DNA from: Desulfobacterales bacterium CG2_30_60_27 | GTDB lineage: Bacteria; Desulfobacterota; Desulfobulbia; Desulfobulbales; CG2-30-60-27 | Length of the DNA: 64,000 bases | Assembly: GCA_001873115.1 (NCBI GenBank) | Contig: MNYK01000110.1 | Location: forward strand, 23,118-87,117 | Reading direction: 5' to 3' | Shown: piece by piece, positions 1 through 64,000 of the stretch | How positions within the stretch are numbered: position 1 is the stretch's first letter | Layout of the letters: each line of letters opens with the position of its first letter | The notes under the pieces: generated by a model | What the model saw: the letters and a program-made list of their open reading frames with translations, nothing else | What the model was told of the DNA's origin: nothing | Databases searched by the model: none | Program-made: the position numbers and the translations under genes

Positions 1-49
1 GCCAGGCAGGTTAAGACAAAAATAAGGGTCAGAAACATTTTCATGCGGA

Positions 50-1414
50 TCATTCTCCCGTGGGACCGGTTACAGGCCGATCTTTTTTCTGCTTCAGAAA
101 CCGGCGCCACTTGGTAAGCCGGTCGTGAATCACCGCCTCAAAGCCCCGGCTGGTAGGCTGGTAATAGACCGTGCCCGCGAGTTTATCGGGCAGATGGTCC
201 TGGTCAACCAGGGCGTGCGGATCGTCGTGGGCATACTGATAACCAGCGCCGTAGCCCATCTCCTTCATCAGCCGGGTCGGCGCGTTCCGCAAATGCAGCG
301 GGACGGGCAGGGTGCCGGTGCGCTCTATTTCATGGCGGACCTTGTTGTAGGCCGCGTAGACCGCGTTGCTCTTCGGCGCCGTGGCCAGATAGATACAGGC
401 CTGGGCCAGGGCCAGTTCGCCTTCCGGTGTGCCAAGCATGTGAAATGCATCCCTGGCGTGCAGGGCCACGGCCAGGGCCTGGGGGTCGGCGTTGCCCACG
501 TCCTCGGAGGCGAAGCGGATGAGCCGCCGGGCAATATACAATGGCTCCTCGCCGGCCGCAAGCATCCTGGCCATCCAGTAGAGGGCGCCGTCCGGATCTG
601 AATCGCGCAGACTCTTGTGCAGGGCCGAGATGAGATTGTAATGCTCCTCGCCATCCTTGTCATAGCGCAGGCTGCGGCGCTGCAGGGCCTCTTCCACATC
701 CGCCAAAGTGATGTGCAGTTGGCCGTCCTCCGCGACCCGGGCCAGGGAGACGGCGGTTTCCAGCCCGTTCAAGGCCATGCGGCCATCCCCGTCCGCCATG
801 CGGGCCAGGTGTCGCAGCGCCTGCTCATCGCACTGTGGGTGCAATCCGCCCAGGCCGTGCTGAACATCGGCCAGGGCGCGACGCATGATGATTTCCAGCT
901 CATCGGCGGCCAGCGGGTTCAAGGTCAGCACCCGGCAGCGGGAGAGCAGCGGGGCGATTACCTGGAAGGACGGGTTTTCGGTGGTGGCTCCGATCAGGGT
1001 GACGAGGCCACTCTCCACGTGGGGCAGAAAGGCGTCCTGTTGGCCCTTGTTGAAGCGGTGGATCTCGTCGACAAAAAGAATGGTGGGCTGGTTGCTGGCC
1101 TCCTTGAGCAGCCGAGCCTGCTCGACGATGGCCCGGATCTCCTTGACCCCGGAGAGCACGGCGGAAAAGAAAACGAATTCGGCGCCGGATTCCCGAGCAA
1201 GAATGCGGGCCAGGGTGGTCTTGCCGGTACCGGGCGGCCCCCAGAGCAGCAGGGAGGGCACGGCATGTTGGGCCAGCAGGCGGGAGAGCAGCTTGTCTTT
1301 ACCCAGCAGATGGCCCTGGCCCACGAAATCAGCTAAAGTGTGAGGGCGCATCCTTTCGGCCAGGGGCGTAACGGCCTGGATGAGGTGGGGCTGTTTGGCA
1401 ACGGAAGTTTTCAT
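50..1414 (-). CDS. rarA: Replication-associated recombination protein A (AAA+ ATPase, RarA/MgsA family)
   Basis: ORF 50..1474. Walker [10 protein letters not shown], Walker B ILFVDEIHRF, ATTENPSF sensor, MgsA-type C-terminal domain. Start moved to MKTSVAK (ATG at 1414) because the upstream codons run into repeat and hairpin sequence. Confidence 0.9.
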   Translation of the reverse strand: MKTSVAKQPHLIQAVTPLAERMRPHTLADFVGQGHLLGKDKLLSRLLAQHAVPSLLLWGPPGTGKTTLARILARESGAEFVFFSAVLSGVKEIRAIVEQARLLKEASNQPTILFVDEIHRFNKGQQDAFLPHVESGLVTLIGATTENPSFQVIAPLLSRCRVLTLNPLAADELEIIMRRALADVQHGLGGLHPQCDEQALRHLARMADGDGRMALNGLETAVSLARVAEDGQLHITLADVEEALQRRSLRYDKDGEEHYNLISALHKSLRDSDPDGALYWMARMLAAGEEPLYIARRLIRFASEDVGNADPQALAVALHARDAFHMLGTPEGELALAQACIYLATAPKSNAVYAAYNKVRHEIERTGTLPVPLHLRNAPTRLMKEMGYGAGYQYAHDDPHALVDQDHLPDKLAGTVYYQPTSRGFEAVIHDRLTKWRRFLKQKKDRPVTGPTGE

Positions 1415-1478
1415 GGGTGAATCAGCAGGGTGCGCCGTGCGCCCCAATGGTGCTTGATGGTGCGCACGGCGCACCCTA

Positions 1479-1533
1479 CGACTGTCTACCTAACAGACTA
1501 CAGTCTAAAAAGCTAAACAACCTGCGCAGCTAC
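1479..1533. repeat. Partial/degenerate family-B MITE arm (CTAACAGACTACAGTCT...AACAACCTGCGCAGCTAC)
   Basis: Matches the right arm of the family-B elements at 29354-29438, 32842-33040 and 48958-49073. The terminus is degenerate (AGCTAC instead of AGTTAC). Confidence 0.55.
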
Positions 1534-1541
1534 ATTTTTTC

Positions 1542-1640
1542 GTAACTATCCAGCTTGTGTCGGCAGTCAAGCGTTCCCGGCCTGAAAATACTTTTCCAGT
1601 CCGGGAACTCCCCTGGGTTGCGGTTCTGCTGGATAGTTAC
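1542..1640. mobile_element. Family-A MITE, 99-bp form (TIR GTAACTATCCAGC / GCTGGATAGTTAC)
   Basis: Terminal inverted repeats are present. A perfect 8-bp direct duplication ATTTTTTC flanks it at 1534-1541 and 1641-1648. Homologous copies lie at 12723, 18077, 37325, 46904 and 48765. Confidence 0.85.
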
Positions 1641-3178
1641 ATTTTTTCAAGCTTTTTTATCTTGGCCAGCATGTCGGCCGCCTTGCCGTGCAGGTCGGCG
1701 TTGTCAGCGGTCAGCCTCATCGTCTCTTTAAGATGAAAGCGGGCCGACTCAACGTCGTCCTCAAACCAGTAATAGAGCCCGAGTTGGTAATGGCCGGCCG
1801 CTTTGTCGCCTTGGTGGGCCATGATCTGGCCGATCTGGTAATGGAGGCGCGACAGGGTGGGCAGGGCCTGCAAAATTTCCTCGTACAGGGCCAGGGCCTC
1901 GGGGTAACGCCCTTGTTGTTCCAAGGTTTTGGCAAGATAAAAGGCGGTATAGGCGCAGTCCGGCCGCAGGTCACGGGCCTGCCGGAAGAGGGCCAGGGCC
2001 TTTTCGTACTGACCGGCCTCGAAAAAGATTCGCCCCAGGTCGGTGCGCAGGATGGAGCGGTCCGGCATGATCTCCATCACTTTTCTTAGGGTCTCCTGGG
2101 CCTTGTCGAACTGGGCGTTGGCCAGATAGGCCTGGGAAAGACCATACAGCCGCATGGGATCAGGCAGTGTCTCCCCGGCCGTCGGGCGGCTGGTGGCTAA
2201 AAGGTGAACGAGGAGTTTGGCCGGATCCTTGGTGATGGAGAGCAGCCGGTACTTCAGGCGCTGAAACGGAAAGGGGTCCACGGCTGGATAGGTGGTCTTG
2301 GGGCCACTTTCCAGGAGATCCTGGATGTAACTCATGCGCAGGTCAGGATCTGGATGAGTGAGGAGGTAGGGGGGCATCTGGCTGGAGTTGAGCACGTTTT
2401 CCCGATGCATCTTGCGGAGCATGCCGACCATGGCGACCGGGTTTCTGTTCATGGCGCGCATATAGTCGTAGCCGACCCGGTCGGCCTCTTCTTCGTCCTG
2501 GCGACTGTACTTGAGCTGGGCGGTCTGGCCGGCCGCCATGCCACCGGTGATCAGGGCGCTGCCCACGTCGCCGCTGCCCGACGCGATGCCGGCCAGGACC
2601 AGGGCCAGGGTGGCGATGGTGATGGCCTTGGATTTCTCGGCCTGCTGGGCGATATGGCGGTGGATAACATGCCCGGTCTCATGGGCCATGACGCTTACCA
2701 GTTCGTCCTCCGTGTCCATGGCATCAATGAGACCGGTATAGACGAAGATGAGCCCCGAGGGCGCGGCAAAGGCGTTGAACTCATTTTTATCGACGATGAA
2801 GAATTTATGCTTGAAGAAATGCGAGTCCGCCTTCTGGAGGATTTCATTGCCCAGGCCAGTGACGTATTGCAGCAGGTCGGGTTCCTCGACGAGGCTGAAG
2901 TTGTGGCGGACAATGGCGAGCAGTTTTTCGCCGATTTCCTGCTCTTCGCCCACGCTCAGGGCATGGGCCGTGCGGACGCCCAAGCCGCCGCAAGCAGGGG
3001 CAAGTATCTGGGCCAGCAACGTGACGAGCAGCACGAGCCGGCCAGCCCAACCCAGCCTGGCAGGGTGGCGCAGTGGGCGACCAGCGGGCAATGGCGATTG
3101 TTTGCCGGTCGGCAGGCAGGTTTTATGCAACGGTTTTAAACAGCTCATAAGTGGGATGCCGGATCGCGCGTCCAGCAA
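1637..3178 (-). CDS. M48-family Zn metalloprotease with C-terminal TPR repeats (BepA/YfgC-like), secreted
   Basis: HETGHVIHRH (HExxH) zinc motif, N-terminal hydrophobic signal and a TPR-like C-terminal half. The stop codon TAA lies inside the MITE terminus. Confidence 0.85.
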   Translation of the reverse strand: MLDARSGIPLMSCLKPLHKTCLPTGKQSPLPAGRPLRHPARLGWAGRLVLLVTLLAQILAPACGGLGVRTAHALSVGEEQEIGEKLLAIVRHNFSLVEEPDLLQYVTGLGNEILQKADSHFFKHKFFIVDKNEFNAFAAPSGLIFVYTGLIDAMDTEDELVSVMAHETGHVIHRHIAQQAEKSKAITIATLALVLAGIASGSGDVGSALITGGMAAGQTAQLKYSRQDEEEADRVGYDYMRAMNRNPVAMVGMLRKMHRENVLNSSQMPPYLLTHPDPDLRMSYIQDLLESGPKTTYPAVDPFPFQRLKYRLLSITKDPAKLLVHLLATSRPTAGETLPDPMRLYGLSQAYLANAQFDKAQETLRKVMEIMPDRSILRTDLGRIFFEAGQYEKALALFRQARDLRPDCAYTAFYLAKTLEQQGRYPEALALYEEILQALPTLSRLHYQIGQIMAHQGDKAAGHYQLGLYYWFEDDVESARFHLKETMRLTADNADLHGKAADMLAKIKKLEKM

Positions 3179-3214
3179 CTATCCGGGTCGTCTCTTCGTG
3201 CCAGGCTAAATCGG

Positions 3215-5260
3215 CTATTCTGTGGTAATGGTGACGCTCTCCACCATGACATCGGTAAGTGGCTTATCGTTCGCATCGGTTGGCACGGTATTGATGTCCT
3301 GCACCACGTCCAACCCCTCCACCACCCGACCGAAGATGGTATGCACGCCGTCCAGCCAGGCAGTCGGTTCAACCGTGATGAAGAACTGGCTGCCACCGGT
3401 GTTGGGCCCAGCGTTGGCCATGGAGAGGGTGCCGGCGGCATCATGGATCAGCAGCAGATGGTTGGCCCCATCCTTGGGAAACTCGTCAACAATTTCATAA
3501 CCAGGCCCACCCGTGCCGTTAGCCAGCGGATCACCGCCCTGATTCATGAATCCGGCGATCACCCGGTGAAAGATGAGGCCATCATAGAAATCGGCCTTGG
3601 CCAGGCGGATAAAATTCTTGGTGGTCAAGGGTACCAGATCCTCAAAAAGTTGCAGCTTGATTGTCCCCAAAGTGGTCACCAGCACCGCGAAGCGGTTGTT
3701 CGGGAAGTTGTCACCAATGCCATCATGGTTCAGGTCGGCCCACTCCTCCTCGTCCAGCGGGAAGGAATCGTCGGCATCAAGATAGCCATCGTTGTCGTCA
3801 TCCGGATCCACCGCGTTGTCCAGGCCATCGTTGTCAGTGTCCAGCGGATGAATATCGCTGGCATCGGTGCGGCTGTCGCCGTCGTCATCCAGATCGGCAT
3901 TATTGCCAATGCCGTCACTGTCAGTATCCACCGACTCGGTTGGGTCCAGCGGGAAGGCATCCGCATTATCCCCCACCCCATCGCCATCGGTATCCACCGA
4001 CTCGGTGTCGTCCAACGGGAAGGCGTCAGCGGCGTCTAGAACCCCGTCGTTGTCGTCGTCCAGATCAGCATTGTTGCCAATGCCGTCAGCGTCGGTATCC
4101 ACCGACTCGGCAGGATCCAGCGGAAAGGCATCGACGGCATCCAGAGAGCCATCATTGTCGTCATCAAGGTCGTTCATATCAGGAATGCCGTCGCCATCCG
4201 TGTCCAGGTCGGCGGAAAATTTCTGAATCCGGAACAGATGCAGCCCGGTGGTCTCATCCGTCGCCACCAGCAGGTCGCCATCCACGGCAATCCCGGTGAC
4301 CTCGCCGCCGGTTTCTACCCGATAGACCATTTTGGGCGCCGCCACGTCATGGATATCCACCACGGCAATGCCGTTGTGGCCGTCCGCCATATAGGCGTAA
4401 TGATCCTGAACAACGATCTGGTAGGCGTTCTCGTCAGCCCCGGTAGGGTTAATTTTGTCTGTGGTGGCAAGGGAGGAGACAATAAAGTCAGAGGTTCTGC
4501 TACTATCATAAATATAAAGACCGCTGCCTTCACCAGCTAGCAGCAAATAGTCGCCGTATTTAGCCATGGACCAAATTCTAAAACTGGCAGCAAGAGTCCC
4601 AATCTGTCTGGTGGATGCGGGTTCTTTTATATCGAGGATGGTGAATCCATTTATTCTAGTGGAAAAAATCATAAATGATTGTGCAACATAGGCAAAATCG
4701 CCGTCGACGACGCATGTAGAGAAACCACCAAACTGGTCACCATAGTTCCCCAACATTGCCGGGTTACGTGGATCGCTGGCGTCAAAGACCGTGAACTTAC
4801 TGTTATCACTTAAAAAAAGATTGGTACCTCTGGAACTTGCAGACCAAGCGAAATCTTGATCCGCCGTATTGTAACTACCGACAAGAACAGGAAGCGTTGG
4901 CTGCGAAACGTCCACCGTGAACATCCCGCCATTGCCGGCGGCAACATAAACGTAATTTTCTAATTTTGTGATAGAAATTGGCTCAGCAGTTGCGTCATTA
5001 AATTCCAGGTGCGCTACCTGCTGGAATACATTCCCGGAAATATCAAAAACCAGAAGTCCTTTGTCCAGCGTGGCTACATAGACATAATCGCCATCTTTGA
5101 CCACGGCATGACTTTGACCATCGGTCGCGAACGCATCAAGCGCAGTCAGCCGTACGCTGGTCGTGGGCGAGGTGTTTGGCGCCGGCGCGTCATCACCGCT
5201 ATTGCAGCCCGCGAGAAAAAGCCCCAGGAAAAGACCAAACCCCACCAGCAGATGTTTCAT
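3215..5260 (-). CDS. Lipoprotein: seven-blade LVIVD-repeat beta-propeller + thrombospondin type-3 Ca-binding repeats + C-terminal cyclophilin-type peptidyl-prolyl isomerase
   Basis: ORF 3215..5281. Likely start is [19 protein letters not shown] (lipobox LAGC, ATG at 5260). Seven repeats of the YVYVA..G..V.D.S type. DxDxDGxxDxxD runs. Cyclophilin motifs [32 protein letters not shown]. Confidence 0.85.
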
Positions 5261-5489
5261 AGGCCTATTTATCCGTTGCACCGATCATACTCCCCGGAAA
5301 TACAAATCATAAAGTGCGGAACCATGCCCCGCCATTGCAAAAAAAGTCTGCCGCGGCTCCATTGGCATCGCCAGCCTCATGTCTGGCAACCAGGCTGCCG
5401 CGCCGCAAGAAAGGCAGTATAAACAAATTGTTAAAAAAAATCTTGGGGAATTAGCAAGAAAACCGTCCAGACCGCCGATGGTTGATCCT

Positions 5490-6635
5490 TCAGCGCGGGG
5501 CCTGGTAGCCGCCGGCCACCCCGGTAGGCGACAGCACGAGCTGCCAGACCTGGGTGCGGCGAGCCCGGAAGGAGCCGGCGCAGGAGAGCAGGTAGTATTT
5601 CCACATCCGGTAGAAGCGGTCGCCGTACTGCGCGCTGATCTCCGGCCAGCGGCTGGCAAAATTGCGGAACCAGGCCATGAGGGTCGTATCGTAATCCACC
5701 CCGAAGTTGTGCCAGTCCTCCAGGATGAAGATTCCCTCCAACGATTGGCAGAGTTGCCGTTTGGAGGGCAGCACGGCATTGGGGAAGATGTAGCGGTCAA
5801 TCCACGGGTCGATGGTGGACTCCGTGGTGTTGCTGCCGATGGTGTGCAGCAGGAAGAGGCCGTCCGGCCGGAGGTTGCGTCGCACTACCTCCATGAAGAG
5901 CCGGTAATTTTTGAAGCCGACGTGCTCGAACATGCCGATGGAGAAGACGCGGTCAAAGGTTTCCCTGAGCGTCCGGTAGTCATCAAGCCGGATGTCCACC
6001 GGCCAGCCCTGGCACCACTCCCTGGCATAGGCCGCCTGCTCACGGGATACGGTAACCCCGACCACCGAAACGCCGTACTTTTCCGCCATGTAGCGCGCGG
6101 CCCCGCCCCAGCCGCAGCCGATGTCCAGCACCCGCATGCCGGGCGTAAGGCCAAGTTTGCGGCAGATCAACTCCAGCTTGGCCTCCTGCGCCTCGGCCAG
6201 GGTGGTGGCGTTTTTCCAATAGCCGCAACTGTAGATAAGCCGCTCGTCCAGCATGCGCCGATAAAGGTCATTGCCGATGTCATAATGATGCCGGCCGACC
6301 TGAAAGGCGCGGGAGGGCCGCTGCAGATTCACCAGTCTGGCCCACAGACAGGTGCACAGCGTTCGCCAGCAGGTCACCCGTTCCGCCAGACCGGTGCCGA
6401 GCAAGCGGTGGAAAAAATGATCCAGGGCGGCCGCGTCCCACCAGCCGTTCATGTATGATTCACCCAGTCCCATGGAACCCCGGGAGAGAACCACCGGGAA
6501 AACCCTCTCGTCAAGCACCTGCATATCCCACGGATCGGCGCCATTGATCGCAATGCCTGCTTCGGCCAAAAGGCCCTGCACCCGCCGACGGAATATGTCC
6601 CGCGCCATGGCTTGCCTCCTGCTTTGGCGTATCAA
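5490..6635 (-). CDS. cfa: Cyclopropane-fatty-acyl-phospholipid synthase (SAM-dependent methyltransferase)
   Basis: SAM motif VLDIGCGWGGAARYMAEKYG and CFA-synthase-like length and C-terminal WRMWKYYL motif. Confidence 0.85.
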   Translation of the reverse strand: MIRQSRRQAMARDIFRRRVQGLLAEAGIAINGADPWDMQVLDERVFPVVLSRGSMGLGESYMNGWWDAAALDHFFHRLLGTGLAERVTCWRTLCTCLWARLVNLQRPSRAFQVGRHHYDIGNDLYRRMLDERLIYSCGYWKNATTLAEAQEAKLELICRKLGLTPGMRVLDIGCGWGGAARYMAEKYGVSVVGVTVSREQAAYAREWCQGWPVDIRLDDYRTLRETFDRVFSIGMFEHVGFKNYRLFMEVVRRNLRPDGLFLLHTIGSNTTESTIDPWIDRYIFPNAVLPSKRQLCQSLEGIFILEDWHNFGVDYDTTLMAWFRNFASRWPEISAQYGDRFYRMWKYYLLSCAGSFRARRTQVWQLVLSPTGVAGGYQAPR

Positions 6636-6713
6636 AATTCCTTGCTTGCCTTGATCGCCACCAATCCCCTATCTTTTTGATAGACGTTTACAAACAAAAT
6701 TGCAAGCCGGCCG

Positions 6714-8180
6714 TTACCGTGTCGTCCGCTGCCCCGCTTCGCCACCGACCGGGCTTATGGACCCGGTTTCCTTGCCTGGCATGGAACGCAGGGTAATAAG
6801 GGTGATTTCGCCGGGACAGTTGAAGCGCAGGGGTACGCCCGAGGCCCCGGCGCCCCGGTTGGTATAGCCCTGCATGCCATTGACCCGCCAGCGCCCCTCG
6901 GCGGTATACCGGGGTGCCCGGCTGTTGGTGACCAGCGGGCCACGACCGGGCAGGCGAATCTGGCCGCCGTGGGTGTGGCCGCAAAGATACAATCCCGGGC
7001 CATAGGCCGACGCCGCGCGGCAGGCCTCCGGGGAGTGGGCCAGCAAAATGCAGCAGCCGTGCTCATCCACCTTGCGGTAAGCCATGTCCAGATCATGCAC
7101 CTGGTAATAATGGGGGTCATCGATGCCGACAAGCCATAGATACTGGCCGTCCTTTTCCAGCCGCCAGGCATCGTTGACCAGCATGAGCAGGCCGGCCTCC
7201 TCGAAATCGGGCAGCATTTCAATGCAATCATGGTTGCCCAGCACCCCGAACACGCCGTAGGGTGCGGTAAGATTGGCCAGCAGGCGCCGCAGTTGCCGCA
7301 GGGAGGGGGCCATGGGGCCATACAGTTCCATGCGCACGTCGCCACCGATCAGGCAGAGGTCATAGGAGAGCGGCACGACCTTGTCGATAATCGCCTCGGT
7401 CAAGCCTTGCAGCCCGTCCAGATGGAGGTCGGAGAGAAAGAGGATACGGAAGCCGTCAAAGGCCGCCGGCAGACAGGCCAGTTGAAACTCCTGTTCCACC
7501 ACCAGGGGGCGCAGGACATTACGCTGACCCCGTCTGTACAGCCCCATGGTCATGAATAAGGTGGCGAGGAAGAGACGGTGATAGAGAAAATCAGGGAAAT
7601 GGAGGTAGACCTGATAGCGGGCCAGCGGGGTATGGCAGGCGCGCCATTCCTTGAGCCGCACCGTGGAGCGGACGATGCGAGAATAGTTTGCCATGGCCGG
7701 CCGGAAGAGCAGGAGCTTCCAGAAGCGGGCCCCGCAAAGGGCCAGGGGCATGAAGATGGCCACGGCGCCAACCGGCGCCCACCAGGCAAGATCCAGCACC
7801 GCGCCCAGATACCAGGCCGGCCAGAGCCCCTCTAGTAATTGGTCAAACACGACCACCGTGGCGCCGCTCGCCAGTCCGGCCCGGCGTTTCACGAAACTGG
7901 TGAGCAGGTCACCGATAACAACGAGCAACGCGGCCAGGCCAGCCTGCTCCCAGCGCACGCCCAGCAGGGGAAAGACCAGGCTGCCGCCGGCCAGGATCGC
8001 CAGCACTCCCCGCAGGGTCTTGTGGGGCCCGAACAGGGGTTGACCATCAAGCCAGTGGCCGCCACCGTCCACGGGCCGGGCGAAGCGGTCGGCCGTAAGC
8101 AGGCTGGCCAGGGGCGGCAGCAGGTTGGCCCAGAGCAGAAAACCGGCGATGCGTAAAAGATCCATCATGGTCCTGCCCAA
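6714..8180 (-). CDS. Fusion protein: N-terminal CarS-like (CDP-archaeol synthase / DUF46-type) membrane domain + C-terminal calcineurin-like metallophosphoesterase
   Basis: N-terminal part has RPVDGG..DG.PLFGPHKTLRG and GDLLTSFVKRR motifs in a polytopic membrane region. C-terminal part has LSDLHLDG, GGDV, GNHD and GHTHGG phosphoesterase motifs. Confidence 0.75.
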   Translation of the reverse strand: MGRTMMDLLRIAGFLLWANLLPPLASLLTADRFARPVDGGGHWLDGQPLFGPHKTLRGVLAILAGGSLVFPLLGVRWEQAGLAALLVVIGDLLTSFVKRRAGLASGATVVVFDQLLEGLWPAWYLGAVLDLAWWAPVGAVAIFMPLALCGARFWKLLLFRPAMANYSRIVRSTVRLKEWRACHTPLARYQVYLHFPDFLYHRLFLATLFMTMGLYRRGQRNVLRPLVVEQEFQLACLPAAFDGFRILFLSDLHLDGLQGLTEAIIDKVVPLSYDLCLIGGDVRMELYGPMAPSLRQLRRLLANLTAPYGVFGVLGNHDCIEMLPDFEEAGLLMLVNDAWRLEKDGQYLWLVGIDDPHYYQVHDLDMAYRKVDEHGCCILLAHSPEACRAASAYGPGLYLCGHTHGGQIRLPGRGPLVTNSRAPRYTAEGRWRVNGMQGYTNRGAGASGVPLRFNCPGEITLITLRSMPGKETGSISPVGGEAGQRTTR

Positions 8181-8187
8181 AAAGCCG

Positions 8188-8931
8188 TCAATTTTTCCCC
8201 TTGCGCAGTTCGTTGTTCAGCCAGTCGAGACGGCTCCACAGGCCTTGCAGAACGGTGACCTCCCAAGTGGAGAGGCCGGCCCGGCCAAACATGCGGCGGA
8301 AGGCCCGCAAAATATGATCCGGATTTTTGGGATTAAGGAAACCAATCTCCGCCAGGCTCTGTCGCATATGGGCGAACATGGCCGCGACCCCCGCGGCGGC
8401 GGCCGGGGTGCTAACGCCCGCCTGCCCGGGGCTGGCCGTCGTCGGGAGGCGGCTGAACATTTCATACAGGCAAATGGCGACCGCATGGGAAAGGTTCATC
8501 GAGGGCAGGGCGGCGCTGGTTGGGATGGTAAGCAGGTGATGGCAGCAGTCCAGTTCCGCGGTGGTCAGGCCGCTGTCCTCCCGGCCGAAGACCAGGGCGA
8601 TGCGGACCGCCATGGCCTGTTCGCCAACCAGGATGGCGGCCTGCCGGGGCGACAGGAAGTCCTCTCGATATTTGCCGAAGCGGCGGGTGGTACCGAAGAC
8701 CAGATGGCAGTCCGCCACGGCGGCGGCCAGATCGTCAAAAACCCTCGCCTCGGTGAGCACCCGGCCGGCCCGCACCGCCATATGCCGGGCCTCGTCACCC
8801 AGATGGTCGGCCTCGGGGCGCACCAGCCGTAACGCGCTGACGCCGAAATTCATCATGGCCCGGCCCACCGCCCCGATGTTGCGCGCCCCTTGCGGCCCTG
8901 TCAGGACTATGTAAATTTCACGGGTACTCAA
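8188..8931 (-). CDS. trmJ: SpoU/TrmH-family RNA 2'-O-methyltransferase (TrmJ-like)
   Basis: N-terminal IVLTGPQGARNIGAVGRAMMNFG and C-terminal knot motifs IPTS..PSMNLSHAV. About 245 aa. Confidence 0.7.
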   Translation of the reverse strand: MSTREIYIVLTGPQGARNIGAVGRAMMNFGVSALRLVRPEADHLGDEARHMAVRAGRVLTEARVFDDLAAAVADCHLVFGTTRRFGKYREDFLSPRQAAILVGEQAMAVRIALVFGREDSGLTTAELDCCHHLLTIPTSAALPSMNLSHAVAICLYEMFSRLPTTASPGQAGVSTPAAAAGVAAMFAHMRQSLAEIGFLNPKNPDHILRAFRRMFGRAGLSTWEVTVLQGLWSRLDWLNNELRKGKN

Positions 8932-8932
8932 G

Positions 8933-10903
8933 TTAGCCCTTCAAGATCTCCCGCACCTTCTCAATCAGTTCATTCGGGGCAAAGGGCTTCTGGATAAAGG
9001 GATAATCCTCGTCCAGCTTGATCCCGTGCTCGGCAATCATCCCGGCCGGGTAGCCGGACATGTATAGCACCTTAATGCCGCTCAGTGCCGCCCGCAGGCC
9101 ACGGGCCAGCGCGACGCCGTTCATGCCGGGCATGACCATGTCGGTAAGCAGAAGATCAATGACCACCTTGCCGTCGTTGCAGCAGGCCATCGCCTCCTCA
9201 CCGCTGGTCGCCTTGAGAACTTGGTAACCCAGCGGTTTCAGGGTGTCGACGATGAGGTTACACAGGGCGGTCTCATCATCCACCACCAGGATGGTGGCCT
9301 CGCCCCTGGCTGGCGGTAGCGCCCACCCCTGCAACGCCGTGGAGCCCTCGATCGCGTTCGCCTCGGAGGCCGGCAGATAGACAAAAAAGGTGCTGCCCTG
9401 TCGCGGGCGGCTGCTTACCCGGATGATACCATGGTGCTGCTCGACAATACCGAAAACCGTGGCCAGGCCGAGCCCCGTACCCTTGCCCTGCTCCTTGGTG
9501 GTAAAGAACGGCTCGAAGATATTCTCCTGCACCTCCGGGCTCATACCCACCCCGTTATCGCTCACCGAAAGCGCAACATACTGGCCCGCCGTGGTGTTGG
9601 CATAGGGACGGGTGAAGGCCTCATCGAGTTCCAGGTCCGCTGTTTCAATGACGAGCGCGCCGCCTTCGGGCATGGCGTCCCGGGCATTGATCGAGAGATT
9701 CATAACCACCTGTTCCAACTGCGACGGATCGGCCAGCACACTGGCCGAATGCTTGAGCCGGAGGGAAAACTTGATATCCTCGCCGATGAGCCGGACAAGC
9801 ATCTTGGACAGATTTTCCAGCAGCGGGCGCAGGTCAACCGGCTTCATTTCCGTATTCTGCTTGCGGCTGAAGGTCAGCAGATGCCTGACCAGGGCCGCGC
9901 CTTTTTCACCAGTGGTTTTGATGACCTCCAGGTTTTTCTGGACCAGCTCATACTGGCCCTTGGCAATTGTCAGGCGGGAGAGATCGGCATAGCCGATGAT
10001 GGTGGTCAGCAGGTTGTTGAAGTCATGGGCCACCCCGCCGGCCAACCGGCCGATGGACTCCATCTTCTGCGAGTGCAACAGCTTGGCCTGTAACTCTTTT
10101 TTTTCCTTTTCCCTGGCCATCCGCCGGGAGATATCCCGGAACACCACCACCGCGCCGATCACCGACTCATTCTCCACGATAGGCGTGGTGACATATTCAA
10201 CCGGGAAGCTGGTCGCGTCCTTGCGCCAGAATATTTCATCGGCGGTTGAAAAATCCTTGCCGGTCTTGATGGCTTTGAAGATGGGGCAGTCGGCCTTTTC
10301 GTATGGCGTGCCGTCTGGCCTGGTGTGGTGCAGCAGTTGATGAGGGCTCTGGCCGAGAAGCTCCCGCTCCTCATAACCGAAAAGCCGCGTGGCCGCGGGA
10401 TTGATAAAAGAAATGGTTTCCTTGTTGTCGATGCCGAACAGTCCTTCGCCGGCTGACTTCAGAATAAGCTCGTTATAGCGGTGCAGGCTTTGGATCGCCA
10501 GTTGAGACCGATGTCGCTCATCCACCTCTTGCCGCAGGTGCTGGTTCGACTCCTCCAGGGCTTCGGTTCGTTCCCGAAACTTATTTTCCAGATGGACGTA
10601 GGCTTCCTGCAACTCCTCCTCGGCCATGCGGCGACCATCGATCTCTTGCTCCATGGGACGCAGGGCGAGCCGTTTGAAGGTCAGCCACAACAACAGGCCA
10701 AGCACGGCGGTAAGAAACACCGTCCCGGCCATCATTGGCAGGGCTAGCCGGCGCCGCGGAAAATCGATAAAAGGGATGCGTTGGTGCAAGAAAACAATGA
10801 CGCTCTGGCCGACAAGGGCAAGCAGCAGCACCAGCAGAAAGATACAGGCCACCCGGTTGTACCAGGTGGCCCGCCACCAGGACAATTTTATTTTACCCAT
10901 CAT
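8933..10903 (-). CDS. Hybrid sensor histidine kinase (TM, coiled coil, PAS, HisKA, HATPase_c, C-terminal receiver)
   Basis: ORF 8933..11053. H-box [12 protein letters not shown]-boxes DNGVGM and GTGLGL, receiver ILVVDDE...[13 protein letters not shown]. Probable start is [10 protein letters not shown] (10903), just before the TM segments. Confidence 0.85.
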
Positions 10904-11271
10904 GCGCACCTGCCCGCCGGCCTTGCGTCGCCAGAATGCGCGGGGCTGGGCCTGGTCTGAAAAAGCCGGCGCGGCCAATTCCCGCAAGACGCGAGGCCTG
11001 ATCATAGTCGAAAAACGCCGCCGACAGGATGGTTCCGGGACAGATCTCAACACTTATCATCGTGGCACTTCCCCGTGTCTTCTCCAACTTGGCACGGCGA
11101 CCGCCTGGCTTTGGCGTGCATTGTAACAGAACAATACAAAAATACAAATAATTATCAGGCGGTTTTCTGCTGCGTTCCCGGCAGAACGGCTGGCATTTTT
11201 TTTTCGCAAACCAGGTCTCTATATGGTAGAGAAGGTCATCATGGTTTCCTCTAAAAAAATAGGCCTACCCA

Positions 11272-12054
11272 GTGCATAACGACCTTTTCACCCTTGTCAA
11301 GGAGGCCAGAAATTTTCTGGCCTATCACCACCGCCTGGGGATCACGAGCTACCCGGCCGGGGATGCGCTGCTGGCCTTTCTTCGCCCCACGGCCCGGCCG
11401 GAGAGGCCGGCCGCGGCGCCGCCAGGACCGCCACTCGGACCAGCCAGGCAAACCACCCCGGCCGCTCCCCTGGTCCCCGTGCCCTCGACCGAGTCGGCGC
11501 TGCCGGCCGGCTATCTCACAACCGTGCGGGCCGGGCTGGGGGGTTGCACCCGTTGCCACCTCCATGAAAAACGCCAAAACCTGGTCTTCGGGGAGGGGAA
11601 CCCGCATCCCCTGCTCATGGTGATCGGCGACTGGCCGGGCAGTGAAGACGCCCGCACCGGCCGTCCCTTTCAGGGGCAAGATGGCGAGATGCTCACCAAG
11701 ATGTTCAAGGCCATCGATTTGCAACGGGAAGAGGTCTATGTTACCACCCTGGTGAAATGCCAGCCGCCGGCTGGCCGTCCGCCAACCAGAGACGAGATCG
11801 CCGCCTGCCTGCCCTTTCTGTTGCAGCAGATCGTCGCTCTTGCCCCCCGGGTAATCTGTGCCATGGGTTCCCTGGCCACCCAAACCCTTCTGGTCACGGA
11901 TCAACCCCTCACGCGGCTTCGGGGTGGTTTTCACGATTGTCACGGGGTGGCGCTCATGCCTACCTTTCACCCCCGCTTTCTGCATGAACATCCGGAGATG
12001 AAGAAAGCCACCTGGCAGGATCTTCTCATGATCAGAAAAAAACTGGTACCCTGA
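11272..12054 (+). CDS. udg: Uracil-DNA glycosylase, family 4
   Basis: GEGNPHPLLMVIGDWPGSEDARTGRPFQG and VYVTTLVKCQPP motifs typical of family-4 UDG. The N-terminal Pro/Ala-rich extension is less certain. Confidence 0.8.
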   Translation: MHNDLFTLVKEARNFLAYHHRLGITSYPAGDALLAFLRPTARPERPAAAPPGPPLGPARQTTPAAPLVPVPSTESALPAGYLTTVRAGLGGCTRCHLHEKRQNLVFGEGNPHPLLMVIGDWPGSEDARTGRPFQGQDGEMLTKMFKAIDLQREEVYVTTLVKCQPPAGRPPTRDEIAACLPFLLQQIVALAPRVICAMGSLATQTLLVTDQPLTRLRGGFHDCHGVALMPTFHPRFLHEHPEMKKATWQDLLMIRKKLVP

Positions 12055-12211
12055 GCCTCTTGCAAAAGTCGTCACCCCGGCGAAGGCCGGGGTCCAGATT
12101 TGACACAACATCCCTAAATTACTGGATTCCGGCTTTTCCCCGTCAAGCGGGGACTGAAAAGAGCGCCGGAATGACGGCAAGTGCACGAGATAGGACTTTT
12201 GCAAGAGGCTC
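12053..12211. mobile_element. Family-C MITE-like element with perfect 18-bp TIR (GAGCCTCTTGCAAAAGTC)
   Basis: Perfect inverted termini at 12053-12070 and 12194-12211. The interior carries CCGGCGAAGGCCGG and ATTCCGGC...GCCGGAAT hairpins, whose spurious translation reads WTPAFAGVTT. It overlaps the udg stop codon. Confidence 0.7.
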
Positions 12212-12218
12212 CCCTGTA

Positions 12219-12344
12219 CTAGGGTTTATCCGTAAATAGTTTCCATCCGGCCTTCAGACATCTCCTGATCACGGCCTGAAAAGTATCCCAGTTGGTGGTG
12301 GCGAGAGCCCCCTGTTTGGCGAAAGCCAGTTCCCGGTTGTCCAT
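12219..12344 (-). CDS. Small ORF (41 aa, MDNRELAFAKQGALATTNWDTFQAVIRRCLKAGWKLFTDKP) downstream of the cobalamin riboswitch; possibly the truncated 5' remnant of the original regulated gene
   Basis: Below the ORF-track cutoff and translated by hand. GGAGGG lies 5 nt upstream of the ATG at 12344. It ends 8 bp before the family-C MITE. No recognisable domain. Confidence 0.3.
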   Translation of the reverse strand: MDNRELAFAKQGALATTNWDTFQAVIRRCLKAGWKLFTDKP

Positions 12345-12379
12345 ACAAACCCTCCATCGGCAAGAATGAAGGTTTGGGG

Positions 12380-12422
12380 CAAAAAAATATCCCAAACCGA
12401 TTTAAAAAACGGTCTGGGATAT
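12380..12422 (-). terminator. Intrinsic terminator / riboswitch expression platform
   Basis: 13-bp stem ATATCCCAGACCG / CGGTTTGGGATAT with one mismatch, followed on the minus strand by UUUUUUU (plus-strand A-run 12381-12387). Confidence 0.6.
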
Positions 12423-12482
12423 CCCTGTTTATCCCGAGCACCAGACAATCGCCTGCCTTTTCCACGAGGCTTGACGATCAGG

Positions 12483-12656
12483 ATATTCAGGCAGGTATTC
12501 TGACTCCCTCTCCTCTTGACGGCCTTCCCGTCCCGTGGCAGAAAAGTGTCAAAAGGTTCCCCTTTCTCATGAGCTAAAAGGGGGAGAGGTTACAGCGGCG
12601 GGTCCGTTCCCGGTTTGCACGGGATTCCCTGTTACGTCGCAAGGACACCTGAATAT
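12483..12656 (-). promoter_or_regulatory. Cobalamin (B12) riboswitch aptamer
   Basis: Minus-strand RNA carries the core AACAGGGAAUCCCGUGCAAACCGGGAACGGACCCGCCGCUGUAACC, the B12-box variant UGCCACGGGACGGGAAGGC and the 3' element GAGUCAGAAUACCUGCC. It is closed by a perfect P1 helix AUAUUCAGG / CCUGAAUAU. Confidence 0.85.
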
Positions 12657-12663
12657 TAAAAAA

Positions 12664-12692
12664 ATCATACAGGGAAAGAGCGGCAGCGGCAA
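12664..12692 (-). promoter_or_regulatory. Sigma-70-type promoter for the riboswitch transcript
   Basis: Minus strand reads TTGCCG - 17 nt - TATGAT. The predicted start falls about 7 nt downstream, at the 5' side of the riboswitch P1 helix. Confidence 0.5.
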
Positions 12693-12722
12693 TGGAAAAG
12701 CATGGGAATATCTTAGCAAGCG

Positions 12723-12802
12723 GTAACTATCCAGCGGCACCGCCACCCGGGTGAGTTCCCGGGCTGGCAATGCTTAAATGCCGACACAAGCTGGATAGTT
12801 AC
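12723..12802. mobile_element. Family-A MITE, 80-bp form, inverted orientation
   Basis: GTAACTATCCAGC...GCTGGATAGTTAC termini. Flanking 8-mers are AGCAAGCG and AGCAAGTG (7/8 identical). Confidence 0.8.
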
Positions 12803-12821
12803 AGCAAGTGCAATTTAGCAC

Positions 12822-13355
12822 TTACTGCGAGTCATGCGTGGCGTCATAGCTGGCCGCGATCAGGGCATCGGCAAGCCGGTATTGCTCTTCATCCGGTTTC
12901 GTCAGGGCAAGCACCCTCTCGAAGCAGGCCCGCGCCTCCTTGTTTTTCCGAAAACCTTCCAGGAGAATCTGGCCTTTCAGGCTGAGGGCGTTGGTAAAAT
13001 CCGGCGCCGCCTGCAATAGGGCGTTCGCGGTTTGCAGGGCAACCTCAAAATCCCCGGCCGCCATAAGACAGGCGATCCGCTGTATGGCTTTGGCATGTTT
13101 CAGATTGAGGCTGAGCTGCGTTTCCTTGCCCAGCCCCACCAGGATGAGGATGTCATTAAGGTCGTGGGTTACCACGATGATGATGAGACTGATGCCGGTA
13201 CTGTAGATCAGCGGGTTGACAAGACCGCAGACGAGAAAGGCGTCATTGCAGACCCCGTAAACCCCGCCAACCACCAAAAAAGGCACAAAAAGCCAGATGA
13301 AATATCTAACAAAATCCCCGGCAATGGTCAGATCGCGGCCTGGTTTGATGGGCAT
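12822..13355 (-). CDS. Hypothetical membrane protein with C-terminal TPR-like domain
   Basis: Two or three N-terminal hydrophobic helices, then a helical repeat region (ALQTANALLQAAPDFTNALSLKGQILLE). No catalytic motif. Confidence 0.55.
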   Translation of the reverse strand: MPIKPGRDLTIAGDFVRYFIWLFVPFLVVGGVYGVCNDAFLVCGLVNPLIYSTGISLIIIVVTHDLNDILILVGLGKETQLSLNLKHAKAIQRIACLMAAGDFEVALQTANALLQAAPDFTNALSLKGQILLEGFRKNKEARACFERVLALTKPDEEQYRLADALIAASYDATHDSQ

Positions 13356-13402
13356 GTAACCTCCGGATGCGGGGGGCGGCGGTTTGATGCAGGCGCCCCT
13401 GC

Positions 13403-14095
13403 TTATCTCCCCTCATAGCCCGGGTCAATCGGCAACCCCTGCCGCTGGGCCTCGGCCACTGCCAATTCATCGCAACGTTCGTTCATGGGATGGCCGGCAT
13501 GGCCTTTCACCCATTTGAAGGTGATATCGAGTCCAGCCACCAGATCCAGCAGTTCGGCCCAGAGATCGGCATTGAGGGCCGGCTGTCGGTCTGATTTGAT
13601 CCAGCCCTTCCGCCGCCAGTTTCTGGCCCATCCCTTGGTGATGCCGTTCACCACATAGCTGGAATCGGAATAGAGCGTAACCTTTTTATCCCGGTACTCC
13701 AAGGTGCGCAGGGCCATCAGGCAGCCCATGAGTTCCATGCGATTGTTGGTGGTCAGCCGAAAGCCGCCGGAGCGTTCATGGCGTTCGCCATTATAAAGCT
13801 GCACCACCCCATAGCCTCCGGGGCCCGGGTTGTAGCGGGCCCCGCCGTCGGTGTAGATCGTCACCTCGCCTGATTTGGGCAAGATATCGGTGCGGGCGGG
13901 TGCGGGCGGGCGCAACCGTTTGCCGGCGCCGGTATCTGAATGCGGCTCTGCCAGCCAGCGTTCCGCCTCTGCCTTGGTGGCAAACCCTTTGAACCTGGCG
14001 TGCGGAAAGCCCCGTACCTGGGCATGGGCAAAGGGCCAATTTTCGTAAATCCCCGGCTTTCGGCCTACAGCAATGGCGTAGAATTTCTTCGGCAA
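13403..14095 (-). CDS. rnhA: Ribonuclease HI with N-terminal RNA/DNA hybrid-binding domain
   Basis: N-terminal FYAIAVGRKPGIYENW...FKGFATKAEAERW (HBD/Cauli_VI type). RNase H core IYTDGG...ELMGCLMAL...LYSDSSYV...WVKGHAGHPMNERCDELA. Confidence 0.9.
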   Translation of the reverse strand: MPKKFYAIAVGRKPGIYENWPFAHAQVRGFPHARFKGFATKAEAERWLAEPHSDTGAGKRLRPPAPARTDILPKSGEVTIYTDGGARYNPGPGGYGVVQLYNGERHERSGGFRLTTNNRMELMGCLMALRTLEYRDKKVTLYSDSSYVVNGITKGWARNWRRKGWIKSDRQPALNADLWAELLDLVAGLDITFKWVKGHAGHPMNERCDELAVAEAQRQGLPIDPGYEGR

Positions 14096-14287
14096 TCTCC
14101 TGGATCCCCCCCATTTTTTTAAGCTTACATTCTACCCCCTGGCCATACCCGGAGCAAGGCCGACCTGATGCCAACAGGCCAACCTGATGCCAGTCGCCGG
14201 GACACCACCTCTAATCAGCAACCATGTCAGCGATGATGCGGGTATCTGTAAAAAGCTTTCGTCAACAACCAGGGTCGCAGGCATGCT

Positions 14288-14914
14288 TCACCTGCCTTGC
14301 GCCAACAATGGCGGCAGGGCGGCGGCAATCTCCCGGGCGAGATGCGAGATCGCCTGACTTAAGGCGACAGTCATTGACTCCTGGTCCTGGGCGGTGGCGG
14401 TCAGATTGAAGCTGCTGCGTTTTTCCGGCAGGAGCACCAGACCATCTTTGCCTGTAACCTGCCAGCGGGCGATCAGGTTCGCCGTGCCGTTGGGCCCGCC
14501 TTCGAACTGTAAGACCTCAACCCGGATCTGGCAGTCGATGGTTCGTCCGCGTGTCCAGGGGTAGGGCAGGATGCGATCCGTGCCGAGCAACGCCGAGAGG
14601 TCTTCGGCAAGGACCCGTGGCAGGTTTTCGGCCAAGGGTTCGGCCCAACGCTGGCGGTCCGAGAGGCTCAGGCGGTTCGCGGAAGTCCTGCTGACAATCT
14701 GCGGTCTTACCAGATATTCCGGCAGAGATACCGGGCCAAGCCCGATGGTGGCTTCCTTGGACACGGCAAACTCGGCAGGAGCGCCAACCTCGCGCATTGC
14801 CGAAAGCTGATAGTATTGGACCGGTATGGAACGGGCGCAGCCGGTCAGCAGGACGGCCAGCGCCAACGCCAGGGAAAGGCGCTCTTTTATCGGGCGGCAA
14901 TGGCTATGGTTCAT
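14288..14914 (-). CDS. ABC-transport auxiliary lipoprotein (PqiC/YmbA, DUF330-like)
   Basis: Lipobox LLTGC, about 200 aa, and translationally coupled downstream of an MCE protein (4-nt overlap). Confidence 0.7.
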   Translation of the reverse strand: MNHSHCRPIKERLSLALALAVLLTGCARSIPVQYYQLSAMREVGAPAEFAVSKEATIGLGPVSLPEYLVRPQIVSRTSANRLSLSDRQRWAEPLAENLPRVLAEDLSALLGTDRILPYPWTRGRTIDCQIRVEVLQFEGGPNGTANLIARWQVTGKDGLVLLPEKRSSFNLTATAQDQESMTVALSQAISHLAREIAAALPPLLAQGR

Positions 14915-15948
14915 TGATTGGCCTCATGAAGTTTGCTTCTTAGAATTGCTTCCGGTTGCTGCTCCAGGGTTTCCGACAGCAGGCGCAAAGCGCGGGCGGC
15001 CCGGACAACCTCCTGCAAGGCTGCATTTAGATGTTGAGTGGTTGGGGATTCTTCTTCGGTTAAATAATGGATAGCCTGGGCAGCGGATGCCAGTTCTCGA
15101 CTTGCCTGGCTCACATTCCTGAACATTTCCGAGTCGGGATCAGCCAGCACCCCGACTTTGTCGGCCGCGGTTTTCACCTGCGCCGCAGCCCCGTCAATCT
15201 GGCTGGCGGCGGTCCGCACGGTGGTCAAGGTCTTGTTCAAGGCATCGAGATTGGCCTGCATCCCTTGCAAAATGGGCGGGCCGGCGGCATCAATCTTTGC
15301 TGACAGCGATTGCAGATGTCGCAGGGTCTTTTCAAGAAGCAGGGGCAGTTCCCTGGTCGTCTCCGAGGCGAGGATTTTGTTGACTGATTCGCCGATGGCC
15401 GCCAGGTCGTGCAAGAATTTTTCCATGGGAAATCCCTCCAGCTTCGAGGATATTTCCTCGGTTGTGCTCGGGATGGTCGGGATCTCGCTGAGCTCCGGGT
15501 CCGAGGCAAAGAATTTGGCGGCTTTGCCGGGGAAAAAATCAAGATCGACGTAGAGCTGGCCGGTCAAGAAACTCTGGATGCGGAGCCTGGCCCGCAGTCC
15601 GCGGCCCACCAGTTGTTTGATGGTCTGGCGGTCCTGCAAGTCGATCTGTTCGCCACTGCGTGACTGGACGACCGAGGACTCGACCTCGATGGTGACCGGC
15701 ACCAGAAAACGCCTGGTTTCTTCATCTAGCCCAAGCTGGATGCGCTTGACGGTACCCACCGTAACGCCCAGGAAGACCACCGGTGCCCCCACTTGCAGCC
15801 CCTGGGCCGCTCCTTCAAAATACATGATGTGCTGGCGCTTCTCGCGGAACCACTGGCCGCCGCCCAAGAGCAGGACAGTAACGACCCCGAGGGTGACGGC
15901 GCCAAGGACAAAGACACCGATGAGCGTTGGATTGGCGCGCTTGCTCAT
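14911..15948 (-). CDS. MlaD/MCE-family protein with coiled-coil C-terminus
   Basis: N-terminal TM segment, MCE core GLQVGAPVVFLGVTVGTVKRI and a long helical tail. Overlaps the flanking genes by 4 nt. Confidence 0.8.
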   Translation of the reverse strand: MSKRANPTLIGVFVLGAVTLGVVTVLLLGGGQWFREKRQHIMYFEGAAQGLQVGAPVVFLGVTVGTVKRIQLGLDEETRRFLVPVTIEVESSVVQSRSGEQIDLQDRQTIKQLVGRGLRARLRIQSFLTGQLYVDLDFFPGKAAKFFASDPELSEIPTIPSTTEEISSKLEGFPMEKFLHDLAAIGESVNKILASETTRELPLLLEKTLRHLQSLSAKIDAAGPPILQGMQANLDALNKTLTTVRTAASQIDGAAAQVKTAADKVGVLADPDSEMFRNVSQASRELASAAQAIHYLTEEESPTTQHLNAALQEVVRAARALRLLSETLEQQPEAILRSKLHEANQ

Positions 15949-16694
15949 GCCTCACCCCTGGTCAGGAAATGGCGCACCCTGGGATCGCCCGATTTGAGCG
16001 CCTCCCTTGGGTTGCCGGTGGCGATCATGGTGCGGGTCTCGTTATCCAGAAAGACTGAGTTGCTGCCGATATTCAGGATGCTCGCCAACTCGTGGGTGAC
16101 GACGACAATCGTGGTCCCGAGACTGTCGCGCAGTTCGAGAATCAAATCGTCCAGGCGGCGAGCGGTCAGGGGATCGAGCCCGGCCGAGGGTTCGTCGATA
16201 ACCATAATTTCCGGATCAAGGGCCATGGCCCGCGCCAGACCGGCCCTTTTTTTCATGCCGCCAGAGAGTTCCACGGGATAGAATTCCTCAAATCCGGCCA
16301 GACCCACCAAGGCAAGTTTGAAGGAGACGAGCTCGTCAATCCGGCGGGGCGGCAGGGTAGAGTATTCGATTAAGGGCAGGGCCACGTTTTCGGCAAGCGT
16401 CAAGGAGCTCCACAATGCGCCGCTCTGGAACATGATTCCCAGTCGGCGCTTCAAGCGTTCCTGGTCCTCCTGGGGCACGTTCCAGAAATCTTCACCGCTG
16501 TAAAAGATCGTGCCCGCCGTCGGACGTTGCAGGCCGACCAAGGCCCGCATCAATGTGGTTTTACCGCAACCGTTGCCACCCATGATGACGAAGATGTCCC
16601 CCTTATTAATGACGCAATTAAGGTCGTGTTGCACGACAAAATCACCATAGCCCATGGTCAGATTATCAATTTTGATATGGGGTTCGTTTGTCAT
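15945..16694 (-). CDS. ABC transporter ATP-binding protein (MlaF-like)
   Basis: Walker A GGNGCGKTT, signature LSGGMKKR, Walker B IMVIDEPSAGLD. Confidence 0.9.
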   Translation of the reverse strand: MTNEPHIKIDNLTMGYGDFVVQHDLNCVINKGDIFVIMGGNGCGKTTLMRALVGLQRPTAGTIFYSGEDFWNVPQEDQERLKRRLGIMFQSGALWSSLTLAENVALPLIEYSTLPPRRIDELVSFKLALVGLAGFEEFYPVELSGGMKKRAGLARAMALDPEIMVIDEPSAGLDPLTARRLDDLILELRDSLGTTIVVVTHELASILNIGSNSVFLDNETRTMIATGNPREALKSGDPRVRHFLTRGEA

Positions 16695-16706
16695 GATTTC
16701 TTCAAT

Positions 16707-16865
16707 AGGTGGACAGTCTGTAGAAAAGTATTAAGCAAATATCGAATATCGAACACAGAATGTCGAATCATGAAGTTTTGTTTCGGGCCGTGATTGCTGA
16801 TTTTTGTCTTTGGCAATCGCAGCAGGCGGCGGGCAGCGCTATAGTCTAACCAGCCAAGCAACCTC
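16707..16865. repeat. Degenerate family-B-like element inside the Mla-type operon
   Basis: Begins AGGTGGACAGTCTGTAG (compare AGGTGGATAGACTGTAG at 29357) and ends CTATAGTCTAACCAGCCAAGCAACCT (compare CTACAGTCTAGACAACCT). AT-richer interior. No intact GTAAC termini. Confidence 0.45.
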
Positions 16866-16870
16866 ATCCC

Positions 16871-18028
16871 TCAGATCCCCAACTGATAATAGATGATGGT
16901 CAACAGCGAGGCGGTGATGGTGATAAGCAGGATGCCGGTCACCACGGCCGAGGTCGCCGCCTCACCCACCGCCTCGGCGCTGCGGCCGCACTGTATGCCG
17001 CGCAGGCAGCCGGAATAGGCGACCATGGCGCCGTAAACGCTGCCCTTGGAAAGTCCTACCAGAAAATGCTTCAGTTCCAGGGCCTGTATCGTTTCCGTGT
17101 AATACTCGAAGACGCTGATATGAAAAATCGTGGTCGAGACCAGCATCCCTGCCAGCATACCGATGAAGCCCGCATAGAGGGTCAAAAGCGGCATCATCAG
17201 CATGAGGGCCAGAATGCGCGGTAAGACCAGAAAATCAATGGGCGAGATGCCCAAGGTCTTGAAGGCATCGATTTCCTCGTTGACCTGCATGGTGCCGAGT
17301 TGGGCGGCAAAGGCCGCGCCGGTGCGTCCGGCAATGATAATGCCGGTCATCAGCGCCCCCATCTCGCGTACCATGCCAATGGCGACCAGATCGGCGATAA
17401 AGCGCTGCGCTCCGACCATGCGTAATTGATCGGCCCCCAAATAGGCAAGGATAAGGCCGACCAGAAAACAGATAACCGAGACAATGAGCAGTGCCCTGGG
17501 GCCGATCTCCTCTACCTCCAGCCACAGATCACTCATGCGGAATTGGGCGCGGCCGGTTAGCAGCCGGCCAAAGGACAAGGTGATCTCGCCCAGGAAGTGC
17601 AACATCTCGGGTAGACCACGGAAAAATGCAATCGTCTCCGTGCCAACCTGAACCAACAGGGTTTGCCTGCCGCCCGTCCGGTCGCTCACCTTTTGGGCGG
17701 GCACGGCAAAGGCCATGGTCAGCAGATGGCCAACGCCTGCCGGCAAGCCGCTCTGGTCAACCACGATTCCTCGGCCAACGCAGAATTTTCGCAGGGCGGC
17801 AAGAAAGGCCAGAAATCCGGAGTCCCAGGCGCCAAGTGCATCGGTGCGGAAAGTAAGCCGACGAAGATCCTCGGTCAACTCGGCGTGCAAGGCCGCGGAG
17901 GATGGCAGGTCCTGGTCAATGCACCAGCGCCCGGTGAAGACGACTTGCATTGCATCGGGCTCGATGCGGCGCGTTTCCAGATGCCACGCCGCCTCTTGGT
18001 TGCCAGTTATGGAATGCGCCGTCTTCAT
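16871..18028 (-). CDS. MlaE-family ABC permease with N-terminal STAS/MlaB-like domain
   Basis: The C-terminal ~260 aa is a polytopic MlaE-type permease (GPRALLIVS..., EEIDAFKTLGISP). The N-terminal ~120 aa is a soluble extension. Confidence 0.8.
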   Translation of the reverse strand: MKTAHSITGNQEAAWHLETRRIEPDAMQVVFTGRWCIDQDLPSSAALHAELTEDLRRLTFRTDALGAWDSGFLAFLAALRKFCVGRGIVVDQSGLPAGVGHLLTMAFAVPAQKVSDRTGGRQTLLVQVGTETIAFFRGLPEMLHFLGEITLSFGRLLTGRAQFRMSDLWLEVEEIGPRALLIVSVICFLVGLILAYLGADQLRMVGAQRFIADLVAIGMVREMGALMTGIIIAGRTGAAFAAQLGTMQVNEEIDAFKTLGISPIDFLVLPRILALMLMMPLLTLYAGFIGMLAGMLVSTTIFHISVFEYYTETIQALELKHFLVGLSKGSVYGAMVAYSGCLRGIQCGRSAEAVGEAATSAVVTGILLITITASLLTIIYYQLGI

Positions 18029-18076
18029 CTTTACACGCCTTCAGTTCCATGCTTTAGAACTTACCCTTTACACAAC

Positions 18077-18139
18077 GTAACTATCCAGCTTGTGTCGGCA
18101 GTCAAGCGTTGCCGGGCTGCGGTTCCACTGGATAGTTAC
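18077..18139. mobile_element. Family-A MITE, 63-bp minimal form
   Basis: Both TIRs are present. A perfect 8-bp duplication TACACAAC lies at 18069-18076 and 18140-18147. Confidence 0.85.
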
Positions 18140-18266
18140 TACACAACAAAGCATAGCCCTCTTGCATGAAAGGGGCAAGAAATTGCTCTTCCACTATTTC
18201 GTGAGGCAGGCAGCGTCGGTGTGAAAAGATAGTGTGCACTTGACCGTCTGTAGTCTTGCCTGGAAC

Positions 18267-18313
18267 AGCAACACCCAAGGCGCCCGCAAAACCACGGCGC
18301 CTTGGGTGTTGCT
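18267..18313 (-). terminator. Perfect 18-bp stem-loop downstream of the cytochrome gene (possible terminator or RNA-stability element)
   Basis: AGCAACACCCAAGGCGCC - 11 nt - GGCGCCTTGGGTGTTGCT. No U-tract follows on the minus strand, so terminator function is uncertain. Confidence 0.4.
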
Positions 18314-18333
18314 CTTAGCCGAGCCGGCTCGGC

Positions 18334-19770
18334 TTACGGCGCATCATGGCAAAGGCCGCAATCCTGGGTGATGGTCTTGCCCTCCGTCGTGGCATGTTCC
18401 TCGTCATGACAACGCCAGCAGCCATAGCCTTCGTCGGCATACTGGTGCCCCAGGTGGCCCTTGTAGGTGCCCCATTGGATATTCATCTCTGGCCAGACGT
18501 TGGCCATATAGACTTCCAGGAGAAACTCTCCGGCCTTCCCGAGGTCGGCCTCGTGCTGTTTGGCGGTGCCGGGGTCGCGCAGGGTCTGCAAGGCGATAAG
18601 GGCGTCCACCATTTTGGCCTGTGCCTCCTTGCGGGTTGTGTACTGGCTGGTCACGACCGTGAGGCTGTCTTCCCGGATGCCTGGAATTTCAGGGTTGATG
18701 CGCCGGCTGAGCAGGCCGAAATCCACCCGTTCCTCGGGCATCTGATAGACGTGGGTCGGTCGGTTGTGGCAATCGATGCAATCCATGGTCCGCCATTGGT
18801 GTTCCTGGTCCTCCTTGACCTCGGCCAGGTCGCTTTTCACGAACTCTTCCTCGCTGCCGTCGGGCCTGGTCACCTTGACCCGGGCGATCTTGGTCCGCCT
18901 TTCGTCCTCGGCCAGATATTTTACCTGGACATTTTTGCTCACATGCCAGTGGATGCCCTCGAAGGCGTCGGTTTCAGGATTGCGACCGCCGATATGCAGA
19001 GCAATCTCGGTCACCTCTGGCTTGCTCTGGTCGGCGTTGGTGAAGCGTTTGAAGGTCTTGACCTTTTTGCCGTGGAATTTCTCTGGCCAATGGCAGGTCT
19101 CGCAGGTATCGCGGGCCGGGCGCAGATGCTCCACCGGGGCGGGAATCGGCCGGGAGTAGCTGTTGGTGAAAATCGCCACCACCTGCCGGAGGCCGGAGAT
19201 CTTGGCGCGCACGAACCAGTCGGCGCCCGGGCCGATATGGCATTCCACGCAGACTACCCGGGCGTGGGGGGAGCGCTGATAGACCGTGTACTCCGGTTCC
19301 ATGACCTGGTGGCAGACCTGGCCGCAGAAATAGGCGGAGTCGCTGAAGTGATAGCCCTCGTAAGCGACCATGGCAAAGATGCAGACATTGATCACCGTAA
19401 GCACCATGAAACCAATCACCCAGCGCCGATGGCTGTGATCGCTAAGGTTAAGTGTCAGGTGCTCCCTGGATATCCCATACTTGTACCACTTGCGTCGCCG
19501 CAGAAAGGCGGCAATGGGAATCAGGGCCAGCCCGGTGAGCATCAGGCCCGGCAGGATGAGGTAGGTAAAGAAGCCCGCATAGGGGTTGTTAAAAAATCCC
19601 AGCAGGTCCACCGCCATGCCGATCACCAGCAGGGTGGCGCTGATAGTGGTGATGGTAACGCCCATCAGCCCCAAGGGCGACCGCCACATGCCGCGGATGA
19701 TGTGGCCCCACGGCCCTTGGTGCTGCGCTTCATTATTATCTTTTGCCTGTTTACCGGTGTCCTCTGTCAT
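18334..19770 (-). CDS. Membrane-anchored multiheme cytochrome c (NapC/NirT/NrfH-like N-terminal module plus extended periplasmic domain)
   Basis: ORF 18334..19842. Three N-terminal TM helices. Heme motifs CVECH, CETCH, CIDCH, CWRCH and CGLCH, plus an atypical CGQVCH (CX3CH). Likely start is MTEDTGK (19770), preceded by GGGAGAAGG. Confidence 0.85.
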   Translation of the reverse strand: MTEDTGKQAKDNNEAQHQGPWGHIIRGMWRSPLGLMGVTITTISATLLVIGMAVDLLGFFNNPYAGFFTYLILPGLMLTGLALIPIAAFLRRRKWYKYGISREHLTLNLSDHSHRRWVIGFMVLTVINVCIFAMVAYEGYHFSDSAYFCGQVCHQVMEPEYTVYQRSPHARVVCVECHIGPGADWFVRAKISGLRQVVAIFTNSYSRPIPAPVEHLRPARDTCETCHWPEKFHGKKVKTFKRFTNADQSKPEVTEIALHIGGRNPETDAFEGIHWHVSKNVQVKYLAEDERRTKIARVKVTRPDGSEEEFVKSDLAEVKEDQEHQWRTMDCIDCHNRPTHVYQMPEERVDFGLLSRRINPEIPGIREDSLTVVTSQYTTRKEAQAKMVDALIALQTLRDPGTAKQHEADLGKAGEFLLEVYMANVWPEMNIQWGTYKGHLGHQYADEGYGCWRCHDEEHATTEGKTITQDCGLCHDAP

Positions 19771-19855
19771 CACCTTCTCCCATGCTGGAAATTTTTTTTG
19801 CTTATGCCATGCGCAACCACCTCGGGAGGCGGGCATGGCCACTCCGTAATCGACC

Positions 19856-21853
19856 CTAACCGGCCTCTGTTACCGGCAGTGCAATGGAAACCGTGGTATG
19901 ATCGCCTACTACGCTTTCTATCTTGATTTGACCGCCATGGTCCTCCACCAGCATTTTACTGATGGTCAGGCCAAGGCCGGTGCCCTCGCCGGGCGGTTTG
20001 GTGCTGTAAAGGGGATCAAAGACCAAGGGAAGCACACTGGCGTTGATGCCGCCGCCCCAGTCGGTTATCGAGGTGCGCAACCAGCTTCTGCCCTCGGAGA
20101 AGACCACCTCGCCGGTGATGGTTAGCCGCTTTTGTTTGTCCTGGCCTGGATAGCGAGCGTTGAGGGCCTGGCGGGCGTTGTTAAAAATGCAGAGGAAGAC
20201 CAGTTGCATGTATTCCAGGTCGACATCAACGGACGGCAGGGCGCTGGCCAGGGAGATGGTGGCAATGATGCCATCGTTCTTCAGTTGCCGTTCCACCAGG
20301 GCGTAGACGCCTTGTACCACATGCGCCATGGGCAGGCGGGACAAGGTCGGCCGCTTGCCGCGGGATAGAAACAGCAGTTGCCTGAGTACGTCGCCGATGC
20401 GTTCCCCCTCGTCCATGACCTTGCGGAGCAGGTCGGCCTGGGGGCCTCCGGTGGGAGCGAGCTCATCAAACAGCACCTGGGCATAATTGATGATGCCGTT
20501 GACCAGATTCCTGACCTCGTGGGCCACCCCGGCGGCCAGCTCCCCCATGGCCGCAAGGCCGCAAATCCGCACGGTGAGGGCATTGAAGTCGCCCTCCTCG
20601 GTCACCTTCATGTCTCGGACCTGCAGGGCATGACAGGCCAGGGCTGCCTCGTCCACCAAATTGCGCAGGATTTCCATGTCCGTTGCCTGAAAACTGTCAT
20701 CAGCAAGGGCGTAGATAGTGAGCACGCCAAAGACCTCGTCCCGCCAGCGCATGGACAGGGCCGCACCATGCACCGGGCCGGCGGCAAAGGGCGTATTTTT
20801 CAGTAATCCTCTCGGAGTGCCGGCCAGGAGATCCCGGGCGATCACCGGGCCGCCCTGGGCCATGGCCAGATGGGAAGGATCTTTTTCCCTGCCCGAGGCC
20901 CGCACCTGGGCGAGCAGCAAATCCAGACAGACCTCGCATTCATGCTGGTCCATGGTGGTCGAGCCATCCACCGCCACCGGTATTAAGGTGTCGTCCCCAG
21001 CCGTCGCCTGGCCGATCCACACCAGGGCATGGTCGCTGTCCTGCATCAGGGCCCGGCACAGGGACTGGTTGAGTTCCTCGCACGAGCGGGCCTGGCGGAT
21101 GCCCTCGCCGGCCGCGGTCACGGCCGCAAGCAAGTGGTCCCGATGGGCGGCGGCCTTGGCCTGCCGGTCATGCGCCACGATCAGGCCATTGACGGCCTGG
21201 GTCAACTCCACCAGATCATTGCAGGCCTTGGCGTCGTGCTCCAGGATGTCCCTGCCGAACTCCTTTGTCTTACAGCGGGCCACCAGGCCCAAAAGCGGCA
21301 GAATGACCTGCCGGTACCAGAGCAGCACCAAAAAAGTACACAGGCATAGAACCATGGCCAGCCCGCCGATCACCACACTCTGGAACTCCACCAGCACGAC
21401 CTTGGCCTGGCTGGCGACAATGCGGTCAAAACGCATAAGCTGATCACCGATCAGCCGGACCTTGGCGTTGAGCTGGCCGGCCGTCTCCTGGTTTGGCCGG
21501 GCGCCCATTTTTTTGAGCAGCATGATAATCCCTGGCAGGTCCAGTTGATCCAGGAAGGTCAGTTCGTACGCACCGGGAATGCGCCCGCTCTCCAGCACCC
21601 TGACAAGGTCGCCGTTCATCGTTTCGGCCTCCAGGGTAATGGCGGCCATCAGGTCGTAGCGGTTTTCCAGCAGGGCCTCCGTAATCCGCTCTTTTAGCGT
21701 GGCAAAGCGGAAGACAAGTTTTTCGCTCTGCTCGATGACCGCCTGGTACCGTCCGGTCAGGAGGTATTGCCTGGCCCCCAGCAGGACGACAACGCTCAAG
21801 ATGGCGGCCATGAGCAGAATGGTGGTATAGAGGGTTTTTCTGAGGGAAAACAT
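19856..21853 (-). CDS. Sensor histidine kinase (2 TM + periplasmic domain, GAF, HisKA, HATPase_c)
   Basis: H-box [23 protein letters not shown]2 [12 protein letters not shown], and a central GAF-like region. 3-nt gap to the upstream ftsH stop. Confidence 0.85.
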   Translation of the reverse strand: [665 protein letters not shown]

Positions 21854-21856
21854 AAT

Positions 21857-23749
21857 CTATGAGGCGATGGCCTCCTGCATGTGGGTGCAGTGGGCCGCCG
21901 CGGGGCAGGTGCTGCACTCGTGCAGGGAACCGTCTTCACCATGCTCGCTTACCGTTGCGGCTGCCTGTTTTTTCTGGGTGCAGTCGAAGATGATCCGTAA
22001 CTCCTCGCTGTCCAGGGTTTCCGTCTGCAGGAGGATCTCGGCCAGGTTGACCAAAAAATCCTTTTCCTGGTTGATGATGGCCACTGCCTCCCGGTAACAG
22101 CCTTCCACCAGCACCTTGATTTCCTTGTCAATCCGCCGGGCGGTCTCCTCGCTGTGCGCCATCAGGGTGGTCTGCTCGCCCAGAAAGCCGCTGTCATCCT
22201 TGGCATAGGCCAGCGGGCCCATGGTTTCACTCATCCCCCATTTGCAGATCATCTTCATGGCGATCTCCGTGGCCCGGAAAAGATCGTCCTGGGCGCCAGT
22301 GGTCTGCTGGGCGAGGACAATCTCCTCGGCCGCCCGGCCACCAAGAAGGGTGGTGATCCGGGTGCGCAGGTATACCTTGGAATAGGCGTGCCGGTCTTTC
22401 AGGGGCAGTTGCTGGGTATTGCCCATGGCCCGGCCGCGCGGAATGATGGTGATCTTATGGACGGGATCGGATTCCGGCAGAAAGCGTGCCACGATGGCAT
22501 GGCCGGCCTCGTGGTAGGCCATGGTCCGCCGGTCCTTTTCCGTGATGATCAGTCCCTTGCGCTCCACACCCATGAGGATGCGGTCCTTGGCCGCCTCGAA
22601 ATCCGGCAACTCGATGGCCTCCTTGCCATGCCGGGCCGCCAGCAGCGCCGCCTCGTTCACCAGGTTGGCCAGGTCGGCGCCGGTGAAGCCGGGCGTGCTG
22701 CGGGCCACGCTGAACAGATCGATATCCTTCATCACCTTGACCCGCTGGGCGTAGACCTCGAGAATCTTGAGCCGGCCTTTGACATCAGGGGGGAGGATAT
22801 TGATCTGCCGGTCGAAGCGGCCCGAACGGAGCAGGGCCGGGTCCAGAATATCCGGCCGGTTGGTGGCGGCCAGCACCACAATGGTATCGGTGGAACTGAA
22901 ACCGTCGATCTCCACCAGCAGGGCGTTCAAGGTCTGGCCCCGCTCGTCCTGCCCGCCCATGGCGCCGGCCGCGCCGCGATGGGCGCCCACCGCATCGATC
23001 TCGTCAATGAAGATGATGCAGGGGGCGTTCTTCTTGGCCTCCTTGAACAGGTCCCGCACCCGTGAGGCCCCAACGCCCACGAACATCTCCACAAAGTCCG
23101 AGCCGCTGAAGCTGAAGAACGGCACACCCGCCTCGCCGGCAATGGCGCGGGCCAAGAGCGTTTTACCCGTGCCCGGCGGCCCTTGCAGCAAAACACCTTT
23201 CGGGATGGAGGCGCCAATACGGCTAAAATGCGTCGGATTTTTCAGAAACTCGATGATCTCCATCAACTCCTCTTTCGCCTCCGGGATGCCGGCCACGTCC
23301 TTGAAGGTCACCTGTTTTTCACTGGCGTGGTATTTGATGACCTTGTCCTTGGCAAAATCACTTTCCTCCTTGCCTCCCTGCTGACGACGCGCCAAAAATA
23401 TCCAGGCGCCCAAGATGAGCAGCATGGAAATCCCCAGGGAAACGCTGTTCAAGAACAGGTAGGAGTGCTCCGGCCGCGCCGACACCACCACCTGCCGGCC
23501 CATCAATTTGGGCAGCAGGACGTCGATGTCCGGGGAAAATGTCGCCAATTCCCGGCCATTGCTGTCGGTAAAACAGACCTCGCCGCCGCGCAGGCGGACC
23601 TCCTTGACCTCGCCCTTGTTCAGAATGGCGAGAAAGTCGGTGTAATTGATAATTTCCGGCCTGGTCTCCAGGTTCCAGAAAACAACGGCAGTGGCGGCCA
23701 CAATGAGGAGGATGAGGCCGATGAAGAGATTACGAATAAGCAGCGCCAT
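21857..23749 (-). CDS. ftsH: ATP-dependent zinc metalloprotease FtsH (possible paralog with Cys/His-rich C-terminal tail)
   Basis: Two TM segments, Walker [12 protein letters not shown], Walker [19 protein letters not shown] zinc site. Unusual tail DCTQ...[14 protein letters not shown]. Confidence 0.9.
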
Positions 23750-23971
23750 GGCTTTATTCCCTTGGTATGTCAGGAGGATCGGCCGGTCCCCTGCCGGTCA
23801 CGGGTAGGGCCGCCTGTCGCGGACCCGCATGACTTATTATTACCCGAACAATTCTGTTTCGCCATCCATATTCTGACGGCGGCCATGACCGCAGCGCCTT
23901 TTCTCCTGGCTTGCCAGGCCGACACTCACTGTGACATCGTGTCAGAAAGGCCGGCAACCCGGACCCGCACC

Positions 23972-24014
23972 ACAAAAAAAGGTGAAGTGACGACTGCTCG
24001 CCCCTCACCTTTTC
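23972..24014 (-). terminator. Intrinsic terminator ending the small-protein array
   Basis: Minus strand reads AAAGGUGAGG - loop - CUUCACCUUU (10-bp stem, one G-U pair) followed by UUUUUGU. It lies 60 nt after the stop of the last small gene. Confidence 0.7.
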
Positions 24015-24074
24015 TTTACCAACCAGCCCGGCCGGTCCCGCCCCGCGCCGTCTGCTGATTTCACCTGGTCGAGA

Positions 24075-24323
24075 TCAACCGCCCAGCACCGCCTGCACCC
24101 ATTGCGACACAAAGCTCAGCGGGTTGCCGGCGCTCATCATGCCGCCCAGCAGGAAGAGCAAGCCAAGCACCCCGACCACGCCACCCACGGCCAGGATGGT
24201 CACCAGGCCGACCTTGCTCATCTCAAGATCGACATCCTGAACTGCCCGGCTCCGGCCGGTGGCCGTATTGGCGGTATCCTTTGTCCTGACCTTGGCGATT
24301 GCCACTGAAGATATGTCTTTCAT
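24075..24323 (-). CDS. Small single-TM protein, paralog 4 of 4 (82 aa)
   Basis: Shares E.SKVG - Gly-rich TM - GG..S.G.P..F...W..AV.GG with the three upstream genes. AAGAGG RBS. Confidence 0.75.
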   Translation of the reverse strand: MKDISSVAIAKVRTKDTANTATGRSRAVQDVDLEMSKVGLVTILAVGGVVGVLGLLFLLGGMMSAGNPLSFVSQWVQAVLGG

Positions 24324-24350
24324 GTCATAACCTCTTTTATGGAATATGGT

Positions 24351-24575
24351 CTACAATCCAAGCACGGCCCCGAACCAGCCCTTGACAAAAGCGAGCGGCC
24401 CGCCGCTGTTGACCAGACCGCCGACAAAGCAGGAAAGGCCCCAGATGCCGATGAGCGCCGCGACAAAACCGATGACGCCAACCCCAACCTTGGACACCTC
24501 CGCCTCGACCTGGGCGGTTGCCTGACTGGTTACCTTGCTTCTTTCCTTGGATGTGGTGAACGGTTGGTTCATCAT
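24351..24575 (-). CDS. Small single-TM protein, paralog 3 of 4 (74 aa)
   Basis: ORF 24351..24731 trimmed to MMNQPF (ATG at 24575), where an AGGAGA RBS sits 6 nt upstream. The longer N-terminus would overlap paralog 2. Confidence 0.8.
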   Translation of the reverse strand: MMNQPFTTSKERSKVTSQATAQVEAEVSKVGVGVIGFVAALIGIWGLSCFVGGLVNSGGPLAFVKGWFGAVLGL

Positions 24576-24637
24576 GATGTGTCTCCTGTACATGTTTCTT
24601 GCGGATAGTATCTTCCTGGCCTGCATGGGGAAATCCA

Positions 24638-24859
24638 TCAGACCCCAATTACCGCGCCGTACCAGTTTTTGATAAGGGCGAGCGGCCCGCCGCTTTCGAC
24701 CATGCCGCCGATCAAACAGGCCATGGACCACAGCCCGATCAGCGCCGAAGTCAGCCCGAGGCCGACGATGCTCACCCGGGAAATCTCGGCTACCGCCTTT
24801 TCGGTTTCACGAATGGTTACCTTACTGCCGATGAGAGCCTTTTTCGTTGTCGCATTCAT
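24638..24859 (-). CDS. Small single-TM protein, paralog 2 of 4 (73 aa)
   Basis: GGAGGA RBS. Conserved LIGLWSMACLIGGMVESGGPLALIKNWYGAVIG. Confidence 0.8.
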   Translation of the reverse strand: MNATTKKALIGSKVTIRETEKAVAEISRVSIVGLGLTSALIGLWSMACLIGGMVESGGPLALIKNWYGAVIGV

Positions 24860-24916
24860 CTCTTTTTCCTCCGGATTATGGTTTCGCTAACATAATAATT
24901 GTAATTCAATCTGGTC

Positions 24917-25132
24917 TCAGCCGCCGATCACGGCGCTGTACCAGGAGCCGATGAAGGCCACAGGACCAGCGCTGCCGAGCAGGCCGCCAATCAAGCAGGC
25001 CATCGCCCAGAGGCCGACAAGAACCGACCCGATACCCATGGCACTGATCCCGACCTTGTTCAGTTCGCTGTCCAGTTGGACCGTCGCGGTTGTTCTGTTG
25101 ATCGCCTTGGTTCTTGTAGTTGCCCTGTTCAT
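24917..25132 (-). CDS. Small single-TM protein, paralog 1 of 4 (71 aa from ATG 25132; the ORF track starts at GTG 25138)
   Basis: GGAGGA lies 7 nt upstream of ATG 25132. Conserved LVGLWAMACLIGGLLGSAGPVAFIGSWYSAVIGG. Confidence 0.8.
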   Translation of the reverse strand: MNRATTRTKAINRTTATVQLDSELNKVGISAMGIGSVLVGLWAMACLIGGLLGSAGPVAFIGSWYSAVIGG

Positions 25133-25179
25133 GATCACTTCCTCCTGAAGGTTAGCGTTTGCCTTTGTCTGGTATCTAA

Positions 25180-25195
25180 TGCAAGCACAATGCCA
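25180..25195 (-). promoter_or_regulatory. Sigma-54 (-24/-12) promoter of the small-protein array
   Basis: Minus strand reads TGGCATTGTGCTTGCA, which fits TGGCAC-N5-TTGCA with correct GG-N10-GC spacing. It lies about 45 nt upstream of the first small gene and directly downstream of a sigma-54 EBP gene. Confidence 0.8.
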
Positions 25196-25278
25196 AACTG
25201 AAGAAAGTTATGAAGATTTATAAAAAAACAATAGCGTTATGCCGTTGCACGGCGTGGCATCCCGCGTTGCAGTAGAGG

Positions 25279-25304
25279 CCACAGCGTAGGATGATACGCT
25301 GTGG
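25279..25304. promoter_or_regulatory. Palindrome CCACAGCGTA-N6-TACGCTGTGG, candidate enhancer (UAS) site
   Basis: 10-bp perfect inverted repeat about 90 bp upstream of the -24 element. It shares the CCACAG/CTGTGG core with the palindrome at 25379-25420. Confidence 0.4.
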
Positions 25305-25378
25305 TATGGGACGACTTTGTCGCCCATATAATGATGAATGCTGAAAATGGTCCGGGGCGGACCGTGGCGAGAATCCTG

Positions 25379-25420
25379 CCCCATGCCACAGGTGTGTTGC
25401 ACCACATCTGTGGCATGGGG
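25379..25420. promoter_or_regulatory. Palindrome CCCCATGCCACAG-N16-CTGTGGCATGGGG, candidate UAS and/or terminator hairpin of the EBP gene
   Basis: 13-bp perfect inverted repeat 8 nt after the EBP stop codon and about 190 bp upstream of the sigma-54 promoter. No U-tract. Confidence 0.4.
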
Positions 25421-25428
25421 TGAGGTTG

Positions 25429-27219
25429 CTACACTTTTGCTACATTCTCCGCAATGTCATGGATGCGCATTTTGCGGTAAAGGGTGCTGCGGTCGAAGGC
25501 GAGCAGTCTGGCCGCCTTGGCCTTGTTGCCGCCGGTCTGCCGCAGGGCCGCGACAATCCGTTCCTTCTCGCTCATGCCGTCAACAGCCAGGGGAAACAAC
25601 GGGACGGCGGACCGCGGCCGCTGTAGCCCGGTGGTGTCGAGCTCCGAGGGCTGACCGGTGCGGATCTCCTCGGTGAAGTGCTCCAGGGCCACGGTGGAAC
25701 CATCGCAAAGGATGCAGGCCCGTTCGATTACATGTTCAAGCTCGCGGACGTTGCCGGGCCAGCGATACTGCGTAAGGGCCGCCATGGCCTGGTCCGAGAT
25801 GCCGCTGATCTCCTTGCCGAGTTTTTCCTGGAAGATGCCGAGAAAATGCGTTACCAGCAACGGCAGGCACTCCTGGCGGTCCCTGAGCGGCGGCAGCCTG
25901 AGTTCCATCACCCGCAGACGAAAATAAAGATCCTCGCGGAAGGTGCCGTCGGTCACCTTCTGGCGCAGATCGGCGTTGGTGGCCGCTATCACCCGGACAT
26001 CTACCTGGATGGGCTGATCCCGGCCCACGGGATAGAAGGTCTTCTCCTGCAGGAAGCGAAGCAATCTCAACTGCATGCGTGGCGAGATGTCGCCGATCTC
26101 ATCCAGAAAGAGGGTGCCGCCGTCGGCCTGCAGGATGCGGCCCATACGGTCCCGGTCGGCGCCGGTGAAGGAGCCCTTGCGGTGGCCAAACAGCTCGCTT
26201 TCCATGAGTTCCTCCGGGATGGCGGTGCAATCGACCTTGATCAGGGGTTGGTTGCGGCGCGGGCTTTCGGCGTGCAACGCCTCGGCGGCCAGCTCCTTGC
26301 CCGTGCCCGACTCGCCGGTGATGAGCACGGCAGTATCGACCTTGCCGACATTTTCGATCAGGGTATAGAGGGCCTGCATGGCCGGGCTGCAGCCAATAAA
26401 GCGATGGAAGCGGCAGCGGCGCCCCTTGACGTTGGTCTCCGCCTCGCCGGTGACATCGCGGGCCACCAGGACAACGCCCTGAAAAATGCCGGCACCGTCC
26501 TGCAGCGGGGCGGCATTGATGCTCAAAATGCGCTCGCTGTCACCGGGCTTCATGCATTCCACTCGATGTTCCCGTACCTCCTCATGGCTGCGCAGCACCT
26601 TTTGCACGTCCCGGCGGCAGGCCTCGCCAAGCTCACCGGCCATGGTCCCCAGAGTCAGGTCAGAGTCCTTACCGATTTTCAGCCACTCCCGGGCCGTATC
26701 GTTAAGCTGGACGATGCGCAGGTCATTGTCAACCGTGATAATGGCGTCCCGCACTGAACGAAAGACCGTTTCCAGGTAATGCCGGAATCGTTGGTTTTCC
26801 GCCTCCAGCCGCTTCTTTTCTTGAAGCAGTCGCCACTGTTTCAGGGCCTGGCGGGTAAAATGCAGCAAAGACTCCTTGTTGATCGGCTTGGGGAGGTAAT
26901 CAAAGGCGCCGAGACGGACGGCCTCGGCCGCTGTTTCCAGATTGGGGAATCCGGTGATCATGACCACCGGGCATTCGATGCCGGCCGCCCGGATCTCCCG
27001 CAGCAGATCGGTGCCCGAGGCCCCTTCCAGCACGATGTCGCTGATGATCAGATCAAACTCCTGCTGTCTGACCGCGGCCAGCGCCTCCGGATAGGTGGCC
27101 GCGGTGCGAACCATGCCGTACCCTTCACGGGTCAGGAACATCTCAAAGGTAAGTCGCAGGCTCTCCTCGTCGTCCACGATCAGGATGCGTGCCGTGCCTT
27201 TTTCCGTTTCGTCCACCAT
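25429..27219 (-). CDS. Sigma-54-dependent response regulator (REC-PAS-AAA+ sigma-54 interaction-Fis HTH; NtrC/PilR class)
   Basis: ILIVDDE...DLIISDIVL receiver, GESGTGKELAAEALH Walker A, ESELFGHRKGSFTGA (GAFTGA-type loop), C-terminal HTH AARLLAFDRSTLYRKM. Confidence 0.9.
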   Translation of the reverse strand: MVDETEKGTARILIVDDEESLRLTFEMFLTREGYGMVRTAATYPEALAAVRQQEFDLIISDIVLEGASGTDLLREIRAAGIECPVVMITGFPNLETAAEAVRLGAFDYLPKPINKESLLHFTRQALKQWRLLQEKKRLEAENQRFRHYLETVFRSVRDAIITVDNDLRIVQLNDTAREWLKIGKDSDLTLGTMAGELGEACRRDVQKVLRSHEEVREHRVECMKPGDSERILSINAAPLQDGAGIFQGVVLVARDVTGEAETNVKGRRCRFHRFIGCSPAMQALYTLIENVGKVDTAVLITGESGTGKELAAEALHAESPRRNQPLIKVDCTAIPEELMESELFGHRKGSFTGADRDRMGRILQADGGTLFLDEIGDISPRMQLRLLRFLQEKTFYPVGRDQPIQVDVRVIAATNADLRQKVTDGTFREDLYFRLRVMELRLPPLRDRQECLPLLVTHFLGIFQEKLGKEISGISDQAMAALTQYRWPGNVRELEHVIERACILCDGSTVALEHFTEEIRTGQPSELDTTGLQRPRSAVPLFPLAVDGMSEKERIVAALRQTGGNKAKAARLLAFDRSTLYRKMRIHDIAENVAKV

Positions 27220-27236
27220 ACCTGACCCAAATGAAA

Positions 27237-28817
27237 TTATGGCCTGGGGCCGGCCGCGGCCCGGGCATTGTTTTCCCTGCTCACCGGGATGTCCACCGTG
27301 ATTGTCGTATAGTTATCCAGCACCGAATCAACCCGCATGACGCCCTTGTGGTCCCGTACTATCCCGTGGCTGATCGACAGTCCCAGGCCAGTGCCCTCGC
27401 CAGGCGGCTTGGTGGAAAAGAATGGGTCAAAGAGCCGGTTCAGGATCCCCTGGGGGATGCCCTTGCCCCAGTCCGTGATCATGGTCCGGACACACTCGCC
27501 GCCATCCGCCACCACGGCATGACAACTGATCCTGAGCTTCTTGCCCGGGTTCTGCCCCGGATATCTTTCGTTGAGCGCATAGCGGCAGTTGCTGAGCAGG
27601 TTAAGAATCACCTGTTGCAGTTGCTGGGCATGGCCTCGCACCGGCGGCAGATCGTCTTCAAGGTCCAGCGCCAAGGCGATACCGTCTTTCTGAAACTGAT
27701 GTCCGACCAGGGCCAGGCTGTCGCCGATGACTTCCTTCATGCTGACCATGGCGTTGCCCTTGTCAGACTCCCGGGCAAAGGAGAGCAGTTTGTAGATGAT
27801 GGTGGAGATGCGCTCGCCCTCCTTGATAATGCGGGTCAGCAGGTCACGCTGCGGCGCATCCGGCACCATGTCGTCCAGCATGAGTTGGGCATAGTTGATG
27901 ATGCCGTTGATCGGGTTGTTGATTTCATGGGCCACGCCGGCGGCCAGTTCGCCGATGGCGGCCAGTTGCCCGGTGCGCATGGCCTCTACCTTGCGCACCT
28001 CTTCCTTGGTAAGATCACGGGCGACGAGCATGATCTGGCGCACCTCGCCGTTTAAATCGGGAACCGGCGAGACGGTGAGCAGATAGTCGCCGAAGAGGCC
28101 GGGCAACCGCGTTTCCATGATCTTGCGGGCCCGGGTCAGCAGCAGTTCCTCCAACGGGCATTTGATATGGGGCAGCCGGCCGCCGTGGATAATTTTGCAC
28201 ACACCATGGCCGATGATCTCCTCGCGGGTCTTGCGGGCCACGTGGATGGTCGCCGGGTTCACTTCGGTGATAATGCCCTCGGGGGTAACAATCAGGATGG
28301 GATCCTGGACCGCGTTGAACACCTCACCCCAGCCCGGCTGTGAAGGCCCGATATGCTGGTCCCTGAACTTGAACTCAGTGACCAGAAAGCCCAGGTGGCG
28401 CAGTCCGTCCCGCAGTTTGTCCCAGGTGATCGGCTTGGTGATGTAATCGCTGGCCCCGGCCTCGAAGGCCCGATCAATGGCCACCTCCTCATCCTCGGGT
28501 ACCATGAGGATGGTCAGAGTCCTTTCGGCGTCAGGCATCTTCATGATCTGACTGCAAAGATAATAGCCGCTGATATCGGGCAAGTCCACGTCGAGCAGCG
28601 CCACGTCGGGCTGGTTGCGGATAAAGGCGGCCATGGCCGACTCACCGTCCGCCACCTCCTCCACGGTGTAGCCGCTGATCTCCAGAAAACGGCGGATCAT
28701 GAGCCGTCGTTCCCGGTCGGCATAAGCCACCAGAAACCTGGACCATTTCCCCTTGCTTTTGAAGGGTTTTTCTTCCATGGCCAACCTGCTCTTGGGGTGT
28801 CGGGCGCACTGCGACAA
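27237..28817 (-). CDS. Cytoplasmic receiver-PAS histidine kinase
   Basis: N-terminal REC ([13 protein letters not shown]), PAS, H-box [34 protein letters not shown]. No TM segments. 17-nt gap to the EBP gene. Confidence 0.85.
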   Translation of the reverse strand: [526 protein letters not shown]

Positions 28818-28903
28818 AGTGCTGCTACACCATTTGCATACAATGGTTGGCAGAGGGTGTCAAGACAACGGAGGTAAAACCGGCAGGGGAGGGCGGTAAA
28901 CCT

Positions 28904-29335
28904 TCAGACGATAATGGGGTCGCCTGTCTTGGCCTCGCCGCCCTGGATCACCCTGGCAAACCGCCCCTCGCGGGGCATGATGCAGTCGCCGGTGGCCTTC
29001 TTGATGGCGCAGCCCTGGTTGTGACATTCCTTGCCGATCTGGGTGATCTCCAGGATCACCTCGTCGCCGATCCGCAAGCGGTCGCCGATCTTGAGCGCCG
29101 TGAGATCGAGGCCACGGGTGATGATGTTTTCGGCAAAGGCCCCATTCTTTAAAGAAGGAAGGATCTTTTTGACGTTATCGATGGATTCGCCGGCCAGCAG
29201 CGAAATCTGACGGTGCCAGTCGCCGGCGTGGGCGTCATTCTCCATGCCCCACTGGGTTTTCAGGACAACCTTGATCTGTTCGCGCTTGACCATGCCCTTC
29301 TTTTCGCTGATACAGACTGCTTCCACATGCGCCAT
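28904..29335 (-). CDS. MOSC domain-containing protein
   Basis: 143 aa. MOSC-like beta-barrel signature (GAFAENIIT.GLDL...IGD.L.IG....EITQIGKECH). Last gene of the Moco cluster. Confidence 0.7.
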   Translation of the reverse strand: MAHVEAVCISEKKGMVKREQIKVVLKTQWGMENDAHAGDWHRQISLLAGESIDNVKKILPSLKNGAFAENIITRGLDLTALKIGDRLRIGDEVILEITQIGKECHNQGCAIKKATGDCIMPREGRFARVIQGGEAKTGDPIIV

Positions 29336-29353
29336 TGTCGTTATCTCCTTGCG

Positions 29354-29438
29354 GTTAGGTGGATAGACTGTAGGGGTTCAGTCTGTTAGCAATTGATATT
29401 ACCTAACAGACTACAGTCTAGACAACCTGAGTGGTTAC
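29354..29438. repeat. Family-B MITE, short/left-truncated copy
   Basis: AGGTGGATAGACTGTAGG...CTGTTAGC / CTAACAGACTACAGTCTAGACAACCTGAGTGGTTAC. The right terminus is intact and overlaps the moeA stop codon. Confidence 0.6.
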
Positions 29439-30646
29439 CTGAAATCAAAGGAATAAACCAAAACGCGCTCTCCTGGTTGGATCGCCTGCCCAGGCTCCAT
29501 GATGATATAGCCATCACTGTCCACCAGGGAAGTCAACATGTGCGAGCCCTGCCTTGCAGCGCTGGTGGCGGCATAGCCGCCGTCCGCATCGCAGGTCATC
29601 CGCACCCGGAGCATATTGGGCCGGCCGCCCTTGTTGACAATCTCCTCCCCCACTTGCGCGAAGACTATCGGCCAGCCGAAGGACAAGCCGCGGATGGCGC
29701 CGATCAGCGGCCGCACATAGTGGGTGAAACACATGAAGGCCGAGACCGGATTGCCGGGCAGCCCGAAAAGGAGGGTCTTGCCCTTTCTGGCCAGATAGAG
29801 AGGCTTGCCCGGTTTCTGGCGGATCCTCCAGAAGAGGGGGGTAAAGCCGTTCTCCTCGGCCGCCTCCTTGACATGATCATGCCGGCCTACCGAGACGCCG
29901 CCGGTGCAGAGGATGATATCTGCCGCCGCCTGGCCGATGGCCGCTACCGTGGCCTGCCGGTCGTCGGTGATCCTGGCACGGGAGACCAGTTGCGCTCCAG
30001 TCTCCAGTACCGCCGCCCGCAACATGGTCATGTTGGAATCCCGAATCTGATGGTCGGCAATGGCCGAGCCTGCGGCGATCAACTCCGAACCGGTGGCCAG
30101 CAGGGCGACATCACAGGGTTTGAAGACCTTGACCCGAGCAATGCCCACCGCCGCCAGCAGCGCCGCTTGGGGCGCCGCGATCCTGGCTCCCAAGCGTAGC
30201 AAAAGGTCGCCCGTGCCAAACTCCTCGCCACGCTGCCGAACATCTTGTCCCAACCGCTTGGCCACGTTGATGATCACGCTCTGCCCGGCCTCCCGGGTAT
30301 CTTCCACCCGGATTACTGTATCGACCCCATCGGGAAGCATCGCCCCGGTGCTGATCCGCACGGCACAGCCCGCACCCACGGTCCCGGAAAAAGGGACTCC
30401 CGCCCGGCTTTCGCCGATGATTGCAAGAGTCGCGGGCCTCTCCAGGCTCAGGTCGCGGACATCCCCCCAGCGCACGGCATAGCCGTCCATCGCCGAATTG
30501 GTATAGCGGGGCGAGGGTTCGGGAGCCTGGATGTCCTCGGCCAGGTAACGGCCCAGGGCCTGATCGAGCGGGCATTCCTCCACCACCGGGGCCGGAATAT
30601 TCGCCTTGATGATGGCGATTGCTTCACTGATGGAAATCATGGTCAT
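29435..30646 (-). CDS. moeA: Molybdopterin molybdenumtransferase MoeA
   Basis: About 400 aa with MoeA domain order. Motifs SAMDGYAV, TGGVSVGRHDHV, GLPGNPVSA. Confidence 0.9.
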   Translation of the reverse strand: MTMISISEAIAIIKANIPAPVVEECPLDQALGRYLAEDIQAPEPSPRYTNSAMDGYAVRWGDVRDLSLERPATLAIIGESRAGVPFSGTVGAGCAVRISTGAMLPDGVDTVIRVEDTREAGQSVIINVAKRLGQDVRQRGEEFGTGDLLLRLGARIAAPQAALLAAVGIARVKVFKPCDVALLATGSELIAAGSAIADHQIRDSNMTMLRAAVLETGAQLVSRARITDDRQATVAAIGQAAADIILCTGGVSVGRHDHVKEAAEENGFTPLFWRIRQKPGKPLYLARKGKTLLFGLPGNPVSAFMCFTHYVRPLIGAIRGLSFGWPIVFAQVGEEIVNKGGRPNMLRVRMTCDADGGYAATSAARQGSHMLTSLVDSDGYIIMEPGQAIQPGERVLVYSFDFR

Positions 30647-30720
30647 GCATCCTTATCAGCAAGGCTTCATGGAAGATCGGAAGGACCGGACCGATCCGTC
30701 CGATAAGACACTCCACCTCT

Positions 30721-31629
30721 TTAGTGTCCCTTGCCCTGCATCATCGGGAAGATGTGCAACAGTCCGGGGAAGAGAGCCTGCATGCTTTCGAGTGCGCCCT
30801 TGGAGCTGCCGGGCAGGTTGATGATCAAACACTCACCGCGCAGACCGGCCTCGCCTCGGGAGAGCATGGCGTATGGGGTTCGCTCCTTACCGTGCTGACG
30901 GATGGCAAGGGCGATGCCGGGCACGGTCCGGTCAAGGACGGCAATGGTCGCCTCCGGGGTGACATCGCGCGGCCCCAGGCCCGTGCCGCCGGTGGTGAAC
31001 ACCAGTTGGAACCCTTCCTCGTCGGCCAGCTTTTTGAGGCGAGCAATGATGGCCTCGCGATCATCCGGCAGGATCTCATAGCAATCAACCGCCACCGGTT
31101 GATTGGTCAAGAATGCCGCGATCACCTTCCCGGACTTGTCCTCGCGCTTGCCGGCATGGGTGGAATCGGACATCACCAGGATCGCGGTCTTGACCGGAGT
31201 GGGGAAGCGGTCGCTGAAATCGCTTTTACCGCCTTTCTTTTTCACCACCCTTATCTCACCGAAGGAGAGATTCTGGTCCAGCGGTTTCAGCATATCGTAG
31301 GCGTTGAGCAGGGCGCCGGTGACGGCGGTGATTGCCTCGACCTCCACCCCGGTTTTCCAGACCGAACGAACTTCGGCCGAGACCCGAATGCCCTGGTCGT
31401 GCTCCTCCAGCCGCACCTCGATCCAATCCAGGGGGATGGGGTGGCAGAAGACGATCAGATCGCTGCAATGCTTGGCGGCCAGGATGCCGGCGGCCCGGGC
31501 CACTTCGAGCACATCGCCCTTGGGTACCGTCCTGGCAAAGACCCGGCGCAGAACCTCGGGACTGCCATACAAAAAACCCTCGGCCAGGGCGGAGCGCAGG
31601 GTATGAAACTTGTGGCTGACATCGAACAT
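30721..31629 (-). CDS. moaC: Bifunctional cyclic pyranopterin monophosphate synthase MoaC / MoaB(Mog)-type molybdopterin adenylyltransferase domain
   Basis: N-terminal half is MoaC (KGDVLEVARAAGILAAKHCSDLIVFCHP). C-terminal half is MogA/MoaB (FTTGGTGLGPRDVTPEA). Confidence 0.85.
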   Translation of the reverse strand: MFDVSHKFHTLRSALAEGFLYGSPEVLRRVFARTVPKGDVLEVARAAGILAAKHCSDLIVFCHPIPLDWIEVRLEEHDQGIRVSAEVRSVWKTGVEVEAITAVTGALLNAYDMLKPLDQNLSFGEIRVVKKKGGKSDFSDRFPTPVKTAILVMSDSTHAGKREDKSGKVIAAFLTNQPVAVDCYEILPDDREAIIARLKKLADEEGFQLVFTTGGTGLGPRDVTPEATIAVLDRTVPGIALAIRQHGKERTPYAMLSRGEAGLRGECLIINLPGSSKGALESMQALFPGLLHIFPMMQGKGH

Positions 31630-31665
31630 GGAAAACTCCTAAAAAAAAAGGGGCAGGGGCAGGTT

Positions 31666-32697
31666 TCACCCCCCGATGCTGGCCATGGTGGGGGGGGTAG
31701 CCCTACGGCAGTTTGCCTCGGTCGCCAGGCCGTCCCGATAACGGTGGCTGACCACGGCCCTGACGGCGGCGGTGATCTCGTGGTCGGCGGCGTTGGACCG
31801 CAGCATGGCCTTCAGGTCTAGGACGCCGTTGTCGTAAAGACAGGTCTTCAGCATACCGGTTGGCGTGATCCGGATCTTGTTGCAGGTGGCGCAGAAGCGG
31901 CGGGAGTTGCCTTCAATCAGACCGATGGTGCCGGCAAAGCCAGGAATGGCATAAAGTCTGGCGGTGGCCGGCACGCCCGTCACCAGCGGAAGCATGGCCG
32001 GGAACAGGTGATGCAAACGGTCGCGCAGCGATCGGTTCGTTTGCGGCCGCACGTCGGGCGTGCCCGAGAAAGGCATTTTTTCAATAAAGCGCAAACACAG
32101 CGGGTGACGTTCTGGGAGTTCGGCCAGGGCCAGAATCTCGGCATCCGTAGTGTCTTCCAGGACCACGGCATTGATTTTGAGCGGCAGGCGGCGCACAATA
32201 CAGCCGTCCAGGGTGGCCAGCACCTCGGCCAGGTGGTCCCGCCGGGAGATCTGCTGGAAACGGTTGCGGTCCAAGGTGTCGAGGCTGAGGTTGATGCCGG
32301 CGATGCCCAGTGCGGCCAGCTCGTCGAGATAGCGGAGGGTCTTCACGCCGTTGGTGGTAATGTGCAGGGAACTTACCGTATCCATGCCCTGCAAGCGCCA
32401 CATGAACGGCAGGCAATCGCGCCGGGCAAAGGGCTCGCCGCCGGTGATGCGGATCTTGGAAAGCCCCAGGGCCGACAGCAGCCGCACCAGGCGTTCGAGT
32501 TCTTCAAAGGAAAGCATCTCCGCATGGGGTACGAAATCGACCCCGCATAAAGGCATGCAATACCGGCAGCGCAGGTTGCAACGGTCAGTGATGGCCAGTC
32601 GCAGATAGGTGATCTGTCGGCCATAATTGTCGGTCAGGCTGTCGATGCGATGGGCTCGGGAATGGGGGAGGGGATTCCCCCGCTGTGGCGCTGTCAT
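31666..32697 (-). CDS. moaA: GTP 3',8-cyclase MoaA (radical SAM)
   Basis: CNLRCRYC radical-SAM triad, C-terminal CATCNKIRITPTG auxiliary cluster motif, terminal GG. Confidence 0.9.
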   Translation of the reverse strand: MTAPQRGNPLPHSRAHRIDSLTDNYGRQITYLRLAITDRCNLRCRYCMPLCGVDFVPHAEMLSFEELERLVRLLSALGLSKIRITGGEPFARRDCLPFMWRLQGMDTVSSLHITTNGVKTLRYLDELAALGIAGINLSLDTLDRNRFQQISRRDHLAEVLATLDGCIVRRLPLKINAVVLEDTTDAEILALAELPERHPLCLRFIEKMPFSGTPDVRPQTNRSLRDRLHHLFPAMLPLVTGVPATARLYAIPGFAGTIGLIEGNSRRFCATCNKIRITPTGMLKTCLYDNGVLDLKAMLRSNAADHEITAAVRAVVSHRYRDGLATEANCRRATPPTMASIGG

Positions 32698-32700
32698 GCT

Positions 32701-32812
32701 GTCTCCTTTCCAAATGCTCGGGAGGCGGGGCCGTTTCCAATCCCGCCCTGTCGGCCGCAGACCCTGTCACGTAGCGCCGTGACGTAGGTCTTTAGGCTCG
32801 GAGTGTAGCAAT
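32701..32812 (-). promoter_or_regulatory. Molybdenum cofactor (Moco) riboswitch in the moaA leader
   Basis: Minus-strand RNA reads ACACUCCGAGCCUAAAGACCU...CAGGGCGGGAUUGGAAACGGCCCCGCCUCCCGAGCAUUUGGAAAGGAGAC-AGC-AUG. It contains the hallmark CUCCGAGCC, CCGCCUCCC and GGAAAGGAG (RBS-embedding) blocks of the Moco RNA motif. Confidence 0.75.
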
Positions 32813-32841
32813 TTTATGTAGTCGATAGGTTTTCTGCTTCG

Positions 32842-33040
32842 ATAACTGCTCAGGTTGTTTAGCCCGTTAGGCTGTAGACTGTTAGGCAAAAAGCGGAGCA
32901 TATACGGAACACAGTACGACTTATACCGCAAGGGCATAAGTTTCGTATGAGCAGACGAGCTGCTCAACTCAGCTTTATATCTCGTGTTTCGCTTTTGCTA
33001 ACAGTCTAAATGCCTACAGCCTATAGACCTGAGTAGTTAC
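32842..33040. mobile_element. Family-B MITE, 199-bp long form
   Basis: Termini ATAACTGCTCAGGT...ACCTGAGTAGTTAC. Perfect 8-bp duplication CTGCTTCG at 32834-32841 and 33041-33048. The interior holds a GCAA-capped hairpin. Confidence 0.85.
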
Positions 33041-33148
33041 CTGCTTCGTTAATCTATACCCGGTGGCAAGCAGTGTCAATCATGGCCGGTCGGTTTTCGA
33101 TCCGGTGCAGGCTGCTGTCCCATGGCCATCTTGCTCATGCGCTATGGA

Positions 33149-36100
33149 TCAGGCCTTGACCAGGTTGACCCTGGTCTCGTTGAACGAGGCGCTACCACCG
33201 ATCGGGTCGGTCATGCAGGAATTTTTGAGCACCGGGTCGATCTTCATGGCCGCGTTCGGGCAGAGACCGGCGGTGCGTCGTTTGTCACCCTTGACCGTCT
33301 TACCGTCGATGGTGGCGTCGGAGGCGCCGTAGCCCCAGTGGCCGAACGACCAGGAGACCGCGATCGTCTTCGGCCTCATCCCTTCCACCGCCTTGATCTT
33401 GCCGACCATGTCCACCCCTGGCCGGTTGGGCAAATGCCATTTGCCGTCCGGACTGGACTTGGAGACGAGCCGCGCCTTGTCACCGTCCTTGAAACCCATC
33501 GACCCGGCGGTGGCGGCATTGATCAGAATGAAATTCTCCGGCAGGATGGAGCTGAGCCAATAGTTGCCGGGGAGGGTGCGGGACTGGCCGCCCAGGATTT
33601 CCTTATAGGTAATAAGCTGCAAAGGCAGATCGCTATCCACCGCCGGATTACCAGCGGCATCCGTCGGCGTTTTGTAGGTGGCGCTACCGGAGAACCGTTT
33701 GCCGGTGAACGAATGCTTGGCCTTGGCCACGGTCTCGGCGTAAAGATTCAACTGTTTGCCGTATTTCTTTCCTAGCATGCCATCACCGCTTACCACCGCC
33801 GGGTCCCAATTTTTCCACCTGCCGCCCCGGTTGAGAACGGTAACGGTCTTTTTCCACTTGTCTGAGCCCACGGCCTTTTCCCAGCGGTCCGCGGAGAAGA
33901 TCGTGGGCTGCAGGTGCTGGCGGGCCTCGTTGAAGAGCTTCAGCTCGTTAAAGGAGGCATCGGGCACCGCGTCCCCGTCCTTGTCACCCACGGCCATGTT
34001 GGCGGCGAGCTTCAGATACCAGTCTTCCTGCCGGTTCAGATCCCAGCCGGTGCTGAAGCCGTCCTTGCCAAAGCCGGGTATATGCAACTGCTCGGCAATG
34101 GCCAGGGCCACCGTCTCGAAGGAACTGTGCATCTTTTCGCCGTACACGGTCACCACCTCGGTCAGCGGGGTGATGGTCGGTTGCCGGAATTTGGAGACCG
34201 GATAAGGTACGTCAGGAGAGGCGTGGGGAGTGGCAAAACGCTCCCAGATGGCGGCGTCGGGAAAGATATAGTCGGCATACATACTGGTCTCGCCGATGAC
34301 GATGTCCGTCGAGAAAAAGAGCGGGATCTTCGCGGTATCGGCCAGGATCGCCAGCGCCGTCTGTCCTGCCGGGGCCGCGAATCCCGGGCTGCCCATATGC
34401 AGCCAGACGGCCTTTGCCGTGTACGGATAGCCGTCGGCCGCCGAGGGCAGGGCCTCTTGATAGATATTGCTGGTGAACGGGAACCACGGGCGCTTGGCGG
34501 GATAACCGGTAAACAGGGTCGATTTTTCGTAGGTCGAGCCCTCGCGGGTGATCTTGTGGCCAAAGGGGGTCAGTTTGCCCGGCTGCATCTTGTTGACGTT
34601 GAACTGGGCCTCGGCCTTGTCGCCGAACTCGTGCCAGTGACCGCCGCCGACAGACATGCCGCCCTTGTGATCGGTATTACCGATGAGGATGTTCAGGGCG
34701 ATAAGCGCCTGGGCATTGTAGTAGCCGCTGGTATGCTTCACTGGGCCGCGGTAAAACTCGACCCCGGCCTTCTTGCCATGGGAGGTGAACTCCTTGGCTA
34801 CCAACTCGATGTCGGCGGTTGGTATGCCACAGATCTCCGACCACTGGTCGATGGTCTTAACCAAGGCCTCTTCCTTCAAGATGGTGAAGGCGGTCTTGAC
34901 CTTGACACCATTGATCTCGCCGCTAAAATCGAGGTCGCCAACCACGGCGTTCTTGTCGTCATCAGTCTTGACCGCCACCGGCTTGCCGCCTTGGACGACG
35001 ACGAAGCTGTCCTTGTCGCCTGCCCCGAGCTCTTCGGCCCGCGCCAGGGCACCGGGGCCGTCTTTTTCGATCTTCACCAAATGGGTGGCGTCAGACCAGG
35101 TGGTTTCGCCGGCTGCCTTGGCAGCGGCCAGGTTGGCGGCGGTCAGATATTTTTCGTCATAGCGTTTGTTGCCGATCATCCACTGGATCATGGCCAGGGC
35201 CAGGGCGGCATCGGTGGATGGTTTTACCGGCAACCATTTCCAGGCCCGGGAGGCGGACTTGCTCATCCGCGGGTCGACGACGATGACCTTGAGCCGGCCG
35301 GCAACCAGCCCATCGGTCACCTTGGGACACATGGCCGGCGGCCCGAAGTTGGCCTCGATGAAACCGGTCCCGAAATAGATGATGCACTCGGCGTTGAAGG
35401 AATCCGGCTTCATATGGGTGATGCCGGCCGACCACTTGCCTTCCTTGTACTGGTTGGTGGCCTCCTTGTAGGCGATATGGTGGGATTGCTCGCAAATGCT
35501 GGTGTGTTCGATAATATTGTTGGAGCCGAACCCACCGTGCATGAAGCGCTTGCCGAACTCGATCCGGCCATGCTCGATCCGGCCCCACATGCCGACGAAC
35601 TGGTTGTTTTTCGGGCCCAGGTCCGGGTGCTCCGGATCGATCAGTTTGTCGAGGTGGGCGCTATATTTACCCTTGAAGTCCGCCACCTTCATCTTGCCGG
35701 CGGCAACCTCCTTGACATCGGCTTCCATGGCGGCGGAGAGTTTGGCGTCGTTCATGGCGTACAGTTCTTTCAAGCCGGGCACCCGACGGTTTTCCCCTAT
35801 ACCCTTGAACAGCTCGCCGCCGTTCACGATCTCCGAGATCGCCTTGTCGAAGGCGACGATCTCCCACCGGTTGGAGCCGCGGGGGCCTTTGCGTTTAAGA
35901 ACCTTCACCACCCGATAGGGGTCGTAAAGACTCTGGATGCCGGCCTGGCCCTTGGGGCAGAGCCCGGCGTCGATCTTCGCCGCCTTGGCCGGGGCCGTAT
36001 CGTAGTTGAGATTGGGGATCAGGTTTTCGCTGAACGGATTGCCATCGATCTTGACCGCGACGCCGTTTAGAATCTTGACCTTGATCGGGCAGGCGGTATG

Positions 36101-36340
36101 GCATTGCAAACAGGCCGAGTAGATGACGCTGGTCGCCTTGGCCAGGGGATAATCGCCGGCCCCGGCCACGCCCGATTCCATGGCGTGGAGAAGATTATAA
36201 GCGCCGTCGATCTGGTTCATCAGCACCGCGCAACCGCCAAGCAGGGCGGATGATTTAAGGACGGTCCGGCGCGAGATCTTCATCTGGGAACATGCAGCCA
36301 CGCAGTCGTCTGCCTGGCATGTTTTTTTGGTATCAGTCAT
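33149..36340 (-). CDS. Tat-exported molybdopterin oxidoreductase catalytic subunit, ~1060 aa (TtrA-size; substrate unknown)
   Basis: ORF 33149..36610, trimmed to MTDTKK (ATG 36340, AGGAGGAGG RBS, 17 nt after the B-subunit stop). Twin-arginine SRRTVLK. N-terminal FS0 motif CLQCHTAC...C. MopB domains throughout. Confidence 0.85.
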   Translation of the reverse strand: MTDTKKTCQADDCVAACSQMKISRRTVLKSSALLGGCAVLMNQIDGAYNLLHAMESGVAGAGDYPLAKATSVIYSACLQCHTACPIKVKILNGVAVKIDGNPFSENLIPNLNYDTAPAKAAKIDAGLCPKGQAGIQSLYDPYRVVKVLKRKGPRGSNRWEIVAFDKAISEIVNGGELFKGIGENRRVPGLKELYAMNDAKLSAAMEADVKEVAAGKMKVADFKGKYSAHLDKLIDPEHPDLGPKNNQFVGMWGRIEHGRIEFGKRFMHGGFGSNNIIEHTSICEQSHHIAYKEATNQYKEGKWSAGITHMKPDSFNAECIIYFGTGFIEANFGPPAMCPKVTDGLVAGRLKVIVVDPRMSKSASRAWKWLPVKPSTDAALALAMIQWMIGNKRYDEKYLTAANLAAAKAAGETTWSDATHLVKIEKDGPGALARAEELGAGDKDSFVVVQGGKPVAVKTDDDKNAVVGDLDFSGEINGVKVKTAFTILKEEALVKTIDQWSEICGIPTADIELVAKEFTSHGKKAGVEFYRGPVKHTSGYYNAQALIALNILIGNTDHKGGMSVGGGHWHEFGDKAEAQFNVNKMQPGKLTPFGHKITREGSTYEKSTLFTGYPAKRPWFPFTSNIYQEALPSAADGYPYTAKAVWLHMGSPGFAAPAGQTALAILADTAKIPLFFSTDIVIGETSMYADYIFPDAAIWERFATPHASPDVPYPVSKFRQPTITPLTEVVTVYGEKMHSSFETVALAIAEQLHIPGFGKDGFSTGWDLNRQEDWYLKLAANMAVGDKDGDAVPDASFNELKLFNEARQHLQPTIFSADRWEKAVGSDKWKKTVTVLNRGGRWKNWDPAVVSGDGMLGKKYGKQLNLYAETVAKAKHSFTGKRFSGSATYKTPTDAAGNPAVDSDLPLQLITYKEILGGQSRTLPGNYWLSSILPENFILINAATAGSMGFKDGDKARLVSKSSPDGKWHLPNRPGVDMVGKIKAVEGMRPKTIAVSWSFGHWGYGASDATIDGKTVKGDKRRTAGLCPNAAMKIDPVLKNSCMTDPIGGSASFNETRVNLVKA

Positions 36341-36357
36341 TGCCTGCCTCCTCCTTG

Positions 36358-37140
36358 TTATTGATGGCATTCTGTGCAGGTGATCGGCGTGCCGACCGCG
36401 ATATTCTTCCGATCCTCGAAGCCGATGTAATGGATACGGGGGTTGGTGCCAAGCTCGCTCTTGACCTGCCAGGTTTTCTCGTTCTTCAACAGTTCGGAGA
36501 CGAGGCTTGTCGGGTCGTTTTGGTCGCCGAAGTACATGGCCCGACCGATACAGGTGGAGACGCAAGCGGGGAGCATACCGCTCTCCAGACGATGACCACA
36601 GAAAGTGCATTTACGGATTGTGCCGGTCAGGCCGCCGCTGCCGCGGCTCAAGGTTCGGCCGTTTTCAAAGAAATTCCGCAATTCATAGGGTTCCATGACC
36701 GGGGTGTTATCAGTATAAAACCCCCCCTTGTCCTCGACGATGGCATAGTAAGGGCATGCCTTCTTGGCCGCGTCGCCCGCCTTTTTGTTCTTGGCCAGTT
36801 TGGCGTAGTCGAATTCAACGATGCCGTCCCCGCGTTTGATGATGGCGTCCTTGGTCACCGCGTTGGCGGCCTTCTGGCAGGGCGGCTTGTCGCAATGCTG
36901 GCAGTTGGCCGGCATGAAGAACCGGTTCAGGTCAGGGAAACTGTTGTGTTCGGTCTCGAACACCTTGCGGTACGAGGTGCCAGGCGGACAGACATTCTCC
37001 GCCATGCAGGAAACCGCGCAGGCGTGATCCCCCACGCATTTGCGGGTATCGATGACCATTATCCAGGATCTCTGCTCCAGGGGCTTGGCCAGGGCCCGTT
37101 CCAGGTCCTCGTGCATCCTGACAATCTCGTTTATTGCCAT
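36358..37140 (-). CDS. Fe-S electron-transfer subunit (DmsB/PsrB/TtrB family) with only three predicted clusters
   Basis: ORF 36358..37197, trimmed to MAINEIV (ATG 37140, AAAGGAGGAAGG RBS). Cys groups: CVGDHACAVSC, CQHCDKPPCQKAA, ...ACPYYA, CTFCGH..ACVSTC. Confidence 0.85.
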   Translation of the reverse strand: MAINEIVRMHEDLERALAKPLEQRSWIMVIDTRKCVGDHACAVSCMAENVCPPGTSYRKVFETEHNSFPDLNRFFMPANCQHCDKPPCQKAANAVTKDAIIKRGDGIVEFDYAKLAKNKKAGDAAKKACPYYAIVEDKGGFYTDNTPVMEPYELRNFFENGRTLSRGSGGLTGTIRKCTFCGHRLESGMLPACVSTCIGRAMYFGDQNDPTSLVSELLKNEKTWQVKSELGTNPRIHYIGFEDRKNIAVGTPITCTECHQ

Positions 37141-37324
37141 ACCTTCCTCCTTTGACCTTGATGGCCTGTTGCTCGAATCCAACATCTTGACCTTCACGGA
37201 ATTTCCTGTTTCGATCAGGTTTACCAGCCTGGCAATCTCCGGAAAGCATAGCAGGTCACCCCGGAGAAAAAGTTAGACTCTGCTGCCAGAGGCGCAGGCA
37301 TGAAACCATAACCTTACATATTTT

Positions 37325-37499
37325 GTAACTATCCAGCTTGTGTCGGCAGTCAAGCGTTCCCGGCCTGAAAATACTTTTCGCTCATTCTCGGCGGGCGTCC
37401 GCGCCCTCCCGCGCATCCTGCGCCCGGTCGCGGACGAACCCGCGAAAAGCATTTCCAGTCCGGGAACTCACCTGGGTTGCGGTTCTGCTGGATAGTTAC
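37325..37499. mobile_element. Family-A MITE, 175-bp long form
   Basis: Both TIRs are present. Flanking 8-mers are CATATTTT and CATCTTTT (7/8). It sits between the RR gene and the oxidoreductase operon. Confidence 0.85.
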
Positions 37500-37614
37500 C
37501 ATCTTTTTAATCTTAGGCATTAGACTTGAAGAATTGAAAGAAAAAAATCAGGAAAGATGTGACTTCTTGTCAGTGAAAACTGGAGGGGGCAGAGAAGATT
37601 TGCAGGGTAATTCC

Positions 37615-38310
37615 CTACCGCACGGCTCCGACCGGCCTTGCTTTTGAGAAAAGGCCAAGGCGCAGGGTCAATTCCACCAACTCCGCCTTGGTGTCCAGCC
37701 CAAGCTTGATCATGGCCCGCGAGCGATAGGTAGCAACGGTCTTTTCACTCAGGTATTCCTGTAGGGCAATCTCCTTGCTGGTGTGTCCCTGGGCCACCGC
37801 CAGCATCACCTGGCGCTCGCGCGGGCTCAGGGCGGCCCACAACACGCTGTCTTTATCCTCTATCACCGAGGCCGTCGTTGTCGCCGTCTGCCCTGCGAGG
37901 TACTGCTGCACCATGAACGGCTGAATGAAAATCTCACCCCGCATGACTGAACGGATGGCATAGAGAAGATCCACATCCAGCCCCTTTTTGAGGACAAAGC
38001 CGGCAGCGCCCCGTGCCATGGCCAACTGCAGGTATTGCTGGTCTTCGTGCATGGTGAGCATCATGATCCGCGAAGCCGGCGACCGCTCTTGCAAGGCCGG
38101 CAGGAGATCCAGGCCACTGGTGTCACCAAGGGCGATATCCAAAAGAATCACGTCGGGTCGCAATTGCCCGGCCAGGGCGACGGCCTCTCCAGCGCGGGAT
38201 GTGCGGCCCACTACCCGCATGTCTGCTTCCGCATCGAGCAGCATGCACAACCCGGCAAGCAGGAGGGCATGGTCGTCCACCACCATGACCGAAACTTTCT
38301 TTGTGCTCAT
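37615..38310 (-). CDS. NarL/LuxR-family response regulator
   Basis: REC (VMVVDDH...DVILLDIALGD) plus a C-terminal LuxR HTH (LSPRERQVMLAVAQGHTSKEIALQEYLSEKTVATYRSR). 4-nt overlap with the HK gene. Confidence 0.9.
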   Translation of the reverse strand: MSTKKVSVMVVDDHALLLAGLCMLLDAEADMRVVGRTSRAGEAVALAGQLRPDVILLDIALGDTSGLDLLPALQERSPASRIMMLTMHEDQQYLQLAMARGAAGFVLKKGLDVDLLYAIRSVMRGEIFIQPFMVQQYLAGQTATTTASVIEDKDSVLWAALSPRERQVMLAVAQGHTSKEIALQEYLSEKTVATYRSRAMIKLGLDTKAELVELTLRLGLFSKARPVGAVR

Positions 38311-39800
38311 TGGGCTTTTTTCCTCACGGCCGGGACTTCAAAAATCACCATGGTGCCTTCGCCAGGAGCGGACTGCATGCTGAAACTGCCGCCGAGCAAC
38401 AGGGAGCGCTCTTCCATGCCGTAAAGCCCCAAGCCAGCGGCATGCGAACAACAGGCGTCAAAGCCGATCCCGTCGTCTTCCACCACCCCGCGCAAGCGGT
38501 CACCACGCCACTCCAGGATGACCTTGACCTCGAGAGCCATGGCGTGCTTGACCGCATTGGTCAAGGCCTCTTGAATAATTCTGTAGACGCAGGTTTCCAC
38601 CGCCACATCGGGCCGCTGCCCCTCGAACCCCAAGTTTACCATAGTGGCATTAATTTTAAATTTATTTCTAAAATCACCAAGATACCGGTCGAGAGCCGCC
38701 AACAGGCCCATGTCGTCCAGCACACTGGGCCGCAATTCCACGGCAAGATCATGCAGCGCATCCATTTCGTCGGTGATAGCCGAACGTAACCGGGTTATCC
38801 CGGTCAGAAATTGCTCCCGATCTTCGGCCCGCTCCAAGACTTTCAACTCCAACATAAACGAGGCAAGAGCCTGGCCGCTCTGGTCATGCAATTCCCTGGC
38901 AATGCGTTTCCTCTCTCCCTCCTGGGTTGCAATAATCCGCTGCAAAAATTCCTTGCGGATGCTTTCCTTTTCATCTCTTTCGGCCTGAGCCTTCTTGAGC
39001 TGCCTGGCCATGCTGTTGAAGGCATCTATCAGTTGGCCCACTTCATCCTTGGCCGCATCCACCACCTGGATGTTGAAGTCACCCCGCCTGATGGATTGTG
39101 TGGCGGCAACCAGTTTCTTGATCGGCCGCATGATGAGCCAGGTCAGGATGCCGCTGCAGATAATGGCCAGACCAAACACGGCCATGGTGTTGGCCAGCAA
39201 GGATTGTAAAAACTCACCATTTTCCCGACGTGAAGGGGCTTCGGCCAATCCCACCCTGAGGCCGCCAGCAATGCCGGGGCCAAACGGGGCAAAGGCGTCC
39301 CATACCGCGCCTTCATTGGTAAGGAGTTTGCGCGGCGAACTCCCCCAAGGATTATCTTTGCCAGTCAACCGCAAGAGATCTCCAGGAAAGCCTCCCGTAA
39401 AGCTATGGCAGAGGACATGGCCGGCATCGTCCACGATAAAGGCATACCGCAGAGCCGGGCGGTTGTGCACGGCGTTTTTCAACAGATTGGTCAAGCCGTA
39501 AAGGTCATCGATCAACACACTTTCACGGGCGTGGGCCGAAAGTTCAACCGCGAGCAACTGGCTTTGATTTTGTAACTGAATGGCCATGGTGGCCGTAAGG
39601 TTATTGTGGACCCGGACTATGGTGAAGCCGGCAAAAATCATGATCAGGCCCACGGCCATGCCCATGATTTTCAACCGGAGCGGGACGCCCAAAAAAAACT
39701 GCGGCAGACTTTGCGCAGGAGCGCGAAGCAGGCGGCCGAGCCGCCGCAAGCCATCAACGCTCCATACCAGCATCCTTGGTGACCAGGCAGTAACTTTCAT
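38307..39800 (-). CDS. Sensor histidine kinase (2 TM + periplasmic domain, HAMP, HisKA_3, HATPase_c; NarX/TtrS-like)
   Basis: HAMP PIKKLVAATQSIRRGDF, H-box RIARELHDQSGQAL (HisKA_3 type), GLGLYGMEER. Confidence 0.85.
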   Translation of the reverse strand: MKVTAWSPRMLVWSVDGLRRLGRLLRAPAQSLPQFFLGVPLRLKIMGMAVGLIMIFAGFTIVRVHNNLTATMAIQLQNQSQLLAVELSAHARESVLIDDLYGLTNLLKNAVHNRPALRYAFIVDDAGHVLCHSFTGGFPGDLLRLTGKDNPWGSSPRKLLTNEGAVWDAFAPFGPGIAGGLRVGLAEAPSRRENGEFLQSLLANTMAVFGLAIICSGILTWLIMRPIKKLVAATQSIRRGDFNIQVVDAAKDEVGQLIDAFNSMARQLKKAQAERDEKESIRKEFLQRIIATQEGERKRIARELHDQSGQALASFMLELKVLERAEDREQFLTGITRLRSAITDEMDALHDLAVELRPSVLDDMGLLAALDRYLGDFRNKFKINATMVNLGFEGQRPDVAVETCVYRIIQEALTNAVKHAMALEVKVILEWRGDRLRGVVEDDGIGFDACCSHAAGLGLYGMEERSLLLGGSFSMQSAPGEGTMVIFEVPAVRKKAQ

Positions 39801-40699
39801 TAAGGCGCGTAGAGATTGGCTGGCGGCACCACAAAGCGGTCAATGGCCAACTTTTCAAGGGCCGCCTTGCCGGACGGAGATTCGTGGACGGCCAGAAAGA
39901 ACGCCAGCAGCTTTTCCTTTAGTTCAGGGCTGATCTGTCGAGGCACGACCACCGGCGGCATGCCAAACTCCCCGGATTCCCATATAACTCTGGTTTTTTT
40001 TCTTATCTCGCTGTCTCTCTGCCTGGCGTTTTCATAGATCAGATTATCCACCGAGGCACAATTGACCACGCCTTCCATGACTGCAGCAATGGAACGCTCG
40101 TGACTGTGGGTAAAAATGGAACTGCTGAAAAAGGTTTCCGGTTGTTCCCCTCTTCTGCTGAGTTCGCTGACCGGGCACAGGTATCCTGTGTTGGACATGG
40201 GGTCGGTGAAGGCAAAGGACTTCCCCCGCAAATCTTCCAGGCTGTTATAGTCCGATCCAGCCGGGACAATGAGGAGCGCCTTGTAGGTTGTCTTACCGTT
40301 AATTTCCGGGACCACCAGAAGCGACATAATGCCTTGCCGCTGCCCTTCCAGATAAGCCCCGGTGCAGATAAAGGCAAGGTCCACCACGCCCCGGGCGAGG
40401 AGGTCGTTGATTTCCTGATAGGTGCGGCGCTGCACAAGCTGGATGGTTCTACCCATCCGGTCGCCGAGGAGGTCGAGCAATGGCCGGTAGGATTGCACAT
40501 TGCCCTGCGGTGAAAGAATGGCGGCCACGGCCACCTTGAGCAGATTTTTTTCCGGAACCGTTTCCCTGGCGGGCAATGGGGCCAGCTTGTCCAATCTGAC
40601 CAGCGGCTCAGCCTCGGGCGACACTTTCTCCGACCGATGACAGCCGCCAGTCGACAATAACAGGAAAAGGATGGGCGCCAGGGTCAGTATGGCACGCAT
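39800..40699 (-). CDS. Periplasmic PhnD-family (phosphonate/oxyanion-type) substrate-binding lipoprotein, probable sensor partner
   Basis: ORF 39800..40798. Likely start is MRAILTLAPILFLLLSTGGC (lipobox, ATG 40699). PhnD-like core with TYQEINDLLARGVVDLAF and FAFTDPMSNTGY. Its stop overlaps the HK start. Confidence 0.8.
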   Translation of the reverse strand: MRAILTLAPILFLLLSTGGCHRSEKVSPEAEPLVRLDKLAPLPARETVPEKNLLKVAVAAILSPQGNVQSYRPLLDLLGDRMGRTIQLVQRRTYQEINDLLARGVVDLAFICTGAYLEGQRQGIMSLLVVPEINGKTTYKALLIVPAGSDYNSLEDLRGKSFAFTDPMSNTGYLCPVSELSRRGEQPETFFSSSIFTHSHERSIAAVMEGVVNCASVDNLIYENARQRDSEIRKKTRVIWESGEFGMPPVVVPRQISPELKEKLLAFFLAVHESPSGKAALEKLAIDRFVVPPANLYAP

Positions 40700-40778
40700 C
40701 GATCTCTTGGAAAAGCATGAAGTCCAAGGTGAATGCTTAAACCTCTTATTATTCATTGCAATCATACTCGAGCCTCTG

Positions 40779-40916
40779 ATGTTCCATGGACTCATCATAC
40801 GGATGTACTATGCGCCAGACCAGCACCCGCCGCCGCATTTTCATGTGTACTACCATGTATCCTGCAGTGCGCGGGTTGGGGTGAGCTTGCGAACCCCAAC
40901 ATTAAGGCATCGATAA
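40779..40916 (+). pseudogene. Truncated DUF4160-family gene remnant
   Basis: MFHGLIIRMYYAPDQHPPPHFHVYY matches the N-terminal signature of DUF4160 proteins. Only about 45 codons are present, and the reading frame ends in a GTTGGGGT...ACCCCAAC hairpin. Confidence 0.45.
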
Positions 40917-41041
40917 AAAACGAATGCCGCTATTTTACCCCAGTCACCGCCTTTTGTAAGCACAGTGTTGGGGTTCTGGACGCTTGCTTCCTGATCTCGA
41001 TTCCGTTCCCCCAATAAACAGCGGCCAGTCACCGAAAAGAC

Positions 41042-42274
41042 TCAATAAAGGAATCCGAAAAGCCAGAGCGGCATCCGGTTGCCATGACCGATCTCGATGT
41101 TGTCCAGCGCCAGCCAGGCGTTCTCAACCTTGCTGATCTGGCTCCGGCCCTTGTTTTTGCCCCCCACCTCGAAGGTGACGTCATTCACCAGGAAATCTCC
41201 CCTGGCCGGCACCGAGACGTTGTGACCGACACGGAGCATATTCAGGAAAAAGGTCTCACGCATCGCGCCGCTGTCAGGCGCCTTGCCACCGGCCAGCGCA
41301 TGATATAGGTTCGGATTGTTCAGGTAGATCTTTTCCGGCTTTTCCATCGCGCGCAGACCTTTGCCGCTCCGCGCAACGGTCAGTATTACCCCGGCGTCCT
41401 CCAGGTATTTAAGGTAGGTCTTCAGGGTCCTTTCGTCGCCTATGCCCAGCAGGTTCTTGAGCTGTTTCATGTCCGGGGTGAACGGGACCAAGGAGGAAAT
41501 GATCGAGAGGAGCTTATGAATCTTCCTGATACTTGAACCGTTCAGTGACTGATGGATGGCGGGCAGATCGCCTTCCAGGGTGGTATGGACATTCTGCTCC
41601 AGGGTCATGCGGAACTGGGTCTTGTCATGGTATTCCCGGAAATACGGGTAATAGCCGCACTCCAGATACTCCTTGAAAAGGGCCAGCACCTTGAGCCTTT
41701 TTTCCTCCAGCTTCCGCACAATGGCGTCGCTAGCCTGCTGGTGACCTGAAACAATAGCGTCGAGCGTCAGGTTGTCGAAATAGATGCCGCAATTCATGCC
41801 GATATATTCACGGAACGACATGCCGTGCATCCGGTGGACCAGGGCACGCCTGCTCAGGTCATGGCTCCCCCTGGTGATTTCCAGGGCCGAACTTCCCGAG
41901 GCCAGGATCTTCAGGTTGGGGAAGGTGTCATGGATGCTCTTCAGCTCCATTGACCAGTCTGGATATTTGTGGATTTCATCAAAGCAGATAAACTCGCCGC
42001 CAAGCTTGTGGAATTCGTCGGCGATCTCATAAAGAGAGGAACGGGCCACCTGAAAATGATCGACCTGAAGGTAGAGCGCCTTGCGGGTGTATAGATCGTC
42101 ACCATGGCTTGCCAAGAGATGCTGAATCATGGCGGTGGTTTTGCCGATGCCCCGCTGGCCCACGATGATGGAAAAACGGTTGGTCAGTGGGTGGTCCCGG
42201 AGGAAGTAGCGCTTGAATTCACGGTTGCGGATGCGGAGGAAGGTCTGGCTGAGGGAAAATATGGCGTCGAGCAT
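41042..42274 (-). CDS. AAA-family ATPase with DUF4143-type C-terminal domain (COG1373-like)
   Basis: Walker A GQRGIGKTT, Walker B ICFDEIHKY, about 410 aa. Confidence 0.75.
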   Translation of the reverse strand: MLDAIFSLSQTFLRIRNREFKRYFLRDHPLTNRFSIIVGQRGIGKTTAMIQHLLASHGDDLYTRKALYLQVDHFQVARSSLYEIADEFHKLGGEFICFDEIHKYPDWSMELKSIHDTFPNLKILASGSSALEITRGSHDLSRRALVHRMHGMSFREYIGMNCGIYFDNLTLDAIVSGHQQASDAIVRKLEEKRLKVLALFKEYLECGYYPYFREYHDKTQFRMTLEQNVHTTLEGDLPAIHQSLNGSSIRKIHKLLSIISSLVPFTPDMKQLKNLLGIGDERTLKTYLKYLEDAGVILTVARSGKGLRAMEKPEKIYLNNPNLYHALAGGKAPDSGAMRETFFLNMLRVGHNVSVPARGDFLVNDVTFEVGGKNKGRSQISKVENAWLALDNIEIGHGNRMPLWLFGFLY

Positions 42275-42383
42275 GGCGGTCTCCGTGATAGTATTACAAC
42301 ACCATAATAAATTACTATTGTTAGTATTTCAATACTATTTTTCCTTCAGCTCATGGCAACACTCGTCATACTCGGTTCCGCCC

Positions 42384-42428
42384 AATAAAATAACCGGCGG
42401 CCAGGGAATATCTCCCTGGCCGCCGGTT
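42384..42428 (-). terminator. Intrinsic terminator downstream of the PEP-CTERM gene
   Basis: Perfect 16-bp stem AACCGGCGGCCAGGGA / TCCCTGGCCGCCGGTT with a 5-nt loop, followed on the minus strand by AUUUUAUU. Confidence 0.65.
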
Positions 42429-42507
42429 TGTCAGGGCCGCGGTACTATCGAGTCTGACCTGTCCGACGAGTCCGACAGGTCAGACAGGTCGGACGAAGCA
42501 GGCAATG

Positions 42508-42957
42508 CTACCGCCTGCGCCGCGCCACCCCGATTAAGCCCATAAGGCCGGAGCCGAGGAGCCAGGCGGATGAAGGGGCGGGCACGGCGGACGGGGTCAT
42601 GAGAAAAGCGTGGTCATAGCCATTGATGAACCCAGTACCAACGATTTGTCCGAGGTCGTTGATGTCCCGCGCGTCTGTCAATGTCCACCCTGAACCGGAA
42701 GTAAGTAGATTGTTGAGATCCAGGAGGCTGCCTTCGCTGTAGAGGAAGGCGTGAGTTCTCCCCATGGCCGCAGTGTCGGATTGGCCCACCACCTGGCCGT
42801 TGTTGTTGATGCCAGTTGCCCGGCTGTAGTCCCCGCTAATTAAGGCGCCGAGATCTGTGATCGTGTAATTCGTCGCCCATGCCGGGCTGCCCAAAGCAAG
42901 ACTAGCCAATACCAGGGTAATCAGACGTGCCAATTTGCGTGGGGGGGATGCTTTCAT
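42508..42957 (-). CDS. Secreted HAF-repeat protein with PEP-CTERM sorting signal
   Basis: Signal peptide. INNNGQVVG...HAFLY and INDLGQIVG...HAFLM repeats. C-terminal VPAPSSAWLLGSGLMGLIGVARRRR (PEP-CTERM-type anchor). Confidence 0.8.
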   Translation of the reverse strand: MKASPPRKLARLITLVLASLALGSPAWATNYTITDLGALISGDYSRATGINNNGQVVGQSDTAAMGRTHAFLYSEGSLLDLNNLLTSGSGWTLTDARDINDLGQIVGTGFINGYDHAFLMTPSAVPAPSSAWLLGSGLMGLIGVARRRR

Positions 42958-43202
42958 GCTTTTCTCCTTCGTGATTTTCTTTTTTGCCGGGTTATTTGGA
43001 TTGCGCCAGAGATTTATCTTGCAAAAAAATGTACCAGATTGTTAGGTAGTCGTCATTTCCTCATTATTCCAAGACGTTACCCATGGCGTTCCCCGGACCG
43101 CCAGCAGCCGGCGTATTCGGAATTCCTGGAATCCGGTCCGGAATGGCGGAAAATTGGGTTCAGTACACCGGGTTCCGGACACCGGAATCCGGCAATATTG
43201 CC

Positions 43203-43230
43203 TTGCCCTCGCCCCCGGAACTGGTAGAAT
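43203..43230 (+). promoter_or_regulatory. Candidate sigma-70 promoter
   Basis: TTGCCC - 16 nt - TAGAAT, 34 nt upstream of ATG 43264, which has a GGAGAG RBS. Confidence 0.4.
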
Positions 43231-43263
43231 GGTCCTGTCATCCTGACACATGGAGAGTAGCCC

Positions 43264-43995
43264 ATGCCGCACGACATTCATGACATCCTCACCCTGGAGG
43301 TGAAAAAAGAACTGGCTGACCGTTACTTCGGTTTCCGCAAGCTCATCGAGGACGACTCGCTGGCGCTTGCCGACCAGATCCGGCAGCACTCCTTTATCCT
43401 GGAAAAGCGCATCAGCTTTGATCTCATCCGTATCTACATCCTGCTCAAGGATCAGGGGTTGATCCATGAGTTCCTCAATCTTACCGAGCTGAACGAGGGG
43501 CTTTTTTACGACCCTTACCTCACCGAGTCTCCCACCATCAGGCAGCGGGTCTTCGAGGGCCAGCAGTTGCGCGGCTTCACCCGGGCCAGTCGCTTCCGTA
43601 ATCTGATCTTCGATTGTTATGACCGCCTTACCTCCCACGTCCATCTGTATCGGGAGAAATACGCCGAACTCGAGGAACTGCAGAGCACCATCAGCGACGA
43701 AATCGCCCTTTTTTATCGGCAGCACGATCTGGGCAGTATCATGGGCTTTATGCGCTCCCTGGGTGACCCGGCGGTGAGCGGCGGGATGGCTGGCGGCATG
43801 GAAACCGACCTGGCCGACGGTCTGGCGCAGCGCCTGAAAATTTCAGCACCGCCCCCCATCGCGCAGTACCTGCCCATCATCCCGCCGCTTCCCGAACTGG
43901 CGACCCTCAAGCCTCGGCTGAGAGAGCTTGCCAGTCGAGCGTATCCCTTGCAAAATGCGGATTTTTTTGCCAGTTTCACCGGACGGCGGCGCTAA
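43264..43995 (+). CDS. Hypothetical protein (243 aa, helical N-terminal part, Pro-rich C-terminus)
   Basis: Clean ORF with an RBS and protein-like composition. No motif recognised. Confidence 0.6.
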   Translation: MPHDIHDILTLEVKKELADRYFGFRKLIEDDSLALADQIRQHSFILEKRISFDLIRIYILLKDQGLIHEFLNLTELNEGLFYDPYLTESPTIRQRVFEGQQLRGFTRASRFRNLIFDCYDRLTSHVHLYREKYAELEELQSTISDEIALFYRQHDLGSIMGFMRSLGDPAVSGGMAGGMETDLADGLAQRLKISAPPPIAQYLPIIPPLPELATLKPRLRELASRAYPLQNADFFASFTGRRR

Positions 43996-44287
43996 TCTCA
44001 TGTTTTTGTGTAAGTATTCAGGTGGATAGCCTGAGAGTGTTTAGGTGGATTGGTAAAAATATCCATGCGAGATCACACAAAGTTCAGAGTACTCTAAAAG
44101 GAATTGTGCTACCGCGGAACGGGCGGGTCTACGCCTGGCACCTGCTCCAGGGTCTGGGACAGGTTGGCCATTTCAGCCCGCCAAGGTGCTAACTAGTTCC
44201 CATCCGGAAACTATGTTTCCTTCTGGATGCTGTCAGCGGTCAGCTCTCAGCGTTCATCTGGGAACACAGTTTCCGGATGAACACCAA

Positions 44288-45352
44288 CTACTCCGATGGA
44301 CAGCCTGAAGGTGTTTGGGCCGCCAACTGGCCGCAGGCGGCCGAGATGTCGGCTCCCCGGCTGGTGCGCAGCAGCGCGGTGTAGCCGTGGTTGCGCAGAA
44401 TCTGTTGGAAACGCTCAATGCGCGCCATGGGCGATGGCCCATAGCCCATGGCACTGGTCTCGTTGCAGGGCAGCAGGTTAATCTTGCAGGAGATGCCGTG
44501 GAGCTTGCGGGCCAGCAGTTCGGCGTCGGTATCGGCGTCGTTTAGGCCGTTGATCATGATGTATTCGATCATGATCCGCCGGCGGGGGGGCAGGGGAAAT
44601 TCTCTGAGGGCGTTCAGCAGATCGGCGATCGGGTAGGTCCGGTTTACCGGCATGAGCTGGTTGCGTTTATCGTCATCGGCGGCGTGCAGGGAGACGGCCA
44701 GGTTCACCCTGGTTTTTTCCCCCAGTTCAATGATACGGGGGATGAGGCCGCAGGTGGAGACGGTGATCCGGCGACTGGAAAAGGCGAGGCCATAATTATT
44801 GGTTAGGATAGCGATGGCTGTAGCCAGTTGGTCGAAGTTGGCCAGCGGTTCACCCATGCCCATGAACACCAGGTTGTTGACGGCCTGGCCCTTGGCGTGC
44901 AACTCTTCGGCAACCGTGCAGACCTGGTTCACCATCTCGGCCGGCGTCAGGTTGCGCACGAAACCCATGGTCGCGGTAAGGCAGAAGCGGCAGCCCATGG
45001 CGCAGCCCACCTGTGAGGAGAGACATAAGGTGTTGCGGTCCTCCTCTGGAATGAGGACCGACTCGATCACGTTGCCATCCGCCAGCCTGAAGGCGTACTT
45101 GCAGGTGCCATCCTCGGAGAGTTCTCGCCTTACAGGTGCAAGCCAACTGATCTGGTACCGCTCCTCCAGTTCGCCCCGTATCGGCAGGGACAGGTCGGTC
45201 ATCCTGGCAAAATTTGGCATGCCTGGCCGATAGATCCATGCAAAAACCTGCTTGGCCCGATAGGCCGGCAGACCCATGGTGGCCAGCGTCTCGGTAAGTT
45301 GGGCCAGGGTATAATTTTTGAGGTCGGGTTTTTCCATAATCGTTAAACTCAC
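44288..45352 (-). CDS. rlmN: 23S rRNA/tRNA (adenine-C2)-methyltransferase RlmN (radical SAM)
   Basis: CLSSQVGCAMGCRFCLT cluster motif, GMGEPLAN, C-terminal catalytic Cys ISAACGQL. Confidence 0.9.
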   Translation of the reverse strand: MSLTIMEKPDLKNYTLAQLTETLATMGLPAYRAKQVFAWIYRPGMPNFARMTDLSLPIRGELEERYQISWLAPVRRELSEDGTCKYAFRLADGNVIESVLIPEEDRNTLCLSSQVGCAMGCRFCLTATMGFVRNLTPAEMVNQVCTVAEELHAKGQAVNNLVFMGMGEPLANFDQLATAIAILTNNYGLAFSSRRITVSTCGLIPRIIELGEKTRVNLAVSLHAADDDKRNQLMPVNRTYPIADLLNALREFPLPPRRRIMIEYIMINGLNDADTDAELLARKLHGISCKINLLPCNETSAMGYGPSPMARIERFQQILRNHGYTALLRTSRGADISAACGQLAAQTPSGCPSE

Positions 45353-45649
45353 AGGGCCCGCCTGGCTTCCGGCACCAAGGCCAACTGGCCGGTGATGGCC
45401 TGATCCAGGGTGCGCAGCAGGGCAGTCTTGTCACGGGCCAGGCGGCAGTTGATCGGTAGATAGTTGGAGGCGTGGATGGCGGCAAACCTGAGGTCGCTTG
45501 CGAGATCGGCCGCATCCTTGGATGCGGTGTCGCACCCCCTTGCAGGTGCCGCAGAAGGTGCAGCGGTTGTGCGGGCAGCCGACCGCCACTTGCAACAGAA
45601 TGGCATTGGCCTCGCTGGGCGGCCGGATGATGATGCCTTCGTCCCGCAC
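45349..45649 (-). pseudogene. Frameshifted/truncated radical-SAM gene remnant
   Basis: Frame 1 reads [38 protein letters not shown] (CxxxCxxC). After a G5 run (~45535) the sensible reading continues in another frame ([16 protein letters not shown]...). It ends after about 100 codons, abutting the rlmN start. Confidence 0.45.
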
Positions 45650-45679
45650 GCCGCATGCCCTGATCAGCGGGGGCCGATT

Positions 45680-46762
45680 TCAGCGGTTTGCTTTTTCAAA
45701 GTCATCCATGAAGGCGACCAGGGCCTCCACGCCTTCGTGGGGAAAGGCATTGTAGATCGACGCCCGGATGCCGCCCACCGAGCGATGGCCCTTGAGGCCA
45801 TGCAGCCCTCTGCTGGTTGCCTGCTTGGCAAAGCTGGCCTCCAGTTCGGGGGAGGGGAGGTTGAAGGTGACGTTCATCAGCGACCGGGAAGCGGTCTGGG
45901 CATGGCCTCGGTAAAAGTCACTGGCATCGATTCTATTGTAAAGCAAGGCGGCCTTGGCGCGATTGCGCTTTTCGATTTCCGCCACCCCGCCGATCTTCTT
46001 CAGCCATTTCAGAACCAGGTCGACCACATAAATGGCGAAGCAGGGCGGCGTGTTAAACATGGAGCCCTTGTCCGCGTGGGTCTTGTAATTGAACATGGTG
46101 GGCAGAAAATTCTTGCTCCTGCCGATCAGATCATCGCGGATGATGACTACCGTGACCCCGGCCGGCCCCATGTTCTTCTGGGCCCCGGCAAAGATGAGGC
46201 CGAAACGGCTCACCTCAATCTGGCGCGACATGATGTCCGAAGACATGTCGCAGACCAGGGTCTTGTCCGTGGCCGGCATTTCATGGAACTGGGTGCCGAA
46301 GATGGTGTTGTTGGAAACGAAATACAGGTACTCTGATTCCGGCGCCACCTCGTACTCGCCAGAGGTTGGCACCCGGTCAAAGTTGCTGGACTCGCTGGAG
46401 TAGGCGACCTGTACGTTGCCGAACAGTTTCGCCTCCTTGATGGCATTCCTGGCCCAGACCCCGGTATTAAGGTAGGTGGCGGTCTGGCCGGGGCTCAAGA
46501 GGTTCATGGCCACCATGGCGAACTGGGTGGAGGCGCCGCCCTGCAAGAAGAGGACCTTGTAGTTGGCCGGAATGCCCATGAGTTGGCGGAGCAGGGCCTC
46601 GGCCTCATCGATCACGGCCATGAACTCCTTGCTGCGGTGGCTCATCTCAATAAGGCCGATGCCGCTATCCTGGAAATTGACAATATCCTTGGCCGCCTGG
46701 GTCAGTACCTCATAGGGCAGAGTGGCGGGGCCGGGACTGAAATTGAAGACTCTTTCAGGCAT
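45680..46762 (-). CDS. serC: Phosphoserine aminotransferase
   Basis: ORF 45680..46798, start taken at MPERVFNFSPGPATLP. PLP site FAGAQKNMGPAG. Confidence 0.9.
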   Translation of the reverse strand: MPERVFNFSPGPATLPYEVLTQAAKDIVNFQDSGIGLIEMSHRSKEFMAVIDEAEALLRQLMGIPANYKVLFLQGGASTQFAMVAMNLLSPGQTATYLNTGVWARNAIKEAKLFGNVQVAYSSESSNFDRVPTSGEYEVAPESEYLYFVSNNTIFGTQFHEMPATDKTLVCDMSSDIMSRQIEVSRFGLIFAGAQKNMGPAGVTVVIIRDDLIGRSKNFLPTMFNYKTHADKGSMFNTPPCFAIYVVDLVLKWLKKIGGVAEIEKRNRAKAALLYNRIDASDFYRGHAQTASRSLMNVTFNLPSPELEASFAKQATSRGLHGLKGHRSVGGIRASIYNAFPHEGVEALVAFMDDFEKANR

Positions 46763-46830
46763 GTTGGAACTCCTGCGTGGGGCGAAGATTTTTGGCACGC
46801 TTATGTCGGGCGAAAATCAGATGCTTGGCG

Positions 46831-46839
46831 ATTATATCA
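46831..46839 (-). promoter_or_regulatory. Extended -10 element (TGATATAAT) upstream of serC
   Basis: Minus strand reads TGaTATAAT about 70 nt upstream of the serC ATG. No good -35 element. Confidence 0.35.
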
Positions 46840-46903
46840 GCCAAGATATATACCAAAACCACCTGTCTCTGCATTGAAAAAATGGATTAATCAAAACATT
46901 TCG

Positions 46904-47077
46904 GTAACTATCCAGCTTGTGTCGGCAGTCAAGCGTTCCCTGCCTGGCAATGCCTTTCGCTCATGCTCGGCGGGCGGCCGAGATTTTCCGCGCATCCGCG
47001 CCAGGTCGCGGACAAACCCCCGAAAAGCATTGCCAGTCCGGGAACTCACTTGGGTTGCGGTTCCGCTGGATAGTTAC
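46904..47077. mobile_element. Family-A MITE, 174-bp long form
   Basis: Both TIRs are present. Flanks AACATTTC(G) and AGCATTTC match 7/8 with a 1-nt offset. Confidence 0.8.
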
Positions 47078-47232
47078 AGCATTTCCCGTTTACCCGGCCT
47101 CTGTTTTTCCGAGACGACAAGACGGTTTTCCTGAGCTTTTGGTTGTGGTATAACCCACGGAAAAGTAATCGTCTTTATCGTCTGCCCCGATTTTTCGATA
47201 GTGCGCGGCTTTGAGGTTGTAATTGATCGCCA

Positions 47233-48198
47233 ATGCAGTTGACCAGCAATAATCAAACGCCACCCTATTGCCGGGGCCATATCGACCTGCCGGTGGTGGT
47301 AATCGCCGGCCCCACCGCGGTTGGCAAGACCGCTCTGGCCCTGGCCATTGCCGAGCGCTCCTCCGGTGAAATCGTTGGCGCCGACTCCATGCAGGTCTAC
47401 CGCCACATGGACATTGGCACGGCCAAGCCGACTCGGGAGGAAATGGGCCGGGTTCGCCATCACCTTATTGACGTGGCGGACCCGGATGAGCAATATCAGG
47501 CGGCCCGCTATGCGGCCGAGGCCTTGCAGGCCTGTTTCGACATCACGGCCCGGGGCAAGGTGCCCCTGGTGGTGGGCGGGACCGGTCTCTACATCCATGC
47601 CTTGATCCACGGGGTGTTCGCCATGCCGTTGGTGGACGCCACGGTCCGCGCCGACTTGCGGGCCCGGCTGGCGAAAGAGGGGAGGGAGGCGCTTTACCAG
47701 GAATTGCAACAGGTGGACCCGTTAAGCGCGGCGCGCATCCATGCCAACGACACCCAGCGCCTGCTGCGCGGCCTGGAAATTTTTCTGACCACCGGCATTT
47801 CCTGGTCCCGTCACCTTAGCGAACAGGTGAATCACCCGAATCTCCGCCGGGTTTTAAGAATAGGCCTGACCTGTGACCGAGAAACATTGTATGCCAGGAT
47901 CAATCAGCGGGTAGAGGGGATGATGGCCGCTGGCCTACTCGAGGAGGTGCGCCATCTTCTTGCCCTTGGCTATGATGGTGAGCTAACCGCCATGCAGTCC
48001 CTTGGCTACCGCCACATGCTGAACCATATCGCGGGCCGCTGGCCGCTGAAACAGGCCATCGCGCTCCTGGCGCAAGACACCAGGAGGTTTGCCAAGCGGC
48101 AATTCACCTGGTTTGGCCGTGACCCGGACCTTCATTGGTATGGGGTGGACCAGGAAAGGGAGATCTGGCAACTGGTTACCGAGTTTCTGGGTATCTGA
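47233..48198 (+). CDS. miaA: tRNA dimethylallyltransferase
   Basis: P-loop GPTAVGKT, DSMQVYRHMDIGTAKP, RQFTWF. Confidence 0.9.
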   Translation: MQLTSNNQTPPYCRGHIDLPVVVIAGPTAVGKTALALAIAERSSGEIVGADSMQVYRHMDIGTAKPTREEMGRVRHHLIDVADPDEQYQAARYAAEALQACFDITARGKVPLVVGGTGLYIHALIHGVFAMPLVDATVRADLRARLAKEGREALYQELQQVDPLSAARIHANDTQRLLRGLEIFLTTGISWSRHLSEQVNHPNLRRVLRIGLTCDRETLYARINQRVEGMMAAGLLEEVRHLLALGYDGELTAMQSLGYRHMLNHIAGRWPLKQAIALLAQDTRRFAKRQFTWFGRDPDLHWYGVDQEREIWQLVTEFLGI

Positions 48199-48222
48199 CC
48201 AATACAGAGGATCAATCGGGTT

Positions 48223-48768
48223 ATGAATATTCCCAATATCATTTCCATGCTGCGCATCCTGCTTGTTCCTTTGCTGGTGATCTTTCTCCTGCAGGGCAAA
48301 ATCCATTTTGCCCTGCTCGTCTTTTTGCTGGCCGGGCTAAGCGATGCGGTTGACGGTTTCCTGGCCAGACTGCTGCATCAGCAAACCTCGATCGGCGCCT
48401 TCATCGATCCACTGGCCGACAAACTGCTCATCAACACCGCCTTCGTTACCCTGGGCATCCTGGGTATCATGCCCGGCTGGCTGGCCGTGCTGGTGGTGAG
48501 CCGTGACATTATCATCCTGGCCGGCATTCTGGTGCTCATGCTGACCGGCGATCGGACCATGGAAATCCGGCCAACCCTGGACAGCAAGATCAACACGGTG
48601 ACCCAGCTTGGTTGTGTGTGCTTCTTTCTGGCCTTTGATCTGCTGGGGCCAATACAGGCCTGGGAGCAAGCGATTCTCCTGGTAACCGCTTTTTTCACCA
48701 TGGTGTCCGGATTCCGCTACATTGTCATTGGCTTTCGCATTCTCGGTAAAACGAAAGATGGCGAGTAA
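48223..48768 (+). CDS. pgsA: CDP-alcohol phosphatidyltransferase (PgsA-like)
   Basis: DAVDGFLARLL...GAFIDPLADK motif, 181 aa, 4-5 TM segments. The stop codon lies inside the MITE terminus. Confidence 0.75.
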   Translation: MNIPNIISMLRILLVPLLVIFLLQGKIHFALLVFLLAGLSDAVDGFLARLLHQQTSIGAFIDPLADKLLINTAFVTLGILGIMPGWLAVLVVSRDIIILAGILVLMLTGDRTMEIRPTLDSKINTVTQLGCVCFFLAFDLLGPIQAWEQAILLVTAFFTMVSGFRYIVIGFRILGKTKDGE

Positions 48769-48938
48769 TTATCCAGCGGCACCGCAACCCGGGTGAGTTC
48801 CCGGACTGGCAATGCCTTTCGCGAGTTCGTCCGCGACCTGGCGCGGATGCGCGGGAAGTCGCGGACGCCCGCCGAGCATGAGCGAAAGGCATTTTCAGGC
48901 CGGGAACGCTTGACTGCCGACACAAGCTGGATAGTTAC
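48765..48938. mobile_element. Family-A MITE, 174-bp long form, inverted orientation (left TIR variant GTAATTATCCAGC)
   Basis: Full-length homolog of the copies at 37325 and 46904. No recognisable TSD. It abuts a family-B copy. Confidence 0.8.
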
Positions 48939-48957
48939 ATATTATTTTGTTATTACA

Positions 48958-49073
48958 GTAACAGCTCAGGTTGTTTAGCCAGTTAGGCTGTAGACTGTTA
49001 GGCAAAGAAACGGAGCGTATTTCGCTGTTGCTAACAGTCTAAATGCCTACAGCCTATAGACCTGAGTAGTTAC
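48958..49073. mobile_element. Family-B MITE, 116-bp form
   Basis: Termini GTAACAGCTCAGGT...ACCTGAGTAGTTAC. Perfect 8-bp duplication TTATTACA at 48950-48957 and 49074-49081. Confidence 0.85.
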
Positions 49074-49111
49074 TTATTACAAATAATTAATTAAAAAATA
49101 TAAACCAAAAT

Positions 49112-50887
49112 ATGAATATCACAGGGCCGGCTGGCCCACGCAAATGGCAGCACTTGGAATGGAACAGGGACAAGGCCGCACGGCTGGCCCGAGAGGTCGA
49201 GATTTCGCCAGCCATAGCCGCCATCCTATGGCAACGCGGTCACGCGGACGCCGATGACGTGCGGCGCTTTCTCTATCCAAGCCTGCAGGATCTGCCATCA
49301 CCGTTCTTTTTAAAGGGAATGGCAACGGCCGTGGAACTGGTCCACGAGGCCTGCGTTTTGCAGCAACCAGTGCTGGTTTACGGGGACTACGACGTGGACG
49401 GCACCTCTGGCGCCGCGGTCCTTGGTATTTTCCTCAAGCGTCTCGGCCTGAAGGTGCACTTCTGCCAGCCAAATCGTCTGAAGGACGGGTACGGGCTTAA
49501 GACGCATCTGCTCGAAGCTGCACATGCCGCGCATTTCCAGGGTCGGGCTGCGCAGGGCGGGTTGCTGGTCACCGTGGACTGCGGCATTACCGATCACCGG
49601 CCGATCGCTCGGGCCAGGGAGCTTGGTTTCAAGGTTCTGGTTACCGATCATCACCAGCCCCCACCAACGCCGGTACCCGCCCACTGTATTATCAATCCCT
49701 GGCAAAAAGGCTGCAATTTCCCCTTCAAGCACCTGGCCGGCGTGGGCGTTGCCTTCTATCTCGTGATGGGGGTGCGCAGCCATCTGGTCAAGGCGGGTTT
49801 CTGGGCCAATGGCGCAGCGCCGCCCATTCTCCGTGACTACCTTGATCTCGTGGCCCTGGGCACCGTAGCCGACATGGTTCCCCTGATCGGTATAAACCGG
49901 ATTCTGGTTAAGGCCGGTCTCCTTGAACTGGAAAAGGCCGTCAGGCCAGGGATCCGCGCCCTGCTTGAGAAGACCGGCATGCAAGGCAGGCGCCTTGGTG
50001 CCGAAGACATCGGTTTCCGTCTTGGTCCAAGGCTCAATGCGGCCGGCAGAATGGGGGACCCTGGTCGGGCTCTGGCCTTGCTGCTCACGGAAGACAACGG
50101 GGCCGGGGAGCGATGGGCGGCTGAACTTGATCTGGAAAACACGCGCCGTAAAGAGACGGAAAACGAACTCCTGCAAGCCGCCTTAACCAAAATTAAGAAC
50201 GATGGCCTTGAGGGACCGGCCGTGGTTTTGAGCGGCAACGGGTGGCATACCGGCATCCTGGGCATTGTTGCCTCAAGAATCATGCATAATGTTTTTCGGC
50301 CAGTCATTCTCCTCAGCGAGGAAAACGACCTGGCCCGAGGTTCGGCACGTTCCATTCCCGGCATTGACCTTTTCGGCGCCTTGCAGCATTGCGCTAGCCT
50401 GCTGGAATCTTATGGCGGGCATGCAAATGCTGCAGGCCTATCAATAAAAACATCAAATATTCAAGAATTTAAAAAGAAGTTTTCAGAAACAATATCAGCT
50501 ATTGCCACCCTGGATCTGTTTATTCCCAAACTTGCCATTGACTGGGTATTTGATGAAACCACGCCGCTTGATGCGAAGCTTGTGAGCGATTATTTTCTGA
50601 TGGGCCCATTTGGCCAGGGCAACGTCCGACCGGTGCTGGTTGGCCAAACCGGGCGCTGCATGCGGAATCCACGGGTGGTCGGCGAGAACCATTTGCGTTT
50701 TCAATGGCCGGGGGCAGGCCAGGGTATGGGCGGAATCGGTTTTCACTTTGGCGAGTACAAGGATCGTTTGGCCCGTGAGCATGGCTTGCTTGCCTTCTCG
50801 TTGCATCGCAAAGTGTTTCAAGGCCGGGAGAGGGTGGAGATGCAGGTTGAGGATATTTCTTTTGCCAATGAGCCGGTTTCGTCTTAG
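49112..50887 (+). CDS. recJ: Single-stranded-DNA-specific exonuclease RecJ
   Basis: DHH motifs (VYGDYDVDG, TVDCG, VTDHH), DHHA1 (GGHANAAG), about 590 aa. Confidence 0.9.
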   Translation: MNITGPAGPRKWQHLEWNRDKAARLAREVEISPAIAAILWQRGHADADDVRRFLYPSLQDLPSPFFLKGMATAVELVHEACVLQQPVLVYGDYDVDGTSGAAVLGIFLKRLGLKVHFCQPNRLKDGYGLKTHLLEAAHAAHFQGRAAQGGLLVTVDCGITDHRPIARARELGFKVLVTDHHQPPPTPVPAHCIINPWQKGCNFPFKHLAGVGVAFYLVMGVRSHLVKAGFWANGAAPPILRDYLDLVALGTVADMVPLIGINRILVKAGLLELEKAVRPGIRALLEKTGMQGRRLGAEDIGFRLGPRLNAAGRMGDPGRALALLLTEDNGAGERWAAELDLENTRRKETENELLQAALTKIKNDGLEGPAVVLSGNGWHTGILGIVASRIMHNVFRPVILLSEENDLARGSARSIPGIDLFGALQHCASLLESYGGHANAAGLSIKTSNIQEFKKKFSETISAIATLDLFIPKLAIDWVFDETTPLDAKLVSDYFLMGPFGQGNVRPVLVGQTGRCMRNPRVVGENHLRFQWPGAGQGMGGIGFHFGEYKDRLAREHGLLAFSLHRKVFQGRERVEMQVEDISFANEPVSS

Positions 50888-51058
50888 CCAGACACAACTA
50901 TACATAATATATATTATGCGACGTTTATATATGCGCTGGGAATCTTGTTGCTGCACAACTAAAAACATTTGCTCTTCAAGCACGAGCAATTTGACCAGCT
51001 TTCTGGTATTAAAAAGGCGCCCTGTTAGCCAATGATATGCAAAAGGAAGGAAAACCGT

Positions 51059-52507
51059 ATGAATCGCGATGTCTATCAAGAGCCACTGGTCAGCCGCTAT
51101 ACCAGCCCGGCAATGCAGCAACTGTTTTCGGAACAGACCCGCATTGAAACCTGGCGGCGCTGCTGGATCGCCCTGGCCGAGGCGCAGCACGAACTGGGCC
51201 TTGATGACCTGGTTACCAGCGCCATGTTGGCCGAGATGCGGCAAAACGCCAGCAATATTGATTTTGACCTGGCCGCTCGCAAGGAAAAAGAGATTCGCCA
51301 CGACGTCATGGCCCATATCTTTGCCTTTGGCCAGGTTTGCCCGACCGCGGAACCTATCATTCATCTGGGCGCCACCTCGCAGTTTGTGGTCTGCAACACC
51401 GACCTGATCCTGCAAAAAAAAGGCCTTGCCCTGGTCAAGTCCTACCTGCTGCGCACCATCCAGAATCTGGTTGCCTTCTGTTGGCGACACAAGGGGTTGG
51501 CCACCCTCGGCTACACCCATTACCAGGCTGCCCAGCCGGTCACGGTTGGTAAGCGTAACACCTTGTATGTCCAGGATCTTTTGATGGATCTGGACTACCT
51601 GGAAAGCCTTGAGAAACAGTTCAAGGCCAGGGGCGCCAAAGGTACCGTTGGAACCCAGGCGACCTTTTTGGAACTTTTCAAGGGTGATCATGACAAGGTG
51701 ATGGCCCTTGATCGCTTGGTCGCCAATAAACTGGGCTTTCAGGAGGCCTTTCCGGTCAGCGGTCAGACCTATACCCGCAAATTGGACATCAAGATTGCCG
51801 AAACCCTGGCCGGCATCGGCGCCTCGGCCCATAAGTTCGCGGTGGACCTGCGACTGCTCTCCAATCTAAAGGTCCAGGAGGAGCCCTTTGCCGCTCAGCA
51901 GGTCGGCAGTTCCGCCATGGCTTACAAGCGCAACCCCATGCGTTCAGAGCGCCTGACTGGTTTATCCAGGAAGCTTATGGGTCTGCCCGCGGATTTCTAT
52001 GGCACTTACGCCAACCAGTGGTTTGAGCGCACCCTGGACGACTCGGCCATTCGCCGCATGGACATTCCCCAGGCCTTTTTGCTGGCCGACGCCGTCTTAA
52101 GATTATTTGTTAACATTACAAGCGGAATGGTTGTATATCCGCAACAAATCAAGAGGCATCTTGACATGGAGCTGCCCTTTATGGCCACGGAAAAGATTCT
52201 TATGGCCTGTGTTGAAAAAGGCCGGAGCCGCCAGGCCATACATGAGGTCATCAAGCGCCACTCCGTGGCCGCCGGCAAGGTGGTCAAGGAGGAAGGCAAG
52301 GCCAACGATCTTCTTGAGCGTCTGGCCGATGATATGGAAATTCCCTTTACCCATGAGGAGTTGGTCGAACTGGTGGGCAATGGCGAGGATTTCGCCGGCC
52401 GGGCCGAGTCGCAGACCGAGTGGTTCCTGCGCGAGATTGTCGAACCCCGGCTGGCGCACTACCCTGAACTACTAGAAAATACCCTGGAGGTATCCCTTGC
52501 TGTCTGA
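51059..52507 (+). CDS. purB: Adenylosuccinate lyase
   Basis: ORF 51032..52507, start taken at MNRDVYQEPLVSRYTS (AAGGAAGGAAA RBS). Signature SSAMAYKRNPMRSE. Confidence 0.9.
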   Translation: MNRDVYQEPLVSRYTSPAMQQLFSEQTRIETWRRCWIALAEAQHELGLDDLVTSAMLAEMRQNASNIDFDLAARKEKEIRHDVMAHIFAFGQVCPTAEPIIHLGATSQFVVCNTDLILQKKGLALVKSYLLRTIQNLVAFCWRHKGLATLGYTHYQAAQPVTVGKRNTLYVQDLLMDLDYLESLEKQFKARGAKGTVGTQATFLELFKGDHDKVMALDRLVANKLGFQEAFPVSGQTYTRKLDIKIAETLAGIGASAHKFAVDLRLLSNLKVQEEPFAAQQVGSSAMAYKRNPMRSERLTGLSRKLMGLPADFYGTYANQWFERTLDDSAIRRMDIPQAFLLADAVLRLFVNITSGMVVYPQQIKRHLDMELPFMATEKILMACVEKGRSRQAIHEVIKRHSVAAGKVVKEEGKANDLLERLADDMEIPFTHEELVELVGNGEDFAGRAESQTEWFLREIVEPRLAHYPELLENTLEVSLAV

Positions 52508-52781
52508 GTCAGGCACAGCGGTTGGCCTGGCGTCCCTGCCCTGCCGGATGGCGCGGGTGTGGTTGCGGATCCGTCCGAATCGCATACATTTTCTAAAATT
52601 TATCCTGGAGGGCTACGATGGCCTTGGCCTGCTCTCCACCGTGGACGCCAAACAAGGCGTGATGGTCGTGTACTGCCCTACCGCGGCCTTGAGTGAACTG
52701 TTCGCGCTGCTGACGGACTTGGCGCCGGGCTTGACGTTCACCAGCAGCCCGGAAAAGCTTGCGGAACCGCCGCCCGGGTGA
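52497..52781 (+). CDS. DUF4911 domain-containing protein
   Basis: IHFLKFILEGYDGLGLLSTVD motif and the conserved position after purB. The start may be MARVWLRI (52548). The last ~7 codons and the stop lie in a MITE fragment. Confidence 0.65.
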   Translation: MLSESGTAVGLASLPCRMARVWLRIRPNRIHFLKFILEGYDGLGLLSTVDAKQGVMVVYCPTAALSELFALLTDLAPGLTFTSSPEKLAEPPPG

Positions 52782-52830
52782 GTTCCCGGATTGGCAATGC
52801 CTTGCGCAGCTTCGTCCGCGACCGGGCGCA
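52761..52830. repeat. Family-A MITE internal fragment (no TIRs)
   Basis: GCGGAACCGCCGCCCGGGTGAGTTCCCGGATTGGCAATGCCTTGCGCAGCTTCGTCCGCGACC aligns to the interior of the copy at 48765-48938. Confidence 0.7.
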
Positions 52831-52844
52831 TTTACCTGTTCACC

Positions 52845-53027
52845 TTAACCTTGATGGACTCGTAACAACATACAGGTAAGCGAACGGCGTGAGACTCCGA
52901 AGAGCACCCCGCAAGGGGGTATAAATAGGGTATTTTTGCGAGTGAGGCCATACATAAGGTATGCTGAACGAACAAAAATGCGCTACGACGCAGTAGATCG
53001 GCATTGTTACGACGCCATCAACCTTTA
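52845..53027. repeat. Family-D TIR element (24-bp imperfect TIR TTAACCTTGATGGACTCGTAACAA / TTGTTACGACGCCATCAACCTTTA)
   Basis: 20/24 complementary termini. AT-richer interior with a CCCC-GCAA-GGGG hairpin. Single copy in this window. No TSD seen. Confidence 0.5.
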
Positions 53028-53056
53028 CAGGCTATCCACCTGCACACTTACGACCA

Positions 53057-54409
53057 ATGAATCAAGCTAAACGGTATTACATAGCAACCTTCGGCTGTCA
53101 GATGAACGAGCGGGATTCCGAGATCATGGGGCAGTTGCTGCAGGAGTCGTCCTACTCGGCCACCGAGGTTATGGAACAGGCTGACCTCATCGTGGTCAAC
53201 ACCTGCTCGGTGCGAGAAAAGGCCGAACAGAAGGCCTACAGCCTCCTGGGACGACTGAAAAAGCTGAAGGAGAAAAATTCGGCCCTGGTCATCGCCGTGG
53301 CCGGCTGCGTGGCCCAGCAGGACGGGCAGCGCCTGCTGAACCGCATCCCCCATGCCGACCTGGTCATCGGGCCGCAGAAAATCTACGACCTGCCCACCCT
53401 CCTTTTGGGCCAGAAAGGATGTAAGACGCCAGAGGTGCGGACCGGCCTATCCCCTGCCTTTGCCATCCCGGCCTTTTTGCCGGATGTGACGAGCGGCTCA
53501 CAGTTCAAGCGCTTCGTGACGATCATGCAAGGGTGCGACAATTTCTGCACCTATTGCGTGGTGCCCTATACCAGGGGCAGGGAGATAAGTCGCACGCCGG
53601 GCGATATCGTTGCCGAGGTCGCCCACCTTGCCGCAGCCGGCATTACCGAGGTCACCCTGCTGGGCCAGAATGTCAACTCCTACGGGCTGGACAAGGCGAC
53701 CGGCGCAGAAACTTCTGATCTTACACACTTTCCTGATCTGCTGCGGGCCGTGGCTGCCGTGGCCGGCATCCAGCGGCTCCGCTTCACCACCTCCCATCCC
53801 AAGGATCTTTCCGAGGCGCTGATGCGCTGTTTTGCCGAGATCGACACCCTCTGCCCGCATTTACACCTGCCGGTACAATCCGGCTCCAACCGACTCCTGA
53901 AACTGATGAACCGCAAATACACGGTTGAAGACTATCTGGACAAGATAGCCAGGCTGCGCGGCATCAGGCCTGATATCGCCATAACCACCGACCTGATCGT
54001 CGGTTTCCCGGGCGAAACCGACGAGGACTTCCAGGCTACCATGGCCTTGCTGGAAGAGGTGCGCTATCATGGCGCCTTCTCCTTCAAGTATTCGGATCGG
54101 CCACCCGCTCGAGCCATCGCCTTTGCCGACAAGGTGGCCGAGGAGATCAAGAATGACAGACTGGCGAGGCTTCAGAAACGGCAGGAGGAGATCACCCTGG
54201 AGTGGAACCGGGCTTACGTCGGTCGTACCCTTGCCGTTATGGTGGAGGGCTGTGGCCGGACCACTGGCGAGCAATGGAGTGGCAGGGCTCCCACCAACCA
54301 TATGGTCAATTTTGCCGGGCCCAGTGGCTTGCGGCCGGGTCAGATAATTATGGTGACGATTTCCGAGGGGGGCCCACACTCCCTGCGCGGCTCGGCGGTA
54401 ATGGCCTGA
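53057..54409 (+). CDS. miaB: tRNA-2-methylthio-N6-dimethylallyladenosine synthase
   Basis: N-terminal UPF0004 Cys (FGCQMN, NTCSVRE, AGC), radical-SAM CDNFCTYC, C-terminal TRAM. Confidence 0.9.
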   Translation: MNQAKRYYIATFGCQMNERDSEIMGQLLQESSYSATEVMEQADLIVVNTCSVREKAEQKAYSLLGRLKKLKEKNSALVIAVAGCVAQQDGQRLLNRIPHADLVIGPQKIYDLPTLLLGQKGCKTPEVRTGLSPAFAIPAFLPDVTSGSQFKRFVTIMQGCDNFCTYCVVPYTRGREISRTPGDIVAEVAHLAAAGITEVTLLGQNVNSYGLDKATGAETSDLTHFPDLLRAVAAVAGIQRLRFTTSHPKDLSEALMRCFAEIDTLCPHLHLPVQSGSNRLLKLMNRKYTVEDYLDKIARLRGIRPDIAITTDLIVGFPGETDEDFQATMALLEEVRYHGAFSFKYSDRPPARAIAFADKVAEEIKNDRLARLQKRQEEITLEWNRAYVGRTLAVMVEGCGRTTGEQWSGRAPTNHMVNFAGPSGLRPGQIIMVTISEGGPHSLRGSAVMA

Positions 54410-54486
54410 GGCCGGCCTTGTCTCCGCGATTTACTTCAGGGTGCGGATGTTAACTTTCAGCTTTTACTTTATTTACGAGGCCATCA

Positions 54487-55137
54487 ATGATTGATCTGCA
54501 TACCCACTGCCTGTTCAGCGATGGAGAACTGGTGCCGGCGGAACATCTGCGCCGGGTTGAGGTGCTCGGCTACGAGGCCGTGGCCATCACCGACCATGCC
54601 GACTCCTCCAATCTGGATTTTATTATCCCGCGACTGGTTACGGTGGCCAGGGATCTTAACCAGCACTCCAGCACCCGGCTTATCCCGGGCATTGAGTTGA
54701 CCCATGTCCCGCTGGCCATGCTTGCTGAGCTGACTGAAAGGGCGAGAAAACTAGGAGCATTGGTGGTGGTCGCCCACGGCGAGACGGTCACCGAACCAGT
54801 GCGACCCGGCACCAACCGGGCGGCCATTGAGGCCGGGGTGGACATCCTGTCCCATCCAGGTCTTATCAGCGAGGCGGATGCCTCCCTGGCCGCGCAAAAA
54901 GGTGTGTTTCTCGAACTGTCCGGGCGCAAGGGACATTCGCTCACCAACGGCCATGTGGCCCGCCTGGCTCTGGCCACCGGCGCCAGTCTTATGGTGAACG
55001 CCGATGCCCACGGCCCCGGAGATTTCCATACCGCCGCCTCTGCCAAAATCGTTGCCTTGGGGGCTGGGCTTTCCGGGCAGCAGTACGAAAAAATCAGGCA
55101 GGATATGCATGCCTTTGTCGCTGGTCTGCCTGTCTGA
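54487..55137 (+). CDS. PHP-domain (histidinol-phosphatase-like) metal-dependent phosphoesterase
   Basis: IDLHTHCLFSDG start motif, ITDHAD, AHGE, NADAH. Confidence 0.75.
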   Translation: MIDLHTHCLFSDGELVPAEHLRRVEVLGYEAVAITDHADSSNLDFIIPRLVTVARDLNQHSSTRLIPGIELTHVPLAMLAELTERARKLGALVVVAHGETVTEPVRPGTNRAAIEAGVDILSHPGLISEADASLAAQKGVFLELSGRKGHSLTNGHVARLALATGASLMVNADAHGPGDFHTAASAKIVALGAGLSGQQYEKIRQDMHAFVAGLPV

Positions 55138-55145
55138 AACCTGTC

Positions 55146-56057
55146 CTACGGAATAACGCTGCCTAGTACCCGGGCATTAAAGCGCATAAGCTCAAAGTAA
55201 CTGTACAGGCTTGGAGTGCCGCCAAGAGGATCGAGCTGGAAAAGCCGGACCCCGGCGGCCTCGGCCAGCACCTCGGCCGGTCTGGCCGGCAACTCGACCT
55301 CGCTGAAGACCGCCGTGGCCCCGGTGCTTTTGATGCGGTCGGTGAGATCGCGCAGGAATTTGGGGCTCGGTTCACGGCCCGGGAAAGGCTCGATAAGCCC
55401 TGCCAAACGCAGTTGGTATCGTTTGAAAAGATATTGAAAGGAAGGGTGGAACAGGAAAAAAGGCTGGGTCTGCACCGCCTGGAAGAGACGGGTCAGTTCC
55501 TGGTCAAGGGCCGTGAGTTCGTCACTGAAACGCCGGCCGTTGGCGTAATACAGCTCCATGCCCGCCGGGTCAAGCTCCGCAAGTTGCCTGACAAGTTCAG
55601 GAATCATGGCCCGCACCGCCAGCGGGTCGGTCCAGAAGTGCGAATCAATGCCCGTCTCCCCGTGGCCGGACTTCTCATGATGGTGATCAGCCTGGGCGGT
55701 GAGCCGGAATTCTTCAGGCAGGAGCAGGACCATGGCAATCCGCCGGCGGGCCGGCAGACGGCCGGCCCACTCCTGGTCAAGATTCGGCCCGGCCAGAAAA
55801 AAGGCCAGGGCCTTCTCCATGATCATGGCCTGGGAGGGCTTGGGCTGGAAGGTGTGGGGCGAGGCCCCTGGCGGCAAAAGGATCGTCACCCGGGCGCGGT
55901 CACCGGTCACTTCCCGCAGAATGGCGGCCAGCGGCGGGATGCTGGCGACGAATTGCACCTCCTGGCCTGGAGCGCTGCCAGCCAGGGCCTGGCTGGAGCT
56001 GGCCAGCAGGAAGAGCAAATGAAGAAAAATATTTTTTCTGAGATTATTCCAAGGCAT
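55146..56057 (-). CDS. Metal (Zn/Mn) ABC-transporter substrate-binding protein, ZnuA/TroA family (orphan)
   Basis: ORF 55146..56090, start taken at MPWNNLRKNIF. SPHTFQPKPS motif and a His-rich loop DHHHEKSGHGETGIDSHFW. No cognate permease or ATPase is adjacent. Confidence 0.8.
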   Translation of the reverse strand: MPWNNLRKNIFLHLLFLLASSSQALAGSAPGQEVQFVASIPPLAAILREVTGDRARVTILLPPGASPHTFQPKPSQAMIMEKALAFFLAGPNLDQEWAGRLPARRRIAMVLLLPEEFRLTAQADHHHEKSGHGETGIDSHFWTDPLAVRAMIPELVRQLAELDPAGMELYYANGRRFSDELTALDQELTRLFQAVQTQPFFLFHPSFQYLFKRYQLRLAGLIEPFPGREPSPKFLRDLTDRIKSTGATAVFSEVELPARPAEVLAEAAGVRLFQLDPLGGTPSLYSYFELMRFNARVLGSVIP

Positions 56058-56086
56058 CGGTATTCTCCAGTCACAACTGCCAACCA

Positions 56087-56641
56087 TCAAAGGGTCAAGC
56101 GGTCTTGCAAGTTTTGCAGGGTTTTAACCCCGAGGCCTCGGACCTGTCGCAGTTGCGCCAGGCTATGGAAACCACCCAGTTCCTCACGTTTGGCAATAAT
56201 GCGGGCAGACAGCGCGGGCCCGATCCCCGGCAGCGCGGCAAGCACCTCGGCATCGGCCCGATTCAGTGGAACAGGTTGGAAAAAAAGCAGCGCGACCCGG
56301 GGATGAATGGTGGCGGCGATAGTCTGGCGTTCTTCAGTAAAATTAATGGTGGCCAGGCGAGGTATGTGGGCGTCTGGAATTCCGGCGGCCGTGGTCAGCC
56401 AATCCACCCGGCAGAGGCCTTCCCCCGCCGGCAGGCCGGTTGTCCAGACCATCAGGTCGTCGTCGGTTCCATGGCTGGCCGGGGCCGCCACGAGAGACCC
56501 CTCGCCAAGATGACCAAGGCCATGGATGGCGCAGATCAGGAGGCCGAAGCCGAAGAGTACCAAAGGCCGCCAATAGTCCGCCTCATGGTCACGCCGGCAG
56601 CCACTCCCCTGCCCTGCCCTACTTTTTCGTTTTAAGTTCAT
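56087..56641 (-). CDS. comEA: ComEA-like helix-hairpin-helix DNA-binding protein
   Basis: N-terminal TM segment. C-terminal LNRADAEVLAALPGIGPALSARIIAKREELGGFHSLAQLRQVRGLG (HhH x2). Confidence 0.7.
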   Translation of the reverse strand: MNLKRKSRAGQGSGCRRDHEADYWRPLVLFGFGLLICAIHGLGHLGEGSLVAAPASHGTDDDLMVWTTGLPAGEGLCRVDWLTTAAGIPDAHIPRLATINFTEERQTIAATIHPRVALLFFQPVPLNRADAEVLAALPGIGPALSARIIAKREELGGFHSLAQLRQVRGLGVKTLQNLQDRLTL

Positions 56642-58217
56642 CCTTCATGAGTTTGTAGGTAATGCCATCGACCAAGGCCTGCCAACTGGCCTCCAGAATG
56701 TCGTAGGATACCCCCACCGTCCCCCAGCGGCACTCCTGGTCGCAGGACTCGATGAGGACGCGCACCTGGGCGCCGGTACCGTGGGCACTGCCCAGCACCC
56801 GAACCTTGTAATCGTCGAGCCGCATCTCGTCGAGCTGCGGATAGAAAGGGCGCAGCGCCTTGCGCAGGGCGTTGTCCAAGGCATTGACCGGGCCGTGGCC
56901 CATGGCGGCGGTATGGACATCCTCCCCGCCCACCTTGATACGGATAGTGGCTTCGGCCTGCATGAGGTTGTCGGCGCTGGTCTTCTGGTTGATGACTCGG
57001 AAGCCCTGCAACTCAAAATAATGGGCTTGAATGCCCAGGGCCCGCCGCATGAGAAGCTCAAACGAGGCCTCGGCCCCCTCGAACTGAAAACCTTGATTTT
57101 CCAGATTTTTTAACTGATTCAGAATTCCGGTTACCCGGGGATCCTTGCTGTCCAGGTCAAGGCCGAATTTTTTGGCCTTGTGCAGCACGTTGCTGCGGCC
57201 GGACTGGTCGGAGATGAGGATGCGGCGGCTATTGCCTACCTTTTCCGGCACAATATGTTCGTAGGTCAGGGGATTGCGCTTCACCGCGCTGACGTGCACC
57301 CCGCCCTTATGGGCAAAGGCGGCGGCGCCTACATACGGCTGGTATTTGTTATGTGGCAGGTTGGCGATTTCATTAACAAACCGGGAAACCGAGGCCAGCA
57401 TGTCGAGATGGGCGCTGGCCGCGAACTCCCGGCCCTGCTTCAGGGCCAGGGCCGGGATGATGGAAGTCAGGTTGGCGTTGCCGCAGCGTTCGCCAAAACC
57501 ATTGATGGTGCCCTGCACATGGGTGGCGCCGCAGGCCATGGCGATCAGGGAATTGGCCACGGCGGTCTCGGAATCGTTGTGGGCGTGAATGCCAAGGGGC
57601 ACGGCCTGCTTGCGAACCTTGAAGTGTTCCTGCACCCGGGCCATGATGGCCGGGATTTCAGTGGGCAGAGTGCCGCCGTTGGTGTCGCAGAGCACCAGGC
57701 ATTGGGCGCCGCCGGCCACGGCCCGCTCCAGGGTGGCCAAGGCGTAACCCGGGTTGTCCTTGAAGCCGTCGAAAAAATGCTCGGCATCATAAAACAGATA
57801 TTTGACGTGCGGCAAGAGATAGCGCAGCGATTCCTCGATGATCAGCAGATTGTCGTCCAGGCCGATGCGCAGCGCCTCGCTGACATGGATGCCCCAGGTT
57901 TTGCCGAAGATGGTGATGGCCGGCGTTTTGGCGTCGAGCAGGGCCTGCAGATTGGGATCCTGGTCGGCCGGATTCTTGAAATTGCGGGTGGAACCAAAGG
58001 CCGCCACCTGGGCGTGATGCAGGTCGTACCGGAGGATCTCCTCAAAAAAGTCGGCCGCATTGGGGTTGGCGCCCGGCCAGCCGCCCTCGATGAAATCGAT
58101 CCCCAGTTCGTCAAGTTTCAGACTGACCCGGATCTTGTCTTCAACCGACAGGTTGAAGTTCTCGGCCTGGGTTCCGTCCCGCAGGGTGGTATCGTACACC
58201 GTCACTGGCTGGTTCAT
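56619..58217 (-). CDS. cimA: (R)-citramalate synthase / LeuA-type-2 family
   Basis: ORF 56619..58274, start taken at MNQPVTVYDTTLRDGTQ. HAHNDSETAVANS metal site. C-terminal LeuA-dimer regulatory domain. Confidence 0.8.
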   Translation of the reverse strand: MNQPVTVYDTTLRDGTQAENFNLSVEDKIRVSLKLDELGIDFIEGGWPGANPNAADFFEEILRYDLHHAQVAAFGSTRNFKNPADQDPNLQALLDAKTPAITIFGKTWGIHVSEALRIGLDDNLLIIEESLRYLLPHVKYLFYDAEHFFDGFKDNPGYALATLERAVAGGAQCLVLCDTNGGTLPTEIPAIMARVQEHFKVRKQAVPLGIHAHNDSETAVANSLIAMACGATHVQGTINGFGERCGNANLTSIIPALALKQGREFAASAHLDMLASVSRFVNEIANLPHNKYQPYVGAAAFAHKGGVHVSAVKRNPLTYEHIVPEKVGNSRRILISDQSGRSNVLHKAKKFGLDLDSKDPRVTGILNQLKNLENQGFQFEGAEASFELLMRRALGIQAHYFELQGFRVINQKTSADNLMQAEATIRIKVGGEDVHTAAMGHGPVNALDNALRKALRPFYPQLDEMRLDDYKVRVLGSAHGTGAQVRVLIESCDQECRWGTVGVSYDILEASWQALVDGITYKLMKDELKTKK

Positions 58218-58270
58218 GTTAGCACCGAGAGGGGATAGCCGGGCTCCGTGCAGGGGGCACCGGCATTGGT

Positions 58271-59506
58271 TCACTCCGCCATTGCCTGATTATTGTTGCC
58301 CAAACCAAAGGCATCGTGGAGGGCCCGCACCGCAAGTTCGGTGTACTTCTCCTCCACCACGCAGGAAACCTTGATCTCGGAGGTGCTGATCATCAGAATA
58401 TTGATGCCCTCCTGGGCGAGGACGGCAAACATCTGCGCGGCGATGCCGGAATGATTGCGCATGCCCACGCCGACAATGGAAACCTTGGCAATACCCTTGG
58501 AGCCCGTCACCTTTTCCGCACCGATGGTGGCGACGATCTCCTCCACCATCCTGATCGTCCTCTCGTAATCGCCGCTGGACACGGTGAAGGTCAGATCGGT
58601 GAGGGCACCGGCCCGGGTATTCTGAATAATCATGTCAACGACAATCCCGGCCTGGGAGATAGGCATGAAGATCTTGGCCGCCATGCCGGGGGTGTCCTTG
58701 ACCGCGCTCAGGGTGATGCGGGCCTCACCTTTGCTGTATGTCACCCCGGATACCACCATCGATTCCATCAGATCATCCTCCTCAACCACCCAGGTGCCTT
58801 CGGTCTCCGTAAAGGTGGACCGGACATGCACCGGGACGCTATATCGTTTTGCCAGGCCCACTGAACGGATATCCAGCACCTTGGCGCCAAGACTGGCCAG
58901 TTCCAGCATCGCATCGTAGGAAATGCGCTCGATTTTTCGGGCGTTACCGCACACATGCGGATCCGCCGTGTAGACCCCTTCAACGTCGGTAAAAATCTCA
59001 CACTGGTCAGCTTCAAGGGCCGCGGCCAGGGCCACGGCCGTGGTATCGGACCCGCCGCGGCCCAGGGTTGTGAGGTCATCATCCTCGGTAACCCCTTGGA
59101 AGCCGGCCACCACGACGATTTTGCCCTGGTCAAGGGAGCGACGGAGCTTGTCCGTGTCAATGGACAGGATACGGGCCTTGGTATGCATGGTGTCGGTCTG
59201 GATCCTGACCTGGTCGCCCAGCAGGGATACCGCATCATAACCGGCGGCCTTGATAGCCATGGCGAAGAGGGCCACGGTCACCTGCTCGCCGGTGGCCAGC
59301 AAAACATCCATCTCCCGCGCGTCCGGCTGTTCCTGCATCTGGCGGGCAAGGTCCACGAACCGATTGGTTTCCCCGGCCATGGCGGACAACACCACCAGCA
59401 TCTGGTTCCCCTCCAGGCTCTTGCCAAGGACCCGTCGGGCCACCGCCTTGATCTTTTCAGGATTGGCCACCGAGGTGCCGCCAAATTTTTGAACGATCAA
59501 TGCCAT
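58271..59506 (-). CDS. lysC: Aspartate kinase
   Basis: ALIVQKFGGTSV start, GRGGSDTTAVALAAAL, two C-terminal ACT domains. Confidence 0.9.
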   Translation of the reverse strand: MALIVQKFGGTSVANPEKIKAVARRVLGKSLEGNQMLVVLSAMAGETNRFVDLARQMQEQPDAREMDVLLATGEQVTVALFAMAIKAAGYDAVSLLGDQVRIQTDTMHTKARILSIDTDKLRRSLDQGKIVVVAGFQGVTEDDDLTTLGRGGSDTTAVALAAALEADQCEIFTDVEGVYTADPHVCGNARKIERISYDAMLELASLGAKVLDIRSVGLAKRYSVPVHVRSTFTETEGTWVVEEDDLMESMVVSGVTYSKGEARITLSAVKDTPGMAAKIFMPISQAGIVVDMIIQNTRAGALTDLTFTVSSGDYERTIRMVEEIVATIGAEKVTGSKGIAKVSIVGVGMRNHSGIAAQMFAVLAQEGINILMISTSEIKVSCVVEEKYTELAVRALHDAFGLGNNNQAMAE

Positions 59507-59592
59507 GTCGAATGTAACTCCCTAATTCGCTAATTTCTCGTCTCAACAATCAACTTGCCGCCGTAATTGACGCAGCAAAAAAAGTAAAGCAC

Positions 59593-59620
59593 CATATAGA
59601 AATTCCCCATGATTCGTCAA
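59593..59620 (-). promoter_or_regulatory. Candidate sigma-70 promoter for lysC
   Basis: Minus strand reads TTGACG - 16 nt - TATATG, about 85 nt upstream of the lysC ATG. Confidence 0.35.
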
Positions 59621-59658
59621 TACATTCTTCGGCCTGTCCACCTTGTGAGTTAAAGCGT

Positions 59659-59808
59659 TTAGACTCCGTCCTCTTTCGGTATTTGTTCGGATTCCTCCGA
59701 GGGCTGGTCACTTTGTTTTTCCAGCTTGCGTTGCTTTTTTTCTTCGTTCTTTTTTTTCTTTTCCAATTCTCTTTGGCGCTTCTGAAATTGAAAATTTGGT
59801 TTTGCCAT
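59659..59808 (-). CDS. Small Lys/Glu-rich ORF (49 aa, MAKPNFQFQKRQRELEKKKKNEEKKQRKLEKQSDQPSEESEQIPKEDGV)
   Basis: Hand-translated because it is below the track cutoff. AGAGGTGA RBS 6 nt upstream. It uses a different frame from the listed 121-aa ORF 59550..59915. Confidence 0.4.
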   Translation of the reverse strand: MAKPNFQFQKRQRELEKKKKNEEKKQRKLEKQSDQPSEESEQIPKEDGV

Positions 59809-59911
59809 GTTGTCACCTCTTGCAGAAGATAGGGTAAATATCCGAGCCCGGAGGGCTCGGCAAGGAGCAAAGGGGCCGCTGGAACAAAGTCAGAAGTAGA
59901 AGGCTTGCACT

Positions 59912-62599
59912 TCAACCCTTCTCAATCTCCCGTAATCTGACCATGCTTTCCCTTATCTTGGCCAGTTTGGCCACGTACATCTCCTGCTTGTCGCGTTCCT
60001 TGGCCACCACCTCGTTGGGGGCGTTGGCCAGGAACTGCTGGTTACCGAGTTTACTGGTGATTTTATCGAACTGCACCTGGTTCTTGGCCTGTTCCTTGGC
60101 AAGCTTGGCAATTTCCTGGGGGACGTCCACCAAGCCGGCGATGGGCACGAAGATCTCCACGTCCTGATAAAGATAGGAGGCGGCGCCCTTGGGCCGTTCG
60201 CCTTTTTGGCTAACAGTAAGATCGCCGGTGCGGGTAAGGGATCGTATCGAGCCTGCCAGGCCTTCGAGAGTAGCCACCTTGTCAGGATCGTGACAGACCA
60301 CGGTAGCCGCTATCTCGGCGCCCGGGTGGAACATCATCTCGGACCTGATGTTGCGGATGCCGGTGACCACCCCGATGAACAGGGCGGTGTCGGCCTCGGC
60401 CAGGCCGTTTTCCCAGTCCAGGCGTATGGTGGGGAAGGCCTCGGTCATGATGGAGGTGCGCTCACCGGGCAGCACGGACCAGATCTCCTCGGTGACAAAG
60501 GGGATCATGGGGTGCAGGAGCTTCAGCAGCGCCTCCAGCACCGCGAAAAGCACCCGGCGGGCCGCCAGTTTAGGCTGAGCGTCGTCGCCGTAAAGGTCGG
60601 ACTTGATCCATTCCAGATACCAGTCGCAGAATTCGTGCCAGACGAACTGGTAGAGGGCCGAGGCCGCGTCGTTGAAGCGGTACTCATCCAGGGTCCGGGT
60701 GACCTCGGCCGTGGTGGCGGACAGCCGGGAGAGAATCCAACGATGCGGCAGGGAAAGCCGGTCCGGATCAAGATGTCTGGCCTCTGGCGGGGGGCTGTCT
60801 TTGATATGCAGCAAGGCGAAGCGCGAGGCGTTCCAGATTTTGTTGATAAAGTGCCGGTAACCCTCGATGCGCTCCTCGCTCAGGCGGATATCGCGGCCTT
60901 GGGCGGCAAAGGCGGTCATGGTGAAACGCAGGGCGTCGGTGCCGTATTTGTCCATGACCTCCAAGGGGTCCAGGACATTGCCCTTGCTTTTGCTCATCTT
61001 GGCGCCGTACTGGTCGCGCACCAGGGCGTGCAGGTATACGTCGGTGAACGGGATCTCACCCATGAGGTGGATGCCCATCATCAGCATACGCGCTACCCAG
61101 AAGAAGAGGATGTCGAAGCTGGTGATCAGCACCGAGGTGGGGTAGAACATGGCGAGTTCCGGGGTCTTGTCCGGCCAGCCCAGGGTGGAGAAGGGCCACA
61201 AGGCCGAGGAGAACCAGGTGTCGAGCACGTCGGTTTCCTGGGTGAGCCCGGTGCTGCCGCACTTGGGACATTTTTTCGGGGTGTCGCGGGCCACGATCAG
61301 TTCACCGCAGCCCTGGCAGGTCCAGGCCGGGATCTGGTGGCCCCACCAGATCTGCCGGGAAATGCACCAGTCACGGATGTTGTACATCCAGTCGTAGTAG
61401 GTATTTTTCCATATCTTTGGCAGGATGCGGGTACGGCCCTCCCGCACGGCCCGAATGGCCTCCTGGGCCAGGGGCTTAACCGCCACGAACCACTGCTTCG
61501 ACAGGGTTGGCTCCACCACGGTCTGGCAGCGGTAACAGTGGCCGACGCCGTGCTGGTGGTCCTCGATTTTATCTATATAACCTTGGGCGGTGAGATCGGC
61601 CACCACCTTGGCACGGCAGGCGAAGCGGTCCATTCCGGCGTAAGGGCCGGCCGCCTCGTTCATGACGCCGTTGTCGTCCATGACCTTGATGGCGGGCAGG
61701 TTATGGCGCCGGGCGATCTCGAAATCGTTCAGGTCATGGGCCGGTGTCACCTTGAGGGCGCCGCTGCCGAACTCCCGTTCCACATGGGTGTCGAAGACCA
61801 GGGGTATAGTCCGGTTGGTCAGGGGCAGGATCAACATTTTCCCTGGCAGGGTATTATAGCGCTCGTCGGCAGGGTGCACGGCCACGCCGGTGTCGCCCAG
61901 CATGGTCTCGGGCCGGGTGGTGGCGATGATCAAGGCGCCGTTGCCCTCGGCAAAGGGATAGCGGATGTGGTAGAGCTTGCCGTCGGTGGGCTCGTGCTCC
62001 ACCTCCAGGTCGGCCAGGGCGGTGCGGCAACGCGGGCACCAGTTGATGATGTAGTCGCCCTTGTAGATCAAACCCTCGTCGTAGAGGCGCACAAAGACCT
62101 CGCGCACCGCCCGGGAGAGCCCGGCGTCCATGGTGAAGCGCTCCCGGTCCCAGTCACAGGAGCAGCCCAGGCGTTTCAACTGTTTGATGATCTGGCCGCC
62201 GGATTCCTCCTTCCACTGCCAGACCCGTTCCACGAATTGCTTGCGACCCAAGTCGTGGCGGCTGGTGCCCTCTTGGGCCAGTTGCCGCTCCACCACATTC
62301 TGGGTGGCGATGCCGGCGTGGTCGGTGCCCGGCACCCACAGGGTGTTATAGCCCTGCATGCGGCGGCAACGCACCAGGATGTCCTGCATGGTGTTGTTCA
62401 GGGCATGGCCCACGTGCAGCACGCCGGTGACGTTGGGCGGCGGAATGACGATGGAGAAGGCGGGCCTGCCCTCCTCCATGGTGGCGACGAAGAGCTTCTG
62501 TTCTTGCCAGATGCGCGACCACTTGGACTCCACGGTGGCGAATTCGTACGCCTTGGCAAGTTCGTGGCCACTGGCCTTTTCTGGGGTTGTCTCACTCAT
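59912..62599 (-). CDS. valS: Valine--tRNA ligase
   Basis: HVGH (HIGH) motif PPNVTGVLHVGHAL, KMSKS, CP1 editing domain, C-terminal coiled coil. 895 aa. Confidence 0.95.
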   Translation of the reverse strand: MSETTPEKASGHELAKAYEFATVESKWSRIWQEQKLFVATMEEGRPAFSIVIPPPNVTGVLHVGHALNNTMQDILVRCRRMQGYNTLWVPGTDHAGIATQNVVERQLAQEGTSRHDLGRKQFVERVWQWKEESGGQIIKQLKRLGCSCDWDRERFTMDAGLSRAVREVFVRLYDEGLIYKGDYIINWCPRCRTALADLEVEHEPTDGKLYHIRYPFAEGNGALIIATTRPETMLGDTGVAVHPADERYNTLPGKMLILPLTNRTIPLVFDTHVEREFGSGALKVTPAHDLNDFEIARRHNLPAIKVMDDNGVMNEAAGPYAGMDRFACRAKVVADLTAQGYIDKIEDHQHGVGHCYRCQTVVEPTLSKQWFVAVKPLAQEAIRAVREGRTRILPKIWKNTYYDWMYNIRDWCISRQIWWGHQIPAWTCQGCGELIVARDTPKKCPKCGSTGLTQETDVLDTWFSSALWPFSTLGWPDKTPELAMFYPTSVLITSFDILFFWVARMLMMGIHLMGEIPFTDVYLHALVRDQYGAKMSKSKGNVLDPLEVMDKYGTDALRFTMTAFAAQGRDIRLSEERIEGYRHFINKIWNASRFALLHIKDSPPPEARHLDPDRLSLPHRWILSRLSATTAEVTRTLDEYRFNDAASALYQFVWHEFCDWYLEWIKSDLYGDDAQPKLAARRVLFAVLEALLKLLHPMIPFVTEEIWSVLPGERTSIMTEAFPTIRLDWENGLAEADTALFIGVVTGIRNIRSEMMFHPGAEIAATVVCHDPDKVATLEGLAGSIRSLTRTGDLTVSQKGERPKGAASYLYQDVEIFVPIAGLVDVPQEIAKLAKEQAKNQVQFDKITSKLGNQQFLANAPNEVVAKERDKQEMYVAKLAKIRESMVRLREIEKG

Positions 62600-62602
62600 G
62601 GG

Positions 62603-63646
62603 TTACAGCACTCTCCACGGTTGCGGTAAAAAGATGGCGGTATAAAGGCCTAAAGCATAGCGATCGGTCATGCCGGCCACGAAGTCGGTCACCCGCCGTT
62701 CCCTGGAGGTGTCGGCCGGATATTCGATCACCGGCTCCCAGTGGTCGTCATGCTCCATGAAATAGCCGTACAGCTCGCGCAGCACCTTCATGGCCTTGAT
62801 GAAATCGTTGTGCACCTGATAGGTTTCGTAAACATTCTTGTAAAGGAAGGCGCGCAGGTCGGCAATGCCCGTCATGGCCGCCGGGCTCATGGCCAGCCGC
62901 ACGCCACCGTTGGCCATCGAGGTGTGCACCAGATCGCATACCATGGTGCCGATGCGCTCCGAGTAGGTGGTGCCGAAAAGGTTGCGAAGAGCGGTGGGCA
63001 CCTGGTCCCTGCTGATCACCCCGGCCCGGATCGCGTCATCCAGGTCGTGGTTGACGTAGGCGATGATGTCGGCCATCCGCACCACCCGGCCCTCCATGGT
63101 GACCGGCAGTTCGGTGAGGTCGTCGGGCAGGATCTCGCGGCGGCCCTTGGAGTGCTTGAGGATGCCGTCGCGCACCTCGTATGTCAGGTTTAATCCCAGC
63201 CCCTTGTCCTCCAGGAGGTCCACCACCCGCAGGCTCTGTTCGTAATGATTGAACCCGCCGGGACAGAGATCGTTCAAAACCGATTCGCCGGCGTGCCCAA
63301 AGGGGGTATGGCCGAGATCGTGGGCCAGGGCAATGGCCTCGGTGAGGTGGCCATTCAGGCGCAGGGCCACCGAGATGGTGCGGGCGATCTGCGAGACTTC
63401 GAGGACGTGGGTGAGCCGGGTGCGATAATGATCGCCGGCCGGCGCCAGGAAGACCTGGGTCTTATGGGTGAGCCGTCGGAAGGCCTTGCAGTGGATAATC
63501 CGGTCCCGGTCCCGTTGGAAGGCCAGGCGTATGGGACACTCCTCCTCGGGCCGCTGGCGGCCCCGGCTGTTCCTGGTGAGACAGGCGTGGGAGGAGAGGT
63601 TGGCCGCCTCCTGCTCCTCCATCTGCTGGCGGATGGACAGGGTCAT
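62603..63646 (-). CDS. dgt: dGTP triphosphohydrolase-like HD-domain protein
   Basis: RTRLTHVLEVSQIAR and LAHDLGHTPFGHAGE HD motifs, about 345 aa short form. Confidence 0.85.
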   Translation of the reverse strand: MTLSIRQQMEEQEAANLSSHACLTRNSRGRQRPEEECPIRLAFQRDRDRIIHCKAFRRLTHKTQVFLAPAGDHYRTRLTHVLEVSQIARTISVALRLNGHLTEAIALAHDLGHTPFGHAGESVLNDLCPGGFNHYEQSLRVVDLLEDKGLGLNLTYEVRDGILKHSKGRREILPDDLTELPVTMEGRVVRMADIIAYVNHDLDDAIRAGVISRDQVPTALRNLFGTTYSERIGTMVCDLVHTSMANGGVRLAMSPAAMTGIADLRAFLYKNVYETYQVHNDFIKAMKVLRELYGYFMEHDDHWEPVIEYPADTSRERRVTDFVAGMTDRYALGLYTAIFLPQPWRVL

Positions 63647-63765
63647 GAAGCCTCAAGCGATGCTATGGTTATGGGTCAGCCTGCCCGTGCGGGTTGCATC
63701 GGATTCACGTTTCACGGTTGGTTTCTTCGCTCTCCAACCTTGAACCGTGAACCTTGGAACTTTGC

Positions 63766-63779
63766 ACCTGAATAGTTAC
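63766..63779. repeat. Solo family-B-type terminus (ACCTGAATAGTTAC)
   Basis: 13/14 match to the right TIR ACCTGAGTAGTTAC. The upstream ~60 bp carries CACGGTTGG / CCAACC..CCGTG inverted repeats but no left TIR. Confidence 0.4.
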
Positions 63780-63852
63780 GTTTTTTGACCGATTCCCTTG
63801 GCTTGGCAAAAGCCATACGGCTTCCCGAAGATAATGGGTAACGGGCCGCTGG

Positions 63853-64000
63853 TCAAGGGGATTCCCCATCCTCTAAGCGGGCCTCGATTTCCTCGATCTT
63901 TTCCTGGAGTTCCTCCCAGCGCGCCAGGTGGCGTTTTAGCCGGCGCCCGAGTTCGCCGTATTCCCGGCTGCGGGCGGCAAAGGCCTCCTGATCTTGGTAG
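63853..64000 (-). CDS. 3' end of a gene running off the window (C-terminal coiled coil ...EYGELGRRLKRHLARWEELQEKIEEIEARLEDGESP*), possibly an ABC-F ATPase
   Basis: Hand-translated open frame to the window edge, ending at TGA 63853-63855. The product guess rests only on the ABC-F-like C-terminal helix. Confidence 0.4.
   Translation of the reverse strand, partial: YQDQEAFAARSREYGELGRRLKRHLARWEELQEKIEEIEARLEDGESP

Follow-up and report, generated by a model that had tools for sequence, protein, structure and literature searches.

A probable ArrXSR-type arsenate-respiration locus with a remodeled, anchorless Fe–S subunit in a Desulfobacterales bacterium

Described Systems and Layout of the Locus

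Melioribacter roseus carries an ArrX/ArrT-S-R module upstream of a ttr-like locus: arsRPCB is followed by ArrTSR and then by ttr, and ttrA is induced by arsenate; the authors favored a Psr-type enzyme as the principal reductase of respiration (Gavrilov et al. 2017, PMC5492636). In Anaeromyxobacter PSR-1 and Geobacter OR-1, TtrA homologs were induced 6-14 fold and showed As(V) reductase activity (Muramatsu 2020 and Tsuchiya 2019, as relayed in PMC11462812 and PMC12949373). Known sources of Ttr-like arsenate reductases are Anaeromyxobacter, Geobacter, and Pyrobaculum. The PSR-1 and OR-1 enzymes resemble the one described below in being TtrA-clade proteins outside true Ttr that share a GR motif with Arr and Arx, and their hosts are Fe- and S-reducing bacteria living in sediments and soils.

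We analyzed a 64-kb stretch of DNA (the window) in which ORFs and Pfam domains gave the minus-strand order X, S, R, MITE, B, A, with all genes on one strand (Table 1), just as the original prediction had it. As at M. roseus MROS_1074-1076, a Ttr-clade molybdoenzyme is immediately preceded by genes for a phosphonate-binding-type periplasmic protein, a histidine kinase, and a response regulator. M. roseus also has adjoining ars genes, like relatives L011 and L015 (such genes adjoin L006 as well). Compared by description, the two loci differ in that M. roseus has three enzyme genes, including one for a membrane subunit, whereas the window has B-A only, no ars genes within its 64 kb, a MITE that parts R from B, and a CxxCH tail on B. 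No permease or ATPase gene adjoins X-S-R. A tblastn search of the whole window with two NrfD queries returned no homolog, in agreement with the earlier observation that an NrfD-type subunit is missing.

The MITE, likewise noted before, is real and sits where the regulator module meets the enzyme module. Two further full copies (46903-47078 and 48765-48939; 89-92% identity) and copies with internal deletions (1541-1641, 12722-12803, and 18076-18140) lie in the window, and the terminus pattern gave 15 matches against 0.04 expected. Downstream of A follow, in order, a second MITE family (also at 48950-49074 and 29385-29439), a Moco riboswitch (RF01055 gathering score, 36), moaA, a moaC-mog fusion, moeA, and a MOSC gene. 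The original prediction included neither this MITE family nor the riboswitch and moa/moe genes. By annotation, the riboswitch-controlled moa/moe operon is the cofactor supply for the enzyme, and B-A has MoaA, MoeA, or MobA/B as neighbors in L012, L014, and L011 as well.

Table 1. Features of the locus, with positions in the window
Feature	Position	Strand	Basis
X, ArrX-like periplasmic oxyanion-binding (predicted) lipoprotein	39800-40699	-	Pfam Phosphonate-bd 4.9e-62
S, membrane sensor kinase (TM, periplasmic domain, TM, HAMP, HisKA_3, HATPase_c)	38307-39800	-	Pfam, TM windows
R, NarL/FixJ-type response regulator, ArrR type	37615-38310	-	Pfam Response_reg + GerE
MITE family 1, between R and B	37324-37500	.	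177 bp; terminal inverted repeats GTAACTATCCAGC
B, Fe–S subunit, 260 aa, without signal peptide	36358-37140	-	Alignments, Cys positions
Heme-c-type motif C255-x-x-C258-H259, C terminus of B	36364-36378	-	Homolog alignments
A, Tat-exported Mo-bisPGD catalytic subunit, Ttr-like (predicted)	33149-36340	-	NCBIfam, ArrA alignment, motifs
MITE family 2, directly 3′ of A	32845-33041	.	Terminal inverted repeats GGTAACTACTCAGGT
Moco riboswitch, in front of moaA	32685-32815	-	Rfam RF01055, 58.1 bits, E 2.5e-11
moaA, moaC-mog fusion, moeA, MOSC-domain gene	28904-32697	-	Pfam

Sensor Protein, Kinase, and Regulator

X had been described as a PhnD-family lipoprotein. Its full ORF (39800-40798) includes a start at Met34, from which the protein opens with a lipoprotein-type signal (MRAILTLAPILFLLLSTGGC; lipobox LSTGGC), consistent with that description. 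The best match was ArrX of Chrysiogenes (PDB 6x6b; E 1.1e-55, 40% identity across 245-248 aa), ahead of AioX (E 7e-35, 33% identity); the transport proteins PtxB (5.5e-19) and PhnD (3.5e-10) were far weaker, and TtrS-type NCBIfam models gave no match to X. These results uphold the proposed parallel with the separate binding protein of AioX/AioS, and closeness to ArrX favors arsenate, one of the candidate ligands listed originally. They do not fit the notion of a TtrS-like logic divided among separate proteins: X-S-R corresponds to the known ArrX/ArrT-S-R module and is therefore not a split TtrS.

The pocket residues, in AioX numbering, are Tyr88, Cys106, Tyr131, Ser161, Ser163, His192, and Asp210 (PMC5908839). 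X carries Y127, C145, Y172, S202, T204, H233, and D251 at these positions, six of seven being identical and AioX Ser163 being replaced by Thr. ArrX binds arsenate with a Kd of 1 μM, binds phosphate too, and shows no binding of tetrathionate, thiosulfate, or selenate, and ligand specificity is, according to Badilla et al., not fixed by the pocket residues alone (PMC5908839). From its sequence, X is a predicted member of the AioX/ArxX/ArrX subfamily of sensing binding proteins that work with an X-S-R module.

The first base of S is the last base of the X stop codon, and S and R overlap by 4 nt, as originally described. The TM segments of S (at residues ∼44-64 and 201-225) flank a periplasmic stretch of ∼135 aa. 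R consists of a REC domain and a GerE HTH without an AAA+ domain; ArrR is likewise described as lacking AAA+ and as having a FixJ-like HTH (PMC5908839). The locus shares with the Chrysiogenes arsenatis ArrXSR-ArrAB system (Badilla 2018) the X-S-R logic, an X with a conserved pocket, and a FixJ/LuxR-type regulator. No operator for R was found.

The arrangement of X-S-R with B-(C)-A behind it recurs across four phyla. NarL-type loci with the order X-S-R-B-C-A occur in Ardenticatenia, Eubacteriales, and Trueperaceae (L005-L007), to whose kinases S is 32-40% identical and to whose regulators R is 41-46% identical. Other loci (L002, L010, L011, L017, and L019) have X-S-R with a sigma54-type regulator ahead of B-(C)-A, and TGGCA-N-TTGC promoters lie upstream of B in the sigma54-type loci. 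In L004, a gene for an OprP-type anion porin follows A.

Catalytic and Fe–S Subunits

A was expected to be a Tat-exported protein of ∼1060 aa and TtrA-like size. It is 1063 aa long (1044 aa if the start is at MKISRR) and carries the Tat motif SRRTVLK and the FS0 motif CLQCHTAC. Its best NCBIfam model was TtrA (NF011567), with a score of 448.6 bits (cut-off, 1750); PhsA reached 167 bits, below cut-off, and the ArrA equivalog 111.9 bits against a cut-off of 1600, which rules out a canonical ArrA and sets this Ttr-like enzyme apart from Chrysiogenes ArrAB. A contains G253-R254 and Cys283 (EHTSICEQSHHIA). In the alignment with ArrA (6cz7), Cys283 falls on the Mo ligand, the GR motif (MWGRIEHG) on G164-R165 (lrGRysh), and HTSIC on H189-S190-x-x-C193. 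We take the arsenate contacts of ArrA, reportedly those of Glasser 2018, to be R165, Y166, H189, S190, C193, K198, and Y210; three of these seven (R165, H189, and C193) are identical in A, which has Thr for S190, His for K198, and Ile for Y166, with Y210 left unaligned.

GRIEHGR and EHTxICEQSHHIA are common to all 15 family members of A. The same two motifs occur in a B-C-A set inside an ars island on a Citrobacter arsenatis plasmid; Halobellus and Azospirillum homologs are without them and have no ars genes nearby. None of WP_059435911.1 (PSR-1), WP_041969781.1 (OR-1), MROS_1076, and PAE1265 was named among the best 120 matches. According to PMC12949373, Arr, Arx, and the Ttr-like arsenate reductases share GR, which true TtrA lacks; the sequence aligned here was that of ArrA. 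Its motifs and genomic context make A a predicted Ttr-like arsenate reductase: it groups with the TtrA clade outside true Ttr and Arr, it has GR and a Cys ligand, and it is linked to X-S-R.

B lies 18 nt from A, within an ORF spanning 36358-37197. An ATG at 37140, preceded by AGGAGG, gives a length of 260 aa that agrees with homologs, and the N terminus (MAINEIVRMHEDLER) has no twin-arginine signal. PsrB, TtrB, ArrB, and FdnH have four Cys groups with 16 Cys and four [4Fe-4S] clusters. B departs from this pattern: alignments show that the group III CxxCxxC (positions 1-3) and the fourth Cys of group II are lost, so that one [4Fe-4S] site is gone, and Asp38 replaces the second Cys in group I. 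The CxxCH at the C terminus is invariant among 56 diverse homologs, is found in 115/120 close homologs, and is confined, among 150 representatives, to this B subfamily. An AF2 model of B had a mean pLDDT of 88.6, with tail residues 246-260 below 50, and the CxxCH-bearing tail is predicted to be disordered. Across loci, B lacks one [4Fe-4S] site and has the invariant CxxCH end wherever NrfD is missing (10/10), whereas neither the cluster loss nor the CxxCH end is seen where NrfD is present (5/5). This remodeling was absent from the original prediction.

As a predicted soluble, two-subunit periplasmic arsenate reductase with no anchor of its own, B-A resembles ArrAB of Shewanella sp. ANA-3, although the catalytic subunits come from different clades. 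ArrB presumably keeps four clusters and is without a CxxCH tail. Shewanella ArrAB is fed by CymA, a NapC/NirT-family quinol-oxidizing cytochrome; a NapC/NirT-family gene lies elsewhere in the window (18334-19842).

Candidate Substrates and Proposed Mechanism

The cluster is probably an ArrXSR-type (ArrTSR-type) arsenic-oxyanion three-component system controlling a Ttr-like respiratory arsenate reductase, with arsenate as the substrate that we infer. An AnrA/AnrB-like respiratory antimonate reductase, with Sb(V) sensed and reduced and the relatives' ars-type efflux removing Sb(III), is unlikely. Because Sb(III) too is exported by ACR3/Ars systems, the ars neighbors of relatives suit antimonate equally well, and an Sb(V) reductase of the DMSOR family, AnrA, has been reported from Desulfuribacillus and Geobacter sp. 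SVR (reference proteins, BHU72_07145 and Geobacter sp. SVR AnrA), where an anrXSRBA-like cluster is said to occur. However, no protein of Geobacter SVR or Desulfuribacillus appeared among the named best matches, and ArrX-like pockets suit tetrahedral oxyanions, Sb(OH)6- being octahedral. Similarly improbable is a reductase for another oxyanion (selenate as with SrdBCA, tellurate, vanadate, etc.) under an ArrX-like sensor of drifted specificity. Catalysis is versatile within the TtrA/SrdA/alternative-Arr clade (PMC10100899), X weakly matches (53 bits; cut-off 250) a model for a putative selenate-binding protein, and some relatives have ChrA and MOT1-type oxyanion transporters nearby. Against these points, the GR and EHTxICExSHHIA signature follows ars islands, ArrX leaves selenate unbound (PMC5908839), and arsenate, but not selenate, supports growth of a Limisphaera strain that has a Ttr-like complex.

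We consider it very unlikely that the enzyme works in the Arx direction as an anaerobic arsenite oxidase with X sensing arsenite. The closest relatives (87% and 77% identity in A) do have sigma54-type X-S-R modules, as in Aio and Arx systems, and X keeps, as Cys145, the arsenite-binding residue of AioX. However, this Cys is also found in ArrX (PMC5908839), X proteins adjoining this Ttr-like enzyme family are all nearer ArrX than AioX, characterized Ttr-like enzymes are reductases, and the host lineage is anaerobic Desulfobacterales. The Salmonella TtrSR/TtrBCA frame of the original prediction, in which a TtrS-like sensor would be split and the enzyme would be a true tetrathionate reductase, finds likeness in the similar size of A, the order of B before A, and a LuxR-type regulator; TtrA and TtrB are also the best NCBIfam models, and JGI names B homologs "tetrathionate reductase subunit B." Yet the locus departs from it in each defining feature tested and the frame was rejected: scores lie far under the equivalog cut-offs (A, 448/1750; B, 122/416; R, 49.7/290), TtrC is absent, GR is present, the regulators are not of the TtrR/TtrS type, and B is without the Tat leader that true Ttr has on both A and B (PMC12949373). 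With tetrathionate unbound by ArrX (PMC5908839) and a Ttr-like arsenate reductase reported unable to reduce it, this reading is extremely improbable.

In the arsenate reading, ArrX homology and the conserved pocket suggest that lipoprotein X would bind an oxyanion, most likely arsenate, in the periplasm. Liganded X would dock onto the periplasmic domain of S, which, from its domain architecture, would phosphorylate R at Asp58, and conserved synteny suggests that R, a FixJ/NarL-type activator, would turn on B-A. Points against the arsenate reading are the MITE that parts R from B, the failure to find an R operator, the absence of ars genes from the window, the identity of A with ArrA at three of seven arsenate contacts, the caveat of Badilla et al. 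on pocket residues, and the preference for a Psr-type enzyme in M. roseus. A would be exported via Tat, carrying B along because B has no signal peptide, and would reduce As(V) to As(III) at its Mo center, with Cys283 as ligand and Gly253-Arg254 in the substrate pocket. Electrons would reach B by a route other than an NrfD quinol subunit. The cluster lost from B would be the one facing the membrane subunit in FdnH/PsrB-type proteins; since B has lost it and carries an invariant CxxCH instead, electrons probably come from periplasmic or membrane c-type cytochromes, which would feed B-A as CymA feeds the anchorless Shewanella ArrAB.

The arsenate-respiration cluster thus most likely belongs to an already described kind. 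The single unusual feature is a B that has lost one cluster and the membrane anchor and has gained a conserved heme-type tail motif, and this anchorless subtype may be new.

The gene cluster and its sensor

Open reading frames and domain architectures bore out the original prediction at the level of the genes. On the minus strand, a PhnD-family lipoprotein (X), a HAMP/HisKA_3 kinase (S), and a NarL-type regulator (R) are followed by a MITE, an Fe-S subunit (B), and a Tat-exported molybdoenzyme catalytic subunit (A). The start of S overlaps the stop of X by 1 nt and S and R overlap by 4 nt, both as predicted, and 474 bp separate R from B. The reported lack of an NrfD-type membrane quinol-interacting subunit (C) also stood, since tblastn with two NrfD protein queries found none in the 64-kb window; a tblastn search with a set of Ars proteins recognized no ars genes there. 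Beyond A, a repeat of a second family and the molybdenum cofactor (Moco) riboswitch lead into moaA, moaC-mog, moeA, and a MOSC gene. The database counterpart of A is OIP45678.1 (1044 aa), within the same 90%-identity cluster, and exact matches to window proteins were found for the valine-tRNA ligase (OIP45666.1) and a response regulator (OIP45647.1).

Features of the window
Feature	Position	Strand	Description
X	ORF 39800-40798, Met at 40699	-	PhnD-family lipoprotein; lipoprotein-type signal LSTGGC
S	38307-39800	-	two TM segments, HAMP, HisKA_3, HATPase_c
R	37615-38310	-	REC + GerE
B	36358-37140	-	Fe-S subunit, 260 aa; start preceded by AGGAGG ribosome-binding site
A	33149-36340	-	catalytic subunit
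Moco riboswitch	32685-32815	-	58 bits, directly upstream of moaA
Cobalamin riboswitch	12473-12667	-	80.5 bits
MITE-like family 1, full copies (177 bp)	37324-37500, 46903-47078, 48765-48939		terminal inverted repeats GTAACTATCCAGC
MITE-like family 1, internally deleted copies	1541-1641, 12722-12803, 18076-18140		both ends kept, GC-rich center gone
MITE-like family 1, fragment	52761-52830
Palindromic repeat family 2	32845-33041, 48950-49074, 29385-29439		termini related to family 1 (GGTAACTACTCAGGT)
NapC/NirT-family cytochrome	18334-19842	-	membrane-anchored pentaheme cytochrome, five CxxCH
REC-PAS-HisKA kinase	27237-28817	-
REC-PAS-sigma54 regulator	25429-27219	-

The MITE proposed between R and B proved to be a genuine element with terminal inverted repeats and multiple copies in the window, every one of them intergenic; its terminus pattern matched 15 times in the window against 0.04 expected. 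It sits exactly at the junction between the regulator module and the enzyme genes. A family 2 copy lies between the A stop codon and the Moco riboswitch, so that B-A is bracketed by both repeat families.

The original prediction had read X, S, and R as TtrSR-like logic split into three proteins. Among solved structures, X was nearest to ArrX of Chrysiogenes arsenatis (E 1.1e-55, 40% identity over 245-248 aa), followed by AioX (E 7e-35, 33% identity), PtxB (5.5e-19), and PhnD (3.5e-10). Badilla et al. defined an AioX/ArxX/ArrX sensing subfamily with the pocket residues Tyr88, Cys106, Tyr131, Ser161, Ser163, His192, and Asp210 (PMC5908839); X keeps six of the seven, with Thr replacing Ser163. 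The ligands of ArrX are arsenate (Kd 1 uM) and phosphate (150 uM); tetrathionate, thiosulfate, and selenate are not bound (PMC5908839). Among the partner regulators, AioR and ArxR are sigma54-type, and ArrR has a FixJ-like helix-turn-helix without an AAA+ domain (PMC5908839); R is of the ArrR kind. Against the TtrR model, R scored 49.7 bits (cut-off 290). With X nearest to ArrX and R so far from TtrR, the TtrSR-like interpretation did not hold, and sequence comparison points to an ArrX-type sensor rather than a split TtrS. The closest relatives of A are accompanied by a tandem X of 558-576 aa with two Phosphonate-bd domains (L017, 1986-3692; L019, 4409-6085; L002, 4355-6085), the first ArrX-like (37-39% identity) and the second divergent (25-27%).

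The catalytic subunit and its neighborhoods

The best NCBIfam model for A was TtrA (448.6 bits, cut-off 1750); the ArrA model gave 112 bits (cut-off 1600). Work published in 2026 on Ttr from Shewanella ANA-3 characterizes a true Ttr by the order ttrBCA with a nine-helix TtrC, a Tat leader on both A and B, and the absence of Gly-Arg where ArrA has R165; Arr, Arx, and "Ttr-like arsenate reductases" all strictly conserve this motif (PMC12949373). The window locus has no C subunit and its B has no Tat leader. In the alignment with ArrA, G253-R254 of A falls on GR and HTSIC(283) on H189-S190-x-x-C193, and the motifs GRIEHGR and EHTxICEQSHHIA were common to all 15 family members collected. These features argue for a Ttr-like enzyme distinct from true Ttr. 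The TtrBCA frame of the original prediction was thus abandoned, given a score far below the TtrA cut-off, the missing C subunit and B Tat leader, and the presence of GR; although TtrA remains the best model, a true tetrathionate reductase is unlikely.

Both motifs, GR and EHTNICELSHHIA, also occur in a more distant B-C-A set (34% identity) on the IncFII plasmid of Citrobacter arsenatis (NZ_CP037863.1, 10019-15414), where a B-C-A-D-like set lies inside an arsRDABC/arsH island. Equally distant plasmid homologs from Halobellus and Azospirillum have no ars neighbors and miss both motifs. Islands of the Citrobacter type were seen on IncFII and related enterobacterial plasmids; 72 plasmid records matched the set, mostly enterobacterial and including Escherichia, Citrobacter, Klebsiella, and Salmonella, and its annotation reads only DsrO, hypothetical protein, and oxidoreductase.

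A scan of a genome collection with one protein as query gave only nine loci. Among the relatives collected, Deferrisoma camini (L011) has ArsC, ACR3, ArsD, and ArsA ahead of X-S-R(sigma54)-B-A. In L015, whose A is 73% identical, ArsP, ArsR, ArsC, and an ACR3-ArsC fusion stand directly before B-A, and in L006 an ACR3 gene lies 1.4 kb past A. A Geothrix MAG (L004) encodes a phosphate-selective porin O/P (OprP-type anion porin; 13300-14490) directly downstream of A, which fits uptake of a phosphate-like oxyanion. The arrangement X-S-R(NarL)-B-NrfD-A recurred in Ardenticatenia, Eubacteriales, and Trueperaceae, at 45-49% (X), 32-40% (S), and 41-46% (R) identity to the window. Where A is closest to that of the window (87% and 77% identity), X has tandem domains, the kinase is of the sCache type, and the regulator is a sigma54 one; classic sigma54 promoters stand upstream of B in these loci. 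From these contexts, the sensor-enzyme link is conserved and the regulator module is exchanged. Small secreted proteins encoded after A in two loci (75 and 90 aa; L010 and L011) were considered as a third subunit and rejected as low-complexity, mutually unrelated, and missing from the window.

By analogy with CymA, which feeds ArrAB, the NapC/NirT-family cytochrome of the window is a candidate electron donor; the linkage is weak. A homolog that shares 39% identity with it is encoded in the Geothrix locus, 2.8 kb away from A. The cytochrome gene is overlapped by a spurious ORF on the plus strand. A second two-component pair, at the far end of the cluster, resembles the one encoded immediately before B-A in L014 (39% identity for the kinase, 46% for the regulator). 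A sigma54-like site, TGGTTTCATGCCTGCG, was also seen 167 nt upstream of B, but it is weak; dual control of B-A is possible. Between 32600 and 41100, predicted sigma70 promoters and terminators showed no excess over shuffled sequence. In a search for a NarL/ArrR operator, loose TCRGG-N5-6-CCYGA palindromes turned up between R and B in L005-L007; in the window, AGGGAATTACCCT at the R stop codon was the sole match, too weak to claim.

The iron-sulfur subunit of anchorless loci

We aligned B from 15 loci, 10 without NrfD and 5 of the B-NrfD-A type. In all 10 loci without NrfD, B ends in a C-terminal extension of ~13-22 residues that terminates in C-x-x-C-H, and the full CxxCxxC of group III, one of the four Cys motifs for [4Fe-4S] clusters, is missing. 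In all five B-NrfD-A loci, the tail is absent and group III is kept. B of the window and of most close relatives has in addition lost the fourth Cys of group II, which leaves one [4Fe-4S] cluster without any of its four ligands. Alignment to PsrB and ArrB confirmed the motif assignment. In FdnH/PsrB-type proteins, these ligands hold the cluster that lies closest to the membrane subunit (Fdn-N structure).

The tail residues C255, C258, and H259 were as invariant as the remaining Fe-S ligands across 56 diverse homologs. Among 120 close homologs, 115 had the tail and none had two full CxxCxxCxxxC motifs; among 150 representatives at 50% identity, the tail occurred only in the 5 nearest, and the 110 that had at least two full motifs all lacked it. 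AlphaFold2 gave B a confident body (mean pLDDT 88.6), with residues 246-260 disordered (pLDDT below 50). Residue 38 is the second Cys position of the first ferredoxin motif (group I). Asp occupies it (CVGDHAC) in the window and in most of its nearest relatives, and more distant anchorless relatives still have Cys there, which suggests an Asp-ligated or 3Fe cluster beside the catalytic subunit.

The tail is most simply read as a site for covalent heme c, taking the place of the distal cluster and of the NrfD module. We put it forward tentatively: the invariant CxxCH, which a Tat-exported Fe-S protein would carry on a flexible tail, could, together with loss of the distal [4Fe-4S] cluster, replace the NrfD quinol module with a so far undescribed Fe-S/heme hybrid port for electron entry, through which periplasmic or NapC/NirT-type cytochromes would feed a molybdoenzyme directly. 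Thioredoxin/DsbD genes near L012, L015, and L016 accompany both types of B and so lend heme attachment no specific support, and the same invariant residues could possibly belong to a metal- or metalloid-binding tail or a docking peptide. Whatever the tail carries, an anchorless B-A pair with a three-cluster B and a CxxCH tail looks new; we found no description of this variant in the literature. The subtype is spread over Desulfobacterota, Nitrospirota, Acidobacteriota, Armatimonadota, Methylomirabilota, and Methanosarcinales. In a neighbor-joining tree of A, anchorless loci were not cleanly monophyletic, and the change may have had more than one origin or the tree may be unresolved. Should the CxxCH tail carry heme, it would reveal a new route by which a complex iron-sulfur molybdoenzyme connects to the respiratory chain with no membrane subunit.

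Precedents and significance

Melioribacter roseus, which respires arsenate, has an arsRPCB locus, then "ArrTSR" (a phosphonate-binding-type protein, kinase, and regulator), and immediately downstream a ttr-type locus whose ttrA is arsenate-induced (Gavrilov et al. 2017, PMC5492636). Like the window, it thus places a binding protein-kinase-regulator module next to a Ttr-type enzyme. In the summary of Ito et al. 2024, As(V) induces the TtrA homologs 6- to 14-fold in Anaeromyxobacter sp. PSR-1 and Geobacter sp. OR-1, and these homologs have As(V) reductase activity (PMC11462812). Ttr-like arsenate reductases have also been reported for Pyrobaculum and Limisphaera. Given these precedents, the window locus appears to be a member of an already described kind, with clade membership taken from motifs and context, not from a tree.

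In the best explanation, which we consider probable, an ArrXSR-type sensor of an arsenic oxyanion controls a respiratory arsenate reductase of the Ttr-like kind. Its rivals are antimonate or other oxyanions as the substrate and operation in the arsenite-oxidizing direction. The gene-level part of the original prediction therefore stands, and its interpretation is supported only in part.

Transcripts for Ttr-like arsenate reductase (ttrA) were far above those of arrA in flooded paddy soils (PMC11462812), so these enzymes may drive arsenic release into groundwater and rice. They are currently annotated as tetrathionate reductases or generic oxidoreductases, and an ArrX-like sensor, the GR and EHTxICEQSHHIA motifs, and a B without a Tat leader offer markers for re-annotation. 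The Desulfobacterales locus from the Crystal Geyser aquifer would be a sensor-linked addition to this group.

Follow-up and report, generated by a model that had tools for sequence, protein, structure and literature searches.

The B subunit encoded on the minus strand at 36358..37140 of the 64-kb window (the whole stretch of DNA that was analysed) lacks the four cysteines that, by analogy with related enzymes, would ligate the distal cluster FS4. This protein belongs to a large clade whose members are encoded directly beside a TtrA/SrdA-family catalytic subunit, with no TtrC membrane anchor, and most of which end in a CxxCH motif. On balance, it is rather probable that B is the electron subunit of an anchor-less, three-cluster enzyme of the TtrA/SrdA family, with the C-terminal tail as a candidate haem port.

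Translation together with profile and fold matches identified B as a 260-aa Fe-S electron-transfer protein with a TtrB/PsrB/ArrB fold, having three cluster sites, a C-terminal CxxCH tail and no signal peptide of its own. The start was placed at the ATG at 37140, whose ribosome-binding site (AAGGAGGAAGG) is strong and which agrees with the N termini of homologues; the longer ORF called for P0001 (279 aa, extended to a GTG) probably reaches too far. The Pfam domain PF13247 (Fer4_11) was detected at 72 bits (cut-off, 26.2), and both this domain and the two-ferredoxin-domain fold place B among the CISM beta subunits of the Fer4_11 type (TtrB/PsrB/ArrB/NrfC/DmsB). TtrB, ArrB and DsrO were the best NCBIfam models, with a score of 122.1 falling short of the cut-off of 416 for the TtrB equivalog (NF011569). 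AF2 modelling with an MSA yielded a pLDDT of 93.7, while modelling from the single sequence gave a pLDDT of 33 and an unusable model. Foldseek searches returned ArrB (E 4.5e-20), PsrB (2.4e-19) and, third, the TH beta subunit; ArrB was the best match by sequence and by fold, and B grouped with TtrB-like proteins in a neighbour-joining (NJ) tree.

Fourteen cysteines are present in B, 11 of them at canonical ligand positions, and these 11 together with D38 occupy 12 ligand positions, indicative of three clusters. Group I (C35-VG-D38-HA-C41-AVS-C45; 37006..37038, minus strand, as for all features below) would provide three ligands of the proximal cluster FS1 (C35, D38 and C41) and one of FS2 (C45). 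The three cysteines of group II (C80-QH-C83-DKPP-C88-QKA-A92; 36865..36903) are assigned to FS3, and the fourth position of this group (II4), an FS4 ligand position, is an Ala. Group III is degenerate (K119...G122...A125...C129-P130; 36751..36786), having lost its FS4 ligands (III1-3) and retained C129 (III4), the fourth FS3 ligand; no Cys is present between C88 and C129 in the translated sequence. Group IV (C178-TF-C181-x11-C193-VST-C197; 36550..36609) is intact and supplies FS2 ligands and the fourth FS1 ligand. Relative to the 16-ligand, four-cluster pattern of CISM beta subunits, B is therefore missing II4 and III1-3. The translation bears out the first-pass annotation of this DNA, which had read an Asp for the second Cys of group I, an Ala for the fourth Cys of group II, a group III reduced to its last Cys and an intact group IV.

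In NarH, FdnH and DmsB, the ligands of FS4 are group III Cys1-3 and group II Cys4. This knowledge, and an identical pattern in the three-cluster FdhB of Desulfovibrio vulgaris, support the view that the missing ligands are those of the distal cluster: in a pairwise alignment with FdhB (6sdr_B/8rc8_B), both proteins have an Ala at II4, lack III1-3 and keep the Cys-Pro of III4. The AF2 model built with the MSA puts helices at residues 112-117 and 119-128 in the degenerate group III region, and two conserved Ala-Ala pairs (A91/A92 and A124/A125), located on two predicted helices, appear to fill the old FS4 site. Group III Cys1-3 were absent from 120/120 of the closest homologues and II4 was an Ala in 111/121, while III4 and every Cys of groups I, II and IV other than I2 were invariant in this set. 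The pattern of B was found, with the other ligands invariant, in more than 170 homologues at 43-85% identity, and by sequence comparison far exceeds what would be expected by chance. The suggestion that the cluster had undergone a coordinated loss and not random decay is upheld, as the loss is shared, as a conserved feature, by a large clade.

A comparison set of 316 relatives of B was divided into 130 sequences with a canonical group III and 186 without one. A CxxCH tail was detected in 175 of the latter and in none of the 130 canonical four-cluster sequences; the ITCTECHQ terminus noted in the first reading is present (ITC255-TE-C258-H259-Q260), but is not peculiar to this gene. Among 174 sequences with the tail, B included, II4 and III1-3 were all absent from 150, while the II4 Cys was kept in 24, of which 12 also kept III1 and III2. 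The FS4 ligands thus form a graded series (four, three, one, none) with the tail present at every non-canonical step. These intermediates (II4, III1 and III2, or II4 alone) already have the tail, and the anchor is absent wherever their gene context is readable. As shown by this comparison, the three-cluster B clade would be derived from four-cluster TtrB-like proteins paired with TtrC, a quinol-oxidising anchor. In an NJ tree of A, the three-cluster loci did not form one clade, in disagreement with the NJ tree of B on monophyly, making subunit exchange or several events possible. Sequence matches suggest that the CxxCH-tail form is present in well over a hundred lineages from many bacterial phyla and some archaea. 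Every source-named entry among the 120 matches listed in a search with a distant three-cluster B (L027) was a MAG or a metagenome.

The A subunit (1063 aa; 33149..36340) begins 17 nt from the stop codon of B and was recognized, by profile match and motifs, as a Mo/W-bisPGD catalytic subunit of the TtrA/SrdA family with an FS0 motif (CxxCxxxC...C), a Cys metal ligand and a Molybdopterin domain. TtrA was its best NCBIfam model, with a score of 448.6 bits that is below the equivalog cut-off of 1750 (NF011567). Identity was 41-57% to the A subunits of four-cluster loci and 48% to the A of a B-anchor-A operon (L070) of Mesobacillus selenatarsenatis, the SrdBCA organism. The signal peptide of A contains a twin-arginine motif, S-R-R-T-V-L-K (36254..36274); since B has no signal, it must be co-exported with A. 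Many distant homologues of B have an RR signal of their own, and these signals, together with the Tat motif of A, point to a periplasmic location. A Cys-rich N-terminal stretch of the A signal peptide (C8, C13, C17) was not conserved in homologues and was dropped.

Domain matches identified three genes upstream of B on the same strand, encoding a NarL/LuxR-type response regulator (37615..38310), a HAMP/HisKA_3 sensor histidine kinase (38307..39800) and a periplasmic PhnD-type (Phosphonate-bd) binding protein (39800..40798). The PhnD-type protein is the probable oxyanion sensor partner of the kinase, and the same trio is found upstream of many TtrBCA-type loci. Directly 3' of A is a block of molybdenum cofactor genes (29435..32697) containing MoaA (31666-32697), a MoaC-MoaB/Mog fusion (30721-31629) and MoeA (29435-30646), and relatives have similar neighbours. 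The substrate is probably the oxyanion sensed by the upstream PhnD-type protein, kinase and regulator. For relatives in the TtrA/SrdA family, the substrate is tetrathionate, selenate or arsenate (PMC10100899, PMC13490349). For this enzyme, tetrathionate or thiosulfate is the most likely substrate, with selenate and arsenate also being possible.

The tail consists of C255-T-E-C258-H259 (36364..36378), beyond which there is just Q260 and the stop codon, and its sequence and conservation mark it as a candidate covalent haem c site. In the closest homologues, C255 and C258 were each conserved in 116/121 sequences and H259 in 121/121; across the sequences compared, CxxCH is the most conserved clade-specific feature of three-cluster B. 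The tail adds 10-20 residues in this clade and is spanned by a predicted helix (253-259) with a pLDDT of about 75 in the AF2 model with the MSA. Besides the 175 sequences with CxxCH, 9 more of the 186 without a canonical group III have a tail ending in His, and ten three-cluster sequences keep the His but lack one or both tail Cys; Cys-less variants, which occur in Armatimonadota, Rokubacteria and Bipolaricaulota, have F, M, V, Y or W at position 258. Either the thioethers are dispensable, then, or the His has another role. Covalent attachment of haem to the tail, as suggested by these sequence data, has a likelihood that we place just short of even. The Ccm system needs little beyond CXXCH and works even on 12-residue peptides (PMC3601427). 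Normally, c-type apocytochromes are exported unfolded, via Sec (PMC3601427). This typical route does not apply to B, which has no signal, or to its signal-bearing homologues, whose signals are of the twin-arginine type. To our knowledge, no natural Tat-exported c-type cytochrome has been established, and a literature search found neither a description of such a protein nor one of CxxCH in TtrB-like proteins; a Tat-exported Fe-S protein whose C-terminal His/CxxCH tail is invariant appears to be unreported.

Gene content was examined for potential partners and maturation factors. A NapC/NirT-like cytochrome with five CxxCH motifs is encoded in the same window as B, no ccm or ccs genes were seen within the 64 kb, and genes for a Rieske protein, cytochrome b and cytochrome c come after the locus of one relative. 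No conserved cytochrome partner was found by synteny among related loci. The anchor-less design does not in itself require a haem, since Desulfovibrio FdhAB, which is not known to have such a tail, feeds cytochromes. Every sequence with a CxxCH tail has a Met at position 76 or 202, in comparison to 29/130 (position 76) and 0/130 (position 202) of the four-cluster relatives. Neither residue could be retained as the lone distal haem ligand, as Met202 is replaced by Asn in the L027 subgroup, which keeps CxxCH, and Met76 by Lys in 11 sequences; a 'Met76 or Met202' rule is, from these alignments, suggestive at most as a hint of a haem ligand.

The mechanism that we propose is as follows. In the B clade, the TtrC anchor gene and the FS4 ligands would have been lost and a tail ending in CxxCH added. 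The AB dimer would fold in the cytoplasm and be exported by Tat on the SRRTVLK signal of A, after which the exposed C-terminal CxxCH would be loaded with haem in the periplasm by the cytochrome c maturation system. This haem may pack against B at its FS3 end, the sixth ligand possibly being Met76 and/or Met202, and would replace FS4 and TtrC as the port to periplasmic or membrane-tethered c-type cytochromes. Electrons would then pass from FS3 (C80, C83, C88, C129) to FS2 (C178, C181, C193, C45) and FS1 (C35, D38, C41, C197) and from there, via FS0, to the Mo/W-bisPGD in A. The full version of this scheme, in which B is a natural Fe-S/haem c hybrid that acquires its clusters in the cytoplasm, crosses by Tat and only then receives haem at a minimal tag serving as the port, is held tentatively, as a possibility that falls somewhat short of probable.

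A tail that functions without any cofactor was also considered, either as a redox CxxC dithiol or persulfide swinging arm or as a clamp or plug docking on A or a partner via His259. Sulfur oxyanions are the likely substrates, rhodanese, TusA and TauE genes are located near some relatives and, in SoxY-type periplasmic sulfur enzymes, a Cys on a flexible C terminus is the sulfur carrier, a precedent for such an arm; the Cys-less variants also indicate that the cysteines are not universally essential. However, an exact CxxCH with an invariant His is the signature of haem c and would be needless for a dithiol or persulfide arm, and the Ccm system would be expected to act on a CxxCH exposed in the periplasm in any case (PMC3601427). 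Furthermore, the tail was gained exactly where the electron exit (FS4 and TtrC) was lost, indicative of a role in electron transfer, and we regard a cofactor-free tail as unlikely.

Another explanation is that C255, C258 and H259, joined in some lineages by the II4 Cys, hold a non-haem metal centre, either a replacement Fe-S cluster or a mononuclear metal, at the former FS4 position or close to it. Such a centre would resemble the 3Cys+1His distal cluster of [NiFe] hydrogenases, enzymes that likewise feed soluble cytochromes. The His is better conserved than the tail cysteines, and three to four Cys plus a His are available in the 24 tail sequences with the II4 Cys, 12 of which also have III1 and III2. 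However, the clade has no further conserved Cys, His, Asp or Glu of its own, which leaves three ligands only in the great majority of tail sequences (the 150/174 above), from which all four FS4 ligands are gone; the Ala pairs fill the old site, and the F, M, V, Y or W found at position 258 suits a porphyrin or hydrophobic packing better than metal ligation. This reading is therefore considered improbable.

Synteny was analyzed in order to compare the two forms of the locus. A was located directly after B, with no membrane ORF between them, in 23/23 three-cluster loci, versus a B-A gap of at least 800 nt in 48/50 four-cluster loci; a TtrC-like gene with six or more TM helices (range, 6-10) was found in 41 of these gapped loci. 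In the window, B and A have no membrane ORF between them or next to them, and no TtrC-like gene was detected next to B in the 23 three-cluster loci, such that homologues sharing the pattern of B were never found beside the membrane subunit. We infer that B-A is a soluble periplasmic heterodimer without a membrane subunit. The first-pass annotation had taken the lost cluster to be the distal one and linked its loss to the missing anchor, and the synteny agrees with that view; a shortened wire that hands off to a soluble periplasmic partner, also proposed there, would be the natural reading, with Desulfovibrio FdhAB as a precedent having the same four-ligand loss. AB could in principle still be membrane coupled, by docking on an NrfD/PsrC-type or other subunit encoded elsewhere, the cluster loss and the tail being adaptations to this arrangement, and membrane proteins are indeed encoded within several kb in a few relatives. 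The identifiable downstream membrane genes are, however, molybdate or sulfite transporters (MFS_MOT1, TauE) and not NrfD, in none of the 23 loci are B and A separated by a membrane gene, and the deleted cluster is the one that contacts the anchor in known structures, making this coupling very unlikely. That the gene is decaying, or that the ORF was mis-assembled or mis-called, with random motif losses, is supported by nothing but the unusual motifs themselves and can be dismissed, as the ORF is intact with a strong ribosome-binding site, a confident AF2 model and a conserved operon context, and conservation of the pattern in the more than 170 homologues refutes it.

The preferred reading, an anchor-less three-cluster enzyme with a candidate haem port, was compared with known systems. 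Both subunits are from the same families as those of TtrBCA (Salmonella), SrdBCA (Mesobacillus selenatarsenatis) and the Ttr-type arsenate reductases, in which B also precedes A and with which A shares the Tat signal, the FS0 motif and the Cys metal ligand. Those systems have TtrC between B and A and four clusters, whereas here there is no TtrC and there are three clusters, a CxxCH tail and an Asp at FS1. FdhAB of D. vulgaris and D. gigas (PDB 6SDR, 1H0H) is, as predicted for B-A, a soluble periplasmic alpha-beta enzyme without a membrane subunit, and the Desulfovibrio enzyme exchanges electrons with periplasmic cytochromes. Of its four clusters, one is in alpha and the other three, [4Fe-4S] clusters, are in beta (PMC9774666). 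FdhAB differs from B-A in being a formate dehydrogenase with a SeCys ligand and in that all FdhB clusters are fully Cys ligated. FdhB is not known to have a C-terminal CxxCH tail. As the catalytic family differs, loss of FS4 in B would be independent of that in FdhB, and the likeness of a TtrB-like B paired with a TtrA-like A to this enzyme would be convergent; given the FdhAB precedent, a three-cluster, anchor-less design is not new in kind. The pyrogallol-phloroglucinol transhydroxylase (PDB 4V4C) is also an anchor-less enzyme of the DMSO reductase family with, as in B, three clusters in the beta subunit. It is cytoplasmic, its beta subunit has an extra C-terminal beta-barrel and no CxxCH, and its clusters are thought to be outside net electron transfer. 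ArrAB of Shewanella ANA-3 (PDB 6CZ7) is soluble and periplasmic and receives its electrons from a membrane tetrahaem cytochrome, but ArrB has all four clusters and no CxxCH tail. Class II c-type cytochromes (cytochrome c', c556) have a single CxxCH near the C terminus in a helix, with Met as a possible sixth ligand; these are Sec-exported four-helix bundles, whereas the motif of B is a short tag, and a putative haem site, on a Tat-exported Fe-S protein.

The Asp at the position of the second group I Cys (Asp38; codon at 37027..37029, from translation and alignment) was found not to be a lone substitution, as the first reading of it might have suggested, although the replacement itself is real. 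Position 38 was Cys in 259, Asp in 53 and Glu in 2 of 314 sequences, with no other residue being observed, and parsimony required at least nine C-to-D/E changes, all within one clade. A further clade-specific Cys, Cys51 (in VCPPG; 36988..36990, from the alignment), was present in 53/55 of the sequences with D/E38 and was confined to that clade; alternation of Cys, Asp and Glu at this FS1 ligand was seen only in the clade carrying Cys51. Restriction of position 38 to C, D or E argues for continued ligation, and Asp38 is likely a carboxylate ligand of an FS1 that would still be a four-iron cluster; alternatives would be a [3Fe-4S] cluster or ligation by Cys51. Pyrococcus furiosus Fd, which has an Asp-ligated [4Fe-4S] cluster (CxxDxxC), also has its Asp at the second Cys position; B differs from it in that the cluster is the proximal one of a multi-cluster wire and is coupled to an extra Cys six residues past the fourth Cys. 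The Cys/Asp/Glu alternation at an FS1 ligand appears to be unreported. Rebuilding of a fourth cluster from alternative cysteines, Cys51 and those of the tail, was excluded as a family-wide explanation, as Cys51 occurs in 60/184 three-cluster sequences only, the tail contributes just two Cys and a His, and a conserved fourth ligand is lacking. Alignment and synteny of homologues support the three-cluster form as a clade without an anchor; the Asp does not define it, being a mark of one sub-clade.

Ttr/Srd-type enzymes are increasingly used as markers of tetrathionate, selenate and arsenate respiration and of sulfur disproportionation. Recent papers mention 'TtrAB lacking TtrC' without explanation (PMC9751629, PMC13490349). 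Proteins so described in Dissulfuribacter, Desulfobulbus, Desulfoluna and others are candidate members of the clade studied here. The anchor-less forms constitute a coherent and widespread clade with a signature combining the absence of group III Cys1-3 and a C-terminal CxxCH. By analogy, the natural reading is that these enzymes are tied to the periplasmic cytochrome pool, drawing from or feeding it, and not to the quinone pool, in which case the energy yield and direction deduced from genomes would need to be modelled differently. The intermediates provide a rare stepwise view of a respiratory wire being shortened and re-terminated, and the Cys/Asp/Glu switching at FS1, with its coupling to Cys51, represents a natural experiment in the tuning of cluster potential. 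Should the tail bind haem, it would break with the rule that Sec exports c-type cytochromes and would offer a minimal natural haem tag; if the hybrid reading is true, B would be the first c-type cytochrome in nature to be exported by Tat, and a natural counterpart to the C-terminal 'haem tags' that have been engineered.

The translation of 36358-37140 (minus strand) yields the 260-aa Fe-S subunit B, in which all of the motifs claimed in the first-pass annotation were found again. Group I reads C35-VG-D38-HA-C41-AVS-C45, group II C80-QH-C83-DKPP-C88-QKA-A92 and group IV C178-TF-C181-x11-C193-VST-C197; group III has no Cys between C88 and C129, with C129-P130 being kept, and the C-terminus is ...TC255-TE-C258-H259-Q. 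The database copy of B (P0001, 279 aa) begins at an upstream GTG (36358-37197). As the ATG at 37140 is preceded by AAGGAGGAAGG, a ribosome-binding site, and gives an N-terminus, MAINEIVRMHEDLERAL..., in agreement with those of all homologues, the 279-aa call is probably over-extended. B is a Fer4_11 Fe-S subunit whose top NCBIfam models (TtrB, ArrB and DsrO) each scored far under cut-off, while a confident AlphaFold model from a multiple alignment (pLDDT 93.7) had ArrB, PsrB and the transhydroxylase beta subunit as top fold matches.

The catalytic Mo/W-bisPGD subunit, A (1063 aa; 33149-36340, minus strand), starts 17 nt downstream of B. It carries an SRRTVLK twin-arginine motif, the motif for cluster FS0 and a Cys that matches the metal-ligand Cys of ArrA in the alignment. 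TtrA was the top model for A, with a score of 448.6 bits (cut-off, 1750). Genes for a PhnD-type periplasmic binding protein, a HAMP/HisKA_3 kinase and a NarL-type regulator lie upstream of B on the same strand, and moaA, a moaC-moaB fusion and moeA lie downstream of A; neither a membrane-anchor gene nor a cytochrome gene was present in this cluster. Beside the PhnD-type protein and kinase, the window (37615-38310) and many TtrBCA-type loci encode a NarL/LuxR-type regulator, whereas several three-cluster loci have one of the sigma-54 activator type (compared in relatives' loci L004, L027, L035, L081 and L084). Antisense ORFs over B (36292-37155, plus strand, 287 aa) and A (33914-36070, plus strand, 718 aa) are unlikely to be genes; the G+C content of 59% most likely explains them as artefacts.

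Conservation was examined in the 120 nearest database relatives of B (50 to 100% identity). Group III Cys1-3 were missing in 120/120, group II Cys4 was Ala in 111/121 (query included) and the other ligand Cys residues were all invariant, which makes the pattern of loss more than chance and bears out the initial view of a coordinated loss rather than random decay. In NarH, FdnH and DmsB-type proteins these four residues ligate FS4, which in the structures of NarGHI and Fdh-N is the cluster most distant from the catalytic subunit and adjoins the membrane subunit. In FdhAB, a soluble periplasmic enzyme of Desulfovibrio vulgaris, the beta subunit aligned with an identical pattern (C-RH-C-VEPP-C-KGQ-A, then ...SVRSACPY). 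The crystal structure of FdhAB shows four [4Fe-4S] clusters, each of them ligated by Cys (PMC9774666); one must be in alpha and the other three in beta.

Synteny gave the same picture. In three-cluster loci, A directly followed B in 23/23, with gaps of -232 to 158 nt (negative values arising because ORF starts were over-extended) and no intervening ORF with at least six TM helices in any of the 23. In contrast, the gap was at least 800 nt in 48/50 four-cluster loci and held a detectable 6-10-TM ORF of ~400 aa in 41 of those 48, which is the ttrBCA/srdBCA gene order; Mesobacillus selenatarsenatis SF-1 belongs to this set. The FdhAB alignment and the synteny therefore supported FS4 as the cluster lost from B, and the proposal that the distal cluster had gone together with the anchor held. 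No alternative Cys rebuilding a fourth cluster was found, nor, among the loci examined, was any homologue with the same pattern found beside a membrane subunit.

A pooled set of 316 B sequences (236 database proteins and 80 genome loci) was used to relate cluster loss to the C-terminal tail. Canonical group III (CxxCxxCxxxCP) was present in 130 sequences, none of which had a CxxCH tail, and absent in 186, of which 175 ended in CxxCH. Of the other 11, nine still had a tail with a terminal His (FIASFHP, LSTSMHT, CRRWHP, CKSHHP, etc.). Conservation confined to the three-cluster clade was seen at M76, N79, A91, A92, A124, A125, R155, M202, C255, C258 and H259.

In a neighbour-joining tree of B, a single split separated one clade of four-cluster proteins from all three-cluster proteins. 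Closest to the four-cluster clade were the B proteins of L027 and L035, whose subgroup holds intermediates (P0130-P0142, P0121-P0129; L027:7977-8708; L035:7971-8705; L085:7001-7741; L086:6000-6728): group II Cys4 plus group III Cys1 and Cys2 (a CxxC) were retained in 12 sequences, whose three FS4-site Cys may hold a [3Fe-4S] cluster, and group II Cys4 alone in 12 more. The CxxCH tail was already present in 24/24 intermediates and, where context was readable (L027, L035, L085 and L086), B adjoined A without an anchor gene. The simplest order would, therefore, be that TtrC was lost and the tail gained first, and that FS4 then eroded step by step. In the neighbour-joining tree of A (A and B compared for L001-L080), three-cluster loci did not form one clade but were scattered over at least three positions among A subunits that are linked to a four-cluster B (e.g., L005, L006, L012 and L013 beside L033; L018 beside L047); this mismatch may reflect subunit exchange or weak resolution.

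Position 38 of B was Cys in 259, Asp in 53 and Glu in 2 of 314 sequences, with no other residue observed. All Asp/Glu38 cases fell in one clade of 63 sequences, each at least 63% identical to the query, within which parsimony on the neighbour-joining tree required at least nine Cys-to-Asp/Glu changes. At a [3Fe-4S] site any residue would be tolerated at the equivalent position; the restriction to carboxylates argues that residue 38 still ligates iron, as in CxxDxxC ferredoxins. Unexpectedly, the extra Cys51 (VCPPG) occurred in 53/55 Asp/Glu38 sequences and in none outside this clade (window codons: Cys51, 36988-36990; Asp38, 37027-37029; homologues P0002-P0068). Given this coupling, Cys51 looks permissive for replacement of Cys38; it may serve as an alternative ligand or only change the environment.

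The tail is the most distinctive trait of the three-cluster clade (C255 and C258 each in 116/121 and His259 in 121/121 of the query plus nearest relatives). We tentatively regard it as a candidate site for covalent haem, at a little under an even chance. The CxxCH spacing is exact and the His invariant, residues 253-259 are predicted as a helix (pLDDT about 75) instead of a disordered tail, and gain of the tail coincides strictly with the disappearance of what had been the electron exit. Met76 or Met202 was present in all sequences with a CxxCH tail (both, 125; Met76 only, 36; Met202 only, 13); four-cluster relatives had Met at 76 in 29/130 and at 202 in 0/130. System I needs little beyond CXXCH, even in 12-residue peptides (PMC3601427). 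A 502-aa ORF (18334-19842, minus strand) adjoining a histidine kinase gene has five CxxCH motifs and a NapC/NirT-family match, which indicates that the host makes c-type cytochromes; its product might carry electrons from quinol to the periplasm. One relative has Rieske, cytochrome b and cytochrome c genes after it, and multihaem cytochromes lie near others.

Against haem, apocytochromes c are normally Sec substrates (PMC3601427). The window B has no signal peptide, so its export must rely on the Tat signal of A, and B would arrive in the periplasm already folded; many distant members have twin-arginine signals of their own (e.g., RRAFLK, RREFMK and RRNFFK). No synteny-conserved partner cytochrome was found. 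To our knowledge, FdhAB functions without such a tail. Finally, 10 sequences kept the His but lost one or both tail Cys residues. These include Armatimonadota, Rokubacteria and Bipolaricaulota members (P0102, P0108, P0109, P0115, P0119, P0192, P0211 and the B genes of L010 and L021), with tails such as FIASFHP, LSTSMHT, VVEAYHT, CRRWHP, CKSHHP and CSRWH, in which F, M, V, Y, W or H stands in place of the second Cys. A tail without cofactor, acting as a dithiol or persulfide arm or as a docking element, is unlikely, and a replacement metal centre is more doubtful still.

Three-cluster beta subunits of anchor-less periplasmic or soluble Mo/W enzymes, namely, FdhAB and transhydroxylase, are already known. 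Earlier genome and proteome studies recorded Ttr homologues without TtrC (PMC9751629, PMC13490349, PMC8528874), and phylogenies of MAGs contain a novel lineage close to TtrA/SrdA (PMC10100899). No description of the conserved CxxCH/His tail was found in the literature searched, in which the all-or-none link to anchor loss, the intermediate series and the coupling of Cys38/Asp/Glu to Cys51 also appear to be undescribed.

TtrA/SrdA-type enzymes include tetrathionate, selenate and alternative arsenate reductases (PMC10100899). Several accessory genes recur beside B and A in relatives. Immediately upstream of B, L008 has a ~340-aa ORF (3755-4777) that weakly matched phosphate-selective porin O/P; similar-sized ORFs in L011 (889-1899) and L035 (6934-7950) had no Pfam match. 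Further neighbours (loci L035:11925-12737, L085:11301-12236 and L081:16458-19898) include a TauE/SafE sulfite exporter, a rhodanese and, in a single relative, genes for Rieske, cytochrome b and multihaem cytochrome c proteins. Such a neighbourhood would suit a sulfur oxyanion as substrate and cytochromes as the electron supply. Taken with family membership and the upstream PhnD-type sensor, the porin-O/P-like, TauE and rhodanese genes beside some relatives suggest that the substrate is most likely a sulfur oxyanion, e.g., tetrathionate or thiosulfate. The AB dimer would be put together in the cytoplasm, exported by Tat and soluble in the periplasm, where periplasmic or membrane-tethered c-type cytochromes would pass electrons, probably via a haem on the tail, into the FS3 end of B and on through FS2, FS1 and FS0 to the Mo/W centre of A for reduction of the oxyanion; the opposite direction of electron flow would be equally possible.
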